DNA from: Longimicrobiales bacterium
GTDB lineage: Bacteria > Gemmatimonadota > Gemmatimonadetes > Longimicrobiales > Gaopeijiaceae
Assembly: GCA_965249775.1 (NCBI GenBank)
Contig: OZ252253.1
Span: forward strand, 3,232,189 to 3,296,188
Direction of reading: 5' to 3'
DNA length: 64,000 bases
Below, piece after piece: positions 1 through 64,000 of this stretch; position 1 is the first letter of the stretch; each line of letters opens with the position of its first letter. The notes below the pieces were generated by a model. It was not told where the DNA came from. It worked only from the letters and a program-made list of their open reading frames with translations, and searched no databases. Position numbers and translations under genes: made by a program.

Positions 1-15
1 CCGGTGGATTCTGAC

Positions 16-933
16 CTACAAGACGCCCGCTTCGCGCATCACGGCTTCGCACTTCTGGCGGATCTCGGTGCCGACCTGGAAGGGATCTCCCCGCACAAAT
101 TCCTGCCGGAACAGCTCCACGGAGAGCGCTCCGTCGTACTGTTTCTCGGCCAGCTTCTGGAGGATGCGCACCACTGGCGCGATGCCGTCGCCCGGAATCA
201 GCCTGTAGTCGTTGTTCGTCAGCTCGCGGGGAGCATCGAGCAGGTCCTGGAAGTGTGCATGAGCGAGCTCGCCGGGCTCGAGCAGGTCCAGGTCGTCGAA
301 CTTGCTCAGTCCCGACCAGAAGTGGAAGAAATCGATCATCGGCCGGACGTTGGGATGCGCCGCCTCGCGGATCATGCCGAGCGCCGAGGTCAGGGTCGCG
401 AGGTGGGTCGACGTGCGCAGGAATTCGATCATCGCGGTGAGGTTGTACTCGCCGGCGATCTCTCCGGCCTCGCGGATGCAGTCCGGCGTTGCCGCGAAGT
501 CCTCTGCGGTGACTCTCCGGTTCGTGGTCGAGGGGGAGTAGATCTTCCCAAGTCCAAGGCTGGCAAACTGCTCGCAGCGTCTTCTCCACGTCTCGAGCGA
601 TGCTTCCCTCGCCGGACCAGGGATCCAGAGATCCGGCAAGACCGCGGCGCCGGACACTGGTGTCAGTCCCAGATCACTCAGGAGGCTCCTTGCGCCTGCC
701 AACGTGTCGTTCTCCAGGAATCCATCGAGCATGCGGTCGTTCAGCTCGACGTACTGGATTCCGGCTCTCGCCCAGCCCTCGAGCGACCCGCGGAATCCGG
801 CCCCCCGGGAGGTGTTCTGGTGGATGGCGAGCAGCATCTTGCCGGGAGGCGCGGTCTGCGCGTGAGCCACCCGTAGCGGTCGCGCCAGGGGAGCGGCCAG
901 AGAAGCCAGAACGAAGTTTCGGCGAGTCAGCAT
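16..933 (-). CDS. Sugar phosphate isomerase/epimerase (xylose isomerase-like TIM barrel), Tat/Sec-secreted
   Basis: 305-aa ORF. N-terminus MLTRRNFVLASLAAPLARPLRVAHAQ is a twin-arginine-like signal. The body has xylose-isomerase-like TIM-barrel character (conserved His/Glu/Asp pattern, about 280 aa). Confidence 0.7.
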   Translation of the reverse strand: MLTRRNFVLASLAAPLARPLRVAHAQTAPPGKMLLAIHQNTSRGAGFRGSLEGWARAGIQYVELNDRMLDGFLENDTLAGARSLLSDLGLTPVSGAAVLPDLWIPGPAREASLETWRRRCEQFASLGLGKIYSPSTTNRRVTAEDFAATPDCIREAGEIAGEYNLTAMIEFLRTSTHLATLTSALGMIREAAHPNVRPMIDFFHFWSGLSKFDDLDLLEPGELAHAHFQDLLDAPRELTNNDYRLIPGDGIAPVVRILQKLAEKQYDGALSVELFRQEFVRGDPFQVGTEIRQKCEAVMREAGVL

Positions 934-983
934 TAGGCTACTGTATCGTCAATTGTCAGCTGCCGCCACATCACTACAGCTAA

Positions 984-1529
984 CCACTTGGCGCCAAATC
1001 CGGAGCGCGTCGCAAGGTGGCCCGACTGCACCGGAAGGTCCGCCACCAGCGTCTGGACTTCTTGCATCAGGTAACCGCCCATCTCGTTCGCCACTTCGGC
1101 TTTCTGGCTACGGAAGAGTTGGCGGTGGCGAACCTGACGAAGTCAGCCCGGGGTACCGAGGAAGCCCCGGGCACGAACGTCCGGCAGAAGGCCGGACTGA
1201 ACAAGTCCATCCTGGACACCGCACCGGGAATGTTCCTCTCGATGCTTCGGTACAAAGCGGAAGAAGCTGGTGCCGAGCTCGTGGAGGTGCCCACACGGAC
1301 CTTGAAACCCACGCAGCGCTGCGCACGGTGTTGGGAGACGACGAAGAAGTCGCTCTCGCAGCGCATCCATCACTGCGCACACTGTGGGTTCACCCTGGAC
1401 CGCGATTGGAACGCAGCCCTGATTGCGCTGATTTATGCCATGAGTGGCGACGGCCGGGAACCGGCCGCAGGTGTCCGTCTCCCCCCGTCAGGGGCGAGGT
1501 GGCACGAAACTCCATGTAGAGCGGCGTAG
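984..1529 (+). pseudogene. tnpB: IS200/IS605-family TnpB (OrfB) C-terminal fragment (RuvC-II/III + zinc finger); 3' remnant of an IS element
   Basis: The frame is open from the stop at 981. The translation ...ARRKVARLHRKVRHQRLDFLHQ...EELAVANLTKS...RYKAEEAGAELVEVPTRTLKPTQRCARCW...HHCAHCGFTLDRDWNAALI matches the conserved C-terminal half of TnpB (RuvC-II Glu, CxxC...CxxC zinc ribbon, RuvC-III DRD). The N-terminal ~230 aa are absent because the isomerase gene on the opposite strand ends at 933. Confidence 0.7.
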
Positions 1530-1535
1530 CCGCTT
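1519..1535. other. Perfect 6-bp stem-loop (AGCGGC-gta-GCCGCT) overlapping the tnpB stop, between convergent genes
   Basis: Read directly from sequence. No U-tract follows. It could be a vestigial IS200/605 right-end hairpin or a bidirectional terminator. Confidence 0.3.
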
Positions 1536-1547
1536 ACATGGCGTGGT

Positions 1548-2996
1548 TCATCGCCCGATTGCCGACTCCTCCGCCAGCCTGATCGTCTCCTCGGCATCCA
1601 CCTCAAGGATGTATCCGGCGGCGACGTTCGCCTCGGCCACCTCTCTCACTGCCGCGACATAGTCATCGTGGCTCGGGTACAGCCTGGCTAGCGTGGCCGC
1701 ATCGAAGGGGTCATGCGCACCATAGAGGCGGCAGAAGCCCTGCCCCGTGTTTTGACCCGCGTTCAGCGCGGTCGGAACCGCATGAGCCACGAGTCGGATG
1801 CCCCCGGTCGCATTGCCATGAGAATCCCGGGCGAACTCCGCGGGTGGCCCGACGGATTCGGCGTCGATCGGCGATGCAGTCGGCGGCGCGCCACGCCCCT
1901 CGATCCAACGAACCATGTGGTCATAGGCTGCGTTCATCACATAGCGGAACGGCACGCGGCTGTACTCCGGCCGGTCGCAGCGCCCGCTGAGCTCCCCGGC
2001 GGCCGGGAGCCCTGCGAGCGCCTCGGCCGCGGTCTGCCCGTTCATCACGCCCCGCACCTTGGCCGACTCGACGGCGAAGATGATGTCGACGTGCGACGAG
2101 CCTGCGACCTCCCAGGTCCGGAAGCTGTCGGTGTCTGGTTGGCGGGTTGCGACCTGTCGACCCATATCGCTCTCGGCCAGCAGCTTCCAGACCTTCACGT
2201 CGAGGTCGTCGCGGACGCGTCCACCACCCCCGTGGACCACGACACCGTCGAAGACGGGGTCGATCGGATGAACGTTGTTGAGATAGACGGCAAGCCGGCT
2301 CGCCGACTGTGAGTGCCCAGTGGCGATGACATGCTCGACCTCCAGCCCGCCCATCACCGCCGCGTTTGCGGGCCCGCGCACCGCTCGGCCGACCGCGGCG
2401 AAGATGTCGTAGGACAGATCGTCCCGCTCGACCATCCCTCCGTGCGTGACATCGAGAGACCCATAGCGCTCGGGGCTCCACCCCCGGAGCGCATCGACGC
2501 CGACCCGCTGGGCCGAAACGCCGACCCACGCATAGCCGGCACGCACGAAGTGCGGCCACGACTGGAACCAGTCGATGTCGAGATCCTGGCCGGCGGTCAC
2601 GTTGTTCCACTCCACCACCACCGTGCCATTGAACGCGGCGGGCGATAGGGGACGTCTGACGACGAACCGCGTCTTGTAGGGATGCCCGCCATCGATCACT
2701 TCAGCGGTCGCCATATCGGAGCGCGTGTACCGGTTCGCGGTCCCCTCGATGAAGAACTCCTCCTGGACATACCCCCGAGGGCCGAGGTCGACCGCCGCCG
2801 GCGAGAAGACGAAGCCGTGCGACGGATCGCCAAGCGGGGCGGTCGCAAGAATCGGACCGGTGACGGTCGGCGTCGGGGCGACGCCCTGCGCCGACACGGA
2901 CGCCACGGTCGCGAAAAGGACCATCCCGGTCGCCATCGAGGCAGCTACGAAACGGATCGGGCCAGCTAGGCGTTCGGTCTGCGAATTGCGGCTCAT
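1548..2996 (-). CDS. Secreted alpha/beta-hydrolase-fold protein (putative esterase/lipase)
   Basis: The true start is most likely the ATG at 2996-2994, preceded by GGGAGG 6 nt upstream. Signal peptide MSRNSQTERLAGPIRFVAASMATGMVLFATVASVSAQG. Serine-hydrolase-like motif GHSQS. The ORF-track extension to 3230 is untranslated upstream sequence that contains the 18-bp repeats. Confidence 0.55.
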   Translation of the reverse strand: MSRNSQTERLAGPIRFVAASMATGMVLFATVASVSAQGVAPTPTVTGPILATAPLGDPSHGFVFSPAAVDLGPRGYVQEEFFIEGTANRYTRSDMATAEVIDGGHPYKTRFVVRRPLSPAAFNGTVVVEWNNVTAGQDLDIDWFQSWPHFVRAGYAWVGVSAQRVGVDALRGWSPERYGSLDVTHGGMVERDDLSYDIFAAVGRAVRGPANAAVMGGLEVEHVIATGHSQSASRLAVYLNNVHPIDPVFDGVVVHGGGGRVRDDLDVKVWKLLAESDMGRQVATRQPDTDSFRTWEVAGSSHVDIIFAVESAKVRGVMNGQTAAEALAGLPAAGELSGRCDRPEYSRVPFRYVMNAAYDHMVRWIEGRGAPPTASPIDAESVGPPAEFARDSHGNATGGIRLVAHAVPTALNAGQNTGQGFCRLYGAHDPFDAATLARLYPSHDDYVAAVREVAEANVAAGYILEVDAEETIRLAEESAIGR

Positions 2997-3029
2997 GAGC
3001 TGCCTCCCTCGGGTCAAACTGCTCTCGGC

Positions 3030-3100
3030 GTCTGAAGTATTCTGGGTGTCTGAAGCATTCTGGGTGCCTGAAGCATTCTGGGTGCCTGACGCACCCTCCT
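3030..3100. repeat. 18-bp direct tandem repeat, about 3.5 copies (gtctgaagYattctgggt), in the intergenic region between the recQ stop and the hydrolase start
   Basis: Copies at 3030-3047, 3048-3065, 3066-3083, plus a degenerate partial copy at 3084-3100. Each unit contains GAAgcaTTC. Confidence 0.85.
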
Positions 3101-3183
3101 CGCGATCGCCAATCAGACAAGCAGCTTGGGAAACGTCGTCACAGGACGCAAGAACGGGACGCGAGACAGGGTGTGGCGCCAGC

Positions 3184-4797
3184 CTACGCGTCGGCCTCGG
3201 CCGCCAAGGGTGCGGCTCCAGCGTGTCCATCGGCCTCCGCCACCATCGAATTCGTCGGGCCCCGGTTTACCGCCTCCAGGAACGCCTCTCCGTACCGCTC
3301 GAGCTTCAGCGGCCCCACGCCCGAGACGGCCAAGAGCTCGCTCGCCGTGGACGGACGCGCCTCGGCCATGGCACGCAGGGTCTTGTCGCTGAATACGATG
3401 TATGCCGGCACACGCTGCTGGTCCGCAATGGACTTGCGAAGCACTCGCAGGCTCTGAAACAGGGCCTCCCCTTCATCGGAGAGCGGCCCGGCCTCGGCGA
3501 CTCGATCGAACGACTTCGATCGTCGCTGGGCTACCACGGCGGCGGCCATCTTCCCCTCCGCGGCTAGCATCCCCTCAGCCGCCAGATCCTCCGCCTTCAC
3601 ACCCATGCACCAGTCACAGGAACTGCCGCACGGATCGATCTCCTCGCCGAAGTGGCCGAGGATCTTCTTTTGGCGACACCCCCCGTCTTCCACCAAGCGG
3701 AAAAGAGACTTGGCCGCTTCGATCTTGGTCCAGTAGAGATCGGGGTTGTCGATGTCGTTGAGGAACCGCTCCTGGAGCTTCACGTCGGCCCACGAATAGA
3801 AGAGGAAGCAATCGCTATCCAGACCGTCCCTGCCCGCGCGCCCCATCTCCTGATACCAGGACTCCACGTCCTTGGGCATGTCCCGATGGATGACGAAGCG
3901 CACATTCGACTTGTCGATGCCCATGCCGAAGGCGATGGTCGCGACGATCACGTCGGCGTCGTCCCTCGCGAAAGCATTCTGGTTTGCTTCCCGATCCGCG
4001 GCCTCCATGCCGGCGTGGTAGGGCAACGCCCGCACCCCCTGATCACAGAGGAATCCGGCCATCTGATCGACCGCCTTGCGCGAGGCGCAATACACGATGC
4101 CGCTCTGCCCCTGATGCGCCTGGATCAGCCCTGAGATCTCCAAGCGTGTGGGTCCGGTGCCCTTCTTCCTGCAATAGATCTTCAGGTTGGGGCGGAAGAA
4201 CGAGCCCTTGAACCCGGCGGGCTTGCTCATGTCGAGTTGCCGAATGATGTCTCTGGCGACGGCGTTCGTGGCGGTCGCGGTGAGCGCTAACACGGGCACA
4301 CCAGGCAACTCGTCCCGGAGCCGTTGCAGCCGCCGGTAGGACGGCCGAAAGTCGTGCCCCCACTGGCTGATGCAGTGCGCCTCGTCCACCACGAGCAGTG
4401 AGAGCGGCCAATTCCCAGCCTCGCGGCTCAGGCGGCCGTCGAGCCCCTCGGGGGCCAGATAGACGAGCTCGTACTCTCCGCCTCTCAGCGCCTGGAGCCT
4501 CCGCTCTCGCTCGTCCGGCTCCAGCGACGAGTTGATCGCGGCGGCCCGAAAGCCCAGCTCGTTGAGGGCATCGACCTGGTCCTTCATGAGGGAGATCAGC
4601 GGAGACACCACGAGCACGGTCCCGTCCAACATGCGAGCCGGCACTTGAAACGTCAGGGATTTGCCCGCTCCCGTGGGCATGAGCGCGATGCAGTCGCGGC
4701 CCTCGAGCACGGCTTCGATGACCTCTAGCTGGCCGGGGCGAAAGTCCTCGTAGCCGAATACGTCGCGAAGAATGCCGAGTGGTGTGCTGAGGGGCAT
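3184..4797 (-). CDS. recQ: ATP-dependent DNA helicase RecQ
   Basis: Motifs [23 protein letters not shown] (Walker A), [15 protein letters not shown] (DEAH box), and a C-terminal HRDC-like region. The start is placed at the ATG at 4797 (MPLSTPLG), about 10 aa before the conserved N-terminus. A GTG at 4875 is an alternative. Confidence 0.85.
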
Positions 4798-4964
4798 GCC
4801 GAGGGGCGTGCCTGTCGGGTCGGGGGTGATCGGGGGCTCCAAGTCCGGGTGGCAGGTGCGAGCCCCAAGGTACACGAATGCAGGGGGCGAGGAGAGGGGT
4901 GGATGGGGCGCAGGAATCCATCCGAGTCGCGCATGGTCTGCGCAGGCCCCATGTTTCGGGACCC

Positions 4965-7301
4965 ATGGATACCAGAGCGCGCCTCGAGGCGGCCCTCGCC
5001 GACCGATACCGTGTGGACCGAGAAATCGGGTCGGGCGGCATGGCGGTCGTGTATCTCGCCGAAGATCTGAAGCATCGTCGGAAAGTCGCGATCAAAGTAC
5101 TCCGGCCCGAGCTGTCCGCCGCCATGGGCCCAGAGCGGTTCCTGCGCGAGATCGAGATCGCAGCCCAACTCAACCACCCCAACATCTTGGGACTCCACGA
5201 CTCCGGTGAGGCGGACGGTGTCCTCTATTTCGTGATGCCGTTCGTCGAGGGCGAGTCGCTTCGCGATCGGCTCGACCGAGTGGGCCAGCTGTCGCTCGAC
5301 GAGGCAGTGCAGATCACGAGCGAAGTCGCGAGCGCGCTAGGATATGCACATGAGCGCGGCGTCGTGCACCGGGACATCAAGCCCGAGAATATTCTCTTCC
5401 AGGCGGGCCACGCGCTCGTCTGTGACTTCGGCATCGCCAAGGCGGCGAGCGAGGCCCAGGGGCGGCTGACCGACACCGGACTCGCGGTCGGAACCCTCAA
5501 GTATATGAGTCCCGAGCAGGCCGTGGGCGAGGAGGAGATCGATGGGCGAACGGACCTCTACGCACTCGCCTGCGTCCTTCACCAGATGCTCTCGGGCGAG
5601 GTCCCCTTCGTCGGTCCCACGCCCCAGGCCGTGCTAAGCAAGAAGCTGATGGGTGCGGCGACCGATCTTTCCACCGGTCGGCCCGATGTCGCGCCGACCG
5701 TCCGCGATGTCATCTCCCGGGCCCTGGCGACGGCCCCGGAGGATCGCTTCGCCACCGCCGAGACATTCTCCAGCGCGCTTGTGCACGCGACGACCGAGTC
5801 CGCGGTTGCGGACGACGCGCGACGCCGTCGCCGTAACCGGATGTGGAGGACCGCCGCAATGCTCGCCGGCGTGTTGGCCTTCGGCGCCGGGGGCTGGTGG
5901 CTGACCGCGGTTGTGGGCGGACCGCCGATCGCGCGAATTGCATTGCTTCCGCTGACGAACACCCAGCGAGACACGGCGCAGGACTTTTTCGTGCAGGGGG
6001 TCCATGAGGATCTGGTCAGGGAGCTCACCTACGCGGGGATCCGTGTGATCAACTCCAACTCTGTGAGAGGCTATGCGGGGACGGACATGCGCATGCGCGA
6101 CATCGCCGCAGAGCTGAACGTGGATGGCGTCATCGTAAGCTCCGCGACCTTGGAGGGGGACCGCATCGAGGTGGAGTTGTCGCTCGTGGACGGGATCAGT
6201 GAGGAGTCACGTTGGATCGAGCGGTTCCAGGCGGACGTGAGCAACATCGTAACCCTCTACCACGACGTGACGCGGGCGATTGCCGCCGAGATCGAAACGG
6301 AGCTGAGCGGCGAGGCCCTCGCTCGTCTCGCCGAGTCCCTGCCGGTCGACCCACAGGTCTTCGAGGCACTCCTCCAGGCGCGGTTCCACTGGCAGAAGCT
6401 GACCGAAAAGGGGCTGAATACCGCGCTCGATTATTACGAGCTGGCGCTCTCGCGTGACTCCACTTCCGTGGAGGCCTGGATCGGAACCGCACGGGTCTGG
6501 AGTGTGCGCGCCCAGCAGGGGCTCGTGTCCGGAGAGGAGGCTACCCAGCGGGGCGCGGCAGCGATGGCACGTGCCGCGGCCCTGGACCCGACCGCGTCCC
6601 AGGATCCGGCGAGCCTCGCTGCTCAGCATACGTGGTACGAGTGGAACTGGGCCGAGGGAGAGATCGCCTTCCTGAGGGCCATCGAGAAGGATCCTACAGA
6701 CTCGGTGAACCGGGCCTACTACTCGCATCTGCTTTTCTACCTGGGTCGCATTGACGAGGCTCTGGAACAGGTCGAACTGGCGGCCGAGCTGGATCCCTTC
6801 AACTCCCTGGTCCAGGGACTCCACGCGCAGGACCTCATTTTTATGCACCGCTATGAGGCCGCCGAGGCGCTGCTGGTTCGTACGCTGGAGCGGGAGCCAG
6901 GGGCGCCCTACCCGTTGGCGACGCTGCGCACGGCCTACCACCTGATGGAGCGCCACGAAGAGGCGATCCAGGCGTGGAGGGAGTCGTACCGCTCTCTGGG
7001 GGACGCAGGAGCCCTGGACGCGCTCAACCGGGGGTTCGAGGAAAACGGATATCCTACCGCGCTCGAGTCCGTCGCAGAGCTGTTCATCGAGCGCCTGGAG
7101 ACGGGAGACGCAGCCCCGTGGCAAATCGGGACGTTATACACTCGGGCCGGGAGGGCCCCGGAAGCTTTATACTACCTCGAGTTGGCGTTCGAGGAGCTCG
7201 ATCCCAACATGCCTTACCTCAGTGTTGATCCGATCTTCGACTTTCTGCGGGACGAGCCTCGCTTCGAGAGCCTTCTGGACGGACTAGGCCTTCCACGGTA
7301 G
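4965..7301 (+). CDS. Serine/threonine protein kinase with TM segment, periplasmic TolB-N-like domain and C-terminal TPR-like region
   Basis: Kinase subdomains [35 protein letters not shown] segment at [21 protein letters not shown]. The C-terminal half is TPR-like. The start is placed at the ATG at 4965 ([15 protein letters not shown]). Confidence 0.8.
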
Positions 7302-7334
7302 AGCGCCACCGACTCCCCCCGGTCCCGCCCCCTA

Positions 7335-8018
7335 TCACTCCGGCTTCCGGGCAATCCAGATGAGGTGCCGAGCGCCCTTCCCCCGGTGCGCCCGCACGGG
7401 AACCTCGTCTACCGCGAAACCAGCTCCAACGAGGCGCTTGGTGAAAGCACGGTCGGAACCCGCCGACCATACCCCGAGGACACCTTTGGGCCGGAGTGCC
7501 TGGTAGGACACATCGAGCCCGGCCTTCGAGTAGAGCCAGTCATTACTCTTATGGGTCAATCCCTCCGGACCGTTGTCGACGTCCAACAAGATGGCATCGA
7601 ACGACCGCGCTTCCGCCCTCAGCATGACGGAGACGTCAATCTCGTTGACCGTGACGCGCTCATCGCGGAGAGGATGGCCGGCGTGCTCGCCGAGCGGCCC
7701 CCGGTTCCACTCGACCACTTCAGGCACCAACTCGGCCACCACCACTTCGGCGTCGTGCCCGAGGTGGCGTAGCGCGGAAGCCAGCGTGAAGCCCATGCCC
7801 AGGCCACCGATCAGCACGCGGGGCCGCTCGCAACCGGCGACCTCGGTGCACGCGATCTCAGCCAGCGCGTCTGCGGACCCGTGGGTTCGGGTGCTCATGA
7901 GGTCCTGACCGTCCACGATCTTGATCACGAAGTCTTCACCGTGCTCGTAAAGACCCAACTCGCCACCGCCGTCCGGTATCGGTGCGGTATCGAGCAGCCT
8001 CATTCGGGCTTTAGACAT
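7335..8018 (-). CDS. Spermidine-synthase-like (polyamine aminopropyltransferase family) methyltransferase-fold protein
   Basis: 227 aa with a Rossmann-like motif VLIGGLGMGFT and spermine/spermidine-synthase-like overall pattern. Confidence 0.5.
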   Translation of the reverse strand: MSKARMRLLDTAPIPDGGGELGLYEHGEDFVIKIVDGQDLMSTRTHGSADALAEIACTEVAGCERPRVLIGGLGMGFTLASALRHLGHDAEVVVAELVPEVVEWNRGPLGEHAGHPLRDERVTVNEIDVSVMLRAEARSFDAILLDVDNGPEGLTHKSNDWLYSKAGLDVSYQALRPKGVLGVWSAGSDRAFTKRLVGAGFAVDEVPVRAHRGKGARHLIWIARKPE

Positions 8019-8212
8019 GTCAGGGCTGTTCCGGCTCGCGAGGACGGACGGCTTCGCTTTGCACGACCGCAGATAATAACCGGATTAGGGCAGCTTTTCC
8101 GGCTCCCTGGCCCGATGTCTGACCTTCCTCCATCTTCCTCGGAGGGCTCCGCTTCCGGGAGTCCTTTTCCTGGAGAGGTCCCTGGAGAGCCCTCGAACCA
8201 ACAGAGTGCCCA

Positions 8213-8878
8213 TTGGCGAACCTTAGCCCGTCTGAAACCCAAGGCTCCCTGAAGTGGCGTTCCTGGATTTCCCGCGTGTTGGTGGAGTCGGTGCTCGTAG
8301 TCGGGAGCATTCTCTTGGCCCTCGGGCTCGACCGGTGGGCCGAGGATCAGGATGATCAGGATCTCGCGACCCTCTCGCTCGTCATCTTCGAACGCGAGAT
8401 TCAGCAGAACCGCGTCCGTCTAGAGGACGTCGTGCTCTTCCACGCGGGGCTCCGGGACGTCTTGGCGAACATGGACGCCAGCGGCACGGCCATACCTGCG
8501 ACCACGATCCGTAACATGATGGACGGCTTTCAGCCCGCCATTCTGGTCAACACAGCGTGGGAAACGGCCGTCGCTACCGGCACCTTGGGGTACATGGACT
8601 ACGATGTCGTGGCGGGCCTCTCCCTCACCTACAACCTGCAGGAGCGTCTGGTCGCCCTGACCCAATCCGGTCTGAATAATCTCCTCCTGAGTGGCGTCTC
8701 GAGCGGGGAGACGGATCTGCTGGTCTACATGGCGAACCGCTATATGCGGGAGCTGACCGAAGCGGAGCAAGGGCTCCAGGGAGTCTACGACCTCGTGCTG
8801 GGTGTGGTCAGAGAAGCACTCGAAGAGCGTGGAGAGACCGTCGAGGCAGACACCACGGAGGTGTTGGGGCCCCCCTAG
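8213..8878 (+). CDS. Hypothetical membrane-anchored protein
   Basis: One N-terminal TM helix (VLVESVLVVGSILLALGL). GC-rich third-position codon usage. No recognisable family. Confidence 0.4.
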   Translation: MANLSPSETQGSLKWRSWISRVLVESVLVVGSILLALGLDRWAEDQDDQDLATLSLVIFEREIQQNRVRLEDVVLFHAGLRDVLANMDASGTAIPATTIRNMMDGFQPAILVNTAWETAVATGTLGYMDYDVVAGLSLTYNLQERLVALTQSGLNNLLLSGVSSGETDLLVYMANRYMRELTEAEQGLQGVYDLVLGVVREALEERGETVEADTTEVLGPP

Positions 8879-8888
8879 CGACTCCGCC

Positions 8889-9389
8889 TCACCTCAGCGG
8901 ATAACCCTCATCACCGGGCAACATTCCGTCGATACGAATGACCTTGAGGTCGGGGCCCACGTCCGATACGGGCACGAAGCCGATGGATCCGGGAATGACC
9001 GTGACCAGATCACGGAGCATGTCCGTGCTGAACACGATCTTGGGCCCGGACGCCACTTCGCTACGAAACATCTTGCCGATCCAGTACCGTCGGTAGCGGT
9101 CCTCGCTCATGCGGTAAATCTCGGTCAGAATCAGGTCGCGCTCGGGCGCGATCGCGGCCCTCACGAGGAGGGTGATCCGTGAGCGGTCAGGCCAATGTTG
9201 GCGCTCTGCCAAGAAGATGCTCCTGAGCTCGTCGAACGAGAGATTGTCATCGTCGATGGCGACCTGCGGATGAACCACAATAGCGACAGCCTCCCTCGCT
9301 TGTGCGTCGACCGTGGAAGCCATCGGACCCGCCGCCGCTGCTGTGACGAGAGCCAAGGCGGTTGCCCGCACCATGTTCACCCCCTTCAA
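8889..9389 (-). CDS. Small periplasmic PstS-like (phosphate-binding-protein-like) domain protein
   Basis: Signal peptide MVRATALALVTAAAAGPMASTVDAQA. The body resembles the N-terminal lobe of phosphate ABC substrate-binding proteins. The start overlaps the upstream porin stop by 4 nt, consistent with translational coupling. Confidence 0.45.
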   Translation of the reverse strand: MKGVNMVRATALALVTAAAAGPMASTVDAQAREAVAIVVHPQVAIDDDNLSFDELRSIFLAERQHWPDRSRITLLVRAAIAPERDLILTEIYRMSEDRYRRYWIGKMFRSEVASGPKIVFSTDMLRDLVTVIPGSIGFVPVSDVGPDLKVIRIDGMLPGDEGYPLR

Positions 9390-10453
9390 GAGCCCGCCAG
9401 GACGAAGCTGCCTTGCACATAGAGACTGTTCGTATTTTCCAGCCCTTCGAACTGCTCGTAACGATACTCCAACCGTAAGGCCAGAAAAGCCACAGGATCA
9501 TACCGAACGCCAACCACGAGCCCGTCGTAGTTCAAGGAAAGGGGAGCGAAAACGTCGTCGCCCGTCGGTACAATCACCTGCTCGACCCTGGCGTAGGGCT
9601 TCACCGATGAGAGCCCGCCCCACAGCCGGTACCCGAATTGGACGTAGTACGCATCCGAGCCGGGGAACGCTCCAGTGCCCGCCACGGGGTCATGGGTCAC
9701 GTGGGTGTATTCGGCGAGAATTTCGGGAGCGTCCCGGTCAAACGCCGCGTGCACCGAGTAGATCCGTTCGTTGACGTCACTCAGATCGGGTGCCTGCAGT
9801 CGGTCGCTGTAGAAGGTTGCGCCGACCTCGAGGCCCACGATCGAGATGGGCCGCGACTGCACCCGCGCCACCCATGCGGGGCGGTCGTTGTCATCGCCGG
9901 CGTCGCCGGCCCGAGCGATGTTGGCGCCCCTTCCGTTGCCGATCCCCACCTTATAGCCGAGCCCAAGCGACGTAGTAGGCAATCCGCCTTCGGCGATGAG
10001 GCCCACGAAATGAGTCGGGATGAAGCGGCTCCCGAACTTGATCATCTCCGGCCTCGCCACCGACGTCTGGAGCCAGGATCCATGGTGGAACGCCGCGTTC
10101 CAATAGCCCACCGGCGTGTGGAACCGGCCTGCAGCGATCTTGAATTCATCGGCGAAATCGAATCGCACCAGCGCACGCTCGACCTCGATCGAATAGCCGT
10201 CGTTCTTGGCGGTGAGCGAGACTTCACCGAAAAACGTGAACCGCTCGTCGAGGTCGGCAATCACGTGGCCGACCATCTGCCCCATTCGGAAGCCTTCGTC
10301 CTGATCCAACTCGGTGACCACGTAGTTGAAATCCCCGAAGCCCATAGCCCGGACGAAGGGATCGTCTGGCACCTGGCCGGCCAGGCCGACGGCAGGCGAA
10401 AAGACTGCGATGAAAAGGCCTAACCGGAATTCACGCATTGCTTGTCTCAGCAC
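9386..10453 (-). CDS. Outer-membrane beta-barrel porin-like protein (possibly a phosphate-selective OprO/P-like porin)
   Basis: Signal peptide, then alternating amphipathic beta-strand pattern across 355 aa. Co-operonic with the PstS-like gene. Confidence 0.5.
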   Translation of the reverse strand: MLRQAMREFRLGLFIAVFSPAVGLAGQVPDDPFVRAMGFGDFNYVVTELDQDEGFRMGQMVGHVIADLDERFTFFGEVSLTAKNDGYSIEVERALVRFDFADEFKIAAGRFHTPVGYWNAAFHHGSWLQTSVARPEMIKFGSRFIPTHFVGLIAEGGLPTTSLGLGYKVGIGNGRGANIARAGDAGDDNDRPAWVARVQSRPISIVGLEVGATFYSDRLQAPDLSDVNERIYSVHAAFDRDAPEILAEYTHVTHDPVAGTGAFPGSDAYYVQFGYRLWGGLSSVKPYARVEQVIVPTGDDVFAPLSLNYDGLVVGVRYDPVAFLALRLEYRYEQFEGLENTNSLYVQGSFVLAGS

Positions 10454-10619
10454 CCATTCACGTGGTTAGGTGGTGCGACTTCCAAGGTGGTGCGACTCCG
10501 ACCGAGGCTCGGCCACGGGGCCACGCTACACGACCATCGTCACGTTAGCAAACATTCAAGCTTCGGCAGACGTCGGCGCCCCGTCGATCCGTGAAACCGG
10601 CACCGGTGTGAGAGGGCAC

Positions 10620-12110
10620 TCAATCGGTGAAGCGACTGACCCTCCAACGCCGCTTTCCGTCCCAATCGACCCATCCCCGGTCCTTCCCGGAACCCTTTCC
10701 GATAAGCCGCGTGTGATTGAACTCCGGGCGAGGGCCATTACCCGGAACGCCGAAGAGGAACTTCGCACCCCGCGCGACCCCGTGAGAGCTCACTCCGAGG
10801 CCTTGATACTTCAAGGGTTCGGGAAATTCGTAGCCTCCCAGCTCCGTCCATTCGTGCCCGTCGACGGAGCCCCAGGCCCGGGCTCGGTGCCCTCCTCGAG
10901 CGATGGCGAGCCTGATGAACACCAGTGTGTCCGAGTCGAAGAGTCCCTCAGGGCCAAGCTTTCTCTCCTTCGCCATCGTAGGGCCCTTGGGCGCGACGCG
11001 GTACTGTATGCGGAGCCCGTGGTGCTCCCCTATGCGGAATACGCCGAAGTATGGGGAACCGCTGGCGAGTGAAGCTCGGGCCACTACGCCGCCCTTGACC
11101 CAATCATCGACGTCCGAGTTGGGACCGGAAACACAAAACGTATACTGGTTGTCTATGTTGTCAGAGTAGTCACGGTAACGGTACAGAAAGCTGTCGCCGT
11201 GACCCCAGAGATCTCCCGAACGCGCCCACATACCGCAGATATCGCCCGCCTCCGTGACGGATGGCGTGTAGCCCCGCAACGCCTGGAAGGGGAAGCCGGT
11301 GCTTCGACGGGTTCTCGACCAAGGGTCCACGCGAGTGTTCACATGGTCGGTGGCGATGTGATGGCAGTCGTGATCGACAGCGGATTGCCACCGCTCCCTA
11401 TCGTCGACGTAGTACGCACGAGAGACGAGGCCCGCCTCGTGAACGTCTTTCGCGAAACGGACATTCTGGCCGTTCATATTGTAGAAGACGATGTGGCCCT
11501 CCCCCGGGACTTGGCCGGCCTTTGAAATGTTGGTCGACAAGAAGGCAACGCGTCCGTTGGCATCTCCCGCGTCGGCGTAGGTGGCCAGGTCACTTGCTGC
11601 CCCGGTGAGAACGATGAGGAACCTGCCCCTCAACTCCGCCAGCTTCGGCCAGCCTTGGGCGGCCACGGCCTCTTGAAGCGAGTCCACTCCAGGCTCACGA
11701 GCCAGCAGGTCTTGCGGCCGGTAGAGGTGGTCCTTGCCGAGGACGTCCACGAGAAGACGATCGAGCACGGCGGCCGATTGTGGCGCCGACGCCCTCTTGT
11801 GAAAGGGGTCCTTCATGTCGAGGAAGAGCGTGATCACTTCATGCTGTGGTACGGCTTGCTGAATCCCCTTGCAGATCTGTAGAAATCCGCTGAACCGATC
11901 CACCGAGGTGTCGGGGTCTATCCACGCTACGTGGTAGACGTACCAATCGTTCTTGAGAGCATTCCGGAACGGCTTGCCGCGGTGCAGATCGATCTCGAGC
12001 GACCGGATTCTCCAGTACAGGACCTGGTCGTAGATACCCTCGGAGCGCTGGAAGGCATTGTGACTCGACGTCTGGCGAACCTCGTTATAGCGCAGATCCT
12101 CGTACGACAT
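10620..12110 (-). CDS. PI-PLC X-domain-like phosphodiesterase fused to a C-terminal beta-sandwich (LamG/DUF1349-like) domain
   Basis: N-terminal TSSHNAF...EIDLH resembles the phosphoinositide phospholipase C X-domain catalytic region. No signal peptide. Confidence 0.5.
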   Translation of the reverse strand: MSYEDLRYNEVRQTSSHNAFQRSEGIYDQVLYWRIRSLEIDLHRGKPFRNALKNDWYVYHVAWIDPDTSVDRFSGFLQICKGIQQAVPQHEVITLFLDMKDPFHKRASAPQSAAVLDRLLVDVLGKDHLYRPQDLLAREPGVDSLQEAVAAQGWPKLAELRGRFLIVLTGAASDLATYADAGDANGRVAFLSTNISKAGQVPGEGHIVFYNMNGQNVRFAKDVHEAGLVSRAYYVDDRERWQSAVDHDCHHIATDHVNTRVDPWSRTRRSTGFPFQALRGYTPSVTEAGDICGMWARSGDLWGHGDSFLYRYRDYSDNIDNQYTFCVSGPNSDVDDWVKGGVVARASLASGSPYFGVFRIGEHHGLRIQYRVAPKGPTMAKERKLGPEGLFDSDTLVFIRLAIARGGHRARAWGSVDGHEWTELGGYEFPEPLKYQGLGVSSHGVARGAKFLFGVPGNGPRPEFNHTRLIGKGSGKDRGWVDWDGKRRWRVSRFTD

Positions 12111-12285
12111 GGTTAGGTCTCTTCTGTCGACCGGCGGTCACTCATGAGACTCTGGGGCCCGGCCGGTCCGATCGGGTCCGATGTGCCCGCTCCTAATTGC
12201 GCGACGTCCTGCGCGAACTCACTATATCCCTGGTCGACACAGCACCGAAACGGTGTATGAAGCTCCATCATAAAGGAAGGTCGTC

Positions 12286-13479
12286 ATGTCTCTCTCCGAT
12301 CGCTCGATACGTGTAATTCCTTTCGCCGTCGCCTTGACCTTGCTCGTGGGATGCGGCGCGCCAGACGAAGATGGCATGGCCATGGCAGCATCGGCAGACA
12401 TGCCGTCATTCACCGCCATTTCATCGGGCTTCATGCTCCCGCAGCCTGGCATCACCGGTACGCCCGCCGACAACATCACTGACCCGGTGCTGAGGGGCCT
12501 CCCGAATCCCAATCCGACCGTGATCACCAACTTTGGCCCGATCCCCGAGGGCCGCGTGTGGGGGGCGACGGCGGGCGCCGATATCGGACCCGATGGGCAC
12601 GTCTGGGTCTATGACCGGTGTGGAGCGAGTTTTGGCCCCGAGTGCGACACCAACCTCGTCGATCCGATCCTCAAGTACGACCGGAACACAGGGGAGCTGT
12701 TGGCCAGCATCGGTGCGGGCGTGTTCGTCACCCCCCACGGACTTCACATAGACGACGACGGAAACGTCTGGGTGACCGACAACGCTGCGAACGCGGACAG
12801 CACGAAGGGCCATCAGGTGACGAAACTCAGCCCCGAAGGCGAGATCCTGCTGCAGCTCGGTGAGGCCGGGATGGCCGGAAGCGGTCCGGGCCAGCTCAAC
12901 CAGCCGAACGATGTGATCACGGCGCCGAACGGAGACATCTTCGTCGCGGACGGGCACAACGGGCAAGGTGGGAACCCTGCGCCGGGCTCCACGGGACGGA
13001 TCCTGAAATACACGCCAGAGGGCGAGTTCATCATGGAGTGGGGAGAGATCGGGATCGGTCAAGGCGAGTTCCGGACGCCTCATGCCTTGGAGATGGACTC
13101 ACGGGGCCGTCTTTTCGTGGCCGACCGAGGCAACCACCGGATTCAGATCTTCGATCAGGACGGGAACTACCTCGATTCGTACTATCAGTTCAGCCGGATC
13201 AGCGGCCTGTTCATTACCGACGATGATATGCTCTACGCGATCGACTCCGAGACTGGAGGGACGAACCACCCAGGTTGGGTCACCGGCATCCGGATCGGGC
13301 ATGCCTCGGCCGACGTGGTGACGGCGTTCATCCCAGGCCACGCAACCTCTGACGGCCGGCCCTGGAACACGGCGGGTGAAGGGGTAGCGGTCGACGCCGA
13401 CGGAAACGTGTTTGGAGCGGAGGGACCCGGATCTCGTCCCGCCGTGGACGGGGGGCTGACGAAGTACGTCAGGCAGTAG
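12286..13479 (+). CDS. NHL-repeat six-bladed beta-propeller lipoprotein (PAL-lyase-like)
   Basis: Lipobox LTLLVGC. Repeated GPDGHVWV, DGNVWVTD, NGDIFVADGHN, GRLFVADRGNHRIQIFD, which are NHL repeats. Confidence 0.7.
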   Translation: MSLSDRSIRVIPFAVALTLLVGCGAPDEDGMAMAASADMPSFTAISSGFMLPQPGITGTPADNITDPVLRGLPNPNPTVITNFGPIPEGRVWGATAGADIGPDGHVWVYDRCGASFGPECDTNLVDPILKYDRNTGELLASIGAGVFVTPHGLHIDDDGNVWVTDNAANADSTKGHQVTKLSPEGEILLQLGEAGMAGSGPGQLNQPNDVITAPNGDIFVADGHNGQGGNPAPGSTGRILKYTPEGEFIMEWGEIGIGQGEFRTPHALEMDSRGRLFVADRGNHRIQIFDQDGNYLDSYYQFSRISGLFITDDDMLYAIDSETGGTNHPGWVTGIRIGHASADVVTAFIPGHATSDGRPWNTAGEGVAVDADGNVFGAEGPGSRPAVDGGLTKYVRQ

Positions 13480-13554
13480 CTGCTGCGCCGGGGGGCACCT
13501 GAATGCTAGCCACGAGGCTAACTCGGGTGCACCCCGGCGAGGTTTTCGGGGCAG

Positions 13555-13959
13555 ATGTCAGCTGAGTTTCCCGTCCCTGGTGTCGAGCTCTCTCTTCTCC
13601 TCGTTGTGGAGGACATCACGCGTGCGCGGGCTTTCTACACCGACGTCCTCGGAGCCGAGCTCTTTAGGGAGTATGGGGGCACGTCTGCGGTTCTGGAGTT
13701 TCAGGGCAATTGGCTCCTGCTCGTAACGGGCGGTGGTCCAACCGAGGACAAGCCGACCGTAACGTTTGCCCCGCCCGCCGATCCGGAGAGAGTGAGCCAT
13801 CAGATGACCATGCGAGTCCCCGACTGCCACGCGGCGTACGAGGTCCTGAGGTCTCGCGGCGCCGAGTTCCTGACACCCCCTTTGGATCGAGGCGGTGAGA
13901 TCCGTTGTTTCTTTCGAGACCCCGACGGGCACCTCCTGGAGATCAGCGAGGTGACGTAA
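13555..13959 (+). CDS. VOC (glyoxalase/bleomycin-resistance/dioxygenase) family protein
   Basis: 134 aa. The ending RCFFRDPDGHLLEI is typical of glyoxalase-fold proteins. Confidence 0.65.
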   Translation: MSAEFPVPGVELSLLLVVEDITRARAFYTDVLGAELFREYGGTSAVLEFQGNWLLLVTGGGPTEDKPTVTFAPPADPERVSHQMTMRVPDCHAAYEVLRSRGAEFLTPPLDRGGEIRCFFRDPDGHLLEISEVT

Positions 13960-13980
13960 CCGAGGCAGAGTGAACGTTCT

Positions 13981-15543
13981 ATGAATCAACTGAATAGCAA
14001 GGTCTACCGCCACGAACTGCTCCCGACGCATTTTCTGGAACGTGCCGGTGACGCCTATGCGGAGCACACTGCCGTCGTGGACGGTGATGTCGAATACACG
14101 TGGCGCGAGTTCCGGGCCCGCGCCAGGCGATTTGCATCCGCGCTCCAAGCGCAAGGATTGGAGAAGGGCGAGCGTATCGCGTTTCTCGCGTTGAACTCGG
14201 AGCCGTTGCTCCTCGCCCACTTCGGTGTGCCGCTCGCGGGTGGCGTGCTCGTGAGCATCAACACGCGCCTGTCGGCCGACGAAATCGGCTACATCATCGG
14301 ACAATCCGGGTCGACCAAGGTGTTTTACAGTCCCGAGCTCCGTGAGGAAATCCCCGGCACACTGTCCGGCGTAACGCTGATCGACACCCGAGGCGAGCTC
14401 GAGGATCTGTTGTCACAGGGCACGGAGGACGAGTTGCCCACGGACGGATTTCACGAGGACGAGACGATCACGATCAACTACACGTCTGGGACCACCGGCC
14501 GACCCAAGGGCGTCATGTATCATCATCGCGGCGCATATCTGAACGCCCTGGCCATGGTGCTCGACCAGCGTCTCACTGCGGACAGCGTGTATCTCTGGAC
14601 GTTGCCCATGTTCCACTGTAACGGGTGGACGTTCGCCTGGGGCGTCGCCGCGGTCGGTGCGACGAGCGTGTGCATTCCGCGGATCGATCCGGCCGATGTG
14701 TGGCGGCGGTTCGATGAGGGTGTCACCCACTTCTGCGCCGCACCCACGGTGCTCACCATGCTTGCCAATGATCCTGCCGCCCACCGACTCGAGCGACCGG
14801 TGCGGCTGTTCACGGCCGGTGCGCCACCGTCGCCTACGATCATCTCACAGATGGCCGCCCTCAATTTCGAGCTCGAGCATACGTACGGACTGACGGAGAC
14901 CTACGGTCCGTGTACGATCAACGTTGCGCCACCGAGTCTGGAAGATCAGCCCGAAGAGGAGCGGTCGCGTCACAAGGCGCGACAGGGGTTCTTGAATGTG
15001 TTGGGTGGGGAGATGAGCGTCGTCGACACTGAGATGAAGCCTGTTCCGGCCGATGGCGAGACCATGGGTGAGGTCGTCATGCGCGGCAATATCGTCATGA
15101 AGGGCTACTTCGACGATACGGAAGCCACGGACAAGGCGTTCACCGGTGGGTGGTTCCATAGCGGCGACATCGCCGTGCTTCATCCCGACGGGTCCATCGA
15201 GCTCCGCGACCGGATGAAGGACATCATCATCTCGGGTGGCGAGAACATCAGTACAGTCGAAGTGGAGCAGGCGGTGGTGTCGCATCCGGCCGTGATGGAA
15301 TGTGCCGTCGTACCGATCCCGCACGAGAAATGGGGGGAGGTGCCGAAGGCCTTCGTCACTCTGAAGCCTCAGCAAACGGCCTCGGAGGACGAAATCGTCG
15401 AGCATTGTCGCAGTAAGCTCGCGGGCTTCAAGGTCCCCAAGACGATCGAGTTCGGCGATCTGCCGAAGACGTCGACCGGGAAAATCCAGAAGTTCCTGCT
15501 GCGCAATCGTGAGTGGGAGGAACACGGGGGGCGGATCAACTAG
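13981..15543 (+). CDS. AMP-dependent synthetase/ligase (acyl-CoA synthetase)
   Basis: AMP-binding signature TSGTTGRPKGV. Also YGLTET, GWFHSGD, and the C-terminal conserved Lys region. Confidence 0.85.
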   Translation: MNQLNSKVYRHELLPTHFLERAGDAYAEHTAVVDGDVEYTWREFRARARRFASALQAQGLEKGERIAFLALNSEPLLLAHFGVPLAGGVLVSINTRLSADEIGYIIGQSGSTKVFYSPELREEIPGTLSGVTLIDTRGELEDLLSQGTEDELPTDGFHEDETITINYTSGTTGRPKGVMYHHRGAYLNALAMVLDQRLTADSVYLWTLPMFHCNGWTFAWGVAAVGATSVCIPRIDPADVWRRFDEGVTHFCAAPTVLTMLANDPAAHRLERPVRLFTAGAPPSPTIISQMAALNFELEHTYGLTETYGPCTINVAPPSLEDQPEEERSRHKARQGFLNVLGGEMSVVDTEMKPVPADGETMGEVVMRGNIVMKGYFDDTEATDKAFTGGWFHSGDIAVLHPDGSIELRDRMKDIIISGGENISTVEVEQAVVSHPAVMECAVVPIPHEKWGEVPKAFVTLKPQQTASEDEIVEHCRSKLAGFKVPKTIEFGDLPKTSTGKIQKFLLRNREWEEHGGRIN

Positions 15544-15737
15544 ACCCGGGGACCGACCGCCACGCCCGAGGTTGGGGGCTGCGTCCGATTGGGGACGACG
15601 TCCAAAAAGGGTTACCGTTCTTCCCTGTCATAGGGCCGGACCAGGCGCTGCATCCGCTGTCTTGGCTAGGCTCGTGGCTTCCAGAGCAGACCGAAGAGCA
15701 GACTGTGCGCCTGGCCGTCGAGGATAGCTAGCGAACG

Positions 15738-17141
15738 ATGCAAGACATGACCAAGGGCCCCATCACGGGGCACATCATGAGGATGGCCGTTCCGATCGCC
15801 ATCGGCATGGTCTTTCAGACCCTCTACGTGCTGGTCGACCTCTACTTCGTGGCCCAGCTCGGTGACGCCGCCATCGCCGGAGTGGGGGCCGCGGGTAATG
15901 TGCAGTTCCTCGTGATGGCCATCACCCAGATCCTGGGCGTAGGGACGATGGCGCTCATCGCTCAGGCGAGTGGCAGGAAGGACCGGGACGACGCGAACCT
16001 GATCTTTAACCAGAGCCTCGTGCTCGCCGCGCTGTGCGCCGCCATTACGTTGGTCGGTGGATACGGCCTGGGCGCATGGTACGTGGGCACGATAGGTGCG
16101 GACGCCGAGACGGTGACGGCAGGAATCACGTACCTCTACTGGGTGCTTCCGGGCCTCGCCCTCCAGTTCGCACTGATCTCGATGGGGTCGGCGCTCCGAG
16201 GGACGGGAATCGTCAACCCGACGATCGTCGTTCAGGTGCTGACGGTCGTGTTGAACGCGATCCTCGCCCCGATCATGATCACGGGCTGGGGCACGGGCCG
16301 ACCGCTTGGGGTCGTGGGCGCGGGCCTCTCGACGACGATCTCGATCGCCGTCGCCGTCGTCTTGATGACCCTCTACTTCACACGCCTCGAGCGATACGTG
16401 GTGTTCGATACGAGCATGGTTCACCCGCGCGTCTCCGCCTGGAAACGAATCCTGGCTGTGGGTCTGCCGCCGGGGGGCGAGTTCGCGCTCATGTTCGTAT
16501 ACATGGGCATCATTTATTGGACCATCCAGGGCTTCGGATCTGAGGCCCAGGCGGGCTTCGGAGTCGGCTCGCGGGTCATGCAAGCGGTTTTCCTCCCTGC
16601 GATGGCCATCGCCTTCGCAACCGCCCCGGTTGCAGGGCAGAACGTAGGTGCCAGAGAGCCCGACAGGGTCCGGGAGACCTTCCGCACGTCCATGATCATT
16701 CTCAGCGTGATCATGCTGCTCCTGACGCTGTTCTGTCAGTGGCGCCCCGGCGTGCTCATCGCTTTCTTCACGCCCGACCAGGCGGTCATCGACCCGGGTG
16801 CCGAGTTCCTGCGGATCATCTCGTGGAACTTTGTCGCGATGGGAATCGTCTTCACGTGCTCCGGCATGTTCCAGGCCCTCGGAAACACGGTCCCCGCCCT
16901 CCTTGCGAGCGCCACGCGGCTCGTGTCCTTCGTCATCCCCGCGGTTTGGCTCTCCGGCCAGAGCTGGTTCGAGCTCCGCCACCTCTGGTGGGTCTCGGTC
17001 GCAACCCTCGCTCTTCAGGCTGTAATCGCGTGGTGGCTGCTGTCGGGGGAAATGCGGCGGAAGCTGACGTACGAACCCGCCGTCAGTGATGATCAGTCAG
17101 GCGCAGATCGTACAATGAGCGAGGTGCAGGCAGTACACTGA
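15738..17141 (+). CDS. MATE-family multidrug/sodium efflux transporter
   Basis: 467 aa, 12 predicted TM helices. N-terminal GHIMRMAVPIAIGMVFQTLY motif is typical of NorM/DinF. Confidence 0.85.
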   Translation: MQDMTKGPITGHIMRMAVPIAIGMVFQTLYVLVDLYFVAQLGDAAIAGVGAAGNVQFLVMAITQILGVGTMALIAQASGRKDRDDANLIFNQSLVLAALCAAITLVGGYGLGAWYVGTIGADAETVTAGITYLYWVLPGLALQFALISMGSALRGTGIVNPTIVVQVLTVVLNAILAPIMITGWGTGRPLGVVGAGLSTTISIAVAVVLMTLYFTRLERYVVFDTSMVHPRVSAWKRILAVGLPPGGEFALMFVYMGIIYWTIQGFGSEAQAGFGVGSRVMQAVFLPAMAIAFATAPVAGQNVGAREPDRVRETFRTSMIILSVIMLLLTLFCQWRPGVLIAFFTPDQAVIDPGAEFLRIISWNFVAMGIVFTCSGMFQALGNTVPALLASATRLVSFVIPAVWLSGQSWFELRHLWWVSVATLALQAVIAWWLLSGEMRRKLTYEPAVSDDQSGADRTMSEVQAVH

Positions 17142-17156
17142 TGGAGTGTGATCCGC

Positions 17157-18098
17157 ATGGATCCTGACCCCAAGTTCCTCAGCCAAGAAGAGGCGGCCCG
17201 CTTTTGGCAGCGGGCAGCTCAGCTTCAGGCCGAGGCCGCTCAAAAAGCCGAGGCGCTGGTCGGGGGGCCCGAGGGCGAGGAGGCGGATGCGGATCCGACC
17301 GAGGGATATGCACTCACGCACGTGCGCTCCGCCGCGTTGGAAGCAGGCATATCCGAGAAGTTCATGGACGCAGCGCTTGCCGACCTGCACGCCGAGCGTG
17401 CACTCCCGCGGAAAAAGCGGAGGTGGGGTCTGGCGCGATGGATCCTCAAGAACCCCTCGGAAACCATTACCGCGCGGCGTGTCATCGAGGCGCCACCGGA
17501 GGCGGTGCTCTCCGCGATGCAGGACGTCTTCCCGCGGGAGCCGTACCGCCTTACCCTGACTGACCAAAAGGGCGATCTGCTCACTGGAGGGGTGTTGGTC
17601 TTCGACATCCAGGGGTTTGGGGGGGCGGGGGTCCCCGAGGGTTTGGCCCGCGACGCCAGCTGGTCGGCGCTCCGGAAGGTGCTGGTCTCCCTCCGGCCGA
17701 TCGAAGGCACTACGCCCTCGTGCGAGGTGACTCTACGCGGTCCCGTGGGCTGGTCGTACGGGATGGACGTCTTTCAGGGGGTGTTGGCTACCGGATTCGC
17801 CGGAGTCCCCGGCCTCTTGCTGGGGGTCGTCGGCTACGGCCTAGCCGACGTGCCGGAGGGCAGTCTCCTCACGGCTTTGGGGGCGATCCTCGTTGCAGGG
17901 GGGGGCTTGGTCGGGGGCGGCCTCGGCGTGAAGAGCTATCGAGCGGTGTGCCGCTACGGCATTGAGAGGGGCAAGAAAGCGCTCGAGGGGCTCCTCGGCG
18001 CCTTGGCAGGCCATGCGGAAGGGGGTTGGCGGATCACCCCGTTGGCGGACAGCGCGCCGCCGCCCTCGCTTCCGGGCGCAGCTGGCGCGAACGGCTGA
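17157..18098 (+). CDS. Hypothetical protein with C-terminal glycine-zipper membrane segment
   Basis: The ATG at 17157 with GGAG 12 nt upstream is preferred over the GTG at 17148. C-terminal GxxxG-rich hydrophobic region. It lies 14 nt upstream of the DUF5916 gene. Confidence 0.45.
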   Translation: MDPDPKFLSQEEAARFWQRAAQLQAEAAQKAEALVGGPEGEEADADPTEGYALTHVRSAALEAGISEKFMDAALADLHAERALPRKKRRWGLARWILKNPSETITARRVIEAPPEAVLSAMQDVFPREPYRLTLTDQKGDLLTGGVLVFDIQGFGGAGVPEGLARDASWSALRKVLVSLRPIEGTTPSCEVTLRGPVGWSYGMDVFQGVLATGFAGVPGLLLGVVGYGLADVPEGSLLTALGAILVAGGGLVGGGLGVKSYRAVCRYGIERGKKALEGLLGALAGHAEGGWRITPLADSAPPPSLPGAAGANG

Positions 18099-18112
18099 GG
18101 TAAGAGGCGAGA

Positions 18113-20920
18113 ATGGCATCGTTCAGCTCGCGGCTCTTCTTCGGGCTCGTTCTTTTCTTCCCGGGGCTCGTTCTCGTCGGTCCCATTCTGATTGCGAACC
18201 CTCAACGCCTTCATGCGCAGGCAGTCGAGGCCGGCCAGGGGAGCGCCGAACCGGCTCAGGAAGTGACGGTCAACGCTGACTATGACCACGACTTGGCGCC
18301 CAGGGCTCGGGCGATCCTGGTGCAAACCGCAATCGATGTGGACGGGCGTCTCGAGGAGCCGGTGTGGGCACAGGCGCCCCCCATCACGGAGTTCATCCAA
18401 GACGTGCCCGCGGAGGGAGAGCCGGGCACGGAGCGTACCGAGTTCCGTGTGGTCTATGACGATGACGCGATCTATATCGGAGCCATGCTCTACGACCGGT
18501 CCCCGGTCACGACGCGGCTCCAGCGGCGCGATGCGGGGGCTGGCGACTTCGACTTCATCATGGTCAGTCTCGACAGCTACCATGACCATGAGACCGTGTA
18601 CGTGTTTGGGGTGAACCCATCGGGCTCGTTTCACGACGCGGTGTCATCCAGTGGGGGCGGAGGCGGAGGATTCGGGGATAGCTCGTGGGATCCCGTTTGG
18701 GACGTCGCGACGCGGGTTTCCGAGGCGGGGTGGTCGGCTGAGATGCGGATCCCATTCAGTCAGCTCCGCTTCAGCCGAGCCCAGGAGCAGGTGTGGGGCA
18801 TCCAAATCAGGAGAAGCATCCACCGCAACCAGGAGACGGTCACGTTCCCTTTCGTACCGACTCTGGAGAGGGGCGGGGCCTCCCGATTCAGCCACCTGGA
18901 TGGGATCGAGGGGATCGAGCCGGGCCAGAGGCTGGAGCTCCTGCCCTATGTGGCGGCTCGTGGAGAGTATCTTCAGTTGGCGGATCCCTCGGGCATCAAC
19001 TTCTCGAACCCCTATCGGAGTGGGTCCGACTACTTCACCCAAGCTGGGCTGGACCTGAAGTACCGGTTGGCCTCGAACGTCACCCTGGACGCCACGGTGA
19101 ACCCCGATTTCGGCCAGGTGGAGGTGGATCCGTCCGTGATCAACCTGACGGCGTTCGAGACCCGATTCCAAGAGCGTCGCCCGTTCTTCGTGGAGGGGGG
19201 AGACATCTTCCGTGTCGGAGAAGGAGGTCCGGCCGGTAGCACCGGGAGGGCCCCGCAGCTGTTCTACTCCCGGCGGATCGGGCGTTCCCCGTCGGGGTCG
19301 GTCCCGTCCGAGGCGGTGTTTTCCGATGTGGCGTCCGCGACGACCATTCTGGGTGCCGCGAAGGTCACCGGGAGGGTAGCGGACGGTTGGTCGCTTGGGC
19401 TCCTCGAGGCGGTCACCGCTCAGGAGACCGCCAGCTATATGGCGGCCGACCAGGGCGTGGGTGAGGCAGTGGTCGAACCGGCGACCAACTACTTGGCGGG
19501 GAGGCTTCGAAGACAGATCAGGGGTGGCGAGACGCGGTTCGGCGTACTTGGTACGGCGGTAAACAGGGCCCTGAACGGGACGGGCATGCGTGGCCTCCTA
19601 CACTCGTCGGCCTACACCGGAAGCGCGGATTTCGCGCACGAGTGGTCGAACCGAACCTACCGGATCAGTACCATGTTCTCGGGGAGTTACGTAGAGGGAG
19701 CTCCGGCAGCGATCACACGTACACAGCTATCCTCCAGACGGTACTATCAGCGTCTCGACGCGGATCACGTGACCCTGGACCCGACCGCGACCTCTTTGGC
19801 CGGGTACTATGCGATGGTCGACGTTGCGAAGCAGGCCGGAGCGTTTGGCGCGAAGGTCGCGCTGGCGGCTTCCAGCCCGGGCTACGAAGTGAACGACCTC
19901 GGATTCCAGACCGCCTCTGACCGGCTCATCGTCGACACGAACCTCAGCTACAATCAGCCGAACCCTGGTCGGATCCTGAGGTCGTGGGACATCCGTGGGA
20001 GCCCGGACGCCGCGTGGAATTATGCAGGCGACCGGATCTGGACCGAGGTAAACGGCAACTTCAACTTGCAGTTCCTGAACTACTGGAGCCTAGGGGGCAG
20101 ATTCGGCTACAACCCCCAGCACCACGACGATCGCCTGACGCGTGGGGGACCGCTGGCGGGCACGCCGCGTCGCCTCGGGGGGAGTGTGAACGTACGCTCG
20201 GACGGACGGCGCAGGACGACCGGCCGTCTCACGTATCAGTGGGCAGGCGCGAGTGACGATTCCTGGGACCGCACCATAAGCTTCGACCTGACTGTAAATC
20301 CAGGCGAGCACGTGAGGATTCAGCTTGGGCCGTCGTACAACTGGCGTCACGCGTCGGCCCAATACGTTTCCTCGGTGGCGGACCCCCTGGCCACCCAGAC
20401 CTACGGTCGCCGCTACGTCTTCGGCGGACTCGACCAGACCACGGTCTCTCTAGCAACGAGAATGAACGTCACGTTCACGCCCACACTGTCTCTGCAGCTC
20501 TATGTGGAGCCCTTCATATCCACCGGGGACTATCAGGAGCTCAAGGAGTTCGAAGAGCCCGGGGAGTACAGATTCCTGGAGTACGGGACCGACATCGGGA
20601 CGATCTCGCAGGGCGCCGGCGGGACCTACACGATCGATCCCGACGGCGCTGGCCCCGCCCAACAGTTCCAGGTGGCGGATCGGGACTTCAGCTACCGCAG
20701 CCTCATCGGGAACGCGGTCCTACGCTGGGAGTGGCGCCCCGGGTCGACGCTATTCCTCGTGTGGCAGCAGAGCCGGATCAGCTCGCTCAGAGGGGACGGC
20801 GCCGGCGGGACCGATCCGTGGATCGGAGGATTCGACTTCAGCCGCGATGTGGGCGACATGTTTGCCACGCCTGCCGACAACATCTTCGCGATCAAGGTGA
20901 ACTACTGGCTGAATCCCTGA
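18113..20920 (+). CDS. DUF5916 / carbohydrate-binding-family-9-like domain outer-membrane protein
   Basis: 935 aa with a signal peptide. N-terminal CBM9-like region (VDGRLEEPVW...EFRVVYDDDAIYIGA), then a long beta-rich region. Confidence 0.6.
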   Translation: MASFSSRLFFGLVLFFPGLVLVGPILIANPQRLHAQAVEAGQGSAEPAQEVTVNADYDHDLAPRARAILVQTAIDVDGRLEEPVWAQAPPITEFIQDVPAEGEPGTERTEFRVVYDDDAIYIGAMLYDRSPVTTRLQRRDAGAGDFDFIMVSLDSYHDHETVYVFGVNPSGSFHDAVSSSGGGGGGFGDSSWDPVWDVATRVSEAGWSAEMRIPFSQLRFSRAQEQVWGIQIRRSIHRNQETVTFPFVPTLERGGASRFSHLDGIEGIEPGQRLELLPYVAARGEYLQLADPSGINFSNPYRSGSDYFTQAGLDLKYRLASNVTLDATVNPDFGQVEVDPSVINLTAFETRFQERRPFFVEGGDIFRVGEGGPAGSTGRAPQLFYSRRIGRSPSGSVPSEAVFSDVASATTILGAAKVTGRVADGWSLGLLEAVTAQETASYMAADQGVGEAVVEPATNYLAGRLRRQIRGGETRFGVLGTAVNRALNGTGMRGLLHSSAYTGSADFAHEWSNRTYRISTMFSGSYVEGAPAAITRTQLSSRRYYQRLDADHVTLDPTATSLAGYYAMVDVAKQAGAFGAKVALAASSPGYEVNDLGFQTASDRLIVDTNLSYNQPNPGRILRSWDIRGSPDAAWNYAGDRIWTEVNGNFNLQFLNYWSLGGRFGYNPQHHDDRLTRGGPLAGTPRRLGGSVNVRSDGRRRTTGRLTYQWAGASDDSWDRTISFDLTVNPGEHVRIQLGPSYNWRHASAQYVSSVADPLATQTYGRRYVFGGLDQTTVSLATRMNVTFTPTLSLQLYVEPFISTGDYQELKEFEEPGEYRFLEYGTDIGTISQGAGGTYTIDPDGAGPAQQFQVADRDFSYRSLIGNAVLRWEWRPGSTLFLVWQQSRISSLRGDGAGGTDPWIGGFDFSRDVGDMFATPADNIFAIKVNYWLNP

Positions 20921-20962
20921 GGTGGGGGGCGCTCCGGCCGACCGACAAGGATTCCTACTCGG

Positions 20963-21973
20963 TCACGCGAACGCTACAAGCTCCAACGGCTCGGACTTCC
21001 CACGCAGCGTGACGGAGCCCATCTCCTCGGCTGTCCAACCCTCCGGAAGAGCCAGGCGTGCGAGGAGATCGGCGGACGACACGAGTCGCCTTCCGAGCCG
21101 AGCACACTCGCCTTGAATCCGGGCGCCGGTGTTGAGCACGTCGCCGTTGAAGACGAGCCCCCTCTTCAGATCTCCGATCTCGGCCGTCATCACTTCTCCC
21201 ACGTGCACCGCGGCTTTGTACTCCGGTACGACACCGAACCGGTCCAGGTAGCGCTGCTTCTTTCTTTCGACGATCGCGTCGATGTCGAAGAACACTCGGA
21301 GGCAATTCGCATCCTTGATCCCCCGCTCCTCCCTCCAGGTGAGGACGACTTCGTCTCCGACGTACTCGTAGATCTCACCAGCGTTGTCGAGGACCGGCCC
21401 GGAGATGTCTCCGAAGAATTCGTTGATGAAGGCGAGGTATGTTTCGTGGCCCAACTGTTCAGCGAGCGACGTCGAGGACTTGATGTCCAGGAACATGAAG
21501 ATGCGGGCTTCACGCCGAGGCCTGTGGTATCGGCCCAGCAGGTAGCGCAGCAGCACGCCGGGACCGAACAGCCGATCGAGTTGCCGGAAGAACACGATGA
21601 TCGTGTAGAGAACGAAGCCGGCTCCCATCCGCAGGAAGTATTCCGGCTCGGTGAACGATGCCCAGAAGTCCGCCATCGTCAGGCCCACCATCAAACCGTA
21701 CGTGAGGCCGATCGATTGGAATACGAGGACGAGGGATCCGATGTACACGAGCGACTTCGCCAGGACCGCCACCGAGAAGGGCAGACGTCTCATCCGCTCG
21801 TCGAAGGACGACTCCTCGAGTAGGGCCAGTGGCATCGCGAGGGCGATCCCGATGATGAGGCCGATGAACGAAATCGTCCCCGATTCGATGAACTCATAAC
21901 TAAGGGAGACGGGAATGCAGACCATCATGATCATGATGGCGGTTCTAAGCCGGCGTGCCGTATTCGCGCTCAT
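20963..21973 (-). CDS. Membrane-anchored class III adenylate/guanylate cyclase
   Basis: N-terminal TM helices. C-terminal cyclase motifs FMFLDIKSST, VGDEVVLTW, GDVLNTGARIQ. Confidence 0.75.
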   Translation of the reverse strand: MSANTARRLRTAIMIMMVCIPVSLSYEFIESGTISFIGLIIGIALAMPLALLEESSFDERMRRLPFSVAVLAKSLVYIGSLVLVFQSIGLTYGLMVGLTMADFWASFTEPEYFLRMGAGFVLYTIIVFFRQLDRLFGPGVLLRYLLGRYHRPRREARIFMFLDIKSSTSLAEQLGHETYLAFINEFFGDISGPVLDNAGEIYEYVGDEVVLTWREERGIKDANCLRVFFDIDAIVERKKQRYLDRFGVVPEYKAAVHVGEVMTAEIGDLKRGLVFNGDVLNTGARIQGECARLGRRLVSSADLLARLALPEGWTAEEMGSVTLRGKSEPLELVAFA

Positions 21974-22208
21974 GAAGACTCCGGAGTTGGGACAACGTTG
22001 GGGCTCGAGTCGAACAGTCAGATCAGGCTACAGTGTGATGTGCGGCTCTCGCAAACTCGTGTCGGCTCGGCGGGGAGTGGCCTGTGCCGGACCCTGATGG
22101 GTTACAGTTTCTCGTTGCCGCGAGGACCGGGAGCCCTTGAGGTTTGCCATATCGGGCAGTAGCGTCTCCCGAACGAATGGTGTTTCCTGACGTACCCTTC
22201 GGAGCCGT

Positions 22209-22919
22209 ATGACAAAGACCCTTCGGCGTTGGAGCGTTTCGCTGAGCCTGGCGTGCGCCCTACTCCTGTTGTGGGCAGTGGACGTCGCGGCTGCCCACGG
22301 TGTGGCACAGGACGACGCCTCGTTCTTCCTCACGAACGTGGGTGCGGCCATCGGGCCGTTCATGTATCTCGGTGCCAAGCACATGTTCACCGGCTACGAC
22401 CACTTGCTCTTCCTGGTGGGGGTCATATTCTTCCTGTACCGCCTTCCGGACGTGGTCCTGTACGTGAGCCTCTTCACCCTGGGACACAGCATCACCCTGC
22501 TGGCAGGCGTTCTCTGGGGAGTGCAGGCCAACCCATTCGTCATCGACGCCATCATTGGCCTGTCTGTCGTGTACAAGGCGTTCGACAATATGGACGGCTT
22601 TCGCCGCTTCTTCGGCGTCCAACCGAACACCAAGATCTCGGTCCTCATCTTCGGCCTCTTCCACGGATTCGGCTTGGCGACAGCGATTCAGGAGAACGCC
22701 CCCTCGAGGGAAGGTCTCGTCACAAACATGCTCAGCTTTAACGTCGGCGTCGAAATGGGCCAGATTCTCGCGCTCATGGGTGTGCTCATCGCGCTGAGCT
22801 TCTGGCGGACGCGGGACGGATTCCTGAGGCATGCATTCGTGACGAACGCCTTGCTCATGGCCGGTGGCTTCACGCTGATGGGATATCAGATCGTCGGGTA
22901 CTTCGTTAACGCTTCATGA
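22209..22919 (+). CDS. HupE/UreJ-family membrane protein (putative Ni/Co transporter)
   Basis: Signal peptide, His-rich mature N-terminus (AAHGVAQDD), GHS..L and FGLFHGFG motifs, 6 TM helices. Confidence 0.7.
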   Translation: MTKTLRRWSVSLSLACALLLLWAVDVAAAHGVAQDDASFFLTNVGAAIGPFMYLGAKHMFTGYDHLLFLVGVIFFLYRLPDVVLYVSLFTLGHSITLLAGVLWGVQANPFVIDAIIGLSVVYKAFDNMDGFRRFFGVQPNTKISVLIFGLFHGFGLATAIQENAPSREGLVTNMLSFNVGVEMGQILALMGVLIALSFWRTRDGFLRHAFVTNALLMAGGFTLMGYQIVGYFVNAS

Positions 22920-22926
22920 GGCTGCC

Positions 22927-23670
22927 ATGACGGATTCTACGACTTCAGACCAAGGGGCTCCCGATCCGGGCGCTCCCGAGCCAGGCGCCCCCGAGCCGGG
23001 CGTTCCAGAGCCGAACGTCCCCGAGCCAGAGGCCCCGCAGTCCGGCGTCCCCGGGCTCAGCCTTCCGGATCCCCCGTCGAAAGCAAAACTGGCGTGGGCG
23101 ACCCTGGCCGCGCTCCTCGTGGCGGGAGTGGTCCTGGTCATCGCCGTCTTGCCGGCTGAATACGATATCGATCCAACAGGAATCGGTGAGCTTCTCGGGC
23201 TGCGCGTCCTTTCGACACCCGGGAGCGGCCTGATTCCCGTACGGGAGGATGGCCTCGAGGCCCATCGAAGTAGCTACCGCCTCGACCGGAGGACGTTCGT
23301 GCTCGAGCCTGATAGTGGGTGGGTGGAGTACAAGTATCGGCTGGAGGAAGGCCGCTCGATGGTGTATTCGTGGACCGCGAGCCACTGGGTCCGCTCCGAG
23401 ATGCACAGCGAAGCCGACGGGGCACCTGAGGGTACGGCCGAGTTCTTCGAAGTCGAGGAAGAAACGCTCGCCCGACACGGTAGCTACGTCGCGCCGTTTC
23501 CAGGGATCCACGGCTGGTACTGGCTCAACGAAACTGATGACACGGTCACGGTGACGTTGGACGCCGCCGGTTTCTTCAGCACGTCTTTTGAGTTTGTGGA
23601 AGGCGTGGCCCCCATCGTACGGGAGATCATGGAGACGCCGGACTCCACGGCTTGGCGGCCATTTTTCTAG
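22927..23670 (+). CDS. Hypothetical single-pass membrane protein with N-terminal PEPGA pentapeptide repeats
   Basis: APDPGAPEPGAPEPGVPEPNVPEPEAP, then a TM helix. Starts 8 nt after the HupE stop. Confidence 0.5.
   Translation: MTDSTTSDQGAPDPGAPEPGAPEPGVPEPNVPEPEAPQSGVPGLSLPDPPSKAKLAWATLAALLVAGVVLVIAVLPAEYDIDPTGIGELLGLRVLSTPGSGLIPVREDGLEAHRSSYRLDRRTFVLEPDSGWVEYKYRLEEGRSMVYSWTASHWVRSEMHSEADGAPEGTAEFFEVEEETLARHGSYVAPFPGIHGWYWLNETDDTVTVTLDAAGFFSTSFEFVEGVAPIVREIMETPDSTAWRPFF
22957..23035 (+). repeat. Imperfect 15-bp in-frame tandem repeat (about 5 copies) encoding the PEPGA repeats
   Basis: Units gctcccgaKccRggc repeated at 22957, 22972, 22987, 23002, 23017. Confidence 0.7.
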
Positions 23671-23679
23671 CTCAGCTGC

Positions 23680-24126
23680 ATGGAGGTTGCTATGACCACC
23701 GATTCGGATGGGACTCCTGACCGGAGGGACCACGAGAGCGTCGAGACGCTCCGTCTCCGCAGCCTATCGCCGGCGTTGACGGTTGCAGACGTCGAAGCGA
23801 GCCTCGCTTGGTATCGGGACGTGGTTGGATTCCATGTCCGGGAGACGTGGGAGAACGAGGGCAAAGTTGGGGGCGCCTCCCTCATAGCTGGAGAGGCTTC
23901 CCTCCTCTTGGTCCAGGACGACTGGTCGAAGGGCCGTGACCGTGTGAAGGGCGTGGGGTTTCGGCTACACATGACCACCGGCAGCGACGTGGACGAGCTC
24001 GCAGCGGCGATCGAGCAACGGGGCGGCGCACTGGAGTCCGCTCCGGCCGATATGCCCTGGGGCGTACGGGCGTTCAGCCTCGCGGACCCGGACGGCTACA
24101 AGATTACGATCGCTTCGGAGGAGTGA
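23680..24126 (+). CDS. VOC (glyoxalase-fold) family protein
   Basis: 148 aa. LTVADVEASLAWYRDVVGF...FSLADPDGYKITI matches the glyoxalase fold. Confidence 0.65.
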   Translation: MEVAMTTDSDGTPDRRDHESVETLRLRSLSPALTVADVEASLAWYRDVVGFHVRETWENEGKVGGASLIAGEASLLLVQDDWSKGRDRVKGVGFRLHMTTGSDVDELAAAIEQRGGALESAPADMPWGVRAFSLADPDGYKITIASEE

Positions 24127-24157
24127 ACGGGCACCCTTTCCGTTAGGGCCGCAACGC

Positions 24158-25678
24158 ATGCTTCGTAACAGGCTCAAGCGAATCCTCGCCCGTCTTGACA
24201 CGCCCAGCCGTTTGATCGCAGCCGGCGGTGCGATCATTCTGAGTTCGTTAATCCTCTATGCCAGCACATTCGTCGTGTCCTACGGCGAACTACTGCGCGC
24301 CGACAACCCCCTCATGAGAACGGATGTCGCCCGGCTCACCACTGCCCGGGTACAGCGTGTGTACGAGATTCGGGGAGTCAAGCAGCTCCAGTCCGTCGTG
24401 CGCGACGCGGCCGAACGCGGCCTCAAAGTGTCCATTGCGGGCAGCCGGCACAGCCAGGGAGGGCATACCTACACCGAGGGCGGCGTGGTGCTGGACATGC
24501 GCAGCTTCAACCGGATCCGAACCATCGACGGGGCAGCGATGACCGTCACTGTAGAGAGCGGCGCGACCTGGGACGAAGTACAACGCGCAATCGCGCCACG
24601 GGGGCTCGCGATCACAGCGATGCAATCGTCGAATGTCTTCACCGTTGGCGGCACGCTGAGCGCCAATGCGCACGGGCGTGACATCGATGTGACACAGGTA
24701 GTCGAGACGGTCGAGCGCTTCAGCCTGCTGCTTGCAGACGGGAGCGTCGTGGAGGTGAGTCGGGGCGAGAACGCCGAGCTGTTCTCTCTGGTGATCGGCG
24801 GATACGGCCTCTACGGCGTGATCCTCGATGTCACGCTGCGCGTCACACCGGACGAGCTGTATGAGCAGCGCTTGGCCTTGATGGATTATGCGGAGTTCCC
24901 GGGATACGTCGCTGAGCAGGTTCAACCCGACACGCGAGTCGTTCTGTTGCTCGGGCGTCCTTCGATCGATCCCGATCCCGACTCGTTTCTCCGCGAGATG
25001 GTCGTTGTAATATGGCGACACGTCGACGAGGGCCAGGCCGGCTCGTTCGAGTTGACCGAAGAGGAGAACGTTCTTCGCGACAAGTTCCTCTTTAGTCTGT
25101 CGCGCCGGTTCGATTGGGCCAAGTCCTGGCGCTGGTCACTGCAGAAACGGTTCGAGTTCAGCACCGCCCTAATCGTGTCACGCAACAACGGGATGCGCCC
25201 CCCAGTCGCCCCGGTAGAGTTCCTCGACTATAGCTCTCGCCGCGACTCTGACATTCTTCAGGAATACTTCGTGCCGGTGGAGAACTTCGTCCCCTTCATG
25301 GACCGCTTCCGCGAGGTCCTGATCGACGGCGACGTGAATGTGTTGAGCTCGACCGTGCGTTACGTGGAGCCGAACGTAACGCCGGCCCTCGCCTACGCCC
25401 CCCGTGGTGATGTGTTCGCCGTCATCCTGGTCAGCAACGTCGAGTTGTCCGAGGAGGGCCAGGTCCGCGCCGAGTCCGTCACGCGTCAGTTGATCGATGC
25501 CACGCTCGAATATGGCGGTACGTACTACCTCACCTACCAGCCCTACGCCACGCCAGAGCAGCTTCATCGTGCGTATCCCACCGCGCAGCGCGCCTTCGAC
25601 CGCAAGCGGTTCTATGACCCTAGCGAGTTGTTCTCCAGCCAGTTCTATGAGCGGTATGGCCACACGCTGGCCCGCTGA
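24158..25678 (+). CDS. FAD-binding (PCMH-type) oxidoreductase, membrane-anchored
   Basis: N-terminal TM helix. FAD-binding-4 motifs VSIAGSRHSQGGH, GGVVLDMRSFNRI, GATWDEV. Family: FAD-linked oxidase / D-arabinono-1,4-lactone-oxidase-like. Confidence 0.75.
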   Translation: MLRNRLKRILARLDTPSRLIAAGGAIILSSLILYASTFVVSYGELLRADNPLMRTDVARLTTARVQRVYEIRGVKQLQSVVRDAAERGLKVSIAGSRHSQGGHTYTEGGVVLDMRSFNRIRTIDGAAMTVTVESGATWDEVQRAIAPRGLAITAMQSSNVFTVGGTLSANAHGRDIDVTQVVETVERFSLLLADGSVVEVSRGENAELFSLVIGGYGLYGVILDVTLRVTPDELYEQRLALMDYAEFPGYVAEQVQPDTRVVLLLGRPSIDPDPDSFLREMVVVIWRHVDEGQAGSFELTEEENVLRDKFLFSLSRRFDWAKSWRWSLQKRFEFSTALIVSRNNGMRPPVAPVEFLDYSSRRDSDILQEYFVPVENFVPFMDRFREVLIDGDVNVLSSTVRYVEPNVTPALAYAPRGDVFAVILVSNVELSEEGQVRAESVTRQLIDATLEYGGTYYLTYQPYATPEQLHRAYPTAQRAFDRKRFYDPSELFSSQFYERYGHTLAR

Positions 25679-25750
25679 CTGAGACCACGGACTCTTCGCC
25701 CCATCCGAGTCCGCTAATGGATAGTACGGTTATCGACCGTGGCTCCGTCC

Positions 25751-26281
25751 TCAACGCCCGGCGCCCAACTCCTCCAGTGAGCCGTACCTGACCTGAAAGG
25801 CCGCGGTCACCGCGGCATCGGGCTGAACCTCGCCCTGCACCGTCCACCGGATGTTCGTGTAATCCTCCGGACTAGCGGGACGCAGCTCGGTTCGGCCGTC
25901 GACGACCACCTCGACCATGGGCTGTTCGGAGTAGGACGTGCCGCCGTCCAGTGAGAACTCCACGACGACGCCTTCACGGTCCGCGCCGGCAGTGCCTTGC
26001 AGGTAGTGCATGCCTTCCGGCAGGGGGTCCGTGAACTGGATGTTGTTGACCGGCCGCCCCGTGATGTTGGTGAAGACGAGCCTATACTCCACCACGTCTC
26101 CCAGTGTCACGCGATCGGGGTCTCGATCAAGGGCGTCCCTCTGAGGGCGAGCCTGTTCCGACGGGAGGATCGTCGCCGAGACCACCAGCGCCTCGGGTGC
26201 CTCCTCCTGTTGGGCCGCCGCCGAGCCGCTCGCCAGCGTGAGAACCACCAAGATCGGTAAGGCAATCTGTAGGAGCTTCAT
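25751..26281 (-). CDS. Secreted DUF11-like (conserved repeat domain) protein
   Basis: The start is placed at the ATG at 26281 (MKLLQIALPILVVLTLASGSAAAQ) with GGAGAG upstream. The ORF-track extension to 26434 is unlikely to be translated. Confidence 0.5.
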   Translation of the reverse strand: MKLLQIALPILVVLTLASGSAAAQQEEAPEALVVSATILPSEQARPQRDALDRDPDRVTLGDVVEYRLVFTNITGRPVNNIQFTDPLPEGMHYLQGTAGADREGVVVEFSLDGGTSYSEQPMVEVVVDGRTELRPASPEDYTNIRWTVQGEVQPDAAVTAAFQVRYGSLEELGAGR

Positions 26282-26407
26282 TTGTTTCTCTCTCCTCTTG
26301 AACGCTTTCCGTCCGGCTTCGACATCGGGACGACTCCCGTCGGGTCGATGTCCGACCGGCTGCTCCAGTAAAGAAAGCAAGGTCCGTGCCCGACTGTTTG
26401 TTCGACG

Positions 26408-27058
26408 GTGGGCGCTCGAGGCCACCGTCGACAACCGCTAAAAGACGCTGCCACTGCTCAAGATTCCGGGCGCCGATTCCCTCAGAAACGAGCTCCAGAA
26501 TCGTCACGACCGGTGAGCCGAATTCGGAAAACTTTACCCTCCCCGGCACGATGTGCCCACCGAAAAATTTGCCGATTTTTGTCCCTTTGGGACCGGTCAA
26601 ATGACCTGAGTCCGCGGGTTCTCGACGTTCTGGCGGGATTGACCTTTCTGACCCAGAACGAGGTAGCCTCGGTCGGGTTCCAGACCAACTCCGTCTTCCG
26701 CGTGATGGACAACAACAGGGGCTATCGCCTCGGGAACGAACACGGCTTCACCGTATGGGGCGCGTACAATCTCTCGGATTGGGTGAGCGTCTCGATGCGG
26801 GGCCTCTTCGAGAAGTGGGGTGACGTGAAGGGAGACGACCCAGCAACGGACGGTACGAGCGATCCCAGCGCCGATTCCTTCCGTCAAGGAGGAGAGCGAG
26901 TCCAGATCCCCTTTGGTGTCAGCTTCTTCCTCAGAGAAGGACCCGCCGCGGGCCACCGGCTCTTGCTCGAGTGGTACTACGCGGTCCACGAGGACCTCAA
27001 CGGCCCTCAGCTATCGACCGATCGAACCCTCGTGGTCTCCTGGCAAACCTTTTTCTAG
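26408..27058 (+). pseudogene. Possible truncated outer-membrane beta-barrel (MetA-pathway/OmpW-like C-terminal half); start and integrity uncertain
   Basis: Only the C-terminal ~150 aa (LTFLTQNEVASVGFQTN...VVSWQTFF) looks OMP-like, with a terminal aromatic residue. No convincing signal peptide or start codon. Confidence 0.3.
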
Positions 27059-27168
27059 CTCCATCCTGACCGCGAAGGCTGGAGGGCCTGTCCCATGCCC
27101 TCGACGTGGTGGCGATAGGCACGCAGATTCCACACCCTTGGTTGAAACCAACCCCGTTCGAGCACCGT

Positions 27169-27204
27169 ACCATAAGGGGATTCCCGTCCATAAGGGGATT
27201 CCCG
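27169..27204. repeat. Exact 18-bp tandem duplication (ccataaggggattcccgt x2) 25-60 bp upstream of the repeat-protein gene
   Basis: Read directly from sequence. Each unit contains the palindrome GGGA-T-TCCC. It is a probable regulator-binding site pair. Confidence 0.8.
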
Positions 27205-27228
27205 TTCGGGGTTCAGAGAAGGGTGTAC

Positions 27229-28548
27229 ATGGCACAGTTCTGTGCGTTTGGCCGCTCGTTGTTGTGTGTGGCGGTGCTCGCCAGCCCCGCGTGGGCGCAG
27301 GATAGCGACCGGATTTGGGGTCGGCTCTACACAACGTCCGGCGACGTCCACGAGGGATTCATCCGCTGGGATCGGAACGAGGGCAGCTGGGTCGACGTTC
27401 TGGACGGCTCCAAGAAGATCCCTGATGAGAACTACCAGGCCTGGCTCGCAGCGAAGGGTGCCGACGGGCCGCCGCGCCGTTTTATCGATCTCCAGGGTTT
27501 CCGGATCTCGTGGGAGGAGGCCGACCCCGAGTTCTCACTTACCGCCACCTCCGGGGTCCGATTCGGGCACATCAGCTCTCTTCGCGTCATTGAGGCAGAC
27601 AGTGTTGAGCTGACGTTGCGCTCGGGTGAGCTCGTGGAGCTGGACCGTGGCTCCACGGACCTCGGGAGGTCCAATCGGGGGATCGTGGTGGACGTCCCAG
27701 GCCGGGCCGAAGTCGACTTGGACTGGGGCGATCTCGAGCGGATCGTCTTTTCCGCGGTGCCGGTGGGAGTTCGGGCCCGGGGTCACCGGCTTTACGGAAC
27801 TGCCGAGGACATCCAAGGGAATCGGTACACCGGTTACGTCTCCTGGGATCTGGACGAGATCTTCGAGTCCGACGAGCTGGACGGTGAAGAGATGGAGGGG
27901 GGTAGGAACCGGGAGATTCGGTTTGGGGAGATCGCCTCCATCGTGCGCATAGAAGGGGGGGCTCGGGTCGTGCTCGTCGATGGTGAGGAGTTGGACCTCA
28001 CGGACAACCGGGACGTTGATCGCAGAAATCGAGGAATTCAGATCTCGGATCCGGCGTTGGGCATGGTCGAGGTCGAGTGGAGTGAGCTCGAGATCTTGCG
28101 GTTCCACGAGGCGGACGCGGTCGTTGGCTACGACGCCTTCGATGGAGGGCATGTCCTGGTCGGCACCGTCGTGACACAGTCGGGAGAGGAGATCGACGGA
28201 CTGATTCGCTGGGATGCGGACGAAGCGGGCTCCTGGGAGTTTCTGAACGGTCGCGCGGACGACGTGGTCTTCACCATCGAGTTCGGCATGGTGAGCCGGA
28301 TCGTGCGCGGTGAGGTCTTCGGTGCCACCGTGACACTCCTGGACGGGAGGACCTTCGAGCTGGACAACTACGACGTCGTCTGGGACAACACCGACGATGT
28401 CAACTGGGACAATAGGGGCATCCTCGTCGCCCCGGAGGGCGCGAACAGCAGTGGCGGACCCGACTGGTCTCGTTGGCGTGTGGTCCCGTGGGACGAGTTC
28501 AAGGAGGCCCGCTTTCGCCACGACCAGACTATCGCCGGCGGAAACTAG
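27229..28548 (+). CDS. Secreted protein made of three ~90-aa internal repeats (unknown family)
   Basis: The start is the ATG at 27229 (MAQFCAFGRSLLCVAVLASPAWAQD, a signal peptide). Repeats begin at GRLYTTSGDVHEGFIRWD, GTAEDIQGNRYTGYVSWD and GTVVTQSGEEIDGLIRWD, each with a NRGI.V.....VEW..LE.I.F core. Confidence 0.6.
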   Translation: MAQFCAFGRSLLCVAVLASPAWAQDSDRIWGRLYTTSGDVHEGFIRWDRNEGSWVDVLDGSKKIPDENYQAWLAAKGADGPPRRFIDLQGFRISWEEADPEFSLTATSGVRFGHISSLRVIEADSVELTLRSGELVELDRGSTDLGRSNRGIVVDVPGRAEVDLDWGDLERIVFSAVPVGVRARGHRLYGTAEDIQGNRYTGYVSWDLDEIFESDELDGEEMEGGRNREIRFGEIASIVRIEGGARVVLVDGEELDLTDNRDVDRRNRGIQISDPALGMVEVEWSELEILRFHEADAVVGYDAFDGGHVLVGTVVTQSGEEIDGLIRWDADEAGSWEFLNGRADDVVFTIEFGMVSRIVRGEVFGATVTLLDGRTFELDNYDVVWDNTDDVNWDNRGILVAPEGANSSGGPDWSRWRVVPWDEFKEARFRHDQTIAGGN

Positions 28549-28553
28549 GGCTC

Positions 28554-30899
28554 ATGGGTCACATGCGGACGATCCGGTGGTTCGGAGTCGTGTCTCGTGG
28601 GTGGTTCGGAGTCTTGTGTCTCGGGTTGTTCGGCCTCGGGGCCGAACGGGCGGCCGGGCAGGAAGCGTCGCCTGACTCGGCTGGCCAGGTCGCCCCGGAC
28701 ACATACGTCGATCCGGTGGCACGCACGCTGTTCGAGGCGGCCCAGACGAACTGGCGATCCGTGGACGAATCGATTGTCCGGTACACCGCCCTTATCCAGC
28801 AGCGGATCGCGGCGGCGCTCCGGACCCCGCTCAAGGATCGGATCCTCTACCGGAACGAGACCGCCGTCCGTGCTTTCTGGGATCAGGACTACGACGCGGT
28901 CGTCCAGGTTCTGGGGACGCACTCCCAGTATCCGGGTCGATCGATCGCGGTCCGCGAGGGTGACCTGGACTGGTTGGACGACCTCCCGTTCGACGAACCG
29001 TTCGAGCCGGGCGGCGATCGCCTCCTCTTCGGCCTGGACACCAGCGACGGGGACGACAGCGCCTTCGAAGAGAACGAGGGGTTTTGGGTCGTACACCCGT
29101 TGGCGAACGGATCCGACTCCGTCTACCGCTACGAGAGCGGGGATACCCTTTCGTTGTCCCTCCCGGATGGGCGCGTGCTGCGGACCATCCAATTGGACGT
29201 TCTTCCGCGTGAAGCCGATGTCCACCGTATCAGTGGTACCCTTTGGATCGAGCCCGAGTCCGGCGCGCTCGTACGAGCCGTCTATCGACTGAGTAGGCAG
29301 TTCGATGCAATGCGAGATGTGGCGGAGCTCCAGGAAGAGGAGGAGAGGGGATCATTCAGGTACGTGCCCGGCTTGTTCAAGCCGTGGACGTTCGACCTGA
29401 CGATGGTGGCGGTCGAGTATAGCCTCTGGAACTTCGAGGTCTGGCTCCCTCGGAGCATGCGGATCGAGGGGGAGGTCGCCGCAGGCATCCTCAAGATGCC
29501 GGTATCGATGGACGTTTCCTATCGGATGGAGTCCGTCACCACCCAGTCCGACCTGGCCCGGGAGGGAACGGTGCTGCCGGCCGGGCTCGTGGAACGACAC
29601 TTCGAGACCCGCGCCGAGGCCATGGCCTTCATCGCCCAGCTGTTGTCCGAGCAGGACGGGATCGACTACGAGCAGGCCTCCCGAAGCGAAGAGTTCGCGT
29701 CAGGTCGACAGTCGCTGATGATCGTCCCTCAGGAACGCAGCCTGGTGGACACCAGTCCCCATCTTCCGCCTCCGATCTGGGAAGACGCTGCGGGTTTCCC
29801 GTCCGACGACCAGCTGGAGGACTACTTCAATACTCTTGCCGCTCTTCCGGCCCCGACCATCCAAGGCGTTCCCTGGGAGGCCAACTGGGGTTGGAATCGG
29901 CCTGATCTGCTCCGCTACAACCGGGTGGAGGGACCGGCTTTGGGAGGACGCTTCGATGCCAGCATCGGCGGACCCTACACGTTCGAAGGGATCGGGTACT
30001 TCGGGTTCGCGGATCTCGAGCCGAAAGCACGGGTGAGCATCGAGCGGTCGACCGTTCGGCGCCGACTGCGCGTCGGCGTGTACCGCGAGCTCACTGCCAC
30101 CGATCCCAAGGGCCGGTACCTGGGATTCGGCAACTCGGTGTACGCGCTTCTCTTCGGCCGAGACGAAGGCGAATACTACCGGGCCACGGGCATGGACTTC
30201 ACGTGGCGTCCACCCGTAGGGGCCAGGGAGTCGTTCGAGTTCAGGGCCTACGCAGAGCGTCAGGCGTCGGTCCCGACGGAGTCCAGCTTTGCGCTGTTTC
30301 GCGCCTTCAATGGCAGCTGGGAATTCCGACCCAACATCGACGCCGACGAGGTAGAGGAGTTCGGGGCTGAGCTACGGCTCTCGCCCCGGCGGGGTGGGGA
30401 GCCGTCCCGCGCCCAGTTCGGACTCGACCTGTACGGACAGGCAGCCCGCTGGAGAACTACTGGAGGGAGCGAAGGAACGAACTATGGGCGGGCCAGCGCC
30501 GTGCTGTGGACGGCGATACCCCTGGTCCCGCAACGCTGGCGCTTGGGCCTCGAGGCAGGGGTGGGAACCACCTTTGGCGACGCACCCCTCCAGCGCCAAT
30601 GGTTCCTGGGTGGCGCCCGCACGCTTCGGGGGTACCCTGCTTCGTCGGCCGGGGGATCGTCGGTTGCTCGGGCCCGGGCGGAAGTGGCACGAACCTTCTA
30701 CGACATCGGCTCAGTGAGCTTCTTTGGGGACATCGGTTGGGCGGGCCTTCGGGGCAACTACACCGGGGACGATCTGCTCTACGCAATCGGGGTCGGCGGG
30801 AGCGTGCTCGACGGTCTGTTCCGCATGGACCTGTCCCACGGTCTCAAGGGCCCGCAGAAGCAGTTCCGGGTCGACTTGTACCTCGACGCTCTGCTGTAA
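28554..30899 (+). CDS. Omp85/BamA-TamA-like outer-membrane protein with a large N-terminal periplasmic region
   Basis: Signal peptide (MGHMRTIRWFGVVSRGWFGVLCLGLFGLGA). The C-terminal ~300 aa carry Omp85 barrel hallmarks (LGGARTLRGY, FGDIGWAG, alternating beta pattern). Starts 6 nt after the upstream gene. Confidence 0.55.
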   Translation: MGHMRTIRWFGVVSRGWFGVLCLGLFGLGAERAAGQEASPDSAGQVAPDTYVDPVARTLFEAAQTNWRSVDESIVRYTALIQQRIAAALRTPLKDRILYRNETAVRAFWDQDYDAVVQVLGTHSQYPGRSIAVREGDLDWLDDLPFDEPFEPGGDRLLFGLDTSDGDDSAFEENEGFWVVHPLANGSDSVYRYESGDTLSLSLPDGRVLRTIQLDVLPREADVHRISGTLWIEPESGALVRAVYRLSRQFDAMRDVAELQEEEERGSFRYVPGLFKPWTFDLTMVAVEYSLWNFEVWLPRSMRIEGEVAAGILKMPVSMDVSYRMESVTTQSDLAREGTVLPAGLVERHFETRAEAMAFIAQLLSEQDGIDYEQASRSEEFASGRQSLMIVPQERSLVDTSPHLPPPIWEDAAGFPSDDQLEDYFNTLAALPAPTIQGVPWEANWGWNRPDLLRYNRVEGPALGGRFDASIGGPYTFEGIGYFGFADLEPKARVSIERSTVRRRLRVGVYRELTATDPKGRYLGFGNSVYALLFGRDEGEYYRATGMDFTWRPPVGARESFEFRAYAERQASVPTESSFALFRAFNGSWEFRPNIDADEVEEFGAELRLSPRRGGEPSRAQFGLDLYGQAARWRTTGGSEGTNYGRASAVLWTAIPLVPQRWRLGLEAGVGTTFGDAPLQRQWFLGGARTLRGYPASSAGGSSVARARAEVARTFYDIGSVSFFGDIGWAGLRGNYTGDDLLYAIGVGGSVLDGLFRMDLSHGLKGPQKQFRVDLYLDALL

Positions 30900-30958
30900 C
30901 CCCAAGGTCTCGGATCCTTGCCCGCCGAGGTCCTTTGAGCTCGATCCTGAAGCAAGTT

Positions 30959-31025
30959 CGTTTGACTCCCCTCCCGCCTGATTGTACCATATCACTATAA
31001 CACTAGTACATTACAACACTGGTGC
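30959..31025 (+). promoter_or_regulatory. AT-rich promoter/operator with an imperfect ~21-bp direct repeat (GTACcATatCACTATAACACT / GTACATTACAACACT) around an ACTAGT palindrome
   Basis: A local AT-rich island in a 66%-GC context, immediately upstream of the GntR gene. A TTGACT -35-like hexamer sits at 30962. Confidence 0.4.
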
Positions 31026-31053
31026 CATCGCAGCCCATCGAGGACCGGGACCC

Positions 31054-31428
31054 GTGGAATTCTCCATCGACACCAAGAGCGGCGTCCCCTTCTACCGGCA
31101 AATCATCGAGCAGGTGAAGTACGGCATCTCGGGGGGGCTACTCTCTCCCGGGGACCGGCTTCCCACGGTCCGGCAGCTCGCCGCCGACCTGTCGGTCAAC
31201 CCGAACACCGTCATCCGCGCCTATCGGGAGATGGAGCTCGGAGATGTGGTCGATACGCAACAGGGGTCCGGGACCTACGTGGCCAACCACATGCCGGAGA
31301 TCGGCGAGCTCGAGAAGCGTCGGAAGCTGGACCAGGTGCTCACCGAGTTCCTGGCTCGCGCGCACGGGTACGGGTTCACCCTGGTCGAGGTCCTCGACGG
31401 TTTACGGGAACGCAAGGAGCAGTCATGA
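31054..31428 (+). CDS. GntR-family (YhcF-like, short) transcriptional regulator
   Basis: Winged-HTH motif GDRLPTVRQLAADLSVNPNTVIRAYREMELGDVV. The start is placed at the GTG at 31054 (VEFSIDTKSGVPFYRQI) with GAGGA upstream. A TTG at 30982 is in frame but unlikely. Confidence 0.7.
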   Translation: MEFSIDTKSGVPFYRQIIEQVKYGISGGLLSPGDRLPTVRQLAADLSVNPNTVIRAYREMELGDVVDTQQGSGTYVANHMPEIGELEKRRKLDQVLTEFLARAHGYGFTLVEVLDGLRERKEQS

Positions 31429-32576
31429 ACGGCATAGAATCCAAACGCACAGAGCGCGGGAAGTCGCGAACGGGGATCTCTTTCGAGAGGTTCTCCACGT
31501 CGAGCCGCGCCGACTTCCGCTTTGCGCCGCTCAACTTCCTGCTGCTGGTGGGGTTCTACGTGGTGGGCCTGACCGTCCACATCAACGTCTACGAATTCTC
31601 CGCCGACGCGGTATACCTCACGCTGGGCGCGGCTCTGGTACTCTCTTTCCTGCTTCGTTTTACCCAGGTGTGGGAGGCCGTCGTCGTCCTGGGCACGGCC
31701 ACGTGTCTTGGGATGTACATCGAGTGGAGTCCTGGCTCCGGGGTCTTGGAGCTGCGTTCCGACAGCACGGTCTTGCTATTGACGACCGTCGTGGCGGTGC
31801 TCGTGTCTCCCTCGGTTCAGATGGCCTTCCAGTGGGAGCGAGCAGTGGTGCTGCGCCTCGGCAAGTTCCGCGGCCTGCGCGAGTCGGGCCTGTTCGTGAT
31901 CCTCCCGGTGATCGACAAGGTGGCGCAGTTCGTGGACCAGCGGATCCGCGTCACCGACTTCAGCGCCGAGACGACCCTCACGAACGACACGGTCCCGGTG
32001 AGCGTGGACGCCATAGCCCTCTGGATGGTGTGGGACGCGGAGAAATCCATCCTCGAGGTCGAGCACTTCAACGACGCCGTGATCCTCTCCGCCCAGACGG
32101 CGCTCCGAAACGCGATCGGAAAGAACGACCTGGGCCAGCTCCTGTCGGAGCGGGACCGCCTGGGGAGCGAGATCCAGAAGGTGCTCGACGCGAAGACCAA
32201 CCGCTGGGGCATCACCATAGAATCCGTGGAGATCCGTGACATCATCATTCCCCAGGCCCTCGAAGACGCAATGTCCCGACAGGCCCAAGCCGAGCGGGAG
32301 CGCCAGAGCCGCATCATCCTCGGCACGGCGGAGACGGAGATCGCCGAGAAGTTCGCCGAGGCCTCCCAGCACTACGTGGGTAACGAGGTGGCTCTGCACC
32401 TCAGGGCCATGAACATGGTCTACGAGGGGCTTCGGCAAAAAGGCTCGATGGTGATCGTGCCGTCCTCGGCGGTGGAGACGATGGGGTTGGGGGCGCTGGG
32501 TGGGCTGACGTCGTTCGGGCGTAATGTCGTGCCGCAGGAGGAGGAAGCGGCGGCGTTGGAGGCAGAACCTGAATAG
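31425..32576 (+). CDS. SPFH/band-7 (stomatin/prohibitin-like) membrane protein with extra N-terminal TM domain
   Basis: ATGA overlap with the GntR stop. SPFH core VILPVIDKV...RVTDFSAETTLTNDTVPVSVDAIALWMV...AQAERE, ending in a coiled-coil tail. Confidence 0.8.
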   Translation: MNGIESKRTERGKSRTGISFERFSTSSRADFRFAPLNFLLLVGFYVVGLTVHINVYEFSADAVYLTLGAALVLSFLLRFTQVWEAVVVLGTATCLGMYIEWSPGSGVLELRSDSTVLLLTTVVAVLVSPSVQMAFQWERAVVLRLGKFRGLRESGLFVILPVIDKVAQFVDQRIRVTDFSAETTLTNDTVPVSVDAIALWMVWDAEKSILEVEHFNDAVILSAQTALRNAIGKNDLGQLLSERDRLGSEIQKVLDAKTNRWGITIESVEIRDIIIPQALEDAMSRQAQAERERQSRIILGTAETEIAEKFAEASQHYVGNEVALHLRAMNMVYEGLRQKGSMVIVPSSAVETMGLGALGGLTSFGRNVVPQEEEAAALEAEPE

Positions 32577-32592
32577 ACCGCCTGTGCAAGGG

Positions 32593-32988
32593 ATGTTGGA
32601 GTTCGGCCTGTACGTGCAGGACGTTTCGCGAGCAGCCGCTTTCTACCACCACCTCTTCGGTTTTCCCGTGCTGGTCTCGCAAGAGCGGATCGCTGCGCTC
32701 GACGTGGAGAGGAGGCAGGTATTGCTGTTGTTCAAGCAAGGAGCCTCGAGCGAGCCTATGACCAGCCCAGGAGGTCTGCTACCGGGGCACGATGGCGAAG
32801 GCACCTCTCATCTCGCTTTTGCCATTCAAGAGGACGATGTGCAGCAATGGGAGCAGTGGCTGCATGAGCAGGATGTCGAAGTCGAAGGCGAGATGGAATG
32901 GGAGAGAGGGGGCCGGAGCCTCTACTTCCGAGACCCGGATGGACATCTGCTCGAGATCGCGACGCCAGGCGTGTGGGAAACCTATTGA
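32593..32988 (+). CDS. VOC (glyoxalase-fold) family protein
   Basis: Start at the ATG at 32593 (MLEFGLYVQDV). C-terminal LYFRDPDGHLLEIAT matches the glyoxalase fold. Confidence 0.6.
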   Translation: MLEFGLYVQDVSRAAAFYHHLFGFPVLVSQERIAALDVERRQVLLLFKQGASSEPMTSPGGLLPGHDGEGTSHLAFAIQEDDVQQWEQWLHEQDVEVEGEMEWERGGRSLYFRDPDGHLLEIATPGVWETY

Positions 32989-33244
32989 TCCCTACGTACT
33001 CTGGGCTCACCTGCTACGTCATTCGACGTATCGGATCGGAACGCGATTGAGGGCATCTTCCCCTCGACACTCACGCCGTCGAGGAGCCATCTCAAATGCA
33101 GAAGCGCACAACAGTTCCCGCCGGGAATGTGTGTGATGGGCGTGGGTCTTGCGTCCACGGGCCCGCCCATAGGATGTTGGCTTCCGTCTGATCGGGTGTG
33201 CGCCATGCCCGATCAACTCAACGCGCCGGAGGGTACGTTCGAAG

Positions 33245-34927
33245 ATGAAAAGTAGGTCCCTGCTCGTAGCTCTCTTCGTCAGCCTTTTGCCCGGCCCGTT
33301 GGCGGGTCAGGATGCCGTAGCGTTGCAACAGGCCTGCGACGCTGGCGACATGCTGAGCTGCAACACCCTCGGACTCATGTACGGGGCCGGGAAAGATGTC
33401 ACCTGGGATGGCGGGCGTGCCGCTAGCCTCTTTCAGCGAGCGTGTGACGGGGGATTGATGCTGGGTTGCACCCACCTAGGGGCTCTGTATCAGAATGGCG
33501 TCGGCGTCACTCAGGACCTTACCAGCGCGGTCTTCCTGTACGAGCGAGCCTGCGACGGCGGCGATATGATGGGCTGCGCCACCCTCGGGGTCAGCTATGA
33601 GCGGGGCGAAGGTGTCACACAGGACGCTGTTCGCGCCGTGAGCCTCTACGAGCGAGCCTGCGGCGGCCGCGAGATGCTGGGCTGCACCAACCTGGGGAGT
33701 ATGTATAGGACGGGCAGGGGCGTCACCCAGGATCTCGGTGCCGCGGCCAGCCTCTATTGGCTGGCTTGCGACGGTGGAGTGATGCCGAGCTGCCTCAACC
33801 TCGCCGTCAGTTATGAGCGTGGCGATGGCGTCGCTCAGGACGTCAGCATCGCCGTGATCCTCTACCAGCGAGCCTGTGAGTCCGGAGTGACCTTGGCCTG
33901 CGACCGGATTGGGGTCACGTACGAGCCGCCTGAGGCAGATGTCGCTTCGGCTGACGGTTTTGCCAGGGCCGGCTGGGTCGTGGATACGGAGACCAGAGAC
34001 CCGCTCGACGAGGCGATCGTGGACATACCGGAGCTCGGGATTCGGGTGATCACCGACGCGACAGGTCGTGTCGAGTTCCCAAACCTACCGACCGGGCGGC
34101 ATCGCATAAGGGTAGAGCGGGTCAATTATCAGGCCATGGAGGGTGACCTGGACGTTCCGGAGGACCGAGAATTCCTGCTTGCCTTGGACCTGACCCTCAT
34201 AGGCGACCCGGACGCTCCGGGGCGGATCGTCGGTCGGGTCTTGGAGGGCGGCAGAGAATATGGGGTTTCGTCTGTGGACATCACCGTACTGACCTCTACA
34301 CCGGTCAACACATTCAGTGATCCACAAGGACGGTTCAGTCTCATGGACGTGGAGCCTGGGTTGGTGGAGGTCCGCTTCGGGCGGCTGGGCTACGCCCCCC
34401 GCAGGGCCACAGTGATCGTGCAACCTGATAGAACGGTGGAAATCGCCGCCTCGATGTCCGCCCGCCCCATCGAGCTCGAGCCGATCGCGGTGGTGGTCCG
34501 CCCCCGCAATCTCGAGCAGAACGGATTCTACCGGAGGGCCCTTACTAGTGGGGGCAGCCAGCTCACTCGGAAGGACCTCGACGCCATCGACCCGATAGAG
34601 GTAGGCCACGTTTTTCGGCGGCTTCCGGGCGTGAGGGTGGAAGGCGGGCAGATCATGGGGCGGAGGACCGGGTTCGGAGACATATGTCGACTTCGAATTT
34701 TCTTGGACGGGGTGCCGGTGGGCGGCCTTATTCCCGGCGTCCCAGTAGAGGACCCCGCCGACCCCAACAACGGGGACATCGACCCCCCCCCAGTTCAGGT
34801 CGGCTGGGATTTCAACTCCATCCCCCCCGATTTCCTGGAGGCGATAGAGGTCTACCAGGGACTGAACACGCCCATCCAGTACGGTCCGGCTTGCGGCGTG
34901 GTACTCTTCTGGTCGAGGGGTAACTGA
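33245..34927 (+). CDS. Secreted Sel1/Hcp-like Cys-paired repeat + carboxypeptidase-regulatory-like (x2) + TonB-dependent-receptor plug domain protein, with no beta-barrel
   Basis: Signal peptide. Six ACDGGxMxGC...GxGVxQD Sel1-like repeats. Two CarbopepD_reg-like beta-sandwiches (GRVEFPNLPTGRHRIRVERVNYQ; GRIVGRVLEGG...GRFSLMDVEPG). A plug-like end ...GFGDICRLRIFLDGVP...IEVYQGLNTPIQYGPACGVVLFWSR, then a stop. Confidence 0.7.
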   Translation: MKSRSLLVALFVSLLPGPLAGQDAVALQQACDAGDMLSCNTLGLMYGAGKDVTWDGGRAASLFQRACDGGLMLGCTHLGALYQNGVGVTQDLTSAVFLYERACDGGDMMGCATLGVSYERGEGVTQDAVRAVSLYERACGGREMLGCTNLGSMYRTGRGVTQDLGAAASLYWLACDGGVMPSCLNLAVSYERGDGVAQDVSIAVILYQRACESGVTLACDRIGVTYEPPEADVASADGFARAGWVVDTETRDPLDEAIVDIPELGIRVITDATGRVEFPNLPTGRHRIRVERVNYQAMEGDLDVPEDREFLLALDLTLIGDPDAPGRIVGRVLEGGREYGVSSVDITVLTSTPVNTFSDPQGRFSLMDVEPGLVEVRFGRLGYAPRRATVIVQPDRTVEIAASMSARPIELEPIAVVVRPRNLEQNGFYRRALTSGGSQLTRKDLDAIDPIEVGHVFRRLPGVRVEGGQIMGRRTGFGDICRLRIFLDGVPVGGLIPGVPVEDPADPNNGDIDPPPVQVGWDFNSIPPDFLEAIEVYQGLNTPIQYGPACGVVLFWSRGN

Positions 34928-34935
34928 GCCGTGAG

Positions 34936-36546
34936 ATGAAAAATAAGTCCCTGCTCGTAGCTCTCTTCATCGGCCTGTTGCCTGGTCCGTTGGCCGGTCA
35001 GGATGCCGTAGCGTTGAACCAGCAGGCCTGCGACGCCGGCGATTTGATGAGCTGCAACGTGCTCGGGCTCATGTACGGGGCCGGGGCTGACGTCCCTCAG
35101 GATGGGGCGCGTGCCGCCAGCCTCTTCCAGCGAGCGTGTGACGGGGGACTGATGCTGGGTTGCACCCACCTCGGGCTCCTTTATCAGAATGGCGCAGGCG
35201 TCACTCGGGACCTTGCCAACGCGGTTTTCCTCTACGAGCGAGCCTGCGACGGCGGCGATATGCTGGGCTGCGCCAGCCTCGGGGTCAGCTACGAGCTGGG
35301 CGACGGCGTCACACAGGACCCTGCCCGCGCCGTGAGCCTCTATGAGCGGGCCTGCGGCGGCGGCGAGATGATGGGCTGCACCAACCTCGGGAGCATGTAT
35401 AGGACGGGCAGAGGCGTCACCCAGGATCTCGGTGCCGCGACCAGCCTCTACTGGGTGGCTTGTGACGGCGGAGTGATGCCGAGCTGCTTGAACCTCGCGG
35501 TCAGTTATGAGCGTGGCGAAGGCGTCACTCAGGATGTCGCCATCGCCGTGGTCCTCTACCAGCGAGCCTGTGAGTCCGGAGTGACCTTGGCCTGCGACCG
35601 AATCGGGGTCACGTATGAGCCGCCTGAAGCAGATGTCGCTTCGGCAGACGGATTTGGCAGGGCCGGCTGGGTCGTGGATACCGAGACCAGAGACCCGCTC
35701 GACGAGGCGATCGTGGATGTGCCAGAGCTCGGGATTCGGGTGATCACCGACGCGACAGGTCGTGTCGAGTTTCCAGACCTCCCGGAGGGGCGACATCGCG
35801 TAAGGGTAGAGCGGGTCAATTATCAGGCCATGGAGGGTGACCTGGACGTTCCGGAGGACCGAGAATTCCTGCTTGCTTTGGACCGGACCGTCATAGGCGA
35901 CCCGGACGCTCCGGGGCGGATCGTCGGTCGGGTCTTGGAGGGCGGCAGGGAATATGGGGTTTCGTCTGTGGACATCACCGTACTGACCTCTACACCGGTC
36001 AACGCACTCAGTGATCCACAAGGACGGTTCAGTCTCACGGACGTGGAGCCTGGATTGGTGGAGGTTCGCTTCGAGCGGCTGGGCTACGCCGCCCGTAGAG
36101 CCACGGTGATCGTACAACCTGATAGAACGGTGGAAATCGCCGCCTCGATGTCCGCCCGCCCCATCGAGCTCGAGCCGATCGCGGTGGTGGTCCGCCCCCG
36201 CAATCTCGAGCAGAACGGATTCTACCAGAGGGCCCTTGTCTCTGGGGGCAGCCGGCTCACTCGGGATGACCTCGACGACATCCACCCGATCTTCATATCC
36301 GACGTTTTTCGGCGCCTTCCGGGCGTGAGGGTGGAAGACGGGCAGGTCATTGGGCGGTCGACCGGGTTCGGGGACATATGTCAACTTCGAATTTTCTTGG
36401 ACGGCCTGCCGATGGAGGGGTGGGATTTCGATTCGATCCCCCCGGAGTTCCTAGAGGCGATGGAGGTGTACCAAGGATTGGCCACTCCCATCCAGTACGG
36501 TCCGGCTTGTGGCGTGGTACTCTTCTGGTCGAGGACGGGTGGCTGA
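34936..36546 (+). CDS. Tandem paralog of 33245-34927 (same Sel1 + CarbopepD_reg + plug architecture)
   Basis: About 85-90% identical at protein level. It lacks the 24-aa Pro-rich insertion of the first copy. Starts 8 nt after the first gene. Confidence 0.7.
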   Translation: MKNKSLLVALFIGLLPGPLAGQDAVALNQQACDAGDLMSCNVLGLMYGAGADVPQDGARAASLFQRACDGGLMLGCTHLGLLYQNGAGVTRDLANAVFLYERACDGGDMLGCASLGVSYELGDGVTQDPARAVSLYERACGGGEMMGCTNLGSMYRTGRGVTQDLGAATSLYWVACDGGVMPSCLNLAVSYERGEGVTQDVAIAVVLYQRACESGVTLACDRIGVTYEPPEADVASADGFGRAGWVVDTETRDPLDEAIVDVPELGIRVITDATGRVEFPDLPEGRHRVRVERVNYQAMEGDLDVPEDREFLLALDRTVIGDPDAPGRIVGRVLEGGREYGVSSVDITVLTSTPVNALSDPQGRFSLTDVEPGLVEVRFERLGYAARRATVIVQPDRTVEIAASMSARPIELEPIAVVVRPRNLEQNGFYQRALVSGGSRLTRDDLDDIHPIFISDVFRRLPGVRVEDGQVIGRSTGFGDICQLRIFLDGLPMEGWDFDSIPPEFLEAMEVYQGLATPIQYGPACGVVLFWSRTGG

Positions 36547-36735
36547 GCCGACTCCCCCTCCTGCCCCCTCTGCTGCAGCTTCCAGCCTCACCCGAGACTG
36601 AATAACTCCCGAGGACCAATAGCCGACGAGTACGGGTGTGTGACCAGCGACTGCTTGCGCGCACCGGCACGCGGATAGAATGTTGCCAGCGTTCACGTGA
36701 CGTGGTGTGCCCCTTTTTCCACCGAGGATAGAACC

Positions 36736-37590
36736 ATGCTTCAGCCTTCTCATCGAGTTATCTGCGTCCTCGGGATGACCGCGCTGACATGGATGGCCAC
36801 GCCCGTTCGGTCGGCAGCCCAGCAGCCCGGCACGATCGTCGAGAGGGACGCGAGGGTGCAGGGCCACACTTATGTGTTCGAGGAAACCGGCGAACAAGTG
36901 CCGTATGCCCTCTTCCTGCCTTCCGAATACGATACCGCCCGCGAATGGCCGCTCATCGTGGCTCTTCACGGCCTGGGTAGACCCTACGACTGGATGATGG
37001 GCTACGAAGGGTTCATCGACTTTGCCGAGCGGGATGGCTACATCGTCGTTTCCCCTTTGGGCTACCACGCTCGTGGGTGGTACGGAAGCAGGGGCTACGG
37101 AATTCCCGGTGGGGCTGCCCGTGGCGGGGCCCAGGGCACGCTCCCCGAGAACCTCGGAGAGCTGAGCGAGCAGGACGTGATGAACGTCTTGGCGATCGCG
37201 AAGGATCGATTCGGCATCGATGATAGTCGTGTGTACCTGTGGGGTCACTCGATGGGGGGTGCGGGCACCTACCATCTCGCTGCCCGATACCCCGACATCT
37301 GGGCTGGGCTAGCCGTCGCCGCTCCGGCTCCACGCCGCGAAACAATCGATCAGATCGAGTCGTTCAGCGAGATTCCCGTGTTGGTGCTCCATGGAGATGA
37401 GGACTCGACCGTCCCGGTCGAGGGGAGTCGAACCTGGGTGGCGCGGATGCGAGAGCTTGGCATGCAGCACGTCTACATCGAGGTTCCGGGCGGGGACCAC
37501 TCGCTCTTCGTTCGGGAGAACCCCGAGACGTTGTCCAAGGTCTTTTCCTTCTTCAATATCGTTGGGAAGGACCAACGGGGCGCGAGGTAG
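36736..37590 (+). CDS. Secreted alpha/beta-hydrolase (carboxylesterase / PHB-depolymerase-like)
   Basis: Start at the ATG at 36736 with GAGGA upstream. Signal peptide. Nucleophile elbow GHSMGG. Confidence 0.7.
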   Translation: MLQPSHRVICVLGMTALTWMATPVRSAAQQPGTIVERDARVQGHTYVFEETGEQVPYALFLPSEYDTAREWPLIVALHGLGRPYDWMMGYEGFIDFAERDGYIVVSPLGYHARGWYGSRGYGIPGGAARGGAQGTLPENLGELSEQDVMNVLAIAKDRFGIDDSRVYLWGHSMGGAGTYHLAARYPDIWAGLAVAAPAPRRETIDQIESFSEIPVLVLHGDEDSTVPVEGSRTWVARMRELGMQHVYIEVPGGDHSLFVRENPETLSKVFSFFNIVGKDQRGAR

Positions 37591-37599
37591 CTTCATCAG

Positions 37600-38199
37600 A
37601 TGGTTGATTCGACAGTTTTCTCCAAGATCGATGCGGACCGAATCCTAAGGCGCGCCGCCGAAATCGAAGGGTCTGAGGACGGCAGACCTCTTACGATCGA
37701 CGAGCTTCGGTCGATCGCGGGGGAAGCCGGCTTCGGCGCGCAAGCGGTCGAGCGCGCTATCGTCGAGGCCCAGCAAGCGGTCCCGACAGAAGCCGGCCAC
37801 CATCATGTTCAGAAGTCCGGGCTGGTGATCACGGATCTATCGACCATCAGAGCCATCCCCATCCAGATCAGCTCCGACCAGCTCATGAAGGCGGTCCGGC
37901 TCTTTCAACCCTATCGGGAAGGGCCGGCTCGCGTAAACCTCGGAGAGCATCAGATCACGTGGCGTGATCGCAAGGGCCTCAGGTTCACGGTCACCTCTTC
38001 CGGTGGAGCCACTGAGATCCGAGTATTCGCGTCAGTGCTCTTCCTGCGAAAAGGTAGGTGGATGGGATGGGTGAAGTCCGCCGCCGACCGGCTGGAGGCG
38101 CTGGTGTACTTGGTGTCCCACCGGCCCCTCCCAGGCACAAAGGAACTCGAGGCTCCGCCTCCAAAAACCCAATCGGCAGGGGCGGGCCCGGAGCACTAG
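37600..38199 (+). CDS. Hypothetical protein
   Basis: 199 aa, no recognisable motif. Coding-like codon bias. Confidence 0.4.
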   Translation: MVDSTVFSKIDADRILRRAAEIEGSEDGRPLTIDELRSIAGEAGFGAQAVERAIVEAQQAVPTEAGHHHVQKSGLVITDLSTIRAIPIQISSDQLMKAVRLFQPYREGPARVNLGEHQITWRDRKGLRFTVTSSGGATEIRVFASVLFLRKGRWMGWVKSAADRLEALVYLVSHRPLPGTKELEAPPPKTQSAGAGPEH

Positions 38200-38211
38200 C
38201 CGAGGGTCCCT

Positions 38212-40458
38212 CTAGTACGCCAGCGGATCCGGCCGGATCTGGAACTTGACGATCTTGCTCGTTGTGCCCCTGCCGCCCTCCAGATGCCAGGGAATGTTCG
38301 TGCCGAAGTCGGCCCAGACGCCCCGTCCCTTCCATCCGGCATCGGGATCGTCGATGCGACCGTCCAGTCCCCGGGAGTAGAAGCCCAAGGGGTAGGGGAC
38401 CCGCATCCGGACCCACTCACCCGAATCGGGATTGAGAGCCAGGAGAGCATCGGAGGTCGTACCGTTGGCGATGGGTACGTTCTCTCCCAGCCCCAAGGTG
38501 TTGAACTGGTCCACCCAGTTGTAGTAGTGAAAATCCGCACTCCTCGAGTTGTCTACGTTCTTCATTTGCGGTCCCGGAGCGGGATAGAGGGTCCACCCCT
38601 CGGGGCAGTGCTGGCCCGTGGCCTCAGGCCCGTTCAGCACGGTGCACTTGCTCCGGTCGAAGCTGGCCAGGTGGCTGCTTCCCGAGAGCGCCGTCCAGAC
38701 GATCCCGTCCCGGGTGATGTCGATCCCGCGGGGTGAGTATCCCCAGTCCTCTTCGGGCACATCAGGATTCTCGAAGGGCGGCTCGTACACTTCCGCCGCA
38801 CAGGTCTCCGGCGGGTTGTCTCCCAGCTCCAGTCGAATGAGCCGGCCTGGCACGCCGCCCGTCCGGGCGACCCAGATGGCGTCGTCCACCGGGTTCACGA
38901 TGACCCCGTAGGCGAAGCCCGTGATCCGGGTGTCCCGACTCGGATCACTGGGACCACGGCCCTGGTTCCAGGGCCTCGTGATCCGTCCGTCACCGTTGGT
39001 GTCGATGACCGTGGGGCACCAGCCTTGGGCCTCCTCGGCCCGGAGCGCGAGGCGCGCGGGCGCCTGGTCCCGGATCTGATTCACCAAGGGGCCCTGAGGG
39101 CCGTCCAGGAGTGGGGTGGTTCTCACCCAGCCGATGACCTGAGTGTCACCGCTGAAGTAGAGGGTATTGTCCGGGTCCTCTCCGAACTGGAGGTGGTGGG
39201 TCCCGAAGCACGTGTCGACGAGCGTGAACTCTTCCGTGTCGGGGTGGTAGACCGAAGCCTGCCGCCCACTGCCGTTGAGGGGGAAGTACTGGGCAAAGGC
39301 ATTGGACGAGCCCTCCCGGCACCAATCGGGGTTGTTCCCGTTGTTGCGGATTCTCGAGGTGAGCCAGACGCGTCCCTCCTGGTCCATCATGGGATTGTGG
39401 ACGTTGGCCTGGCCCTCGAGGATGATCTCCTCGCCCCAGAAGACCGACGGCTCGAAGCCGGGGTTGGCGGGGAAGTAGGGTTGGGTCTCGGGATCCCGCA
39501 CGGGCACCCGCAGCTCCCGGGCCTCGTTGGTCCCGGGCTCCATGATCAGCAATCGGTCGTCGGACATGGAGACGCCGTATACGGGGCCGTCGGCGTTGAC
39601 CTCGGGGGCGCGCTTGTCCGAAGCGACCTCGTCGTGCACGTAGGACGTGCCGTCACCCCAGTCCCAGAGGGTGAGTACCACGTTGCGCTCCTCTCCGCGG
39701 GGCCGGGGTGGCTGGGGCGGCACTTCGCCGGCCGTGATCCGGTCCGTCCAATCTGCGAACTGCTGCACGGCCCGCTCCCGCCCCATTCCGGCCAGGGCGC
39801 CGTTCATCCGGGCACCGCGCTGCCCGAAGGTCACGCGGGTACTCCACGCTTCTTCTGCAGTGGAGAAGCGGCGGTCGAGGTGGGCGATCTCGCGCGTGAT
39901 CTGGTTCCCGAGCTGGTGACAGAGTTGGCAGCCTTGCTTGAGGTTGTCGATCCACTGCGCCTGTGACCGGACGCCAGGGTTGATGCCGTTCCCGGAGGGC
40001 CCGGTACCCGGGAACTCGTCCGCGTGAGGGACCTCCAGGAGGGAGTACCAGTAACTGGCCGGATAGACCGCCGCTGCCTCCTGGGGCGTTTCCGGATACG
40101 CCGGCGTCAGGACGAGATCGTCGCCCGGCTCGGCCATCACGGGCTCGGAGTCGGCCAGCCCGTATCCCCGAACCCAGACGTCGTAGTTCGCGTCGGGCAA
40201 TTCGGGCAAGACGAAGCGGCCTTCGTCATCGGTGACGACGATCTTGGCGAAGCCTGTGCCGAGGTCATCGGACTCCGCGATGACCCATACGCCAGCCTCG
40301 GGGCCGTTTTCACCCTGGACCACGCCCATAACGGCGTCGTGCATTGCTGGCGGAGCACAGGCGGAGGAGGCGATCGCCAATGCCAAGGACGCGGCAAGGG
40401 GGGCCCTATGGCCCATTAAGTGCTCGTACACCTTTCTAGGCCGCATCTGCTCTGGCAT
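38212..40458 (-). CDS. Lipoprotein with N-terminal carboxypeptidase-regulatory-like domain and a CXXCH c-type-heme-binding motif
   Basis: Start at the ATG at 40458 with GGAGGT 7 nt upstream. Signal/lipobox ...LALAIASSAC. CarbopepD_reg-like VVQGENGPEAGVWVIAESDDLGTGFAKIVVTDDEGRFVLPELP. Heme motif NLKQGCQLCHQLGN. Confidence 0.65.
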   Translation of the reverse strand: MPEQMRPRKVYEHLMGHRAPLAASLALAIASSACAPPAMHDAVMGVVQGENGPEAGVWVIAESDDLGTGFAKIVVTDDEGRFVLPELPDANYDVWVRGYGLADSEPVMAEPGDDLVLTPAYPETPQEAAAVYPASYWYSLLEVPHADEFPGTGPSGNGINPGVRSQAQWIDNLKQGCQLCHQLGNQITREIAHLDRRFSTAEEAWSTRVTFGQRGARMNGALAGMGRERAVQQFADWTDRITAGEVPPQPPRPRGEERNVVLTLWDWGDGTSYVHDEVASDKRAPEVNADGPVYGVSMSDDRLLIMEPGTNEARELRVPVRDPETQPYFPANPGFEPSVFWGEEIILEGQANVHNPMMDQEGRVWLTSRIRNNGNNPDWCREGSSNAFAQYFPLNGSGRQASVYHPDTEEFTLVDTCFGTHHLQFGEDPDNTLYFSGDTQVIGWVRTTPLLDGPQGPLVNQIRDQAPARLALRAEEAQGWCPTVIDTNGDGRITRPWNQGRGPSDPSRDTRITGFAYGVIVNPVDDAIWVARTGGVPGRLIRLELGDNPPETCAAEVYEPPFENPDVPEEDWGYSPRGIDITRDGIVWTALSGSSHLASFDRSKCTVLNGPEATGQHCPEGWTLYPAPGPQMKNVDNSRSADFHYYNWVDQFNTLGLGENVPIANGTTSDALLALNPDSGEWVRMRVPYPLGFYSRGLDGRIDDPDAGWKGRGVWADFGTNIPWHLEGGRGTTSKIVKFQIRPDPLAY

Positions 40459-40626
40459 TTCCTACCTCCTGGGCCGGCGAGCCACCCGGTGTGAACACCG
40501 GGGGGCGCTGTGTATGGTCCCAACTCACGGATCGCGATTTACACACGGGTTAGCATGCCGACCCGAGACCGGCGCCGCAAGGCGAGGCCGGGGCACCCCG
40601 CCTGATGGAGGGCTAGAGGCGTGGGG

Positions 40627-41067
40627 TTAGGCCTTGGCTTCTAGGATCTCCTTGAGGCGTCTGTAATCGCTGCGGACGCTGGAGCCGACCAGGAGCTTCA
40701 TGAGAGGCTCGGCCAGGCGAAACAGCCCCGATGAGTCCCCCCGGACAATGGCCCTCACATGTGATTGCCCATCACCGCGACTCGCGACTTCCCGCGTGAC
40801 GTCGATGGGCATCGAGCCTCCGGTGGTGCGGATGCGGATGCGCTCTCCGGGCTCGAACTCGACGACCTCGAAGGAGGACACGATCGTTCTTCCCAGGAAG
40901 CGCGCTTCCTGCTCGTAGGTGGAGCCGAATCGGAGCGGCGGATCGCTGGTCCACCGGCACTCCCGCATGCCCCCCTGCCAGCGCGGGTTGTTGGCCATGT
41001 CGGCGATAAAGTCGAAGACGACCTCGGCGGGTCGATCGATGTCGATGGACGCTTGGACTTCCAGCAT
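40627..41067 (-). CDS. SRPBCC (START/Bet v1-like, polyketide-cyclase/dehydrase fold) protein
   Basis: 146 aa. N-terminal IDIDRPAEVVFDFIADMANNPRW is typical of this family. Confidence 0.65.
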   Translation of the reverse strand: MLEVQASIDIDRPAEVVFDFIADMANNPRWQGGMRECRWTSDPPLRFGSTYEQEARFLGRTIVSSFEVVEFEPGERIRIRTTGGSMPIDVTREVASRGDGQSHVRAIVRGDSSGLFRLAEPLMKLLVGSSVRSDYRRLKEILEAKA

Positions 41068-41255
41068 CGGGCGGCTCCCTTGGGCTGTGGCAAGCTATCA
41101 GGGCCAGCTGTCGACGCTACCTGTCCTCTGGGATTAGCAGATCAGCGTTGGCCCATCCCACCATTCGTACGCTCGAATACAGTGATGATACTCAGGTGGG
41201 AAGTTCCACGGCGCACAGGCTTGCGATAAGTGCAGACTAAGTGCACTGTATATGC

Positions 41256-41489
41256 ATGGCCGTGAAGACGATTACCATCGATATGGACGCATACGAAGCG
41301 CTGCGGCGCCGCAAGCGGGAAGGGCAGTCGTTCTCCGCTGTGATCAAGGAGCACTTCTCCGGGGGTCCCACTGGCCGCGTGCTGAAGCAGGCTCTCGAGG
41401 ATCTCAATCTGAGCGAGTCCACTCTGGACGCAGTGGATTGTGTGATCGAGGACCGAAGCAAAGACTCGCCCAGGGCGCCCACGTTGTGA
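41256..41489 (+). CDS. vapB: VapB-type antitoxin
   Basis: MAVKTITIDMDAYEALRRRKREGQSFSAVI... is the conserved antitoxin N-terminus. It sits 8 nt upstream of the PIN gene. An operator-like repeat (GTGCAgactaaGTGCAC) and TATAT box lie upstream. Confidence 0.7.
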   Translation: MAVKTITIDMDAYEALRRRKREGQSFSAVIKEHFSGGPTGRVLKQALEDLNLSESTLDAVDCVIEDRSKDSPRAPTL

Positions 41490-41496
41490 CTCACAT

Positions 41497-41901
41497 GTGA
41501 CGCATCTCGACACCTCATTTCTAGTCGACCTGCTCCGCGAAGCAGCACGCGGGGAAGACGGTCCGGCTAGCGTTGCGCTCGACCGCCTCGCCGAAGAAGA
41601 GCTGGCGGTCAGTGTGCTCGTCGCCTGTGAGCTCTACGCGGGAGCGGAGTTGGCGGACGATCCGGAGGTTGAGCGCACCCGGGTCGCCTCGCTGCTGAAG
41701 GCGCTTCAAGTCGTGCACACGGGCGACCACTTCGCGCCTCTCTACGGCGGCCTACTTGCCGAGCTCCGCCGCAGAGGAGAGGCCGTCTCCACCATGGACC
41801 TGCTCATCTCCACAGCGGCACGCACCCACGACGCCGCAGTCGTCACGCGCAACACACGCGACTTCGAGCGGGTCCCGGGCTTGGACGTCCTAAGCTACTG
41901 A
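41497..41901 (+). CDS. vapC: VapC PIN-domain ribonuclease toxin
   Basis: GTG start. LDTSFLVDLLR, ACELYAGAE and the C-terminal TRNTRDFERVPGL carry the PIN acidic residues. Confidence 0.8.
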   Translation: MTHLDTSFLVDLLREAARGEDGPASVALDRLAEEELAVSVLVACELYAGAELADDPEVERTRVASLLKALQVVHTGDHFAPLYGGLLAELRRRGEAVSTMDLLISTAARTHDAAVVTRNTRDFERVPGLDVLSY

Positions 41902-41915
41902 GCGCCGCCAGCCGC

Positions 41916-42668
41916 TCACGGCTTCGCGAAGATTGCTTCGTCTACCGGCCCGTTGACTACCGTCCGGCCAAAGGTCACGTCCAGGTCGAAGACGCCGGGA
42001 ATGACCTGCTGCTGTCTCGTCGGCATTTGGACGCCCTCGAACGTCTCATACTCGCTGAGCCGAACCGTCACCTCGACCAGCCCCCCGGCCTCCGGAACGT
42101 CGAGCTCGAGAAGGAGCTGGGTGACGAGGTGCGTTTCCTTGTCGAGGAAGTAGCGGTAGGGGATGCCACCCGCCGAGATCTCTACCACGAAATGATCTCG
42201 ACCGTCTACCTGCTCGTCGTCCGCCTTGGCGTATTGTACATCATCGAATATGGGGTTCTGGTACCCGACGAACCAATCCAGGACCGACTGGTTGCGCAGG
42301 TTCGCCGCGGCGGTCCCGGTCAACTCGATGGTTCCCGTGAAGTCGTCCGATTGCCAGGCGACGGATCCGTCCCAGGCGCTGGTCTGTGAGAACAGATCGC
42401 TCCGCAGAGCCTGATAGATCTTCTGATGCGGGACGATCACGACTTCCATGTCGCCCCCGATGTCGCCGAACTCAGTGCCCATCGTGAAGGTGCCGGCGGC
42501 TCTCAGGGTCTCGATCCGCTCGATGGCCTCGCGGCCACCCGCCGCCGCCACCGCGGCTTCGACGATGTCGTCGAGGCTTTGCGCCTGCGCCACGCCAGTC
42601 CACCCCAGCACGGCGAGAGTCAGCAACAGCCCCGCCCCATTCGAGCCTCGTGCTCCGTTAATCGTCAT
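41916..42668 (-). CDS. Secreted LolA-like / outer-membrane-lipoprotein-sorting-like hypothetical protein
   Basis: Signal peptide LLLTLAVLGWTGVAQAQS. Beta-rich, about 220-aa mature protein. Confidence 0.45.
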   Translation of the reverse strand: MTINGARGSNGAGLLLTLAVLGWTGVAQAQSLDDIVEAAVAAAGGREAIERIETLRAAGTFTMGTEFGDIGGDMEVVIVPHQKIYQALRSDLFSQTSAWDGSVAWQSDDFTGTIELTGTAAANLRNQSVLDWFVGYQNPIFDDVQYAKADDEQVDGRDHFVVEISAGGIPYRYFLDKETHLVTQLLLELDVPEAGGLVEVTVRLSEYETFEGVQMPTRQQQVIPGVFDLDVTFGRTVVNGPVDEAIFAKP

Positions 42669-42808
42669 CCCACACCTCCTACTTGAAGCAGTGGTCCCGT
42701 TCGCAATTGGTGTACGTGACTACTGACGTGTTCCTTCAGCCAAAGGTGTCAACCATGTCAGCCAGGGGTGCCCCTTAGGGCCCGTGGGCGGCGCGTTGGG
42801 TGGCTCAT

Positions 42809-43969
42809 CTATACGTGCTCCCCCACCGAGTGCCCGACGGCCTCCAAGGCTGCGACGATCTCCTTCACGTGCTCTTTTCCGCGAGTCTCCAGGTGCATCA
42901 CGACCTCCACGTCGCCCACCGTGATGTCGGCGAACGCGCGACGGTGCCGGATCTCGAGCACGTTGGCACCCAGATCGCCTACGACCTTGGTCAGTTCTGC
43001 AAGCGATCCCGGGCGATCCCTCACGGTCACCCTCAGCCTGGCCATCCGCCCGTCCACCACCAACCCCCGTTCGATGATGCGGGCGATCATGTTCACGTCG
43101 ATATTGCCGCCGGCCAACACTGCGGCGACCACGTCGCCGGCTCCGAGCGAGATCCGCCCACTCACCAACGCTGCCAGGGGCGTTGCCCCCGCTCCCTCGA
43201 CTACGGTTCGCTCGTGTTCCAGAAGCAGTAGGACTGCCCGTGCGATCTCCTCCTCTTCAACGACGACGATGTCATCCACGTATTCTGCGATCAGGGGAAA
43301 CGTGAGATCGCCGATTCGCTGCACTGCAATGCCATCCGCGATAGTCTCGGTGCTCTCGATGGGAGTCACCTCGCCCATCTCGCGCGAACGGTAGGCCGCA
43401 GGCGCGGCCGCAGCTTCCACGCCGACGACCTGGACCGAGGGGTGCAGGCCTTTGATGGCGACCGCGATTCCCGAGATGAGCCCGCCCCCACCGAGAGGGA
43501 CGACCACGTGCGTCAGGTTCGGAACCTGTTCTGCGAGCTCCAGGCCGATCGTCCCCTGGCCCGCCATGACCGCGAGATCGTCGTACGGATGCACCATGGC
43601 GAGGCCGTCCTCGTCTGCCAGCCGGAGCGCCTCCGCCAGGGAGTCGGAAACCGTGTCGCCATGCATGATCACGCGCGCCCCAAAGCCACTCGTATTCGTG
43701 CTCTTCACCAAGGGTGTGCTAATCGGCATCACGACCGTCGCCGGAATGCCCAGGCGCGTGGCATGGTACGCAACGGCCTGGGCGTGGTTGCCGGCACTGG
43801 CCGTCACGATTCCCCGCGACCGCTCCTCTTCGGACAACTCAAGCAGCTTGTTGAGTGCTCCACGATCCTTGAACGACCCCGTGCGCTGCCGGGTCTCGAA
43901 CTTGAGCCAGAGAGAGCACGCCACGAGATCGCCGAACGCCATCGATCTGGTGCACGGGGTGAGCACCAC
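42809..43969 (-). CDS. ilvA: Threonine ammonia-lyase (threonine dehydratase) with C-terminal ACT-like regulatory domain
   Basis: PLP-site motifs QRTGSFKDRGA, GNHAQAVA, GGGGLISG. The C-terminal regulatory domain is present. Confidence 0.85.
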   Translation of the reverse strand: MVLTPCTRSMAFGDLVACSLWLKFETRQRTGSFKDRGALNKLLELSEEERSRGIVTASAGNHAQAVAYHATRLGIPATVVMPISTPLVKSTNTSGFGARVIMHGDTVSDSLAEALRLADEDGLAMVHPYDDLAVMAGQGTIGLELAEQVPNLTHVVVPLGGGGLISGIAVAIKGLHPSVQVVGVEAAAAPAAYRSREMGEVTPIESTETIADGIAVQRIGDLTFPLIAEYVDDIVVVEEEEIARAVLLLLEHERTVVEGAGATPLAALVSGRISLGAGDVVAAVLAGGNIDVNMIARIIERGLVVDGRMARLRVTVRDRPGSLAELTKVVGDLGANVLEIRHRRAFADITVGDVEVVMHLETRGKEHVKEIVAALEAVGHSVGEHV

Positions 43970-44283
43970 CTGATCTCCAACGCGCTCCTTGGCCTCGACG
44001 ATGTCGGGGAGGGTCAGCGAAGGAGGCGCCGGGACACTCGAGCCGTTGTTTGAAACGAGGTCCTCCTCGCTCGGCGTTACGGTCTACCAAAGGGCCGAGC
44101 AAACTCACTCGGCCTACCAAACTCATCGCACGGAAGTACACAATGAAGCGAAGCGAAGGATTGGCGAAAAGCAAGAAGGCCGGCTGCCGCTATCGACGGC
44201 GGTCGGAGGCGACTAAACTGACCGCTTGCCTCGGTCCGTGAAGCCGCCGGGGGCGGCTGCAACCGATTCGTTGGAGGGAAATC

Positions 44284-46419
44284 ATGCGAGCTGGATTCCT
44301 CGGGGTTCTTCTGGCCTCCGTATTCGTTCTCCCTGTGAGCGCGCAGGATGATCGCCGTCCGATGACGGTGGACGACGCAATGGACATGGTGCAGGTCGGT
44401 AGCCCACTCATGTCCCCCGACGGCGCTTGGGTGCTCTACTCTCGGCGCACGCTCAACTGGAAAGACAACGAATACGAGACCGAGTACTGGAGGGTGCACG
44501 CAGAGGGCGGTGAGGCGTACCGCTACATCGGGGAGGACGGAGGGAGCGCCTTCCAGTTCTCGCCGGATGGGACGTATCTCACATTCCGACGGGCCGTGGG
44601 TGGCGGATCCGGCGGTGGAGGCTCCGGGGGTGGCGGATCCGGAGGCGGTAACGGCAGTGCAACGGGCGGCAGCAACCGAGTCCAGCAGATCTTCCTGATG
44701 CGGACCGCCGGCGGTGAAGCCGTTCAGCTAACCAAGCACGAGACCAGCATCGCCCAGTACCGTTGGGCGAAGGACGGCTCCGCCATCTTCTTCTCGGCCA
44801 CGGACAAGAAGCCGGAGGACGTCGAGCAGGAAGAGAAGGACGGCGCCGACGCCATCTTCGTCGACGAGGGGCCCAACGGACAAACGACGAGCTATTGGAG
44901 CAACGTCTGGGTCTTCGACATGGCCACCAAAGAGGAGCGCCAGATCACCGACGAGGAGCATATCATCGGCAGTTGGGACATCTCCACCGACGGCCAGCGC
45001 CTCGCCCTTACGGCCCGCCTGCAGAACCGCCGCAACGACGCCTACTTGAACGAGATCTATCTCGCCGACGTCGAAACGGGAGAGCTCACGAAGCTGACCG
45101 ACAATCGCGCCCCCGAAAGTGGGCTCGCGTGGGCCCCCGACGGCTCGAGCCTCCTGTACACGGCGGCCGACGACCTGGAGTGGATGAACCGAAACACCAA
45201 GCTTTGGCTGCTCAACCCATCGTCTGGAGAGCACCGGTTGCTCTCAGGGGCCTTCGAGGGCTCTCCCCAGAATTCCGTGTGGAGCACGGACTCGAACACC
45301 ATTTACTTCAGCGGGCGTCAGGGTACGAACGTGAACCTGTTGGCCATCGACGTTGCCACAGGGGCCGTAACCCAGGTCACGGAGATGGTTGGAACGCTCG
45401 CGGCCACGTCCTTCTCGGCTGACCGCTCCCGGTATGCGTATTCCTTCACCGACTACCGGACACCGTCGGATCTTTGGGTCGGTACGACCGCCGGGTCGGA
45501 GCCCGTTCGCCTCACCATTGCGAACCCACAGATCGAAGAGTGGCAGCTCGCCGACATGCAGGTCATCGACTGGGAGAGTACGGACGACTTCACCATCGAG
45601 GGCCTGCTTCATCTGCCAGTCGGTTATGAGGAAGGCGACAGAGTACCGCTCGTGCTGAACATCCACGGGGGTCCCGCCGGCGTTTTCTCGAACAGTTGGC
45701 GGCCGAGCTATCATATCTATGCCGGCCTCGGGTACGCCTCACTCTCTCCCAACGTCCGCGGGAGCAGTGGATATACGGACCAGCTGCGCGAGGGAAACAC
45801 CTTTGCGCAGGGTGACGGCATCGGCCTCGGCGACTATTGGGATCTGATGAACGGCGTGGATCAGCTCATAGATGACGGCATCGTGGATCCGGACCGCATG
45901 GGCGTTAAGGGATGGAGCTACGGAGGCATCCTCGGGGGATGGACGATCACGCAGACCGATCGTTTCAAGGCGGCGTCTCTGGGCGCGGGCGTGTACGACT
46001 GGACGTCCGAGTACGGGCCCGGCTTCAACAACGACGTGAGGCTCTGGCACATTGGCGGCACGCCCTGGGAGAACGCCGACGCCTGGCGCAACCAGAGCGC
46101 GTTGACGCACGTGGCGAACATTACGACTGCCACGCTGCTCATCCACGGTATGAACGACCGCACCGACACCGAACAGCAGAGCATGATGTTCTTCACGGCC
46201 ATCAAGGATATCGGCAGGGCTCCCGTGCGGTACATGAAGTTCCCGCGTGAGCCGCACGGCTTCCGTGAGCCGAGGCATCAGCGTACACGAGACATCGAAG
46301 AATTGCGTTGGATCCAGAAGTACGTGCTGGACCTCGAGTGGACCCCGTGGGAGCGGCCTGAAGAGGACGACGAGGAGGACGAGGAGACGAAGCCGGGAAT
46401 CGCCGCCGACGATGGGTGA
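44284..46419 (+). CDS. Secreted S9-family serine peptidase (prolyl oligopeptidase / acylaminoacyl-peptidase-like) with N-terminal beta-propeller
   Basis: Signal peptide. Propeller repeats. Catalytic GWSYGG, plus the Asp and His regions (MNDRTD, PHGF). Confidence 0.85.
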   Translation: MRAGFLGVLLASVFVLPVSAQDDRRPMTVDDAMDMVQVGSPLMSPDGAWVLYSRRTLNWKDNEYETEYWRVHAEGGEAYRYIGEDGGSAFQFSPDGTYLTFRRAVGGGSGGGGSGGGGSGGGNGSATGGSNRVQQIFLMRTAGGEAVQLTKHETSIAQYRWAKDGSAIFFSATDKKPEDVEQEEKDGADAIFVDEGPNGQTTSYWSNVWVFDMATKEERQITDEEHIIGSWDISTDGQRLALTARLQNRRNDAYLNEIYLADVETGELTKLTDNRAPESGLAWAPDGSSLLYTAADDLEWMNRNTKLWLLNPSSGEHRLLSGAFEGSPQNSVWSTDSNTIYFSGRQGTNVNLLAIDVATGAVTQVTEMVGTLAATSFSADRSRYAYSFTDYRTPSDLWVGTTAGSEPVRLTIANPQIEEWQLADMQVIDWESTDDFTIEGLLHLPVGYEEGDRVPLVLNIHGGPAGVFSNSWRPSYHIYAGLGYASLSPNVRGSSGYTDQLREGNTFAQGDGIGLGDYWDLMNGVDQLIDDGIVDPDRMGVKGWSYGGILGGWTITQTDRFKAASLGAGVYDWTSEYGPGFNNDVRLWHIGGTPWENADAWRNQSALTHVANITTATLLIHGMNDRTDTEQQSMMFFTAIKDIGRAPVRYMKFPREPHGFREPRHQRTRDIEELRWIQKYVLDLEWTPWERPEEDDEEDEETKPGIAADDG
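44597..44660 (+). repeat. 30-bp x2 in-frame tandem repeat encoding a Gly/Ser linker (GGGSGGGGSGGGGSGGGNGS) inside the S9 peptidase
   Basis: gggtggcggatccggcggtggaggctccgg followed by gggtggcggatccggaggcggtaacggcag. Confidence 0.7.
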
Positions 46420-46527
46420 TCGTTCAGCGGTCGCGTAGCACGCGAGCACCGAGAGTGTGGAAGAACAAGTGAGGGGCAACATTGAGGGCAACAAGATGGC
46501 TAGAGCTGGAATAAGACGATTCGGACC

Positions 46528-47946
46528 GTGCCGGGGCCTTGCCACGGCCATCTCCTGTGCCTCCTGACCGTGAGCCCTCGCGCAGTCGACGCGCAGGACC
46601 GCTACCCCGTGGATTGGCAGGCAGTCGAGACGGAGTCGATGGAGTACTTTTCGGCGCTTCTTCGCATCGATACCAGCAATCCGCCCGGCAACGAGACCGA
46701 AGCCGCACAATATTTACAGCGAATACTCCAGCAGGAAGGCATCGAGTCGGAGCTCTTCGCCCTCGACCCGACGCGTGCGAATCTCGTTGCCCGCCTTCGA
46801 GGCAACGGCAGCAAGCAGCCGATTCTGGTCATGGGCCACACCGACGTCGTTGGTGTGCAGCGAGAGAGCTGGTCGGTGGATCCGTTCGCCGCTGTCGTTC
46901 GGGACGGATACGTCTACGGCCGAGGGTCGCTCGACGACAAGGACAATGTCACGGCCGGCTTGATGCTGATGCTGTTGTTGGAACGCGCCGGTGTCGAGCT
47001 CGACCGGGATGTGATCTTTCTGGCCGAGGCAGGTGAGGAGGGGACGACCCGTTTTGGTGTCGATTACATGGTGGAGAACCATTGGAACGAGATCGAGGCC
47101 GAGTACTGTCTGGCGGAAGGTGGAGGGGTCGTGGCCCGGGATGGCCGGGTACAGCACGTCGCGATCGCGACGACCGAGAAGTTTCCGATGCGGGTCCGGC
47201 TGGTCGCCCGCGGGACGGCAGGCCACGGTTCGGTCCCTAGGCCCGACAACGCGGTATCGGCGCTGGCCAGGGCCGTGGGACGACTCTCAACGTGGGAAAC
47301 CCCGCTCCGGTTGAATGAGACGACGCGAGCCTACTTCGACCGCCTTGGCGACATCAGCTCGCCCGAGCAAGCCGCTCGCTACAAGGGCGTGCTCAACCCG
47401 GCGCAGCAGTCCGGAATCGACCGTTACTTCGCTGAGAACGAACCAGGCCACTATTCCGTACTGCGCACATCGGTCGTGCCGACGATGATGAGCGCCGGCT
47501 TCCGCCGGAACGTGATTCCCACCGAAGCCGAGGCGACCATCGACATCCGCGGGTTGCCCGACGAGGACCCGGAGGAGTTCTATCGCACCCTGGCCGAGGT
47601 GATCGACGATCCGAACGTCGAGATCATACCGGAAGGGGTGTACCGGCCCGCGAGCCCCCCCTCCAGCCTGGAGAACGAGATGTTCCGGGCCTTGGAGGAT
47701 GTCACCGAGCGTCTTTTCCCGGGTGCCGTGACGCTGCCGACCATGCTCACGGGCGCCACCGACATGGCTCAGATCAGGGCGCAAGGCACGCAGTGCTACG
47801 GCTTCGGCCCGGTTCGGACAGAGGAAGACATCAACGGGGGTGGTGGAGCCCATGGTGACGACGAACGCATCTTGGAGGGTTCGTTGCTTGGTCTGATCCA
47901 GTTCTTGTGGTACGCCGTTGTCGAGGTGGCCGCGAGTGAAGGCTGA
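46528..47946 (+). CDS. M20-family metallopeptidase (ArgE/DapE/CPG2-like)
   Basis: Motifs GHTDVV, GSLDDKD, AEEGEEG, GHGS. The N-terminus is uncertain. Candidates are the GTG at 46528, the ATG at 46639, or a frameshifted signal peptide starting at 46496. Confidence 0.75.
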   Translation: MPGPCHGHLLCLLTVSPRAVDAQDRYPVDWQAVETESMEYFSALLRIDTSNPPGNETEAAQYLQRILQQEGIESELFALDPTRANLVARLRGNGSKQPILVMGHTDVVGVQRESWSVDPFAAVVRDGYVYGRGSLDDKDNVTAGLMLMLLLERAGVELDRDVIFLAEAGEEGTTRFGVDYMVENHWNEIEAEYCLAEGGGVVARDGRVQHVAIATTEKFPMRVRLVARGTAGHGSVPRPDNAVSALARAVGRLSTWETPLRLNETTRAYFDRLGDISSPEQAARYKGVLNPAQQSGIDRYFAENEPGHYSVLRTSVVPTMMSAGFRRNVIPTEAEATIDIRGLPDEDPEEFYRTLAEVIDDPNVEIIPEGVYRPASPPSSLENEMFRALEDVTERLFPGAVTLPTMLTGATDMAQIRAQGTQCYGFGPVRTEEDINGGGGAHGDDERILEGSLLGLIQFLWYAVVEVAASEG

Positions 47947-47994
47947 GGGGCGGCGAGCGTCGTCCTCGATTCGGCGGCGACGGGCATCAGTCGC

Positions 47995-48588
47995 ATGAGC
48001 GAGCAAGCGACCTTCCGGCTCGTGTTCGCCGTCCTGTTCTTGCTTCTGTTCGGGATCGTCGGTGCGTACCGGCGGAAGGCGCAGGCCGGTCGCCGGATCG
48101 ACTACTCCAGCGAAGGCATGGTGATGTTGATCGCGCTACGCCTGGGTGGACTGCTCCTGTGGGGTTCTTGCCTCCTATACGTCGTTTACCCTCGACCCCT
48201 GGAGTGGTCGTTCTTCGACCCACCGTCTTGGTTGAGGTGGGCGGGCGCCGCGGTGGTTCTCGCACTCATCCCGTTCGTCGTGTCTGCGCAGCGAGCCTTG
48301 GGACGCAACGTCTCGCCTACCGTCATCACGCATGAAGATCACGAGCTGGTAACCCATGGCCCGTATCGATGGATTCGCAACCCGCTTTACACGGCGGGTG
48401 GGCTGATCTTTACCGGCCTGGGACTCGTCGCAGCGAGTTGGCTCATCGTCGGTGCGGCCGCTCTGGTGATCCCGTTCCTCTGGTTGCGTCTGCCCAAGGA
48501 GGAGGCAGAGCTGGAGGCTCGTTTCGGCCAGGAGTATCGCGACTACGTCAATCGCACGGGACGCCTTCTGCCACGATTGTCGAGGTGA
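47995..48588 (+). CDS. Isoprenylcysteine carboxyl methyltransferase (ICMT/phospholipid-methyltransferase) family membrane protein
   Basis: Multi-TM. C-terminal HELVTHGPYRWIRNPLY...EE..L...FG..Y..Y is the ICMT signature. Confidence 0.7.
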   Translation: MSEQATFRLVFAVLFLLLFGIVGAYRRKAQAGRRIDYSSEGMVMLIALRLGGLLLWGSCLLYVVYPRPLEWSFFDPPSWLRWAGAAVVLALIPFVVSAQRALGRNVSPTVITHEDHELVTHGPYRWIRNPLYTAGGLIFTGLGLVAASWLIVGAAALVIPFLWLRLPKEEAELEARFGQEYRDYVNRTGRLLPRLSR

Positions 48589-48741
48589 TCGCCAAGGCGC
48601 GCCGGCCGCGGAGTAGGTGGACCTAACGCTCTTGGGGCGTGCCTGGGCACCTCGGGCTCGCGTACCCCGGGGGGCACCGCGTATGATAATCCCAAAATGA
48701 CTGCCATCGTCACGTTCCGTGATCGCCCAGGAGAGTCACTC

Positions 48742-50187
48742 ATGAGCTATCGTCTCATCCCAGCCATCGCTCTCGCGCTCCTGCTCCCGGCCTACGCCGG
48801 CGCCCAGCAGGAGGAATCGTACGACTATTGGCGATTTCAACGGGACATGGTCCGGCATGGCCAGCAGGCCATCCTGCAGTGCAACGGCCTGTTCACGTCC
48901 AACCGGACGCTCGAGCAGGTCTTCGACGAGGAGTTGGCGTTTCTTCCGGAGCCGGTTGGCACGGCTCAAGGCGGGGACTACATCGTCGATTGGGACCTCA
49001 AGGCGGTGGTCATCGGCGGGCCGGGAGGCGTTCCGCCGATCAGCGCGGCGTTCCGCGAGGGGATCGGCTGTGTAATCATGGCGCCGGATCAGAGCTTGGA
49101 GGACATCGAGAGTCTGCCGAAGCTCGATGCACCGCCTCTGCCAGGCGACCCAGCCACCATCCCGTGGCCGAACGGAGATCTGATCGAGGACCGCCCGCTC
49201 GCACCAGGCGTGAACGCCGCTGCCCTGGAGGCCGCGTCCGACTGGGCCTTCGAACGGCCGACCGGGCAGGTCACTCTCAGCCTTCTGGTGGTGCACAAGG
49301 GCCAGATCATTCATGAGCGCTACCGCCCTGGCTTCGACATGACGACCAGGACGCGGACTTGGTCCACGGCCAAGAGCATCGCCGCTACGCTGATCGGCAT
49401 GATGGTCGACGACGGACAGATGGCGCTCGACAAGCCCCTCGGGCTCGACTGGTACCCGAGGGCCCGCTCACCCGAAACCGATCCACGCAACGAGATCACG
49501 CTGCGCCACGTGCTCAACATGTCGAGTGGTCTGAATACGGTGGACAATTCGGGTCAGGAGTACGCAACCGGCTCGGGCATGGCGTATTGGGCCGGCGCGA
49601 GCTCGATCCGAGGCGCTCGGAGCCGGGCACTCATTCGGGAGCCGGGCACCTTCTGGGACTACGAGAACTACGACACGCTGCTCGGTGTGTACGCCATGAA
49701 GCTGGCCATTGGCGACGCCCAGGCGTACCTGAGGTTCCCGCGCAAGAGGCTGCTCGACAAGATCGGCATGCGCAACACGCTGTTGAGCACGGATCGGTTC
49801 GGAGACTTCATCCTGAGCAGCCAGGTCTATACGAACGCGCGCGACCTGGCCCGCTTCGGCCTGCTCTACCTGAACAACGGCGTCTGGAATGGGGAGCGGC
49901 TCATCTCGGAGGATTGGATCGACTTCGTTCGCACGCCAGCTCCCGCTACGGCGACGACCGGGAACCAATACGGAGGTCAGTGGTGGCTCCCCGGTGATAA
50001 TGCCCAAGGTGTGCCGTCGACCGCCTACTCGACGTCCGGCAACCGTGGCCAATATGCCATCGTGGTTCCCTCCCACGACCTCGTCATCGTACGCAGAGGC
50101 TTGGATTTCGGGCGGCAGGGATTCAGCCGATGGGGCCTGGTGAGAGAGGTGCTCAAGGCGATCCCGGAGGTATCGGCGGACCGGTAA
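48742..50187 (+). CDS. Secreted beta-lactamase-fold serine hydrolase (class C / esterase / D-aminopeptidase-like)
   Basis: Start at the ATG at 48742 (MSYRLIPAIALALLLPAYAGAQQ). SxxK motif TWSTAKS. A -10-like tatgataat lies upstream. Confidence 0.7.
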   Translation: MSYRLIPAIALALLLPAYAGAQQEESYDYWRFQRDMVRHGQQAILQCNGLFTSNRTLEQVFDEELAFLPEPVGTAQGGDYIVDWDLKAVVIGGPGGVPPISAAFREGIGCVIMAPDQSLEDIESLPKLDAPPLPGDPATIPWPNGDLIEDRPLAPGVNAAALEAASDWAFERPTGQVTLSLLVVHKGQIIHERYRPGFDMTTRTRTWSTAKSIAATLIGMMVDDGQMALDKPLGLDWYPRARSPETDPRNEITLRHVLNMSSGLNTVDNSGQEYATGSGMAYWAGASSIRGARSRALIREPGTFWDYENYDTLLGVYAMKLAIGDAQAYLRFPRKRLLDKIGMRNTLLSTDRFGDFILSSQVYTNARDLARFGLLYLNNGVWNGERLISEDWIDFVRTPAPATATTGNQYGGQWWLPGDNAQGVPSTAYSTSGNRGQYAIVVPSHDLVIVRRGLDFGRQGFSRWGLVREVLKAIPEVSADR

Positions 50188-50210
50188 ACAGGAAGACCGG
50201 TAAACAGGAA
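50179..50210. repeat. Exact 16-bp tandem repeat (gaccggtaaacaggaa x2); the first copy contains the stop codon of the beta-lactamase-fold gene
   Basis: Read directly from sequence. A degenerate similar motif (gacggttaacagaa) lies at about 50676. Confidence 0.8.
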
Positions 50211-50298
50211 CCTAGGGAGGAGCCCGAGAATCCAAGGAGGCCAGCTGACCAGCTTCGTACAGCTAAACCACGGCTGGAACGCGGACCCAAACGCGCCG

Positions 50299-50679
50299 AT
50301 GCCAGAGGTGACAGTCGAGGAAAGTACGGTCACGCTTGAATTCACCGCAAACGGGTTGCAGTTCCCCGACTTTGGCGTGGACGAGCGAGTCCGCCTGCTC
50401 TTCCACGGGGCACGACAGTATCGGCTCGGTCCGACGAATGACGAGGGATGGTTACGCGGACAGTGTCGGTTCAGTCTGCTTGCCCCTGATTGGGGAGAGT
50501 TCTACGAGGTCCTGGGCGACGTCAAGCTCAATCAGATGCCCGATGACTGGCATTTCATCTCCGATTCATTGAGCGACAAGTCCAGCCACTACCTCTTTTA
50601 CCTTCGAGATGAGACGTTCGAGTGCACGGCAACGTCGTGGGAGTTCGTTCGCGACCCGAGCCTGAGCCCTGACGGTTAA
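50299..50679 (+). CDS. Hypothetical small protein in a lower-GC (about 58%) segment
   Basis: 126-aa ORF with moderately biased GC3. The frame is open further upstream without a canonical start. No known motif. Confidence 0.35.
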   Translation: MPEVTVEESTVTLEFTANGLQFPDFGVDERVRLLFHGARQYRLGPTNDEGWLRGQCRFSLLAPDWGEFYEVLGDVKLNQMPDDWHFISDSLSDKSSHYLFYLRDETFECTATSWEFVRDPSLSPDG

Positions 50680-50698
50680 CAGAAACTCAGTTCTTCCA

Positions 50699-51625
50699 TC
50701 ACCGTCCCGTCAGGTGCTTTTCGAACCACCCGACCAGCGCGTCTGAGGCTTGCGCACGGTCTTCGGCCGTTCGATACCCGTGACCCGCGCCCTCGATGAC
50801 CACGAGGCCCGTCTCGACGCCGCCGGCGACAAGAGCGGAGTGCATCAACTCGCTGTTGTTGAAATCGACGAGCGCGTCGGCGTCCCCGTGAATCAACAGA
50901 GTCGGCGGATCATCGGCTGACACGTGCAGGATCGGCGACACCGAAGCGCGGAGCTCCTCTTCGACATCGAGTGCGACGAAGGCTTCAGCGGCCGCTGGCA
51001 TAGCCAGGCCGCGGGCAAAAGAGAGGGGCCTATCAGGAAGTCTCGGCGGAAAGCGCTCGCTCGGCGTGGTCCTCGAACGCAGATCCACAGGAGGGAAGTT
51101 CGCGACGACCGCCGCGACGCGACTGCTCTGCCGCTGCACTTCGTCTGTCGCACCGGGGTCACCTTCGTCCGAGGCCAGACCGAGCATCAAGGCGAGGTGG
51201 CCGCCGGCGCTGCCTCCGGTGACGCCGAGGCGCTCCGGGTCGATTCTGAAGCGCCTGCTGTGGAGACGCACGAACCGCACTGCGCGAGTCACATCGGCGT
51301 ACGCCTCCAGGACGTTGAACCTCGGGCTGCTCCCGTGACGAACGGCGAAGACCGTAAATCCCTCGTCCAAGAGTGCCTGGTATCCGGCCTGGGCCCGCTC
51401 CGGGTCAGCCCACATCGAAACCCAACCGCCGCTCACCATGAAGAGGATTCCGGCGCCGTTGGCTTCTCCAGCAGGTGGCATGAAGACGTCGAACGTCAGC
51501 GCCATGCCGGCCTTATGGCCGTAGACCACGTCGGGCACGATGGAGCCGCTGCCCTGGGCGTGGAGTGGGATGGCCAGGCAGAGCGATGTCAGCGTCACAA
51601 ACGTGGCTCGGGTCAACATTCTCAT
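50699..51625 (-). CDS. Secreted alpha/beta-hydrolase (esterase/lipase; BD-FAE/hydrolase-fold-3-like)
   Basis: Signal peptide MRMLTRATFVTLTSLCLAIPLHAQG. GGSAGGHLALMLG nucleophile elbow. GGAGGA RBS. Confidence 0.75.
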   Translation of the reverse strand: MRMLTRATFVTLTSLCLAIPLHAQGSGSIVPDVVYGHKAGMALTFDVFMPPAGEANGAGILFMVSGGWVSMWADPERAQAGYQALLDEGFTVFAVRHGSSPRFNVLEAYADVTRAVRFVRLHSRRFRIDPERLGVTGGSAGGHLALMLGLASDEGDPGATDEVQRQSSRVAAVVANFPPVDLRSRTTPSERFPPRLPDRPLSFARGLAMPAAAEAFVALDVEEELRASVSPILHVSADDPPTLLIHGDADALVDFNNSELMHSALVAGGVETGLVVIEGAGHGYRTAEDRAQASDALVGWFEKHLTGR

Positions 51626-51693
51626 CGTCGGTTTCCTCCTTCAGCAGGGTCTCTACAGATGGGCACGCGGGAGGTCTTTCACGAGTCTTGCCA

Positions 51694-52611
51694 TCACCGA
51701 CCCGTCAGGTGCTCCACGAACCATCCCACAAGCGCGTCCGAAGCTTGCGCACGATCCTCCGGGGTTCGGTACCCGTGACCCGCACCCTCGATAGTCACGA
51801 GGCCGGTCTCCACCCCGTTGGCGATCAGAGCCGCCTGCATCAACTCGCTGTTGTTGAAATCGACGAGCGCGTCGGCGTTCCCGTGAATCAGCAGAGTCGG
51901 GGGATCATCGGGTGTCACGTGCAAGATCGGCGACACCGCAGCGCCCTGCTCATCTTCGACATCTATCGCCACGAACCGTTCAGCGGCGGCCGGGAGAACC
52001 CCGCCGGCGAAAAAGAGGCTCCTGTCGGGGATCGTAGCCGGAAAACGCTCGCTCGGCGTGGCCCTCGGACGCAGATCCACCGGAGGATAGTTCGCGACGA
52101 CCGCCGCGACGCGACTGCTCTGCCGCAGCACTTCGTCCGACTCACCGGGGTCACCTTCGTCGGAGGCCAGACCGAGCATCAGTGAGAGGTGGCCGCCGGC
52201 ACTGCCTCCGTAGACGCCGAGGCGCTCCGGATCGATCCGGAAGCGCCGGGCGTGGAGACGCACGAACCGAACAGCCCGAGTCACATCGGCATACGCCTCC
52301 GGGACGTTGAATCGCGGGCTGCTCCCGTGACGAATGGCGAAGACCGTAAATCCCTGGTCCAGGAGCGCTTGATAACCGGCTTGCGCCCGCTCCGGGTCCC
52401 TCCACTGTGAGACCCAACCGCCACTGACCATATTGAGGATGCCAGCGCCGTTGGGCTCAGGTGGCATGAAGACGTCGAACGTCAGGGCCATTCCGGCCTT
52501 ATGGCCATAGACCACATCCGGCATTATGGAGCCGCTGCTCTGGGCGTTGAGCGGGATGGCCAGGCAGAGCAATGTCAGCGTCGCTAACGTGGCTCGGGTC
52601 AACATTTTCAT
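51694..52611 (-). CDS. Tandem paralog of 50699-51625 (secreted alpha/beta-hydrolase)
   Basis: Start at the ATG at 52611 (MKMLTRATLATL...) with GAGGAA RBS. About 85% identical to its neighbour. Confidence 0.75.
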   Translation of the reverse strand: MKMLTRATLATLTLLCLAIPLNAQSSGSIMPDVVYGHKAGMALTFDVFMPPEPNGAGILNMVSGGWVSQWRDPERAQAGYQALLDQGFTVFAIRHGSSPRFNVPEAYADVTRAVRFVRLHARRFRIDPERLGVYGGSAGGHLSLMLGLASDEGDPGESDEVLRQSSRVAAVVANYPPVDLRPRATPSERFPATIPDRSLFFAGGVLPAAAERFVAIDVEDEQGAAVSPILHVTPDDPPTLLIHGNADALVDFNNSELMQAALIANGVETGLVTIEGAGHGYRTPEDRAQASDALVGWFVEHLTGR

Positions 52612-52750
52612 GGTCGTTTCCTCTTTCGGCTGGGGTCTCCGGGGACAGTGAATCAGGAGGCCTTTGACGGGTGGGGTAAGGTGAGGGGCGGGGGCGGGCT
52701 GGTCAATGACGACGCGAGGCCATCCCACGCCGACAGCACGCCTCGTACTA

Positions 52751-54640
52751 TCAGCGTCGTACGACCGGCAACAACACGTGCGATGGATACTCCAAGGAAT
52801 GGTGCACCGTATTCCTCGCCACTGCCCATTCGGTCTCGTCGAAGTTGTTGCCCCCGGTGTTCAGGTTGCGGCTCCAGCGTGGGAAGTTCGAGCTCGACAC
52901 CTCGACGCGGATACGGTGACCCGGTCCGAAGTAGTTGCCCGTGGCGTGGAGGTCGATTCGGGCCTCATACGCCTCACCCTGCTCCATCAACACCTTGGTC
53001 GAGAGCCCGTCGCGGTACCGCATGCGCAGCGCTCCCTGCTGGACGTTGTAGGCGATCCCATCCGGATACACATCGACGAGCTTCACCGTGAAGTCCGTGT
53101 CGGGTGCGTCGGAGGAGACATAGAGCACCGCTTCGAGTGGACCCGTGACCTCCAAGCCCTCCTCGAGCACGGCCGACGTGTAGACGAGCACGTCCTGGCG
53201 TCTCTCGATGTCGGTCTGATCATAGCCACCGGCTCCCGTGCTCATGCCGGTGCAGCACGCTTGACCTCCCAGCGTGGGCACGGGATCCGTGGGATCGTAA
53301 GTGAAAGCGTCAGACGGCTCTCGGCCGGGCGGGGTCGTCGTGAGCGACCCGTCTCCGTTGAGCGTGTTGGCGGCACCGCCACTGTGCAGATAGAACGGCT
53401 CGAACGAGGTGCCGGGCACCGGCCAAGCGTCTGCGATCCGCCACTCGTTCGCGCCCATGAGATAGTACTGCACAGGCGGCATGTCGGAGATTCCGGCGTC
53501 CTGGCCGTCGAGCCAGAGCCGATACCAGCGCAGGGAGAGGTCATCGAGGTCAATCTGCCAATCGCCGACATCGCGCGCTCCGGCTGGCGGGCCGGATTCG
53601 GCCTCCGGGTTGGGCGGCCGTGTGAAGCCACAGTGCGTGGATGGCGCGATGATGACGTACTGGTTCTCGCGTGCGCGTGCGCTTACGGCCGTCTCGCGCT
53701 GCTGGTTGAACAGCTTCAGCGTCTCGGCGACACCGTAGTCGTACCACGAATCGACGTAGAGCGCGGGGAGGTCGAAGCGGTCGTCCGAGCGGACGAAATC
53801 GAGGCTCTGGAAGTACTCGGCCGCTGGCGTGTTGGACGCGAAGTCCTCGTAGTCAGTGCCGACGGCGCCGGATTTCCGCACGATGTCGACCACCGGAAGG
53901 CTCGAATACAGCTCGAGGCGGTTCGGAGCGGGTCCCGACATGAACCAGCCCGCCGTCTGGGCGAGCCCGAACGCACCGCCGTCGAACGCGGTCCAGGGGC
54001 GGCCCCCGGGATCGTAGGCGGCAGATGGCGCCATCGGGATCGCGGCGATGTGGTTCGGATGGCGCTCGGCCGCCAGCGTGATCTGCGTCTCGCCCAGATA
54101 CGAGCACCCGGAGGTGGCCACCTGGCCGTCGGACCACGGTTGGTCGACGAGCCAGGAGATGGCGTCGTATCCGTCCTCCCGGTCCGTGGATCGGAGGGTG
54201 TACTCGCCCTCCGATACGCCACGTCCGCGCGTGTCCTGGAACGCGACGGCGTATCCGGCGTCGACGAAGAGTGGGATGGCGCCTCGGTAAGGGGCCTCCC
54301 GATCCTTGCCGTACGGGGTGCGCATCAGGATGGTCGAGTAGGGTCCTGCCGCGTCCGTCGGGAAGTACAAGTCGGTGGAGAGTCGAACGCCATCCCGCAT
54401 GGGCACCATGAGACCTGCCTCCTTGCGGATCGCTTGGGGAGTCGCGTCCTGCTGCGGCATGAGGAAGGCGACGGCTAGGGCGGAGGCCCTGGCGACTGGT
54501 AGGGCGGAGGCCCTGGCGACGTGTAGGGCGGAGGCCCTGGCGACGTGTAGAGGGGAGGACAGGGCGGTCGCGGGGATGGGCACCGAGGCCAGCAGGGAAG
54601 CGGCGAAGGCCGTCCGTAAGGGGAAAGCGTAAGCGAGCAT
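52751..54640 (-). CDS. CocE/NonD-family (S15, X-Pro dipeptidyl-peptidase / alpha-amino-acid ester hydrolase-like) hydrolase
   Basis: MVPMRDGVRL, RTPYGKD, GCSYLGETQ (nucleophile), and a C-terminal beta-sandwich domain. The start at 54640 lies 3 nt after the DUF922 stop, consistent with coupling. The N-terminal leader contains a 3x HVARASAL repeat. Confidence 0.8.
   Translation of the reverse strand: MLAYAFPLRTAFAASLLASVPIPATALSSPLHVARASALHVARASALPVARASALAVAFLMPQQDATPQAIRKEAGLMVPMRDGVRLSTDLYFPTDAAGPYSTILMRTPYGKDREAPYRGAIPLFVDAGYAVAFQDTRGRGVSEGEYTLRSTDREDGYDAISWLVDQPWSDGQVATSGCSYLGETQITLAAERHPNHIAAIPMAPSAAYDPGGRPWTAFDGGAFGLAQTAGWFMSGPAPNRLELYSSLPVVDIVRKSGAVGTDYEDFASNTPAAEYFQSLDFVRSDDRFDLPALYVDSWYDYGVAETLKLFNQQRETAVSARARENQYVIIAPSTHCGFTRPPNPEAESGPPAGARDVGDWQIDLDDLSLRWYRLWLDGQDAGISDMPPVQYYLMGANEWRIADAWPVPGTSFEPFYLHSGGAANTLNGDGSLTTTPPGREPSDAFTYDPTDPVPTLGGQACCTGMSTGAGGYDQTDIERRQDVLVYTSAVLEEGLEVTGPLEAVLYVSSDAPDTDFTVKLVDVYPDGIAYNVQQGALRMRYRDGLSTKVLMEQGEAYEARIDLHATGNYFGPGHRIRVEVSSSNFPRWSRNLNTGGNNFDETEWAVARNTVHHSLEYPSHVLLPVVRR
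54476..54547 (-). repeat. 24-bp x3 in-frame tandem repeat (tagggcggaggccctggcgacgtg on the + strand) encoding (L/P)(H/P)VARASA in the CocE/NonD leader
   Basis: Copies at 54476-54499, 54500-54523 and 54524-54547, with a degenerate fourth copy following. Confidence 0.8.
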
Positions 54641-54643
54641 CGA

Positions 54644-55294
54644 TTAGCCGGACGGGCGCGGTGGCCAGTTGATCGTGCCCCGACTCTCCTGGTCGAATTC
54701 CCGGTTCCGCTCAGCGTATCTCTCGAGGATCTGCTGCCCGGTGGTCTCAGCGAGTGTCTGCATCGTCCCGCACAAGGGGGTCTTGAGCCGACCGATGTCT
54801 CGAGAGAAGTCTCGCGCGGCTCGATACGAGAGCTCTCGATGTGTGTACTCGTGGGCACGCAGGGCGGTGATGTACTCGTCCCACATCGCGATCAACTCCG
54901 CGTCCGCGCCGTCGCGTTGGGTCCAGCGCGGCAAGGTGATGCGCGAAACAATCTCGATCGGGACGGAGACCATCTCGCAGTTCGAGATCCCCTGCCTGTA
55001 TACGTAACTCCACCCGATATCCCAGCGGTGCAGCCCCCTGATTCCCTCGCCCAGGGCCGAGGAGGCACTGACGCTCAGTGATCGACCGATCTCCTCGACC
55101 GTGTGTCCCCTCACGTCGTAGTTCTCCTCTATGACGTCGATGGTCACGTCTCGCGGCAGGGAAGGCAGCGATCTCGCTCCCGGCTTCGGCGTGCAGCCGC
55201 ACGCCATGAAGACGAAGGCAAACAGCCCGAACGTGGCGAAACGCGTCTGGGGTGGCGAGGTAGCCCGCCGGCGGCGGATCTCCGAATCGCCCAT
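54644..55294 (-). CDS. DUF922-like predicted secreted Zn-dependent metalloprotease lipoprotein
   Basis: Lipobox FVFMACGC and an HEYTH (HExxH) motif. About 190-aa mature protein. Confidence 0.55.
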   Translation of the reverse strand: MGDSEIRRRRATSPPQTRFATFGLFAFVFMACGCTPKPGARSLPSLPRDVTIDVIEENYDVRGHTVEEIGRSLSVSASSALGEGIRGLHRWDIGWSYVYRQGISNCEMVSVPIEIVSRITLPRWTQRDGADAELIAMWDEYITALRAHEYTHRELSYRAARDFSRDIGRLKTPLCGTMQTLAETTGQQILERYAERNREFDQESRGTINWPPRPSG

Positions 55295-55497
55295 TGGTCT
55301 CTTTGCGGTGCGGGGGAAGGAATCGGCACGATGTGACAGTACCGCTGGGGTCGGGCCGCTGCAACTTGGTGGCCGGCGCGGGCGTCGCGCCTTTCAGATC
55401 ATCCTTGTGGAACCCTCGGTGGCGAGCGCCAAGGCCCGGCCGTAGCTTAAACGGAACCGTACCGATGGCCCGGTAACTCCTTCCTGAACGTGACCAA

Positions 55498-56229
55498 ATG
55501 GCAGAACCCTTCCTGACGGCTCGATGGGAGAGCCTGGTCTTCCTGAACTTCGAGTGCCCCAGAGAGATTCTAGAGCCGCTGGTGCCGGAGGGCACCGAGC
55601 TCGACACGTGGCGTGACGTCGATCTCATCAGTCTTGTCGGCTTCCGTTTCGTCGACACCAGAGTCAAAGGATTCGGGGTTCCGTTTCACCGCACGTTCGA
55701 AGAGGTCAACCTCCGGTTCTACGTCCGCCGTCGACATGCCGATGGGTCGCTCCGCCGTGCCGTGGTCTTCATCAAGGAGCTCGTTCCTCGTCGCGCGATC
55801 GCGGCAGTCGCCCGGCTCGTCTATAACGAGCCCTACAGCACTGTCGCGATGAAACATCGGGTCTCCCTGGACACGGAGTCCGGTGGGAGTGTCGCATACT
55901 CCTGGGTGCACCGTGGGCTCGAGTATGGTCTCCGCGCCAGGGTCGCCGGGCCGGCAACACCTCTCGTCCCTGGCTCCGAGGCAGAGTTCATCACCGAACA
56001 TTTTTGGGGCTACACCAAGCGGCGCGGCAGGGGCACGTCGGAGTACCGCGTGGATCATCCGAGTTGGTTGGTCTGGGACGCCTTGGAGGCGAGTTACGAG
56101 AGTCCGCCGACTAGGAGCCTCTACGGCCCGATCCTCAGCGAGGTTCTTGGAGCCGAGCCTACGTCCGCGTTCGTTGCCGTGGGAAGTGAAGTCAGTGTGT
56201 TTCCCGCGGTGACGGTGGGGCCTCCATGA
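55498..56229 (+). CDS. DUF2071 (YqjF-like) family protein
   Basis: N-terminal FLTARWESLVFLNFECPREILEPLVPEG resembles the DUF2071 signature. Confidence 0.6.
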   Translation: MAEPFLTARWESLVFLNFECPREILEPLVPEGTELDTWRDVDLISLVGFRFVDTRVKGFGVPFHRTFEEVNLRFYVRRRHADGSLRRAVVFIKELVPRRAIAAVARLVYNEPYSTVAMKHRVSLDTESGGSVAYSWVHRGLEYGLRARVAGPATPLVPGSEAEFITEHFWGYTKRRGRGTSEYRVDHPSWLVWDALEASYESPPTRSLYGPILSEVLGAEPTSAFVAVGSEVSVFPAVTVGPP

Positions 56230-56370
56230 AAGAGCCGCACGCGGAGCACCCCGATGGAGGCGAGTGCCTTCAAGTATCGTGAGGCCGCCTTCGACGACGA
56301 CACGTCCAGAAAACGTGTCGCCAATCAGACGTTTTGACGACACATTGGGGACGGCGGCGCTGACTCCCGC

Positions 56371-56658
56371 TCAGAGTGTCTGGCCCCAGACGATGACGGG
56401 GATTCCGACGACACACGTGGGTACGACGAAGAACACAGTCGATTGGCTCATGTCGAATAGGGACAGTTCCGTGTACCGGCGGTATCCGACGTCCGCGAGA
56501 ATGATCGATATGCCCCAGGCCGCGGACATGACGGCGCCCGCCTGGTCGCCCGGTGGCAGGATGCCGAGGAGGTTCACTAGCACGGCTCCGAGGCCTAGAA
56601 AGAACACAGCGAAGGTGCCGGCGACGATGATGAACGCTGGCGGTTTCCAGATGATCAC
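56371..56658 (-). CDS. Small three-TM membrane protein (hypothetical)
   Basis: GTG start with GGAGG 5 nt upstream. Strong GC3 bias. Hydrophobic helices. Confidence 0.5.
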   Translation of the reverse strand: MIIWKPPAFIIVAGTFAVFFLGLGAVLVNLLGILPPGDQAGAVMSAAWGISIILADVGYRRYTELSLFDMSQSTVFFVVPTCVVGIPVIVWGQTL

Positions 56659-56772
56659 GTTTGCCTCCTTCGATAAGTCCCTGGCGCAACGGCGACGTTG
56701 TCGGCCTTTTGAACGCTATGTACGGCAAAGAAGGCTCGCCAGTGTGTTAAACATCCGGGGAATTCGCTCGCC

Positions 56773-57504
56773 GTGAAGAGACTGCTCCTTGCCGGCATGA
56801 TCGCTCTGAACGTGGCGTGTGGTTCCGCGTCGCCGGATCAAGCCGCAGCGTCGGCTCTGCCGCGCCAGGAAATCGACTTCGAGCAGGCGCGGCGCCAGAT
56901 GGTGGAACGGCAGATCGAGGCGCGTGGCGTCACCGATTCACGTGTTCTCGAAGCCATGTCGCGGGTCCCTCGCCACGAGTACGTCCCCGAGCGGTATCGA
57001 GCCTTCGCCTACAACGACAACCCCCTCCCGATCGAGTTCGAGCAGACGATTTCACAGCCCTACATCGTTGCGCTGATGACGGAGCTCGTTCGGCCGGAGC
57101 CGGACGACCGGATACTCGAGATCGGAACGGGCTCCGGCTACCAGGCAGCCGTTGCGGCCGAATTGGTGTCGGAGGTCTACAGTATTGAGATCATTCCCGA
57201 GCTGGCACGCTCGGCGGCCGACCGACTCGAACGACTCGGGGTTTCGAACGTGTCTGTCCGTGCCGGTGACGGGTACCTAGGATGGCCTGAGCAGAGCCCC
57301 TTCGACGGCATCCTCGTAACCGCAGGGGCCGCCGAAGTCCCCGAGCCACTGGTCGAACAGCTGAAGCCTGGCGCTCGGATGATCATCCCGGTGGGTGACT
57401 CGCTCTCCTTCCAGATCTTGAGAGTGATCGAGAAGCTGCCCGGAGGCGATGTCGAGATACGCGACAACATTGCGGTCCGCTTCGTTCCGTTTCGCCGGAA
57501 CTAG
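56773..57504 (+). CDS. pcm: Protein-L-isoaspartate O-methyltransferase, lipoprotein-type
   Basis: PIMT motifs ISQPYIVALM, VLEIGTGSGYQAAV, DGILVTAGA. N-terminal lipobox LNVACGS. Confidence 0.85.
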   Translation: MKRLLLAGMIALNVACGSASPDQAAASALPRQEIDFEQARRQMVERQIEARGVTDSRVLEAMSRVPRHEYVPERYRAFAYNDNPLPIEFEQTISQPYIVALMTELVRPEPDDRILEIGTGSGYQAAVAAELVSEVYSIEIIPELARSAADRLERLGVSNVSVRAGDGYLGWPEQSPFDGILVTAGAAEVPEPLVEQLKPGARMIIPVGDSLSFQILRVIEKLPGGDVEIRDNIAVRFVPFRRN

Positions 57505-57636
57505 AAGCTATTACCGCCCTAACATTCCCGCCGGCTCAGGTGTCCACATAATTGCGGTTCCCACTTATACTTGCGGCTCTTACGTGCCGGTATGCGGAAT
57601 CGGATCCATTGCCACGAACATAGAAGGGGATACACC

Positions 57637-59211
57637 ATGACGAGGAAGAGCAACCGTTGCGCAGTGTGGCTGGTGGGCCTGGCGCTCGTCATCCCGATGG
57701 GCGTCTCCGGCCTGCAGGAGGGGGAGGGCTACGAGGTTGGGACAGCCCTGCCACCTGTCGATCCGGGTAGGCCGCTGGTCGAGATCACCATCGACGACGC
57801 CATCCAGCGAGCCCTCGAGCTGAACCTGGACGTACAGAGTGTGAGGCTCAACCCCCAGATCCAGGGATACTCTCTGCAGGCTGCGGAGGCCGCGTTCGCC
57901 ACGACGCTCAGTACGACATACGGATACAACAACAGCACCAATCCATCCACGAGCCAGCTCGACGGTGGCCTCCAGACTTCGACCGAGCGGCAGACCTTCA
58001 ACGCCTCGATTGCCAAGACGATGCCTTTCTATGGGGGCCGATTGAGCGCCAATTTCAACAACGCTCGCACCGCCACGGACAACTCGTTCTCGACTCTCAA
58101 TCCGAATTTCCGCTCCACCGTCGGCCTCAGCTACAACCAGCCTCTATTAGCGGGGCGCAAGACCGACAACCAGCGCACGGCGCTGGAGACCCAGGAGATC
58201 CAAGGCCTGATCTCTGAGATTCAGTTGAACAGTCAGCTCGCGAACATCAGCTACCTGGTCCAAGTGGCCTACTGGGGTCTTCGGGCGGCCATCGAGCAGA
58301 TCGAGATTCAGCGCCGCAACCTTGCCCAGGCCGAGGAATTGCTCGTGCAAAACGGGATCCGGGTTCAGCTGGGCACGATGTCCGACCTTCAGGTGATCCA
58401 GGCGGAAGCCCAAGTGGCCAGCGCCGAACAGTCCCTCCTCGGTGCCGAGATCCAGTGGCGAAACCAGGAGCTCGCCTTTAAACGGCTCCTGGTAGGGGGC
58501 GCCGGCGACCCGCTCCTGACGCAGACGCTGGTTCCCACCAGCGTACCGGTCCTCGTGGAGCAAGTCGTCGATATCGATGCGGCCATCGCCATAGCATTGG
58601 AGCAGCGCACCGACATCAGACAGTCGCGGCGCCAGCGGGAGATTTCAGTGCTCGACCTCGCGGTAACCGACAATAACCTGCGCCCGGGCCTGGACCTGAT
58701 CGCGAGTTATTCAGTCCAGGGAGTGGGCGGGGACCGCTTCGATCGGGGGGGCTTGGGCGGTGACCCGATCCTGGTGGACCCGGGCGGCTATTACGATGCG
58801 ATCAGTTCCATCGTGAACCGGACCACCCCTACCTGGGGCCTCACGCTGAACTTCTCCTACCCTATCGGGAACAAGGGAGCCAAGGCCCAGATGCGGCGGG
58901 CTGAGCTTCAGTTGGAGCAGACGGACCTGGCAATAAGGAGTCAGGAGTTGGCCATCGTTATCGAGGTGACCAACGCCGGCTTGACGGTGGGAGACAGCTT
59001 CCTGCTGTGGCAGGCAGCGCAACGGAGCCGCGAGGTCTCCGAGCGTGCCGCGGAGGTCGAGGTGACGAGGTTCGGCGTAGGGGCAGCTACGAACTACGAG
59101 GTTGCCCTGGCCCAGACCCAGCTGACCCAAGCTCGGCTCGCGGAGTTGCGGGCCATGATCGATTATGTGAACGCTGTCGCGGAGTTCGAACTGGTGCAGT
59201 ACGTGGGCTGA
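57637..59211 (+). CDS. TolC-family outer-membrane efflux protein
   Basis: Signal peptide. Two tandem repeats of long coiled-coil/beta segments with the typical LTL..A...AL.NN.DL pattern. Confidence 0.8.
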   Translation: MTRKSNRCAVWLVGLALVIPMGVSGLQEGEGYEVGTALPPVDPGRPLVEITIDDAIQRALELNLDVQSVRLNPQIQGYSLQAAEAAFATTLSTTYGYNNSTNPSTSQLDGGLQTSTERQTFNASIAKTMPFYGGRLSANFNNARTATDNSFSTLNPNFRSTVGLSYNQPLLAGRKTDNQRTALETQEIQGLISEIQLNSQLANISYLVQVAYWGLRAAIEQIEIQRRNLAQAEELLVQNGIRVQLGTMSDLQVIQAEAQVASAEQSLLGAEIQWRNQELAFKRLLVGGAGDPLLTQTLVPTSVPVLVEQVVDIDAAIAIALEQRTDIRQSRRQREISVLDLAVTDNNLRPGLDLIASYSVQGVGGDRFDRGGLGGDPILVDPGGYYDAISSIVNRTTPTWGLTLNFSYPIGNKGAKAQMRRAELQLEQTDLAIRSQELAIVIEVTNAGLTVGDSFLLWQAAQRSREVSERAAEVEVTRFGVGAATNYEVALAQTQLTQARLAELRAMIDYVNAVAEFELVQYVG

Positions 59212-59240
59212 TGAGAGCAAGCCAAGAGGAGCCGCGCTGC

Positions 59241-60665
59241 ATGTTCATGATTCGGTCTGTTGTTGCGGTTGTCGCAGCCTTGCTGATCGCCGGCCCCGCC
59301 GTCGCTCAGATCTCGAACGATCCGTTCCCGGACTCGATCCCGGCGTCCGAGGGCGCGATCGTCGTCGGGCTCGAGGAGTTCGCGGCTCTCCCCGACATCG
59401 ACGGAGCTCCCGCCCGGCCGATGGTGCTCGTCGACGAGCCAGGCTCCGGCCGCCTCTTCGTCAACGACATGTGGGGCCTCGTGTACGCCATCAGCTATGA
59501 CGGGGTCGTGACCCAATACCTCGATGCCCGTGAGCCGAGGTGGGGCGTCCTCGTGGAGACGCCCGAGCTTGCGCCGATCATGGAAGTCGGGCTCCAGAGC
59601 TTCGCGTTCCACCCGCACTTCAACGAGTCCGGCACGGCTGGATACGGGAAGCTCTACACGTGGGTCGACACGGACGAAATGGCTCCGGATCCCGACTTCG
59701 TTCCAGGCGGAGGCGACGCCACGCACGACATCGTCCTCCTAGAGTGGACCGCGCGCGACCCGATGGCCGCGACGTACGACGGCGGCCGGCCAAGGCAGCT
59801 GTTCCGCGTCGAGCAGCCCTTCGACAATCACAACGGTGGCCGGATCGGCTTCAACCCGACCTCGTCGCCGGGCGATCCGGACTTCGGCTTGCTGTACATC
59901 GGCATGGCGGACGGCGGCGCGGCCGGCGACGAGCTGGACATTGCGCAGGACCTCGGCTCGGTGTTCGGCAAGATCCTGCGGATCCACCCGCTGGGCTCCA
60001 ACAGCGCGAACGGGCGCTACGGGGTGCCGGCGGACAATCCCTACGCTCGTGACGGTGTCGACCGCACCAGGGGCGAGATCTACGCGTCGGGGGTTCGTAA
60101 TCCACAGGGGTTCGACTGGGATGCCGTGACCGGCAATCTCCTCATGGCCGACATCGGCCAGAGCGTCGTCGAGACGCTCAACGTCGTGCCATCCGGCGGC
60201 GATCTGGGTTGGAACACATGGGAGGGGAGCTACCGTGTGGTGAGCAACACGCGGGTCGAGCTGTCGAACCCGAGGGCGGAGCCGTGGATCACCTACCCGG
60301 TGGCCGAATACGACCAGAACGATCCGCTACTCCAGCCAGGATCGGCAGCAACCGGTGTGGTGGCATACCGGGACGATCACATCCCTCAGCTCAGGAACCG
60401 GGTGCTCTGGGGCGACCTGCCGAGCGGTGAGGTGTTCCACGTGCCCGCCGACGGCCTACGGGGCGGCGGACAGGCCGCGATCAGGAGGGTGCTGTTCCGC
60501 GATGGTGGAGAAACCAAGACGCTGCTCGAGCTGGTCCAGGCGAAGAATGTCGAGCAGGGCAGCGAGCCCACATTCCGGGCGGATCTGCATTTTGGGCGGG
60601 GGCCGGGTGGGAGGGTGTTCCTGCTGAACAAGTGGGATGGGGTAGTTCGGGAGATCGTGCGGTAG
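59241..60665 (+). CDS. PQQ-dependent soluble sugar (glucose/sorbosone) dehydrogenase family beta-propeller protein
   Basis: Signal peptide MFMIRSVVAVVAALLIAGPAVAQ. FNESGTAGYGKLYTWV, HNGGRIGFNP, GVRNPQGFDWD are GSDH-family hallmarks. Confidence 0.7.
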   Translation: MFMIRSVVAVVAALLIAGPAVAQISNDPFPDSIPASEGAIVVGLEEFAALPDIDGAPARPMVLVDEPGSGRLFVNDMWGLVYAISYDGVVTQYLDAREPRWGVLVETPELAPIMEVGLQSFAFHPHFNESGTAGYGKLYTWVDTDEMAPDPDFVPGGGDATHDIVLLEWTARDPMAATYDGGRPRQLFRVEQPFDNHNGGRIGFNPTSSPGDPDFGLLYIGMADGGAAGDELDIAQDLGSVFGKILRIHPLGSNSANGRYGVPADNPYARDGVDRTRGEIYASGVRNPQGFDWDAVTGNLLMADIGQSVVETLNVVPSGGDLGWNTWEGSYRVVSNTRVELSNPRAEPWITYPVAEYDQNDPLLQPGSAATGVVAYRDDHIPQLRNRVLWGDLPSGEVFHVPADGLRGGGQAAIRRVLFRDGGETKTLLELVQAKNVEQGSEPTFRADLHFGRGPGGRVFLLNKWDGVVREIVR

Positions 60666-60666
60666 C

Positions 60667-61008
60667 TCACTTCACGCGCACGACCCACCCACCTCCGCCC
60701 AACATCCCGGCGTACTCGTCGACTTGGTCGGCTGCTTCGTAGTCGAGCATATCTCGCACGAGCTCCAACAGCACTGGTGCGCCTTCTGAACCGCCGCCTT
60801 TGCCGGTGATGATGTGCACCACGCTTCCACCTGAGATGCGGGAGTGCGTTGTGAGGAAGTCCCGCACGCGTAGCCGAGCCTGGTCTGCCGTGTAGCCGTG
60901 CAAGTCGAGCGTCTCGACGGCCATCTCGCTCAGGAGTTGGGCGATACCGCTTAGGGTAGGGGGTGGGGCGGGGGGCTCTTTGGGCCGTCGTTTGCGTCGT
61001 TTGCTCAT
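60667..61008 (-). CDS. Smr-domain protein (small MutS-related nuclease domain)
   Basis: Start at the ATG at 61008 (MSKRRKRRPKEPPAPPP...). LDLHGYT and HIITGKGGGS are Smr motifs. The longer track ORF to 61389 overlaps the GDSL gene and is rejected. Confidence 0.65.
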   Translation of the reverse strand: MSKRRKRRPKEPPAPPPTLSGIAQLLSEMAVETLDLHGYTADQARLRVRDFLTTHSRISGGSVVHIITGKGGGSEGAPVLLELVRDMLDYEAADQVDEYAGMLGGGGWVVRVK

Positions 61009-61192
61009 TCGGGCGATCCGATATCCGTATGCCGGAAGGACGGCTGCAACAGGAGAAGCCAAGAAGGGATCCAACCTATCTTTCAGGCGACCACTACGTG
61101 AGAACACGCGAACGAACAGTGGGGTCCCCTCGGGTTGCCGCCCGCGGCACTGATCCGCATGATGGGTGGATCTATCTCGATGGGAGGCACAA

Positions 61193-61927
61193 ATGGGCAG
61201 GAATCGACCAGGCCAGACGCTCACGCTAGCCGGAGCGGTGCTGCTTACGATCCTCCTGGCACCGGTCCAGGCCGAGAGCCAGAACACAGCGTTGATCCCC
61301 GCGCCTTTCGCGCAGGCACGCCATGCGGAGTTCCTGGAAGTTGCCAGGCAGGGAGACATCGATTGCCTGCTCATGGGCGATTCGATCACCGATTGGTGGC
61401 GTCGTGCCGGCCTGGCCGTTTACGAGGAGCACTTCGAGCTGCTGAACTGCGCCAACTTTGGAATCGCAGCTGATCGCACGCAGGGCGTGCTCTGGCGATT
61501 CGAGAATGGCGAGCTCGACGGTTACACGCCGCGTCTCATGATGCTGATGATCGGTACCAACAATCTCAGATTTCGAGGGCCGCCCAATACCCCTGAAGAG
61601 GTCAGCATGGGGATTGCGGCCATCGTAACCAGGTTCCGAGCCAAGTTCCCAGAGGCGAAGGTGCTCCTCTTGGGGATCTTCCCCCGCGGGGCCGAGGCGA
61701 CCGACCCGCTGCGCGAGCCCATAAGACAGATCAACAGCATCATCTCCGCGCTCGACGATGGCGAGTACGTCCGCTTCATGGATATCGGCGACCGGTTCCT
61801 GGGGCCCGACGGCTCGATCCCCACGGAGGTGATGGGGGACGCGCTGCACCCCACGGAGCTGGGCTACCAGATCTGGGCTGACGCGGTGATGCCCACGTTC
61901 AGGGAGATGCTGGGAGGGGATCGGTGA
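61193..61927 (+). CDS. Secreted SGNH/GDSL hydrolase (PAF-acetylhydrolase-like lipase/esterase)
   Basis: Signal peptide. GDSITDWW block I. GTNN block III. DALHPT block V. Confidence 0.75.
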   Translation: MGRNRPGQTLTLAGAVLLTILLAPVQAESQNTALIPAPFAQARHAEFLEVARQGDIDCLLMGDSITDWWRRAGLAVYEEHFELLNCANFGIAADRTQGVLWRFENGELDGYTPRLMMLMIGTNNLRFRGPPNTPEEVSMGIAAIVTRFRAKFPEAKVLLLGIFPRGAEATDPLREPIRQINSIISALDDGEYVRFMDIGDRFLGPDGSIPTEVMGDALHPTELGYQIWADAVMPTFREMLGGDR

Positions 61928-61962
61928 GGTACGGCCGGTAGCTTCGGCGCATCTTGTCCGCT

Positions 61963-64000
61963 ATGTCCGACGCCGTCACTCGCCTGAACGCAGCCCTCGA
62001 GGGCCGCTACACGATCGAGCGTGAGCTCGGCGAGGGCGGAATGGCCACGGTCTACCTCGCCACGGACCTGAAGCACAACCGCAACGTCGCCCTCAAGGTC
62101 CTGAAGCCCGAGCTGGCGGCTGTGGTCGGCGCCGAACGGTTTCTCGCTGAGATCGAGACCACTGCCAACCTGACTCACCCGCATATCCTCCCGCTGTTCG
62201 ATTCGGGTGAGGCGGACGGCTTTCTGTTCTACGTGATGCCCCACATCGAGGGAGAATCACTCAGGGAGCGGATCGACCGCGAGAAGAAACTCGGTGTGGA
62301 TGACTCCGTGGCAATCACGCAGAAGGTCGCGGGCGCACTCGACTACGCGCACGAGCATGGCGTGGTGCATCGAGACATCAAGCCCGGCAATATCCTCCTG
62401 AGTGAGCGCGGGGAACCCTTGGTAGCGGATTTCGGGATCGCGCTTGCCGTGGCTCAAGCGGGTGCCGGGCGCATCACGGAGACAGGGCTCAGTCTGGGCA
62501 CTCCACACTATATGAGCCCCGAACAGGCCACGGGCGACCGTGACGTGGACCCACGCTCGGATGTCTACGCGCTCGGGTGTGTCCTCTACGAGATGCTTTC
62601 CGGGCAACCGCCTTTCTCGGCCTCTTCCGCCCAGGCGGTGCTGGTCAAGATTCTGACGATGGACGCACCCTCGATCACGAGTGAGCGACGGACCGTGCCG
62701 CCCAACGTCGGAGCCGCCCTCGCGAAGTCACTGGAGAAGCTGCCCGCCGACCGCTTCACGAGTGCGGCGGAGTTTGCGACGGCACTCGGGGACGAGAGCT
62801 TCACGTATCGGGCGCGCACTCGGCAGGAGCCCTCCGCGCGGGGGCCATTGGCGGAGTCGATCCCGGCTGATGTGGCTCGCCCGTGGATCAGCGATCTCCG
62901 CTCAGTGGGCGCCCTTGGGCTGATCGTGGTTCTTGCACTCGGCCTCACCGTGGTTTCGTTCAGGGAGGCACGCCTACCCTCGGCGGTCACCGTTCGGTCG
63001 AGCATCACAGACTTCGAGTTCGACAACGGACGGAACAAACGATTCGCCATCTCCCGGGACGGGTCCCTCATCGTGAGCCGGAGCGAGACGGAGGGACCGG
63101 AACTTTTCATCCGTCGAGCGGATCAACTGGAGTTCACTGCGATCTCCGGCACTGAGGACGCGACCTACCCGACGTTCTTCACCGGACGGTGAGTGGTTGG
63201 CTTTTGTACAGGGGGACGAGATCAGACGCGTGGAGGTGTCGGGTGGACCGATCCTCCCCGTGGCCGAAGGGACGCACCCCCACTGGGGCTCGGAGGGGAC
63301 GATCGTTTTCGCGTTGCCGGGCAGGGGCCTGTATTCCGTGGCCCCGTCAGGTGGTGAACCGACCCCCCTCCTGGTTGGGTCCGACTCGATCTTTCGCTGG
63401 CGGCCCTTCTTACTCCCTGGTGGAGAGGCCGTGGTTTTTCAATCAGGGAATGACATGAGCACCGTAAGACTGGCGCTCGTAGAGGTCGAGTCCGGCTCGG
63501 TGACGGATCTCGGGGTCGGGGGCAGCAATCCTCAGTACGTTTCGACCGGCCATCTCGTGTTCGGCCATGCGGACCAGGCGCTGATGGCCGTGCCGTTCGA
63601 TCTCGGTCGCCGCCAGGTGACCGGCGAGCCCTTCACCGTCCTACCAGATATTTGGGTAGAAGGTAGTGGCTCCACGCATTTCGATGTGTCAGAGACCGGG
63701 ACCGCACTCTACGTCCTGTCGCGGGAGGGCGCCGGGGGTGCTCTGCTCATAGAGGTAGGCCCCGACGGCGTGGAAACCCCTACACGGCTGGCTCCGGGGA
63801 ACTACCTCCATCCGCGCTACTCACCCGATGGCCGCTACATCGCGTACGAGAGAGACACCCAGGTCTGGGTCTACGACCGGGCAACCGGATCGAACGATCA
63901 ATTCAGCGAGCACGGCCTTTATCCCGTATGGTCGGCAGATGGCCGCTACATCTACTACGTCGGGGTTGGAGCCGTACCAGGAGCTACTGGCAGCAGCTAC
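61963..64000 (+). pseudogene. Ser/Thr protein kinase - TM - TolB-like (PD40) beta-propeller fusion, interrupted by a 1-nt frameshift near 63178; runs off the window end
   Basis: The kinase frame (ATG at 61963) has HRDIKPGNIL and DFGIA, a TM helix, and the start of PD40 repeats. It stops at 63190 (..PTFFTGR*). The frame one base forward (first in-frame codon at 63191) is open from 63077 to 64000 and reads SPDGEWLAFVQ...YSPDGRYIAY...SADGRYIYY, which are canonical PD40 repeats. Removing one T from the TT at 63178-63179 restores a single ORF. Confidence 0.7.

Follow-up and report, generated by a model that had tools for sequence, protein, structure and literature searches.

The window analyzed here, a 64-kb stretch of DNA from a Longimicrobiales bacterium, carries two adjacent genes, p1 and p2, which constitute a conserved two-gene operon of Gemmatimonadota. 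The C-terminus of p2 is predicted to be an Omp85-superfamily (BamA/TamA) beta-barrel. In the interpretation that we favor, to which we give about an even chance, the pair represents an ECF-controlled envelope module with p1 as periplasmic accessory subunit of the Omp85-type protein p2. Omp85 proteins are at the core of outer-membrane biogenesis and type V secretion. To our knowledge, what is understood of their substrate recognition rests nearly entirely on POTRA domains, and we know of almost no envelope genetics in Gemmatimonadota. The p2 family appears to carry a different conserved domain in place of the POTRA array.

All features described here are located on the plus strand. The p1 gene (27229–28548; 439 aa) starts with the ATG at position 27229, corrected from 27230, and ends with a TAG codon. 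It encodes a Sec-type signal peptide (aa 1–23, 27229–27297; cleavage between ASPAWA and QD), followed by three repeats comprising aa 25–185 (27301–27783), 186–305 (27784–28143) and 306–439 (28144–28545). The p2 gene (28554–30899; 781 aa) likewise starts with ATG and encodes a signal peptide (aa 1–35, 28554–28658; cleavage between ERAAG and QEA), an N-terminal domain (aa 36–450, 28659–29903) and the putative barrel (aa 451–781, 29904–30899). The first-pass annotation had the gene order and the p1 signal peptide right, but p1 and p2 are separated by 5 rather than 6 nt, and p2, properly described as a secreted protein with the sequences LGGARTLRGY and FGDIGWAG, comprises 781 rather than 782 residues. 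It had also recognized the three repeats behind the p1 signal peptide, estimating them at ~90 aa; the alignable core is ~100 aa, and repeat 1 contains an insertion of ~40 aa. The exact p2 protein was absent from the contig index searched.

Synteny comparison showed that the pair is conserved together in relatives: in 80 of the 81 testable loci, p2 is immediately preceded by p1, and in 58 of 76 loci the p2 start codon can overlap the p1 stop codon by 4 nt. Clustering of the neighboring genes of 82 loci yielded no candidate for a third component of the module but only lineage-specific genes, with MscS, arginase-family and Ser/Thr kinase-PD40 genes present in ~30–36 of the loci. Six p2 homologues stand alone, without p1, although the promoter described below is retained. 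Since p1 is missing next to these distant homologues, we argue that it is an add-on and not the reason for p2's existence. The p2 family is large, comprising 1,435 clusters at 50% identity in an exhaustive search and 172 relatives in a collection with one genome per species. It is almost entirely unannotated, and the dedicated partner p1 was added in one order, the Longimicrobiales. Named homologues are nearly all "hypothetical", except that NCBI calls one distant member "BamA/TamA family outer membrane protein". No description of the family was retrieved in literature searches covering DUF5686, Omp85 proteins of Gemmatimonadetes and Omp85 proteins without POTRA domains.

Upstream of p1, a putative ECF-sigma-class promoter is located at 27144–27169, consisting of the −35 element GAAAC(C) (27144–27149) and the −10 element CGTA (27166–27169), with a 17-nt spacer between GAAAC and CGTA. 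No second match to GAAAC-N15-18-CGTA occurs in the window. Of 77 loci, 62 have an exact match to the GAAAC/CGTA motif in the 300 nt preceding p1, the chance expectation being 0.011 per upstream region, and the spacer measured exactly 17 nt in 55 of these 62. When one mismatch was tolerated, the number increased to 75 of 77, and the motif was also found upstream of all seven additional stand-alone or fused homologues. Thus, an AAC-type −35 element and a CGT-type −10 element at fixed spacing are kept upstream of orthologues, as is characteristic of an ECF promoter; motifs of the class tgaAAC/CGTA have been described as ECF sigma promoters (PMC5758882). In one of six stand-alone loci (L084), an ECF sigma/anti-sigma pair divergently adjoins the p2 homologue; L083 and L086–L088 have no such neighboring sigma gene, and tblastn searches with the L084 sigma and anti-sigma factors gave no match in the window and the Longimicrobiales loci. 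We infer that the module is preceded by a conserved ECF sigma promoter of the stress type, from which p1 and p2 would be transcribed as a single unit, the sigma factor being encoded elsewhere. Such a promoter would place the module in the context of envelope stress and, being conserved, provides a starting point for experiments aimed at the inducing signal and the sigma factor.

Next to this promoter, the first-pass annotation had noticed two exact 18-bp copies containing GGGA-T-TCCC. Indeed, the unit CCATAAGGGGATTCCCGT is present in exact tandem duplication at 27170–27205 (copies at 27170–27187 and 27188–27205). The 64 kb contain just these two matches, even when 3 mismatches are allowed, none of 100 shuffled sequences had two or more matches, and the tandem repeat was also detected by TRF. 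Although the 18-bp repeat is beyond chance as a sequence match, the window has ~30 other short tandem repeats. The proposal that it represents a duplicated transcription-factor site did not hold up. In its explicit form, the copies would be tandem operators for a palindrome-binding regulator, possibly the product of the GntR-family ORF located 82 nt downstream of p2 (30982–31428), and would control the operon. The exactness of the duplication, the presence of GGGA-T-TCCC in each copy and the placement between promoter and start codon are in line with this idea. However, the closest relatives, L001 and L006, possess one diverged copy each and lack GGGATTCCC, so that the palindrome is not conserved, L001 carrying ...TAGGTACTCCGG... 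and L006 ...GGAGATTCCGG..., and the arms of the inverted repeat measure only 4 bp. Many small tandem duplications occur elsewhere in the genome, including one of 24 bp at 28576–28633 within the p2 signal-peptide coding region; the closest p2 homologue (P0001) has a single copy of the corresponding WFG..LCLG unit. Moreover, in none of 82 loci is the p1-p2 pair adjoined by a GntR or Band7 gene. Compared with the closest relative, DNA synteny extends to 30914 and thereby ends before the GntR gene, which has a sigma-70-like promoter match of its own. The GntR gene was correctly placed just downstream on the same strand, but a relation to the operon is not borne out, and we consider tandem operators highly improbable.

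The conserved regulatory element is apparently the promoter beside the repeat rather than the repeat itself. The repeat directly adjoins the −10 element on its downstream side and is hence located in the predicted transcription-start/5'-leader region. At the RNA level, the two copies are predicted to pair mutually in a 10-bp stem, and the 74-nt leader has a folding energy of −27.9 kcal/mol (z −2.7); a search of Rfam with the leader gave no match. The 18-bp repeat is best regarded as a strain-specific duplication within the mRNA leader. It may have arisen when the first nucleotides of the leader were recently duplicated by slippage, and would contribute at most a 5' stem-loop to the mRNA.

The Omp85-like C-terminus previously ascribed to p2 is upheld by structure, profile and motifs over the last ~330 residues. 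AlphaFold2 (AF2) modeled aa 451–781 as a closed barrel with pLDDT values mostly between 75 and 96, for which DSSP assigned 15–16 strands. When this model was compared with the PDB using Foldseek, the best 50 of 112 matches (E ≤ 0.001) were all BamA, TamA, Sam50 or Toc75, the lowest E value being 2.3e-9 and the TM scores 0.62–0.68 on barrel-only chains (0.68 for barrel-only TamA). A family profile of 116 representatives matched TamA (8us4) at E 5e-8 and Fusobacterium nucleatum BamA at 3.5e-7, and aligned RGY and FxDxG of p2 with VRGY and FVDQG of TamA. In p2, these motifs correspond to TLRGY of the L6 loop (aa 690–694 in LGGARTLRGY, aa 685–694; within 30606–30635) and to the strand motif FGDIG (aa 724–728 in FGDIGWAG, aa 724–731; within 30723–30746). 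At least 90% of the 116 diverse representatives share R692, G693, F724, D726, G728 and W729. At the family level, 54 of 59 members matched Pfam Omp85 at E ≤ 0.1 (best E 3.7e-8), and 36 of 59 weakly matched the ShlB/FhaC barrel model; the family members P0380 and P0349 exceed the curated cut-offs. The p2 protein of the window alone scored 15.4 bits against Omp85 (PF01103; cut-off 24); it stays below the Omp85 and ShlB (PF03865) cut-offs because its barrel is so diverged. Pfam and NCBIfam scans detected nothing above curated cut-offs for either p1 or p2, in agreement with the earlier statement that neither is a recognizable TpsA or TpsB protein. We propose that p2 resides in the outer membrane and that its C-terminal third forms a 16-strand-type Omp85 barrel, with both the RGY latch of L6 and the FxDxG strand motif retained.

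Considering that the best structural and profile matches are BamA and TamA and that NCBI uses this very name for one distant member, p2 might be the lineage's own, highly diverged housekeeping BamA/TamA orthologue, accompanied by p1 as lineage-specific lipoprotein-like partner. We judge this quite improbable, as no POTRA match was obtained for any of the 59 family members and the Omp85 score of p2 falls short of the cut-off. Further, p1 lacks a lipobox as well as TamB/AsmA-like features, Pfam and NCBIfam scans giving no DUF490/AsmA match, and an essential housekeeping gene would not be expected to depend on an ECF (stress) promoter alone.

The N-terminal domain of p2 comprises ~400 residues, is acidic (pI 4.4) and highly conserved: among close homologues, aa 50–330 have on average 76% identity to the protein of the window versus 65% for the barrel. 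The domain matched no known family in the Pfam and NCBIfam scans, the PDB profile matches of p2 are confined to the barrel, and the POTRA models of Pfam gave no match at E ≤ 0.1 among 59 diverse family members. The AF2 model of p2 was built from 56 fairly close sequences and has low confidence in this domain (pLDDT below 50 for aa 66–349). Judged by sequence, the domain therefore has no detectable POTRA, but given the low-confidence model a cryptic POTRA-like fold is possible. A LolA-like fold, suspected from motif shape alone, was dropped, as no tool result spoke in its favor. According to our proposal, these ~400 residues would form a conserved periplasmic domain substituting for the usual POTRA array.

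The p1 family has 41 invariant residues among 45 sequences, and the three-repeat architecture is constant in the p1 proteins examined. Mature p1 is Cys-free and acidic. AF2 confidently modeled it as a compact, globular protein, the repeats of which consist of small beta-barrels, without a beta-helix; the overall fold has no match among solved structures. The repeats are unrelated to the N-domain of p2 (hhalign probability 2%). Across loci, p1 is 30–82% identical versus 52–85% for p2 and hence diverges faster, which would also suit a surface-exposed protein. In three divergent clusters, having 37%, 32% and 26% identity to p1, natural p1::p2 fusions occur in the order p1, N-domain and barrel with a linker of ~25 residues. 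One of them was assembled independently three times, and the one fusion inspected in detail, P0242, lacks the p2 signal peptide. Fused p1 is located N-terminally, where Omp85 proteins bear their periplasmic domains, which argues for an accessory subunit. Type Vd secretion has this order of passenger, periplasmic domain and barrel as well. The fusions fit cargo and accessory subunit alike.

If p1 was the cargo, p2 would serve as its dedicated Omp85-type translocase and export it to the cell surface or into the medium, in the manner of a type Vb-like two-partner system, the fusions being type Vd-like. The tight adjacency of both genes, the resemblance of the fusion order to the passenger-POTRA-barrel organization of PlpD (PMC4104836), the Cys-free, acidic and faster evolving mature p1 and the weak ShlB/FhaC matches of the 36 members are all compatible with this arrangement. 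However, no TPS-domain model (Haemagg_act) was among the Pfam matches of p1, and according to its model p1 is composed of compact small beta-barrels instead of a beta-helix. Further, a POTRA that could receive a cargo is not detectable in p2, some p2 homologues stand alone, and the three-repeat architecture is the same in all p1 proteins examined. Overall, we regard export of p1 as cargo as plausible but rather unlikely. In the accessory-subunit interpretation, which we prefer, p1 would be exported by Sec and reside in the periplasm, where it binds p2 and acts as its accessory or receptor subunit, in a role similar to that of BamB-E for BamA or of the WD40 domain in WD40-Omp85 fusions. Once the ECF regulon is switched on, the module would handle envelope or outer-membrane proteins. 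A further reading, which we deem unlikely, is that of a new envelope machine, i.e. an Omp85 translocase/insertase in which the new ~400-aa domain and the new three-repeat protein handle the substrates instead of POTRA domains, and in which, at the extreme, p1 itself is exported via p2. If the latter was true, the pair would define a new type V-like class, with split "Vb-like" and fused "Vd-like" forms, which operates without TPS and POTRA domains and is activated by an ECF sigma factor.

Among known systems, the promoter resembles those of the sigma-W/M/X class (tgaAAC-N16/17-CGTA/CGTC; PMC5758882) in −35 core, −10 core and fixed spacing, but here the host is a Gemmatimonadota bacterium and no cognate sigma factor is encoded nearby in the window. 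TamA and BamA (Pseudomonas aeruginosa TamA 8us4, Escherichia coli and Deinococcus radiodurans BamA) provide the best profile and structural matches and share the aligned motifs; p2 differs by the lack of a detectable POTRA, a sequence identity of only 12–14% and the lack of a TamB/AsmA-like or BamB-E-like partner. In TAM (TamA-TamB), the partner is the inner-membrane-anchored, TamB/AsmA-like (DUF490) protein, whereas p1 has 439 aa and a cleavable signal peptide.

DUF5686 (PF18939) weakly matched 20 of 59 p2-family members (best E 1.5e-6); the scores are 19–22 bits, p2 of the window reaching 18.9 bits, at a gathering threshold of 39.2. The region matched is the beginning of the barrel (profile positions 333–475), and the N-terminal part of one member matches positions 110–173 below the cut-off, which suggests a shared two-part layout. 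DUF5686 proteins occur mainly in Bacteroidota. For DUF5686, no function was found in the literature, the only mention being a single occurrence in a proteome study.

As in the type Vb systems FhaC/FHA, ShlB/ShlA and CdiB/CdiA, a secreted protein and an Omp85-superfamily barrel are encoded by adjacent genes in one operon, and the fusions mimic the domain order of type Vd (PlpD). Unlike in these systems, p1 has no TPS-domain match or beta-helix and only 439 aa, p2 has no detectable POTRA, and the partner gene precedes the barrel gene, to which it is putatively coupled in translation. Omp85/TpsB subfamilies with non-POTRA N-domains have been described, namely WD40-Omp85, metallophosphatase-Omp85, patatin-Omp85/PlpD and noNterm (Heinz & Lithgow 2014, PMC4104836). 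The ~400-aa domain of p2 matches none of the domains reported there (WD40, patatin, metallophosphatase, POTRA), and the partner p1 lacks an overall match among solved folds. Common to these subfamilies and p2 are the C-terminal barrel, RGY (L6) and FxDxG, and a large N-domain without detectable POTRA. A BamB-like WD40 fusion is among the known non-POTRA periplasmic N-domains of the superfamily (PMC4104836), and just as this BamB-like WD40 is fused N-terminally in WD40-Omp85, p1 is sometimes fused to the N-terminus of p2.

Across 82 loci of relatives, 80 from a collection with a single genome per species (labelled Longimicrobiales or Gemmatimonadota with few exceptions) and two metagenome contigs, a homologue of p1, the gene of the three-repeat protein, lies directly 5' of p2, the gene of the Omp85-like barrel protein, in 80 cases. 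The two remaining loci are L035, which lacks p1, and L073, for which upstream sequence is missing. In 58/76 loci, the first p2 start codon available lies in a 4-nt overlap with the p1 stop, and the two-gene operon proposed in the first-pass annotation is thereby borne out. A third universally linked gene was not found in the 82 loci; recurrent neighbours are lineage-specific. Judged from these arrangements, p1 and p2 form a predicted translationally coupled operon behind an ECF-type promoter. In L079, a second p1-like gene (8363-9832, 31% identity) is located 3' of p2 besides the upstream p1 match, and therefore the partner gene appears to be duplicated there. The p1-p2 pair also occurs in four MAGs labelled 'Gammaproteobacteria bacterium' (L043, L046, L050, L081), whose p2 identity of 57-59% places them among the Gemmatimonadota matches; this label probably stems from faulty binning or labelling, not from horizontal transfer.

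The promoter was found by aligning the regions 5' of p1 in relatives, which revealed the motif GAAAC(C)-N17-CGTA. The elements tgaAAC and CGTA are the signature of ECF-class promoters (PMC5758882). Exact matches are present within 300 nt 5' of p1 in 62/77 loci, as compared to 0.011 expected per region, with a spacer of 17 nt in 55 of these 62; allowing one mismatch, the motif is detectable in 75/77 loci. It also precedes a fused p1::p2 gene (L085) and all six stand-alone p2 homologues. In the 64-kb window the motif has a sole match, at 27144-27169 on the plus strand. One of the six stand-alone loci, L084, additionally carries an ECF sigma/anti-sigma pair adjoining p2 divergently: genes for an ECF sigma factor (Sigma70_r2/r4_2, 189 aa), a 210-aa putative anti-sigma factor and HEAT/YfiO-like proteins occupy 4645-5850 on the minus strand, the p2 homologue occupies 6001-8502, and GAAACC-N16-CGTA is located in the shared intergenic region. 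This sigma factor is a candidate for the cognate sigma factor of the module.

Immediately downstream of the promoter, starting one base past its CGTA, the 18-mer CCATAAGGGGATTCCCGT is present in two head-to-tail copies (27170-27187 and 27188-27205, plus strand), as detected by exact match search and TRF. The repeat therefore spans the predicted start of transcription together with the initial ~30 nt of the leader. The exact tandem repeat is as originally described: no further copies with up to 3 mismatches exist in the window, and two matches did not arise in any of 100 shuffles. Its reading as a duplicated transcription-factor site had to be abandoned. The closest relatives possess one diverged copy only (CCGTATATAGGTACTCCGGTTCGG in L001, CCGTACCTACTAGGAGATTCCGGTGTCGG in L006), and the palindrome GGGATTCCC is conserved in neither; the duplication is therefore strain-specific, and the conserved element is the promoter. 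Folding the leader as RNA places the two 18-mers in a shared 10-bp stem, which could affect leader stability; Rfam models gave no match on the p1 leader. Many other small tandem duplications are found in the window, including a 24-bp one in the signal-peptide coding region of p2 (28576-28633, 2.4 copies, 85% matches), which encodes WFGVVSRG / WFGVLCLG / LFGL and is a single unit in the closest homologue, P0001. Together, the leader and p2 duplications suggest that slippage often gives rise to duplications in this genome. Short tandem repeats of 16-24 bp also occur at 3032-3093 (3.4 copies), 50179-50210 (2 exact copies) and 54467-54558 (3.8 copies). The first and the last lie near the 5' ends of minus-strand genes for an Abhydrolase_10 protein (1548-3230) and an S15 peptidase (52751-54640), respectively, a position resembling that of the duplication in p2.

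A link of the module to the GntR-family gene 3' of p2 (GntR Pfam E 3e-14), which the first-pass annotation had considered, did not hold: neither GntR nor the Band7 gene is found next to p1-p2 in any of the 82 loci, and DNA similarity to the closest relative stops at 30914. The GntR gene, which we take to be YtrA-like, is short, with the Rv1152 and PmtR families as best NCBIfam matches, and overlaps the start of the SPFH/Band7 gene by 4 nt (31425-31428; region 30962-32576). Ahead of it lie a match to a sigma-70-like promoter (TTGACT-17-TACCAT, 30962-30990) and, at about 30983-31010, a stretch rich in AT that contains the short inverted arms TGTAC...GTACA. The GntR-Band7 pair resembles an independent, autoregulated unit of two genes with no relation to p1-p2. 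Further downstream, tandem paralogues (33245-34927 and 34936-36546) combine Sel1 repeats, two CarboxypepD_reg domains and a TonB-receptor Plug, an unusual architecture; with only 536-560 aa they lack the usual barrel of TonB-dependent receptors. Upstream of p1, the ORF at 26408-27058 ends with ...VVSWQTFF, resembling an outer-membrane beta-signal. Its homology (26624-27055) covers just the C-terminal half of a 281-aa protein of L002 (aa 138-281, 83% identity), which suggests the remnant of a gene that lost its 5' part at a rearrangement breakpoint. The gene for the 281-aa protein follows those of giant fn3/DUF11 (CLIPPER) proteins in both L001 and L002.

The p2 ORF starts with an ATG at 28554 on the plus strand, 5 rather than 6 nt past the p1 stop, and encodes 781 rather than 782 aa; the motifs noted earlier are in place (LGGARTLRGY, aa 685-694; FGDIGWAG, aa 724-731). 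No Pfam or NCBIfam model matched the p2 of the window at cut-off, the best being DUF5686 with 18.9 bits vs. a cut-off of 39.2. A word-indexed search yielded 657 homologues, the named ones nearly all 'hypothetical protein' of Gemmatimonadota, and an exhaustive search 1,435 clusters at 50% identity. The AF2 model, based on 56 homologues, contains a confident barrel (aa ~451-781, pLDDT mostly 75-96) and is unusable over aa 66-349. Foldseek comparison with the PDB returned Omp85-family barrels only among the 50 best matches listed, comprising BamA (Deinococcus, Fusobacterium, E. coli, Neisseria), TamA, Sam50 and Toc75, with a best E-value of 2.3e-9 and a TM-score of up to 0.68 on barrel-only TamA. 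A profile of 116 diverse representatives matched P. aeruginosa TamA (E 5e-8) and F. nucleatum BamA (3.5e-7), aligning the RGY and F.D.GW motifs of the family with VRGY and FVDQG of TamA; in at least 90% of the representatives, the L6 motif retains its RG and the strand motif its F/D/G/W. Structure matches, profile and motifs thus confirm the Omp85-type C-terminus for the barrel. When 59 diverse members were scanned singly with Pfam, 54 matched Omp85, 36 ShlB and 20 DUF5686, and none matched the POTRA models that had been suggested alongside; NCBIfam gave weak matches only, to Toc75, BamA and TamA. The N-terminal ~400 residues exhibit a mean identity of 76% vs. 65% for the barrel among close homologues, with no recognisable POTRA array and no match to a solved protein. 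A weak match of one family member to the N-terminal portion of the DUF5686 profile hints that DUF5686 proteins may share the two-part layout. The data identify p2 as an outer-membrane barrel of the Omp85 superfamily with the L6/strand motif pair intact and a conserved non-POTRA N-terminal domain.

The p1 ORF (ATG 27229 to TAG 28548, plus strand) encodes 439 aa, beginning with a Sec-type signal peptide (MAQFCAFGRSLLCVAVLASPAWA, followed by QD). Self-alignment delimited three repeats (aa 25-185, 186-305, 306-439) sharing the pattern G..G...G...WD.DE ... FG ... L.DG..L.L ... NRGI ... W..F; their number was correctly noted in the beginning, and the unit length of ~90 aa has to be revised to ~105-160 aa. 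All named proteins among 591 homologues are hypothetical proteins of Gemmatimonadota, and no Pfam or NCBIfam model scored above cut-off. The AF2 model is confident, compact and all-beta (pLDDT 88, pTM 0.86), without significant Foldseek match in the PDB. Mature p1 is acidic (pI 4.4), contains no Cys and has no relationship to the N-terminal domain of p2.

Fusions of p1 and p2 (1,169-1,237 aa) occur in three divergent clusters, and one was assembled independently from three samples; on a 35-kb contig it is called as one gene. In fusion P0242, the one case studied in detail, the p2 part begins at the mature N-terminus, and hence the p2 signal peptide is lost. Thus p1 is a predicted Sec-exported protein, tied functionally to p2 by synteny and fusion. 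Distant p2 homologues without p1 are found in L035, L083, L084 and L086-L088, several stemming from metagenomes, of farmland or with no other label, and one belonging to a family whose members NCBI places in Gemmatimonadales. In L087 (3025-4275) and L088 (3648-4931), a DUF2157 gene on the same strand occupies the position of p1 in Longimicrobiales, with the ECF-type promoter between it and p2.

We consider it an even chance that p1 is a periplasmic accessory or receptor subunit, which would be docked on p2. This is suggested by the fused p1 sitting where Omp85 proteins carry periplasmic modules, and by the stable architecture and 41 invariant residues of p1 in 45 aligned sequences. Moreover, as other lineages keep p2 and its promoter without p1, the latter would be an add-on rather than the substrate justifying p2. 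The main rival, that p1 is the cargo of p2 in a type Vb/Vd-like arrangement, is rather unlikely: p1 evolves faster than p2 and the fusions share the passenger-first order of PlpD, but p1 has neither a TPS domain nor a beta-helix, and POTRA domains are not detectable in p2.

Whether p1 is subunit or cargo, p1-p2 is a genuine module that is conserved and has essentially gone undescribed. N-terminal domains other than POTRA have precedents among Omp85 proteins, namely the WD40, patatin, metallophosphatase and 'noNterm' types (Heinz & Lithgow, PMC4104836). The N-terminal domain of p2 differs from all of these, and the module falls within the Omp85 superfamily, as a variant there and not as a separate kind of system.

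Follow-up and report, generated by a model that had tools for sequence, protein, structure and literature searches.

Can the plug of a TonB-dependent transporter serve as the end of a natural protein, with no barrel to follow it, and if so, what might such a protein do? This question is raised by two adjoining genes in the 64,000-nucleotide stretch of Longimicrobiales DNA that we analysed (hereafter the window), both of which lie on the forward strand, as do all of the features described below.

Architecture of the gene pair

Gene A (33245-34927, 560 aa), recognized from the open reading frame list, Pfam, and an HMM of the plug module (143 bits), encodes in order a signal peptide, six Sel1 repeats, two beta-sandwiches, a TonB-box-like linker, and a plug with a 26-residue insertion, followed by the stop. 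Gene B (34936-36546, 536 aa; AlphaFold model with a pLDDT of 88.8) has the same architecture minus the insertion. This Pro-rich segment, GGLIPGVPVEDPADPNNGDIDPPPVQ (34721-34798), extends a loop of the plug and is confined to copy A, and in our alignment the loop that follows the LDG box differs in length among family members. Only 8 nt separate the two genes, and from this spacing, our sole basis, they are probably co-transcribed; a scan for promoters and terminators at the locus gave no signal exceeding shuffle expectation. The original prediction described the genes as recently duplicated tandem paralogs. They do adjoin and are 87.6% identical, but “recent” holds only in a relative sense, because single-copy orthologs are just as close to them (88-90% identity). 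A dN/dS of 0.36 shows that the genes are under purifying selection.

The signal peptide of B (34936-34998, residues 1-21, ending ...PLAG before QD) was read from the sequence and has its equivalent in A at 33245-33307. Of 255 complete family members, 214 begin with a hydrophobic segment, and only about 20% of these 214 show a loose lipobox pattern. Next comes a solenoid (B, 35005-35619; A, 33311-33925) with six C-x7-C pairs per protein at a 36-residue period, running in B from Cys32/40 to Cys212/220. Pfam matched Sel1 (PF08238) in five stretches with an E-value of 4e-33, the AlphaFold model of B shows a helical solenoid at residues 24-226 with pLDDT above 95, and Foldseek matched this part to the Sel1-like repeat proteins c5321, HcpC, and HcpB. 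The Hcp-type Sel1 repeats that had been predicted are thus borne out, with 36-residue alpha/alpha repeats that each hold one putative disulfide pair, as in the Sel1-like repeat/Hcp family. HcpB and HcpC, E. coli c5321/EsiB, and Legionella LpnE and LceB are likewise exported and built of 36-residue helix-turn-helix repeats with C-x7-C pairs, and HcpC is 33% identical to the part found here (Foldseek E 9e-15). Hcp proteins are stand-alone solenoids, however, whereas here the solenoid makes up only the N-terminal third. Similar Sel1 modules are fused elsewhere to kinases and caspase-like peptidases.

Both of the carboxypeptidase-regulatory-like domains that had been predicted were found by Pfam and in the model of B, as a CarbopepD_reg_2 beta-sandwich (B, 35665-35883, residues 244-316; A, 33971-34189) and a CarboxypepD_reg beta-sandwich (B, 35914-36150, residues 327-405; A, 34220-34456). 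The second is the counterpart of the N-terminal extension (NTE) of the SusC/Oar subtype, as PF13620 matches B at residues 329-405 and is followed by the TonB-box-like linker RPIELEPIAVVVRP at residues 408-421 (36157-36198; in A, 34463-34504). The position and role of the NTE have been considered for SusC-type transporters, where it is essential yet unexplained (PMC7782687).

A plug at the end of the protein

The plug occupies residues 423-536 of B (36202-36543; in A, 34508-34924) and carries the family signature, which comprises LExNGFYxR, the PGV and LDG boxes, and EVYQG and closes with CGVVLFWSR as its terminal strand. HMM and fold searches both find a plug here, in agreement with the domain assignment of the original prediction, and the fold search showed that in every solved structure this fold sits inside a barrel. 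No match to the TonB_dep_Rec barrel (PF00593) was obtained for A or B in Pfam or NCBIfam, nor for any of the family homologs listed by word-indexed searches, and the proteins end two to three residues past the last plug strand. The predicted absence of a barrel therefore stands, with the same end conserved in hundreds of homologs. Integral outer-membrane beta-barrel proteins carry a C-terminal beta-signal with a final aromatic residue. A and B lack this signal, as their C-termini are ...WSRGN and ...WSRTGG, and most proteins of the family end in R, G, A, or K.

All cysteines of these proteins fall in conserved pairs, including one in the plug (Cys482 at 36379-36381 and Cys525 at 36508-36510 in B; Cys481 at 34685-34687 and Cys550 at 34892-34894 in A). 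The pair is invariant in two homolog alignments, about 330 members retain its two cysteines at frequencies of 93% and 96%, and 302 of 319 plug modules contain exactly two cysteines. Judged from this pattern, the two would form a disulfide. The one isolated classical plug that has been studied was unfolded.

Genes A and B represent a single branch within a Gemmatimonadota family that is very large, with thousands of family clusters, and in which the C-terminal module is constant and the N-termini vary; the original prediction had missed this wider family. The Sel1 solenoid is an optional add-on that most members lack, beta-sandwich chains reach five or more, and some members have a further domain C-terminal to the plug (for example, a 717-aa protein at locus L027). 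We define the Cys-pair barrel-less plug family of Gemmatimonadota by the signature PIEL(E/D)PIxVxVRSxxLERxGFYxR ... C ... (Y/F)(L/V)DG ... EVYxG ... P ... CGVVLxWT(R/K), located at or near the C-terminus. Every signature residue is present in A and B, and the module HMM gives the two proteins 143-166 bits. Pfam and NCBIfam both lack a model of this family, as A and B match only generic Pfam domain models and no NCBIfam model at cut-off. We found no solved structure of a member and no relevant literature on natural barrel-less or plug-only proteins, so that the claim of an undescribed family is upheld as far as these searches reach.

A and B could instead be transporter genes that lost their barrel through mis-assembly, frameshift, or pseudogenization, and truncated transporter genes do exist (L027, 3405-5156). 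Yet about 270 of 319 homologs, down to about 25% identity and from many independent assemblies that include multi-megabase contigs, share the end point, and single-copy orthologs at syntenic loci are flanked by the same genes. Together these observations exclude mis-assembly or truncation, which we consider extremely improbable also in light of the purifying selection, the independent stop contexts of the two paralogs, and the mere 150 nt between gene B and the next gene.

Compared with SusC/RagA- and Oar-type transporters, which consist of an N-terminal extension, TonB box, plug, and 22-strand barrel, these proteins lack the barrel and add the invariant plug Cys pair, the GFYxR motif, and extra N-terminal modules (Sel1 repeats or more beta-sandwiches). 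The terminal plug strand also differs, reading CGVVLxWTRR in the family and GGVINIITK in the transporters.

The search for a barrel partner

An Arg or Lys following the last plug strand is kept in 86% of members and would correspond in position to the barrel-contacting “RP box” of transporters, which could mean that a barrel partner still exists. The protein would then be the plug half of a two-piece transporter and, once exported, would enter from the periplasm a plug-less outer-membrane barrel whose gene lies elsewhere, with the beta-sandwiches and Sel1 repeats remaining periplasmic. Besides the basic residue, the completeness of the plug and the retention of the TonB-box-like motif fit such an arrangement, and Braun and colleagues reportedly found in 2003 that the cork and barrel of FhuA restore activity when co-expressed in the laboratory. 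Nevertheless, this orphan-barrel idea, already voiced in the original prediction, gained no support and strikes us as improbable. None of the 30 Pfam-scanned open reading frames of the window encodes a TonB_dep_Rec barrel, and the sole candidate for a plug-less barrel elsewhere, the “barrel-only” gene at L027 (3405-5156), was rejected as a 5'-truncated ordinary transporter with half a plug left. All-against-all clustering of open reading frames across 28 loci revealed no recurring barrel-type neighbor and no cluster common to more than about five of them, apart from antisense shadow frames inside the gene itself. Moreover, a family-specific disulfide would be needless within a barrel, some members, such as the 717-aa protein, have a domain past the plug, and the several paralogs per genome would require many orphan barrels.

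Genes for DUF5916, glyoxalase, esterase, and HupE recur because the window and loci L002, L022, and L028 are syntenic, and this also accounts for the co-occurrence of DUF5916, otherwise a possible sign of a barrel partner. No tonB/exbBD linkage was seen among the Pfam-scanned open reading frames of the window, and a PadR and TonB_C pair lies 3 kb away at L023 only. Ordinary transporters likewise lack linkage to tonB/exbBD.

A candidate TonB box and possible roles

The most informative features of these proteins, both absent from the original prediction, are the TonB-box-like motif and the invariant Cys pair of the plug. Residues 409-419 of B have pLDDT values below 50 and are predicted to be disordered, while across the family the V, L, and I of the motif are conserved at 86%, 81%, and 70%. 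Strong conservation of a segment predicted to be disordered is what one expects of a binding motif, not of a passive linker. Full-length Gemmatimonadota transporters carry motifs of the same type (LQLDEVIVTG and LSLPGVQVTA), and BtuB aligns with the family profile at 23 bits, its TonB box matching the linker in position. Type, position, conservation, and disorder thus suggest a candidate TonB box N-terminal to the plug, although the conservation of EPIxVxV could have another cause, such as packing or a different partner. Of the two functions on which the original prediction speculated, binding to TonB gains indirect support.

It is possible, though in our view unlikely, that the fold has been repurposed independently of TonB as a generic C-terminal binding or oligomerization domain in proteins of the periplasm or cell surface, with the “TonB box” a mere conserved linker and function residing in the Sel1 and beta-sandwich parts (scaffolding, adhesion, or, as with other Sel1 proteins, regulation of envelope proteins). 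The family has diverged strongly from genuine plugs (about 21-23 bits, with a SusC-like plug at 21 and BtuB at 23), it has new signatures in GFYxR, the Cys pair, and Trp, its longest beta-sandwich chains recall surface-protein stalks, and the fusions of Sel1 modules to kinases and caspase-like peptidases point the same way. Set against this are the motif itself, one of the best conserved stretches, its match to TonB boxes of same-phylum transporters, and a second, independent barrel-less lineage in Gemmatimonadota (for example, L001, 1771-2484, about 236 aa), sometimes found on the same contig as the Cys-pair family. Like A and B, its members comprise a signal peptide, a CarboxypepD_reg domain (one only), a TonB-box-like motif (aVLDEiLV), a plug, and a stop; unlike them, they are mostly Cys-free, lack Sel1, retain canonical LRG, LDGVR, and RGPaa..G.I..T plug boxes, and escape the HMM of the Cys-pair family.

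The reading that we favor, with a probability of roughly 40%, is that A and B are soluble, Sec-exported periplasmic proteins, a free-standing transporter front end that couples a partner to TonB/ExbBD or competes for it. A SusC/Oar-type front end of NTE beta-sandwich, TonB box, and plug would have become a free-standing module, fused here to a Sel1 solenoid, and the putative family-specific disulfide would stabilize the plug outside a barrel. The partner would be held by the N-terminal module, which varies within the family and here consists of Sel1 repeats (a scaffold for binding protein or cell wall), and would thereby be coupled to the motor; alternatively, the proteins may compete with transporters for it. 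The logic would be comparable to that of TolB, a soluble protein of the periplasm that offers its N-terminal strand to TolA, a motor protein. The likeness is one of analogy, a short disordered strand offered to a proton-motive-force-driven protein of the TonB/TolA type, as TolB is related to A and B in neither sequence nor fold.

More tentatively, these proteins may be natural non-transporter substrates of TonB, with the motor pulling, relocating, or releasing their N-terminal cargo, or freely exchangeable plugs for shared barrels. If either were true, TonB function would reach past the classical one-piece outer-membrane transporters across a whole phylum. A selected, phylum-wide family of thousands of free plugs with a TonB-box motif suggests that the plug/TonB-box module can work outside the transporter, and it offers a handle on the role of the SusC-type NTE (PMC7782687), on client recognition by TonB, and on TonB-powered processes beyond import. 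The public names of family proteins are generic, often “TonB-dependent receptor”, “SusC”, or “Fe transport receptor”, and such annotation inflates transporter counts in Gemmatimonadota genomes.

Tandem plug genes and their duplication

Genes A (33245-34927, 560 aa) and B (34936-36546, 536 aa) lie in tandem on the same strand with only 8 nt between them, and a 150-nt spacer separates the pair from a gene for an alpha/beta-hydrolase (esterase). The ORF listing thus bears out both the tandem arrangement and the unrelated esterase as next gene that the original prediction had described. Pfam assigned an identical domain set to the two proteins, namely Sel1 repeats in five stretches (E about 4e-32 in A and 4e-33 in B), CarbopepD_reg_2 at about residues 243-309, CarboxypepD_reg at about 328-405, and Plug (PF07715), whose matches span profile positions 10-100 of 107 and, at 27.3 and 30.8 bits, exceed the gathering cut-off of 23.9 bits. 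Neither protein had a Pfam match to the TonB_dep_Rec barrel (PF00593), nor did A or B reach the cut-off of any NCBIfam model. This is the predicted combination of Sel1, two carboxypeptidase-regulatory-like domains and a plug with no barrel. The Sel1 repeats are also of the Hcp type, as had been proposed: every one of the 14 cysteines in each protein is paired, as six C-x7-C pairs recurring every 36 residues in the Hcp pattern and one further pair in the plug.

By BLASTP, A and B are 84% identical with one 26-aa gap, which upholds the predicted duplication and Pro-rich indel; the size of the latter, given as 24 aa, is the one detail of the prediction that needed correcting. On aligned codons, identity is 90.3% for nucleotides and 87.8% for amino acids. 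In a comparison with the single-copy orthologues P0001 and P0002, which are 88-90% identical to A and B, the two copies share 87.6% identity with each other; lineage-specific changes number 23 in each copy, and A-B dS is about 0.2. These comparisons point to a duplication that is lineage-specific and not very recent, with both copies kept. Both paralogues evolve under purifying selection, with a dN/dS of 0.36 overall, 0.24-0.27 in the Sel1 repeats and beta-sandwiches, and 0.67 in the plug. The 26-aa Pro-rich insertion, which copy A has gained, sits in a loop of the plug that differs in length between family members.

A conserved end point without a barrel

A search of 5.8 billion proteins recovered about 90 (300-680 aa) that share the Pfam set of A and B, all of which stop 2-6 residues past a CG(V/I)(V/I)L(I/L/F)WT(R/K) strand. 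A profile search with the C-terminal module (beta-sandwich, TonB-box-like linker and plug; diverse alignment A2) added a tier of 130-275-aa proteins consisting of one beta-sandwich and the plug, and a barrel domain was absent from every match. Exhaustive HMMER searching of 1.84 billion cluster representatives matched the module to 4,910 proteins at E<=1e-10 and 10,465 at E<=1e-3, and for almost every one of the 150 top matches the alignment reached the C-terminus. Among the members with a near-complete module, 271 of 319 end within 2 residues of the last profile position. In the closest relatives, the orthologous locus has a single gene of this kind, flanked by neighbours as in the window (glyoxalase, gene, esterase and a 199-aa gene in locus L028; SPFH, gene, esterase and a 748-aa gene in L002). 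Truncation, frameshift and mis-assembly are ruled out by the conserved end point, these single-copy loci and the purifying selection; the barrel absence originally predicted is genuine, and an artefact is extremely improbable. The module is not always C-terminal, as a 717-aa protein (L027 5799-7952, + strand) carries it internally (…C…FLNG…CGALLLWSW…), followed by another CarboxypepD_reg.

Linker, plug and likeness to transporters

The AlphaFold model of B (mean pLDDT 88.8) comprises a helical solenoid (residues 24-226), beta-sandwiches (240-315 and 327-405) and a compact alpha/beta domain (422-533), with low-confidence linkers at 227-237 and 409-419; at a pTM of 0.47, the relative arrangement of these domains is not confidently predicted. 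The second linker, RPIELEPIAVVVRP, falls in one of the most conserved regions of the family (about 320 diverse members), with the consensus P-I-E-L-(E/D)-P-I-x-V-x-V-R-S-x-x-L-E-R-x-G-F-Y-x-R and conservation of 86% at V15, 90% at L22, 92% at G26 and 96% at R30. A stretch that is both highly conserved and predicted to be disordered bears the signature of a fold-on-binding motif. The family profile aligns with BtuB residues 28-133 and stops at GGVVNIITTR, the counterpart of the family’s terminal strand. The BtuB hatch ends with this strand, so A and B have a complete plug. Extrapolated upstream from the alignment, EPIAVVV falls at the position of the BtuB TonB box, DTLVVTA.

Motifs of the same type and in the same place follow CarboxypepD_reg directly in full-length transporters of this phylum, as LQLDEVIVTG in a SusC-like protein of L001 and LSLPGVQVTA in a transporter of L024. 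Similarly, the TonB box of Bacteroides SusC (Bt1763, 82-DEVVVTG-88), which is flexible and needed for function, comes after a Pfam 13715 N-terminal extension that is essential and without known function (PMC7782687). We regard the family as a transporter front end without the barrel, expanded phylum-wide. Its own features include an invariant plug cysteine pair (Cys482/Cys525 in B; 93% and 96% of members have these residues, and 302 of 319 modules contain exactly two cysteines), a GFYxR helix, a Trp in the last strand (96%), and CGVVLxWTRR replacing GGVINIITK. The family HMM scores a genuine SusC-like plug at 21 bits and BtuB at 23 bits, which sets ordinary plugs clearly apart from it.

Signal-peptide-like N-termini occur in 214 of 255 complete members, about 20% of these with a loose lipobox pattern. 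The insertion signal of outer-membrane beta-barrel proteins usually includes a C-terminal aromatic residue; in this family, R, G, A or K mostly occupies the last position, so its members do not look membrane-inserted. The all-paired cysteines indicate an oxidising compartment. Soluble periplasmic proteins are the most economical reading. We favour, at a probability of roughly 0.4, the view that A and B are free-standing periplasmic proteins that engage TonB. The constant module would correspond to what a SusC/Oar-type transporter shows to the periplasm and TonB, and the variable N-terminus resembles a module for specificity. The protein may be an adaptor tying a Sel1-bound partner to TonB/ExbBD, or else a competitor for TonB. 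The isolated classical plug of FepA is unfolded, according to the summary of Usher et al. 2001 in PMC11658791, and the putative family-specific disulfide could plausibly stabilise a barrel-free plug.

Among 30 window ORFs scanned with Pfam, neither tonB nor exbBD turned up, nor did any TonB_dep_Rec barrel. That the plug fold was repurposed for a TonB-independent role is conceivable, if rather unlikely. We consider it improbable that the plug is provided in trans to an orphan barrel, as no barrel was found and this would be hard to square with the disulfide or with members carrying a domain after the plug.

Neighbourhood, distribution and a second lineage

ORF clustering across 28 loci revealed no neighbour common to more than about 5 of them, and the glyoxalase, esterase, HupE and DUF5916 genes recur because of synteny among close relatives. 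The only gene seen with an annotated TonB-dependent receptor barrel alone (L027 3405-5156, - strand) was rejected as a plug-less barrel; it starts mid-plug (…TMRGFQ…TLDGIPLGD…GGVIAYRS…), still encodes the second plug half without a TonB box, and is probably a 5’-truncated or decaying ordinary transporter gene. Four genes upstream of A and B, an 808-aa protein (28473-30899, + strand) has a hydrophobic signal-peptide-like N-terminus, a sub-threshold DUF5686 match alone and a C-terminus that by eye looks like an Omp85/surface-antigen-type barrel end; its gene is not conserved beside family genes elsewhere. Large proteins combining CBM9_1 with DUF5916, the latter domain possibly a large barrel, lie 1-12 kb from family genes in three contexts (window 18113-20920, + strand; L022 17772-20618; L026 4472-6736), which may not reflect a functional link because the window and L022 are syntenic. 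A 748-aa protein (38212-40458, - strand), with a sub-threshold N-terminal CarboxypepD_reg-like domain (24 bits) and then a large unannotated region, is kept beside the L002 locus at 80% identity. A 4-nt overlap (31425-31428, within 30982-32576, + strand) between a GntR-family regulator gene and the start of an SPFH/Band 7 gene suggests that the two form a small operon, immediately upstream of the genes for glyoxalase, A and B; an SPFH gene also lies upstream of the single-copy orthologue in L002.

Named members are all from Gemmatimonadota (Longimicrobiales, Gemmatimonadales, Longimicrobium) except one Acidobacteria protein and one locus (L013, JAHEKL010000078.1) in a MAG labelled Gammaproteobacteria, probably a binning error or rare transfer; all other genome matches were Gemmatimonadota. 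Two size classes stand out, one near 250 aa with a single beta-sandwich and one near 340 aa with two. Proteins of up to 1,126 aa also occur, and the long forms chain three to five or more CarboxypepD_reg domains. A and B belong to a Sel1-adding branch whose repeat number differs among relatives. Several paralogues per genome are found, often in tandem (L012, L023, L025, L026, L027); in L025, two short-form genes (7186-8771, + strand; 255 and 256 aa) are flanked by a MacB-type ABC transporter gene and by an ECF sigma-factor gene, beyond which lie two small ORFs without annotation. Ser/Thr protein kinases and caspase-like peptidase C14 domains occur fused to Sel1 modules that share 40-47% identity with the one in A and B (P0054, P0061, P0068 and P0070 among the matches; one named kinase match is from the myxobacterium Minicystis rosea), and the Cys-paired solenoid seems to be a binding module that moves between proteins.

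The prediction that this is not a described family holds, as our searches found no dedicated Pfam or NCBIfam model (Pfam matches were to generic domain models, and none in NCBIfam reached cut-off), no solved structure and no paper on it. None of the component domains is new, and public databases already list the proteins under names that are generic or wrong, such as “carboxypeptidase regulatory-like domain-containing protein” or “TonB-dependent receptor plug domain-containing protein”. Independent of this family is a second barrel-less lineage (L001 1771-2484, + strand; relatives P0369-P0488). The lineage counts at least 154 relatives, and multi-megabase contigs carry some of these. Its proteins, about 236 aa and mostly Cys-free, consist of a signal peptide, one CarboxypepD_reg, an aVLDEiLV motif and a plug that retains the canonical LRG / LDGVR / RGPaa..G.I..T boxes, and they are often misnamed “TonB-dependent receptor”, “SusC” or “Fe transport receptor” in their sources.
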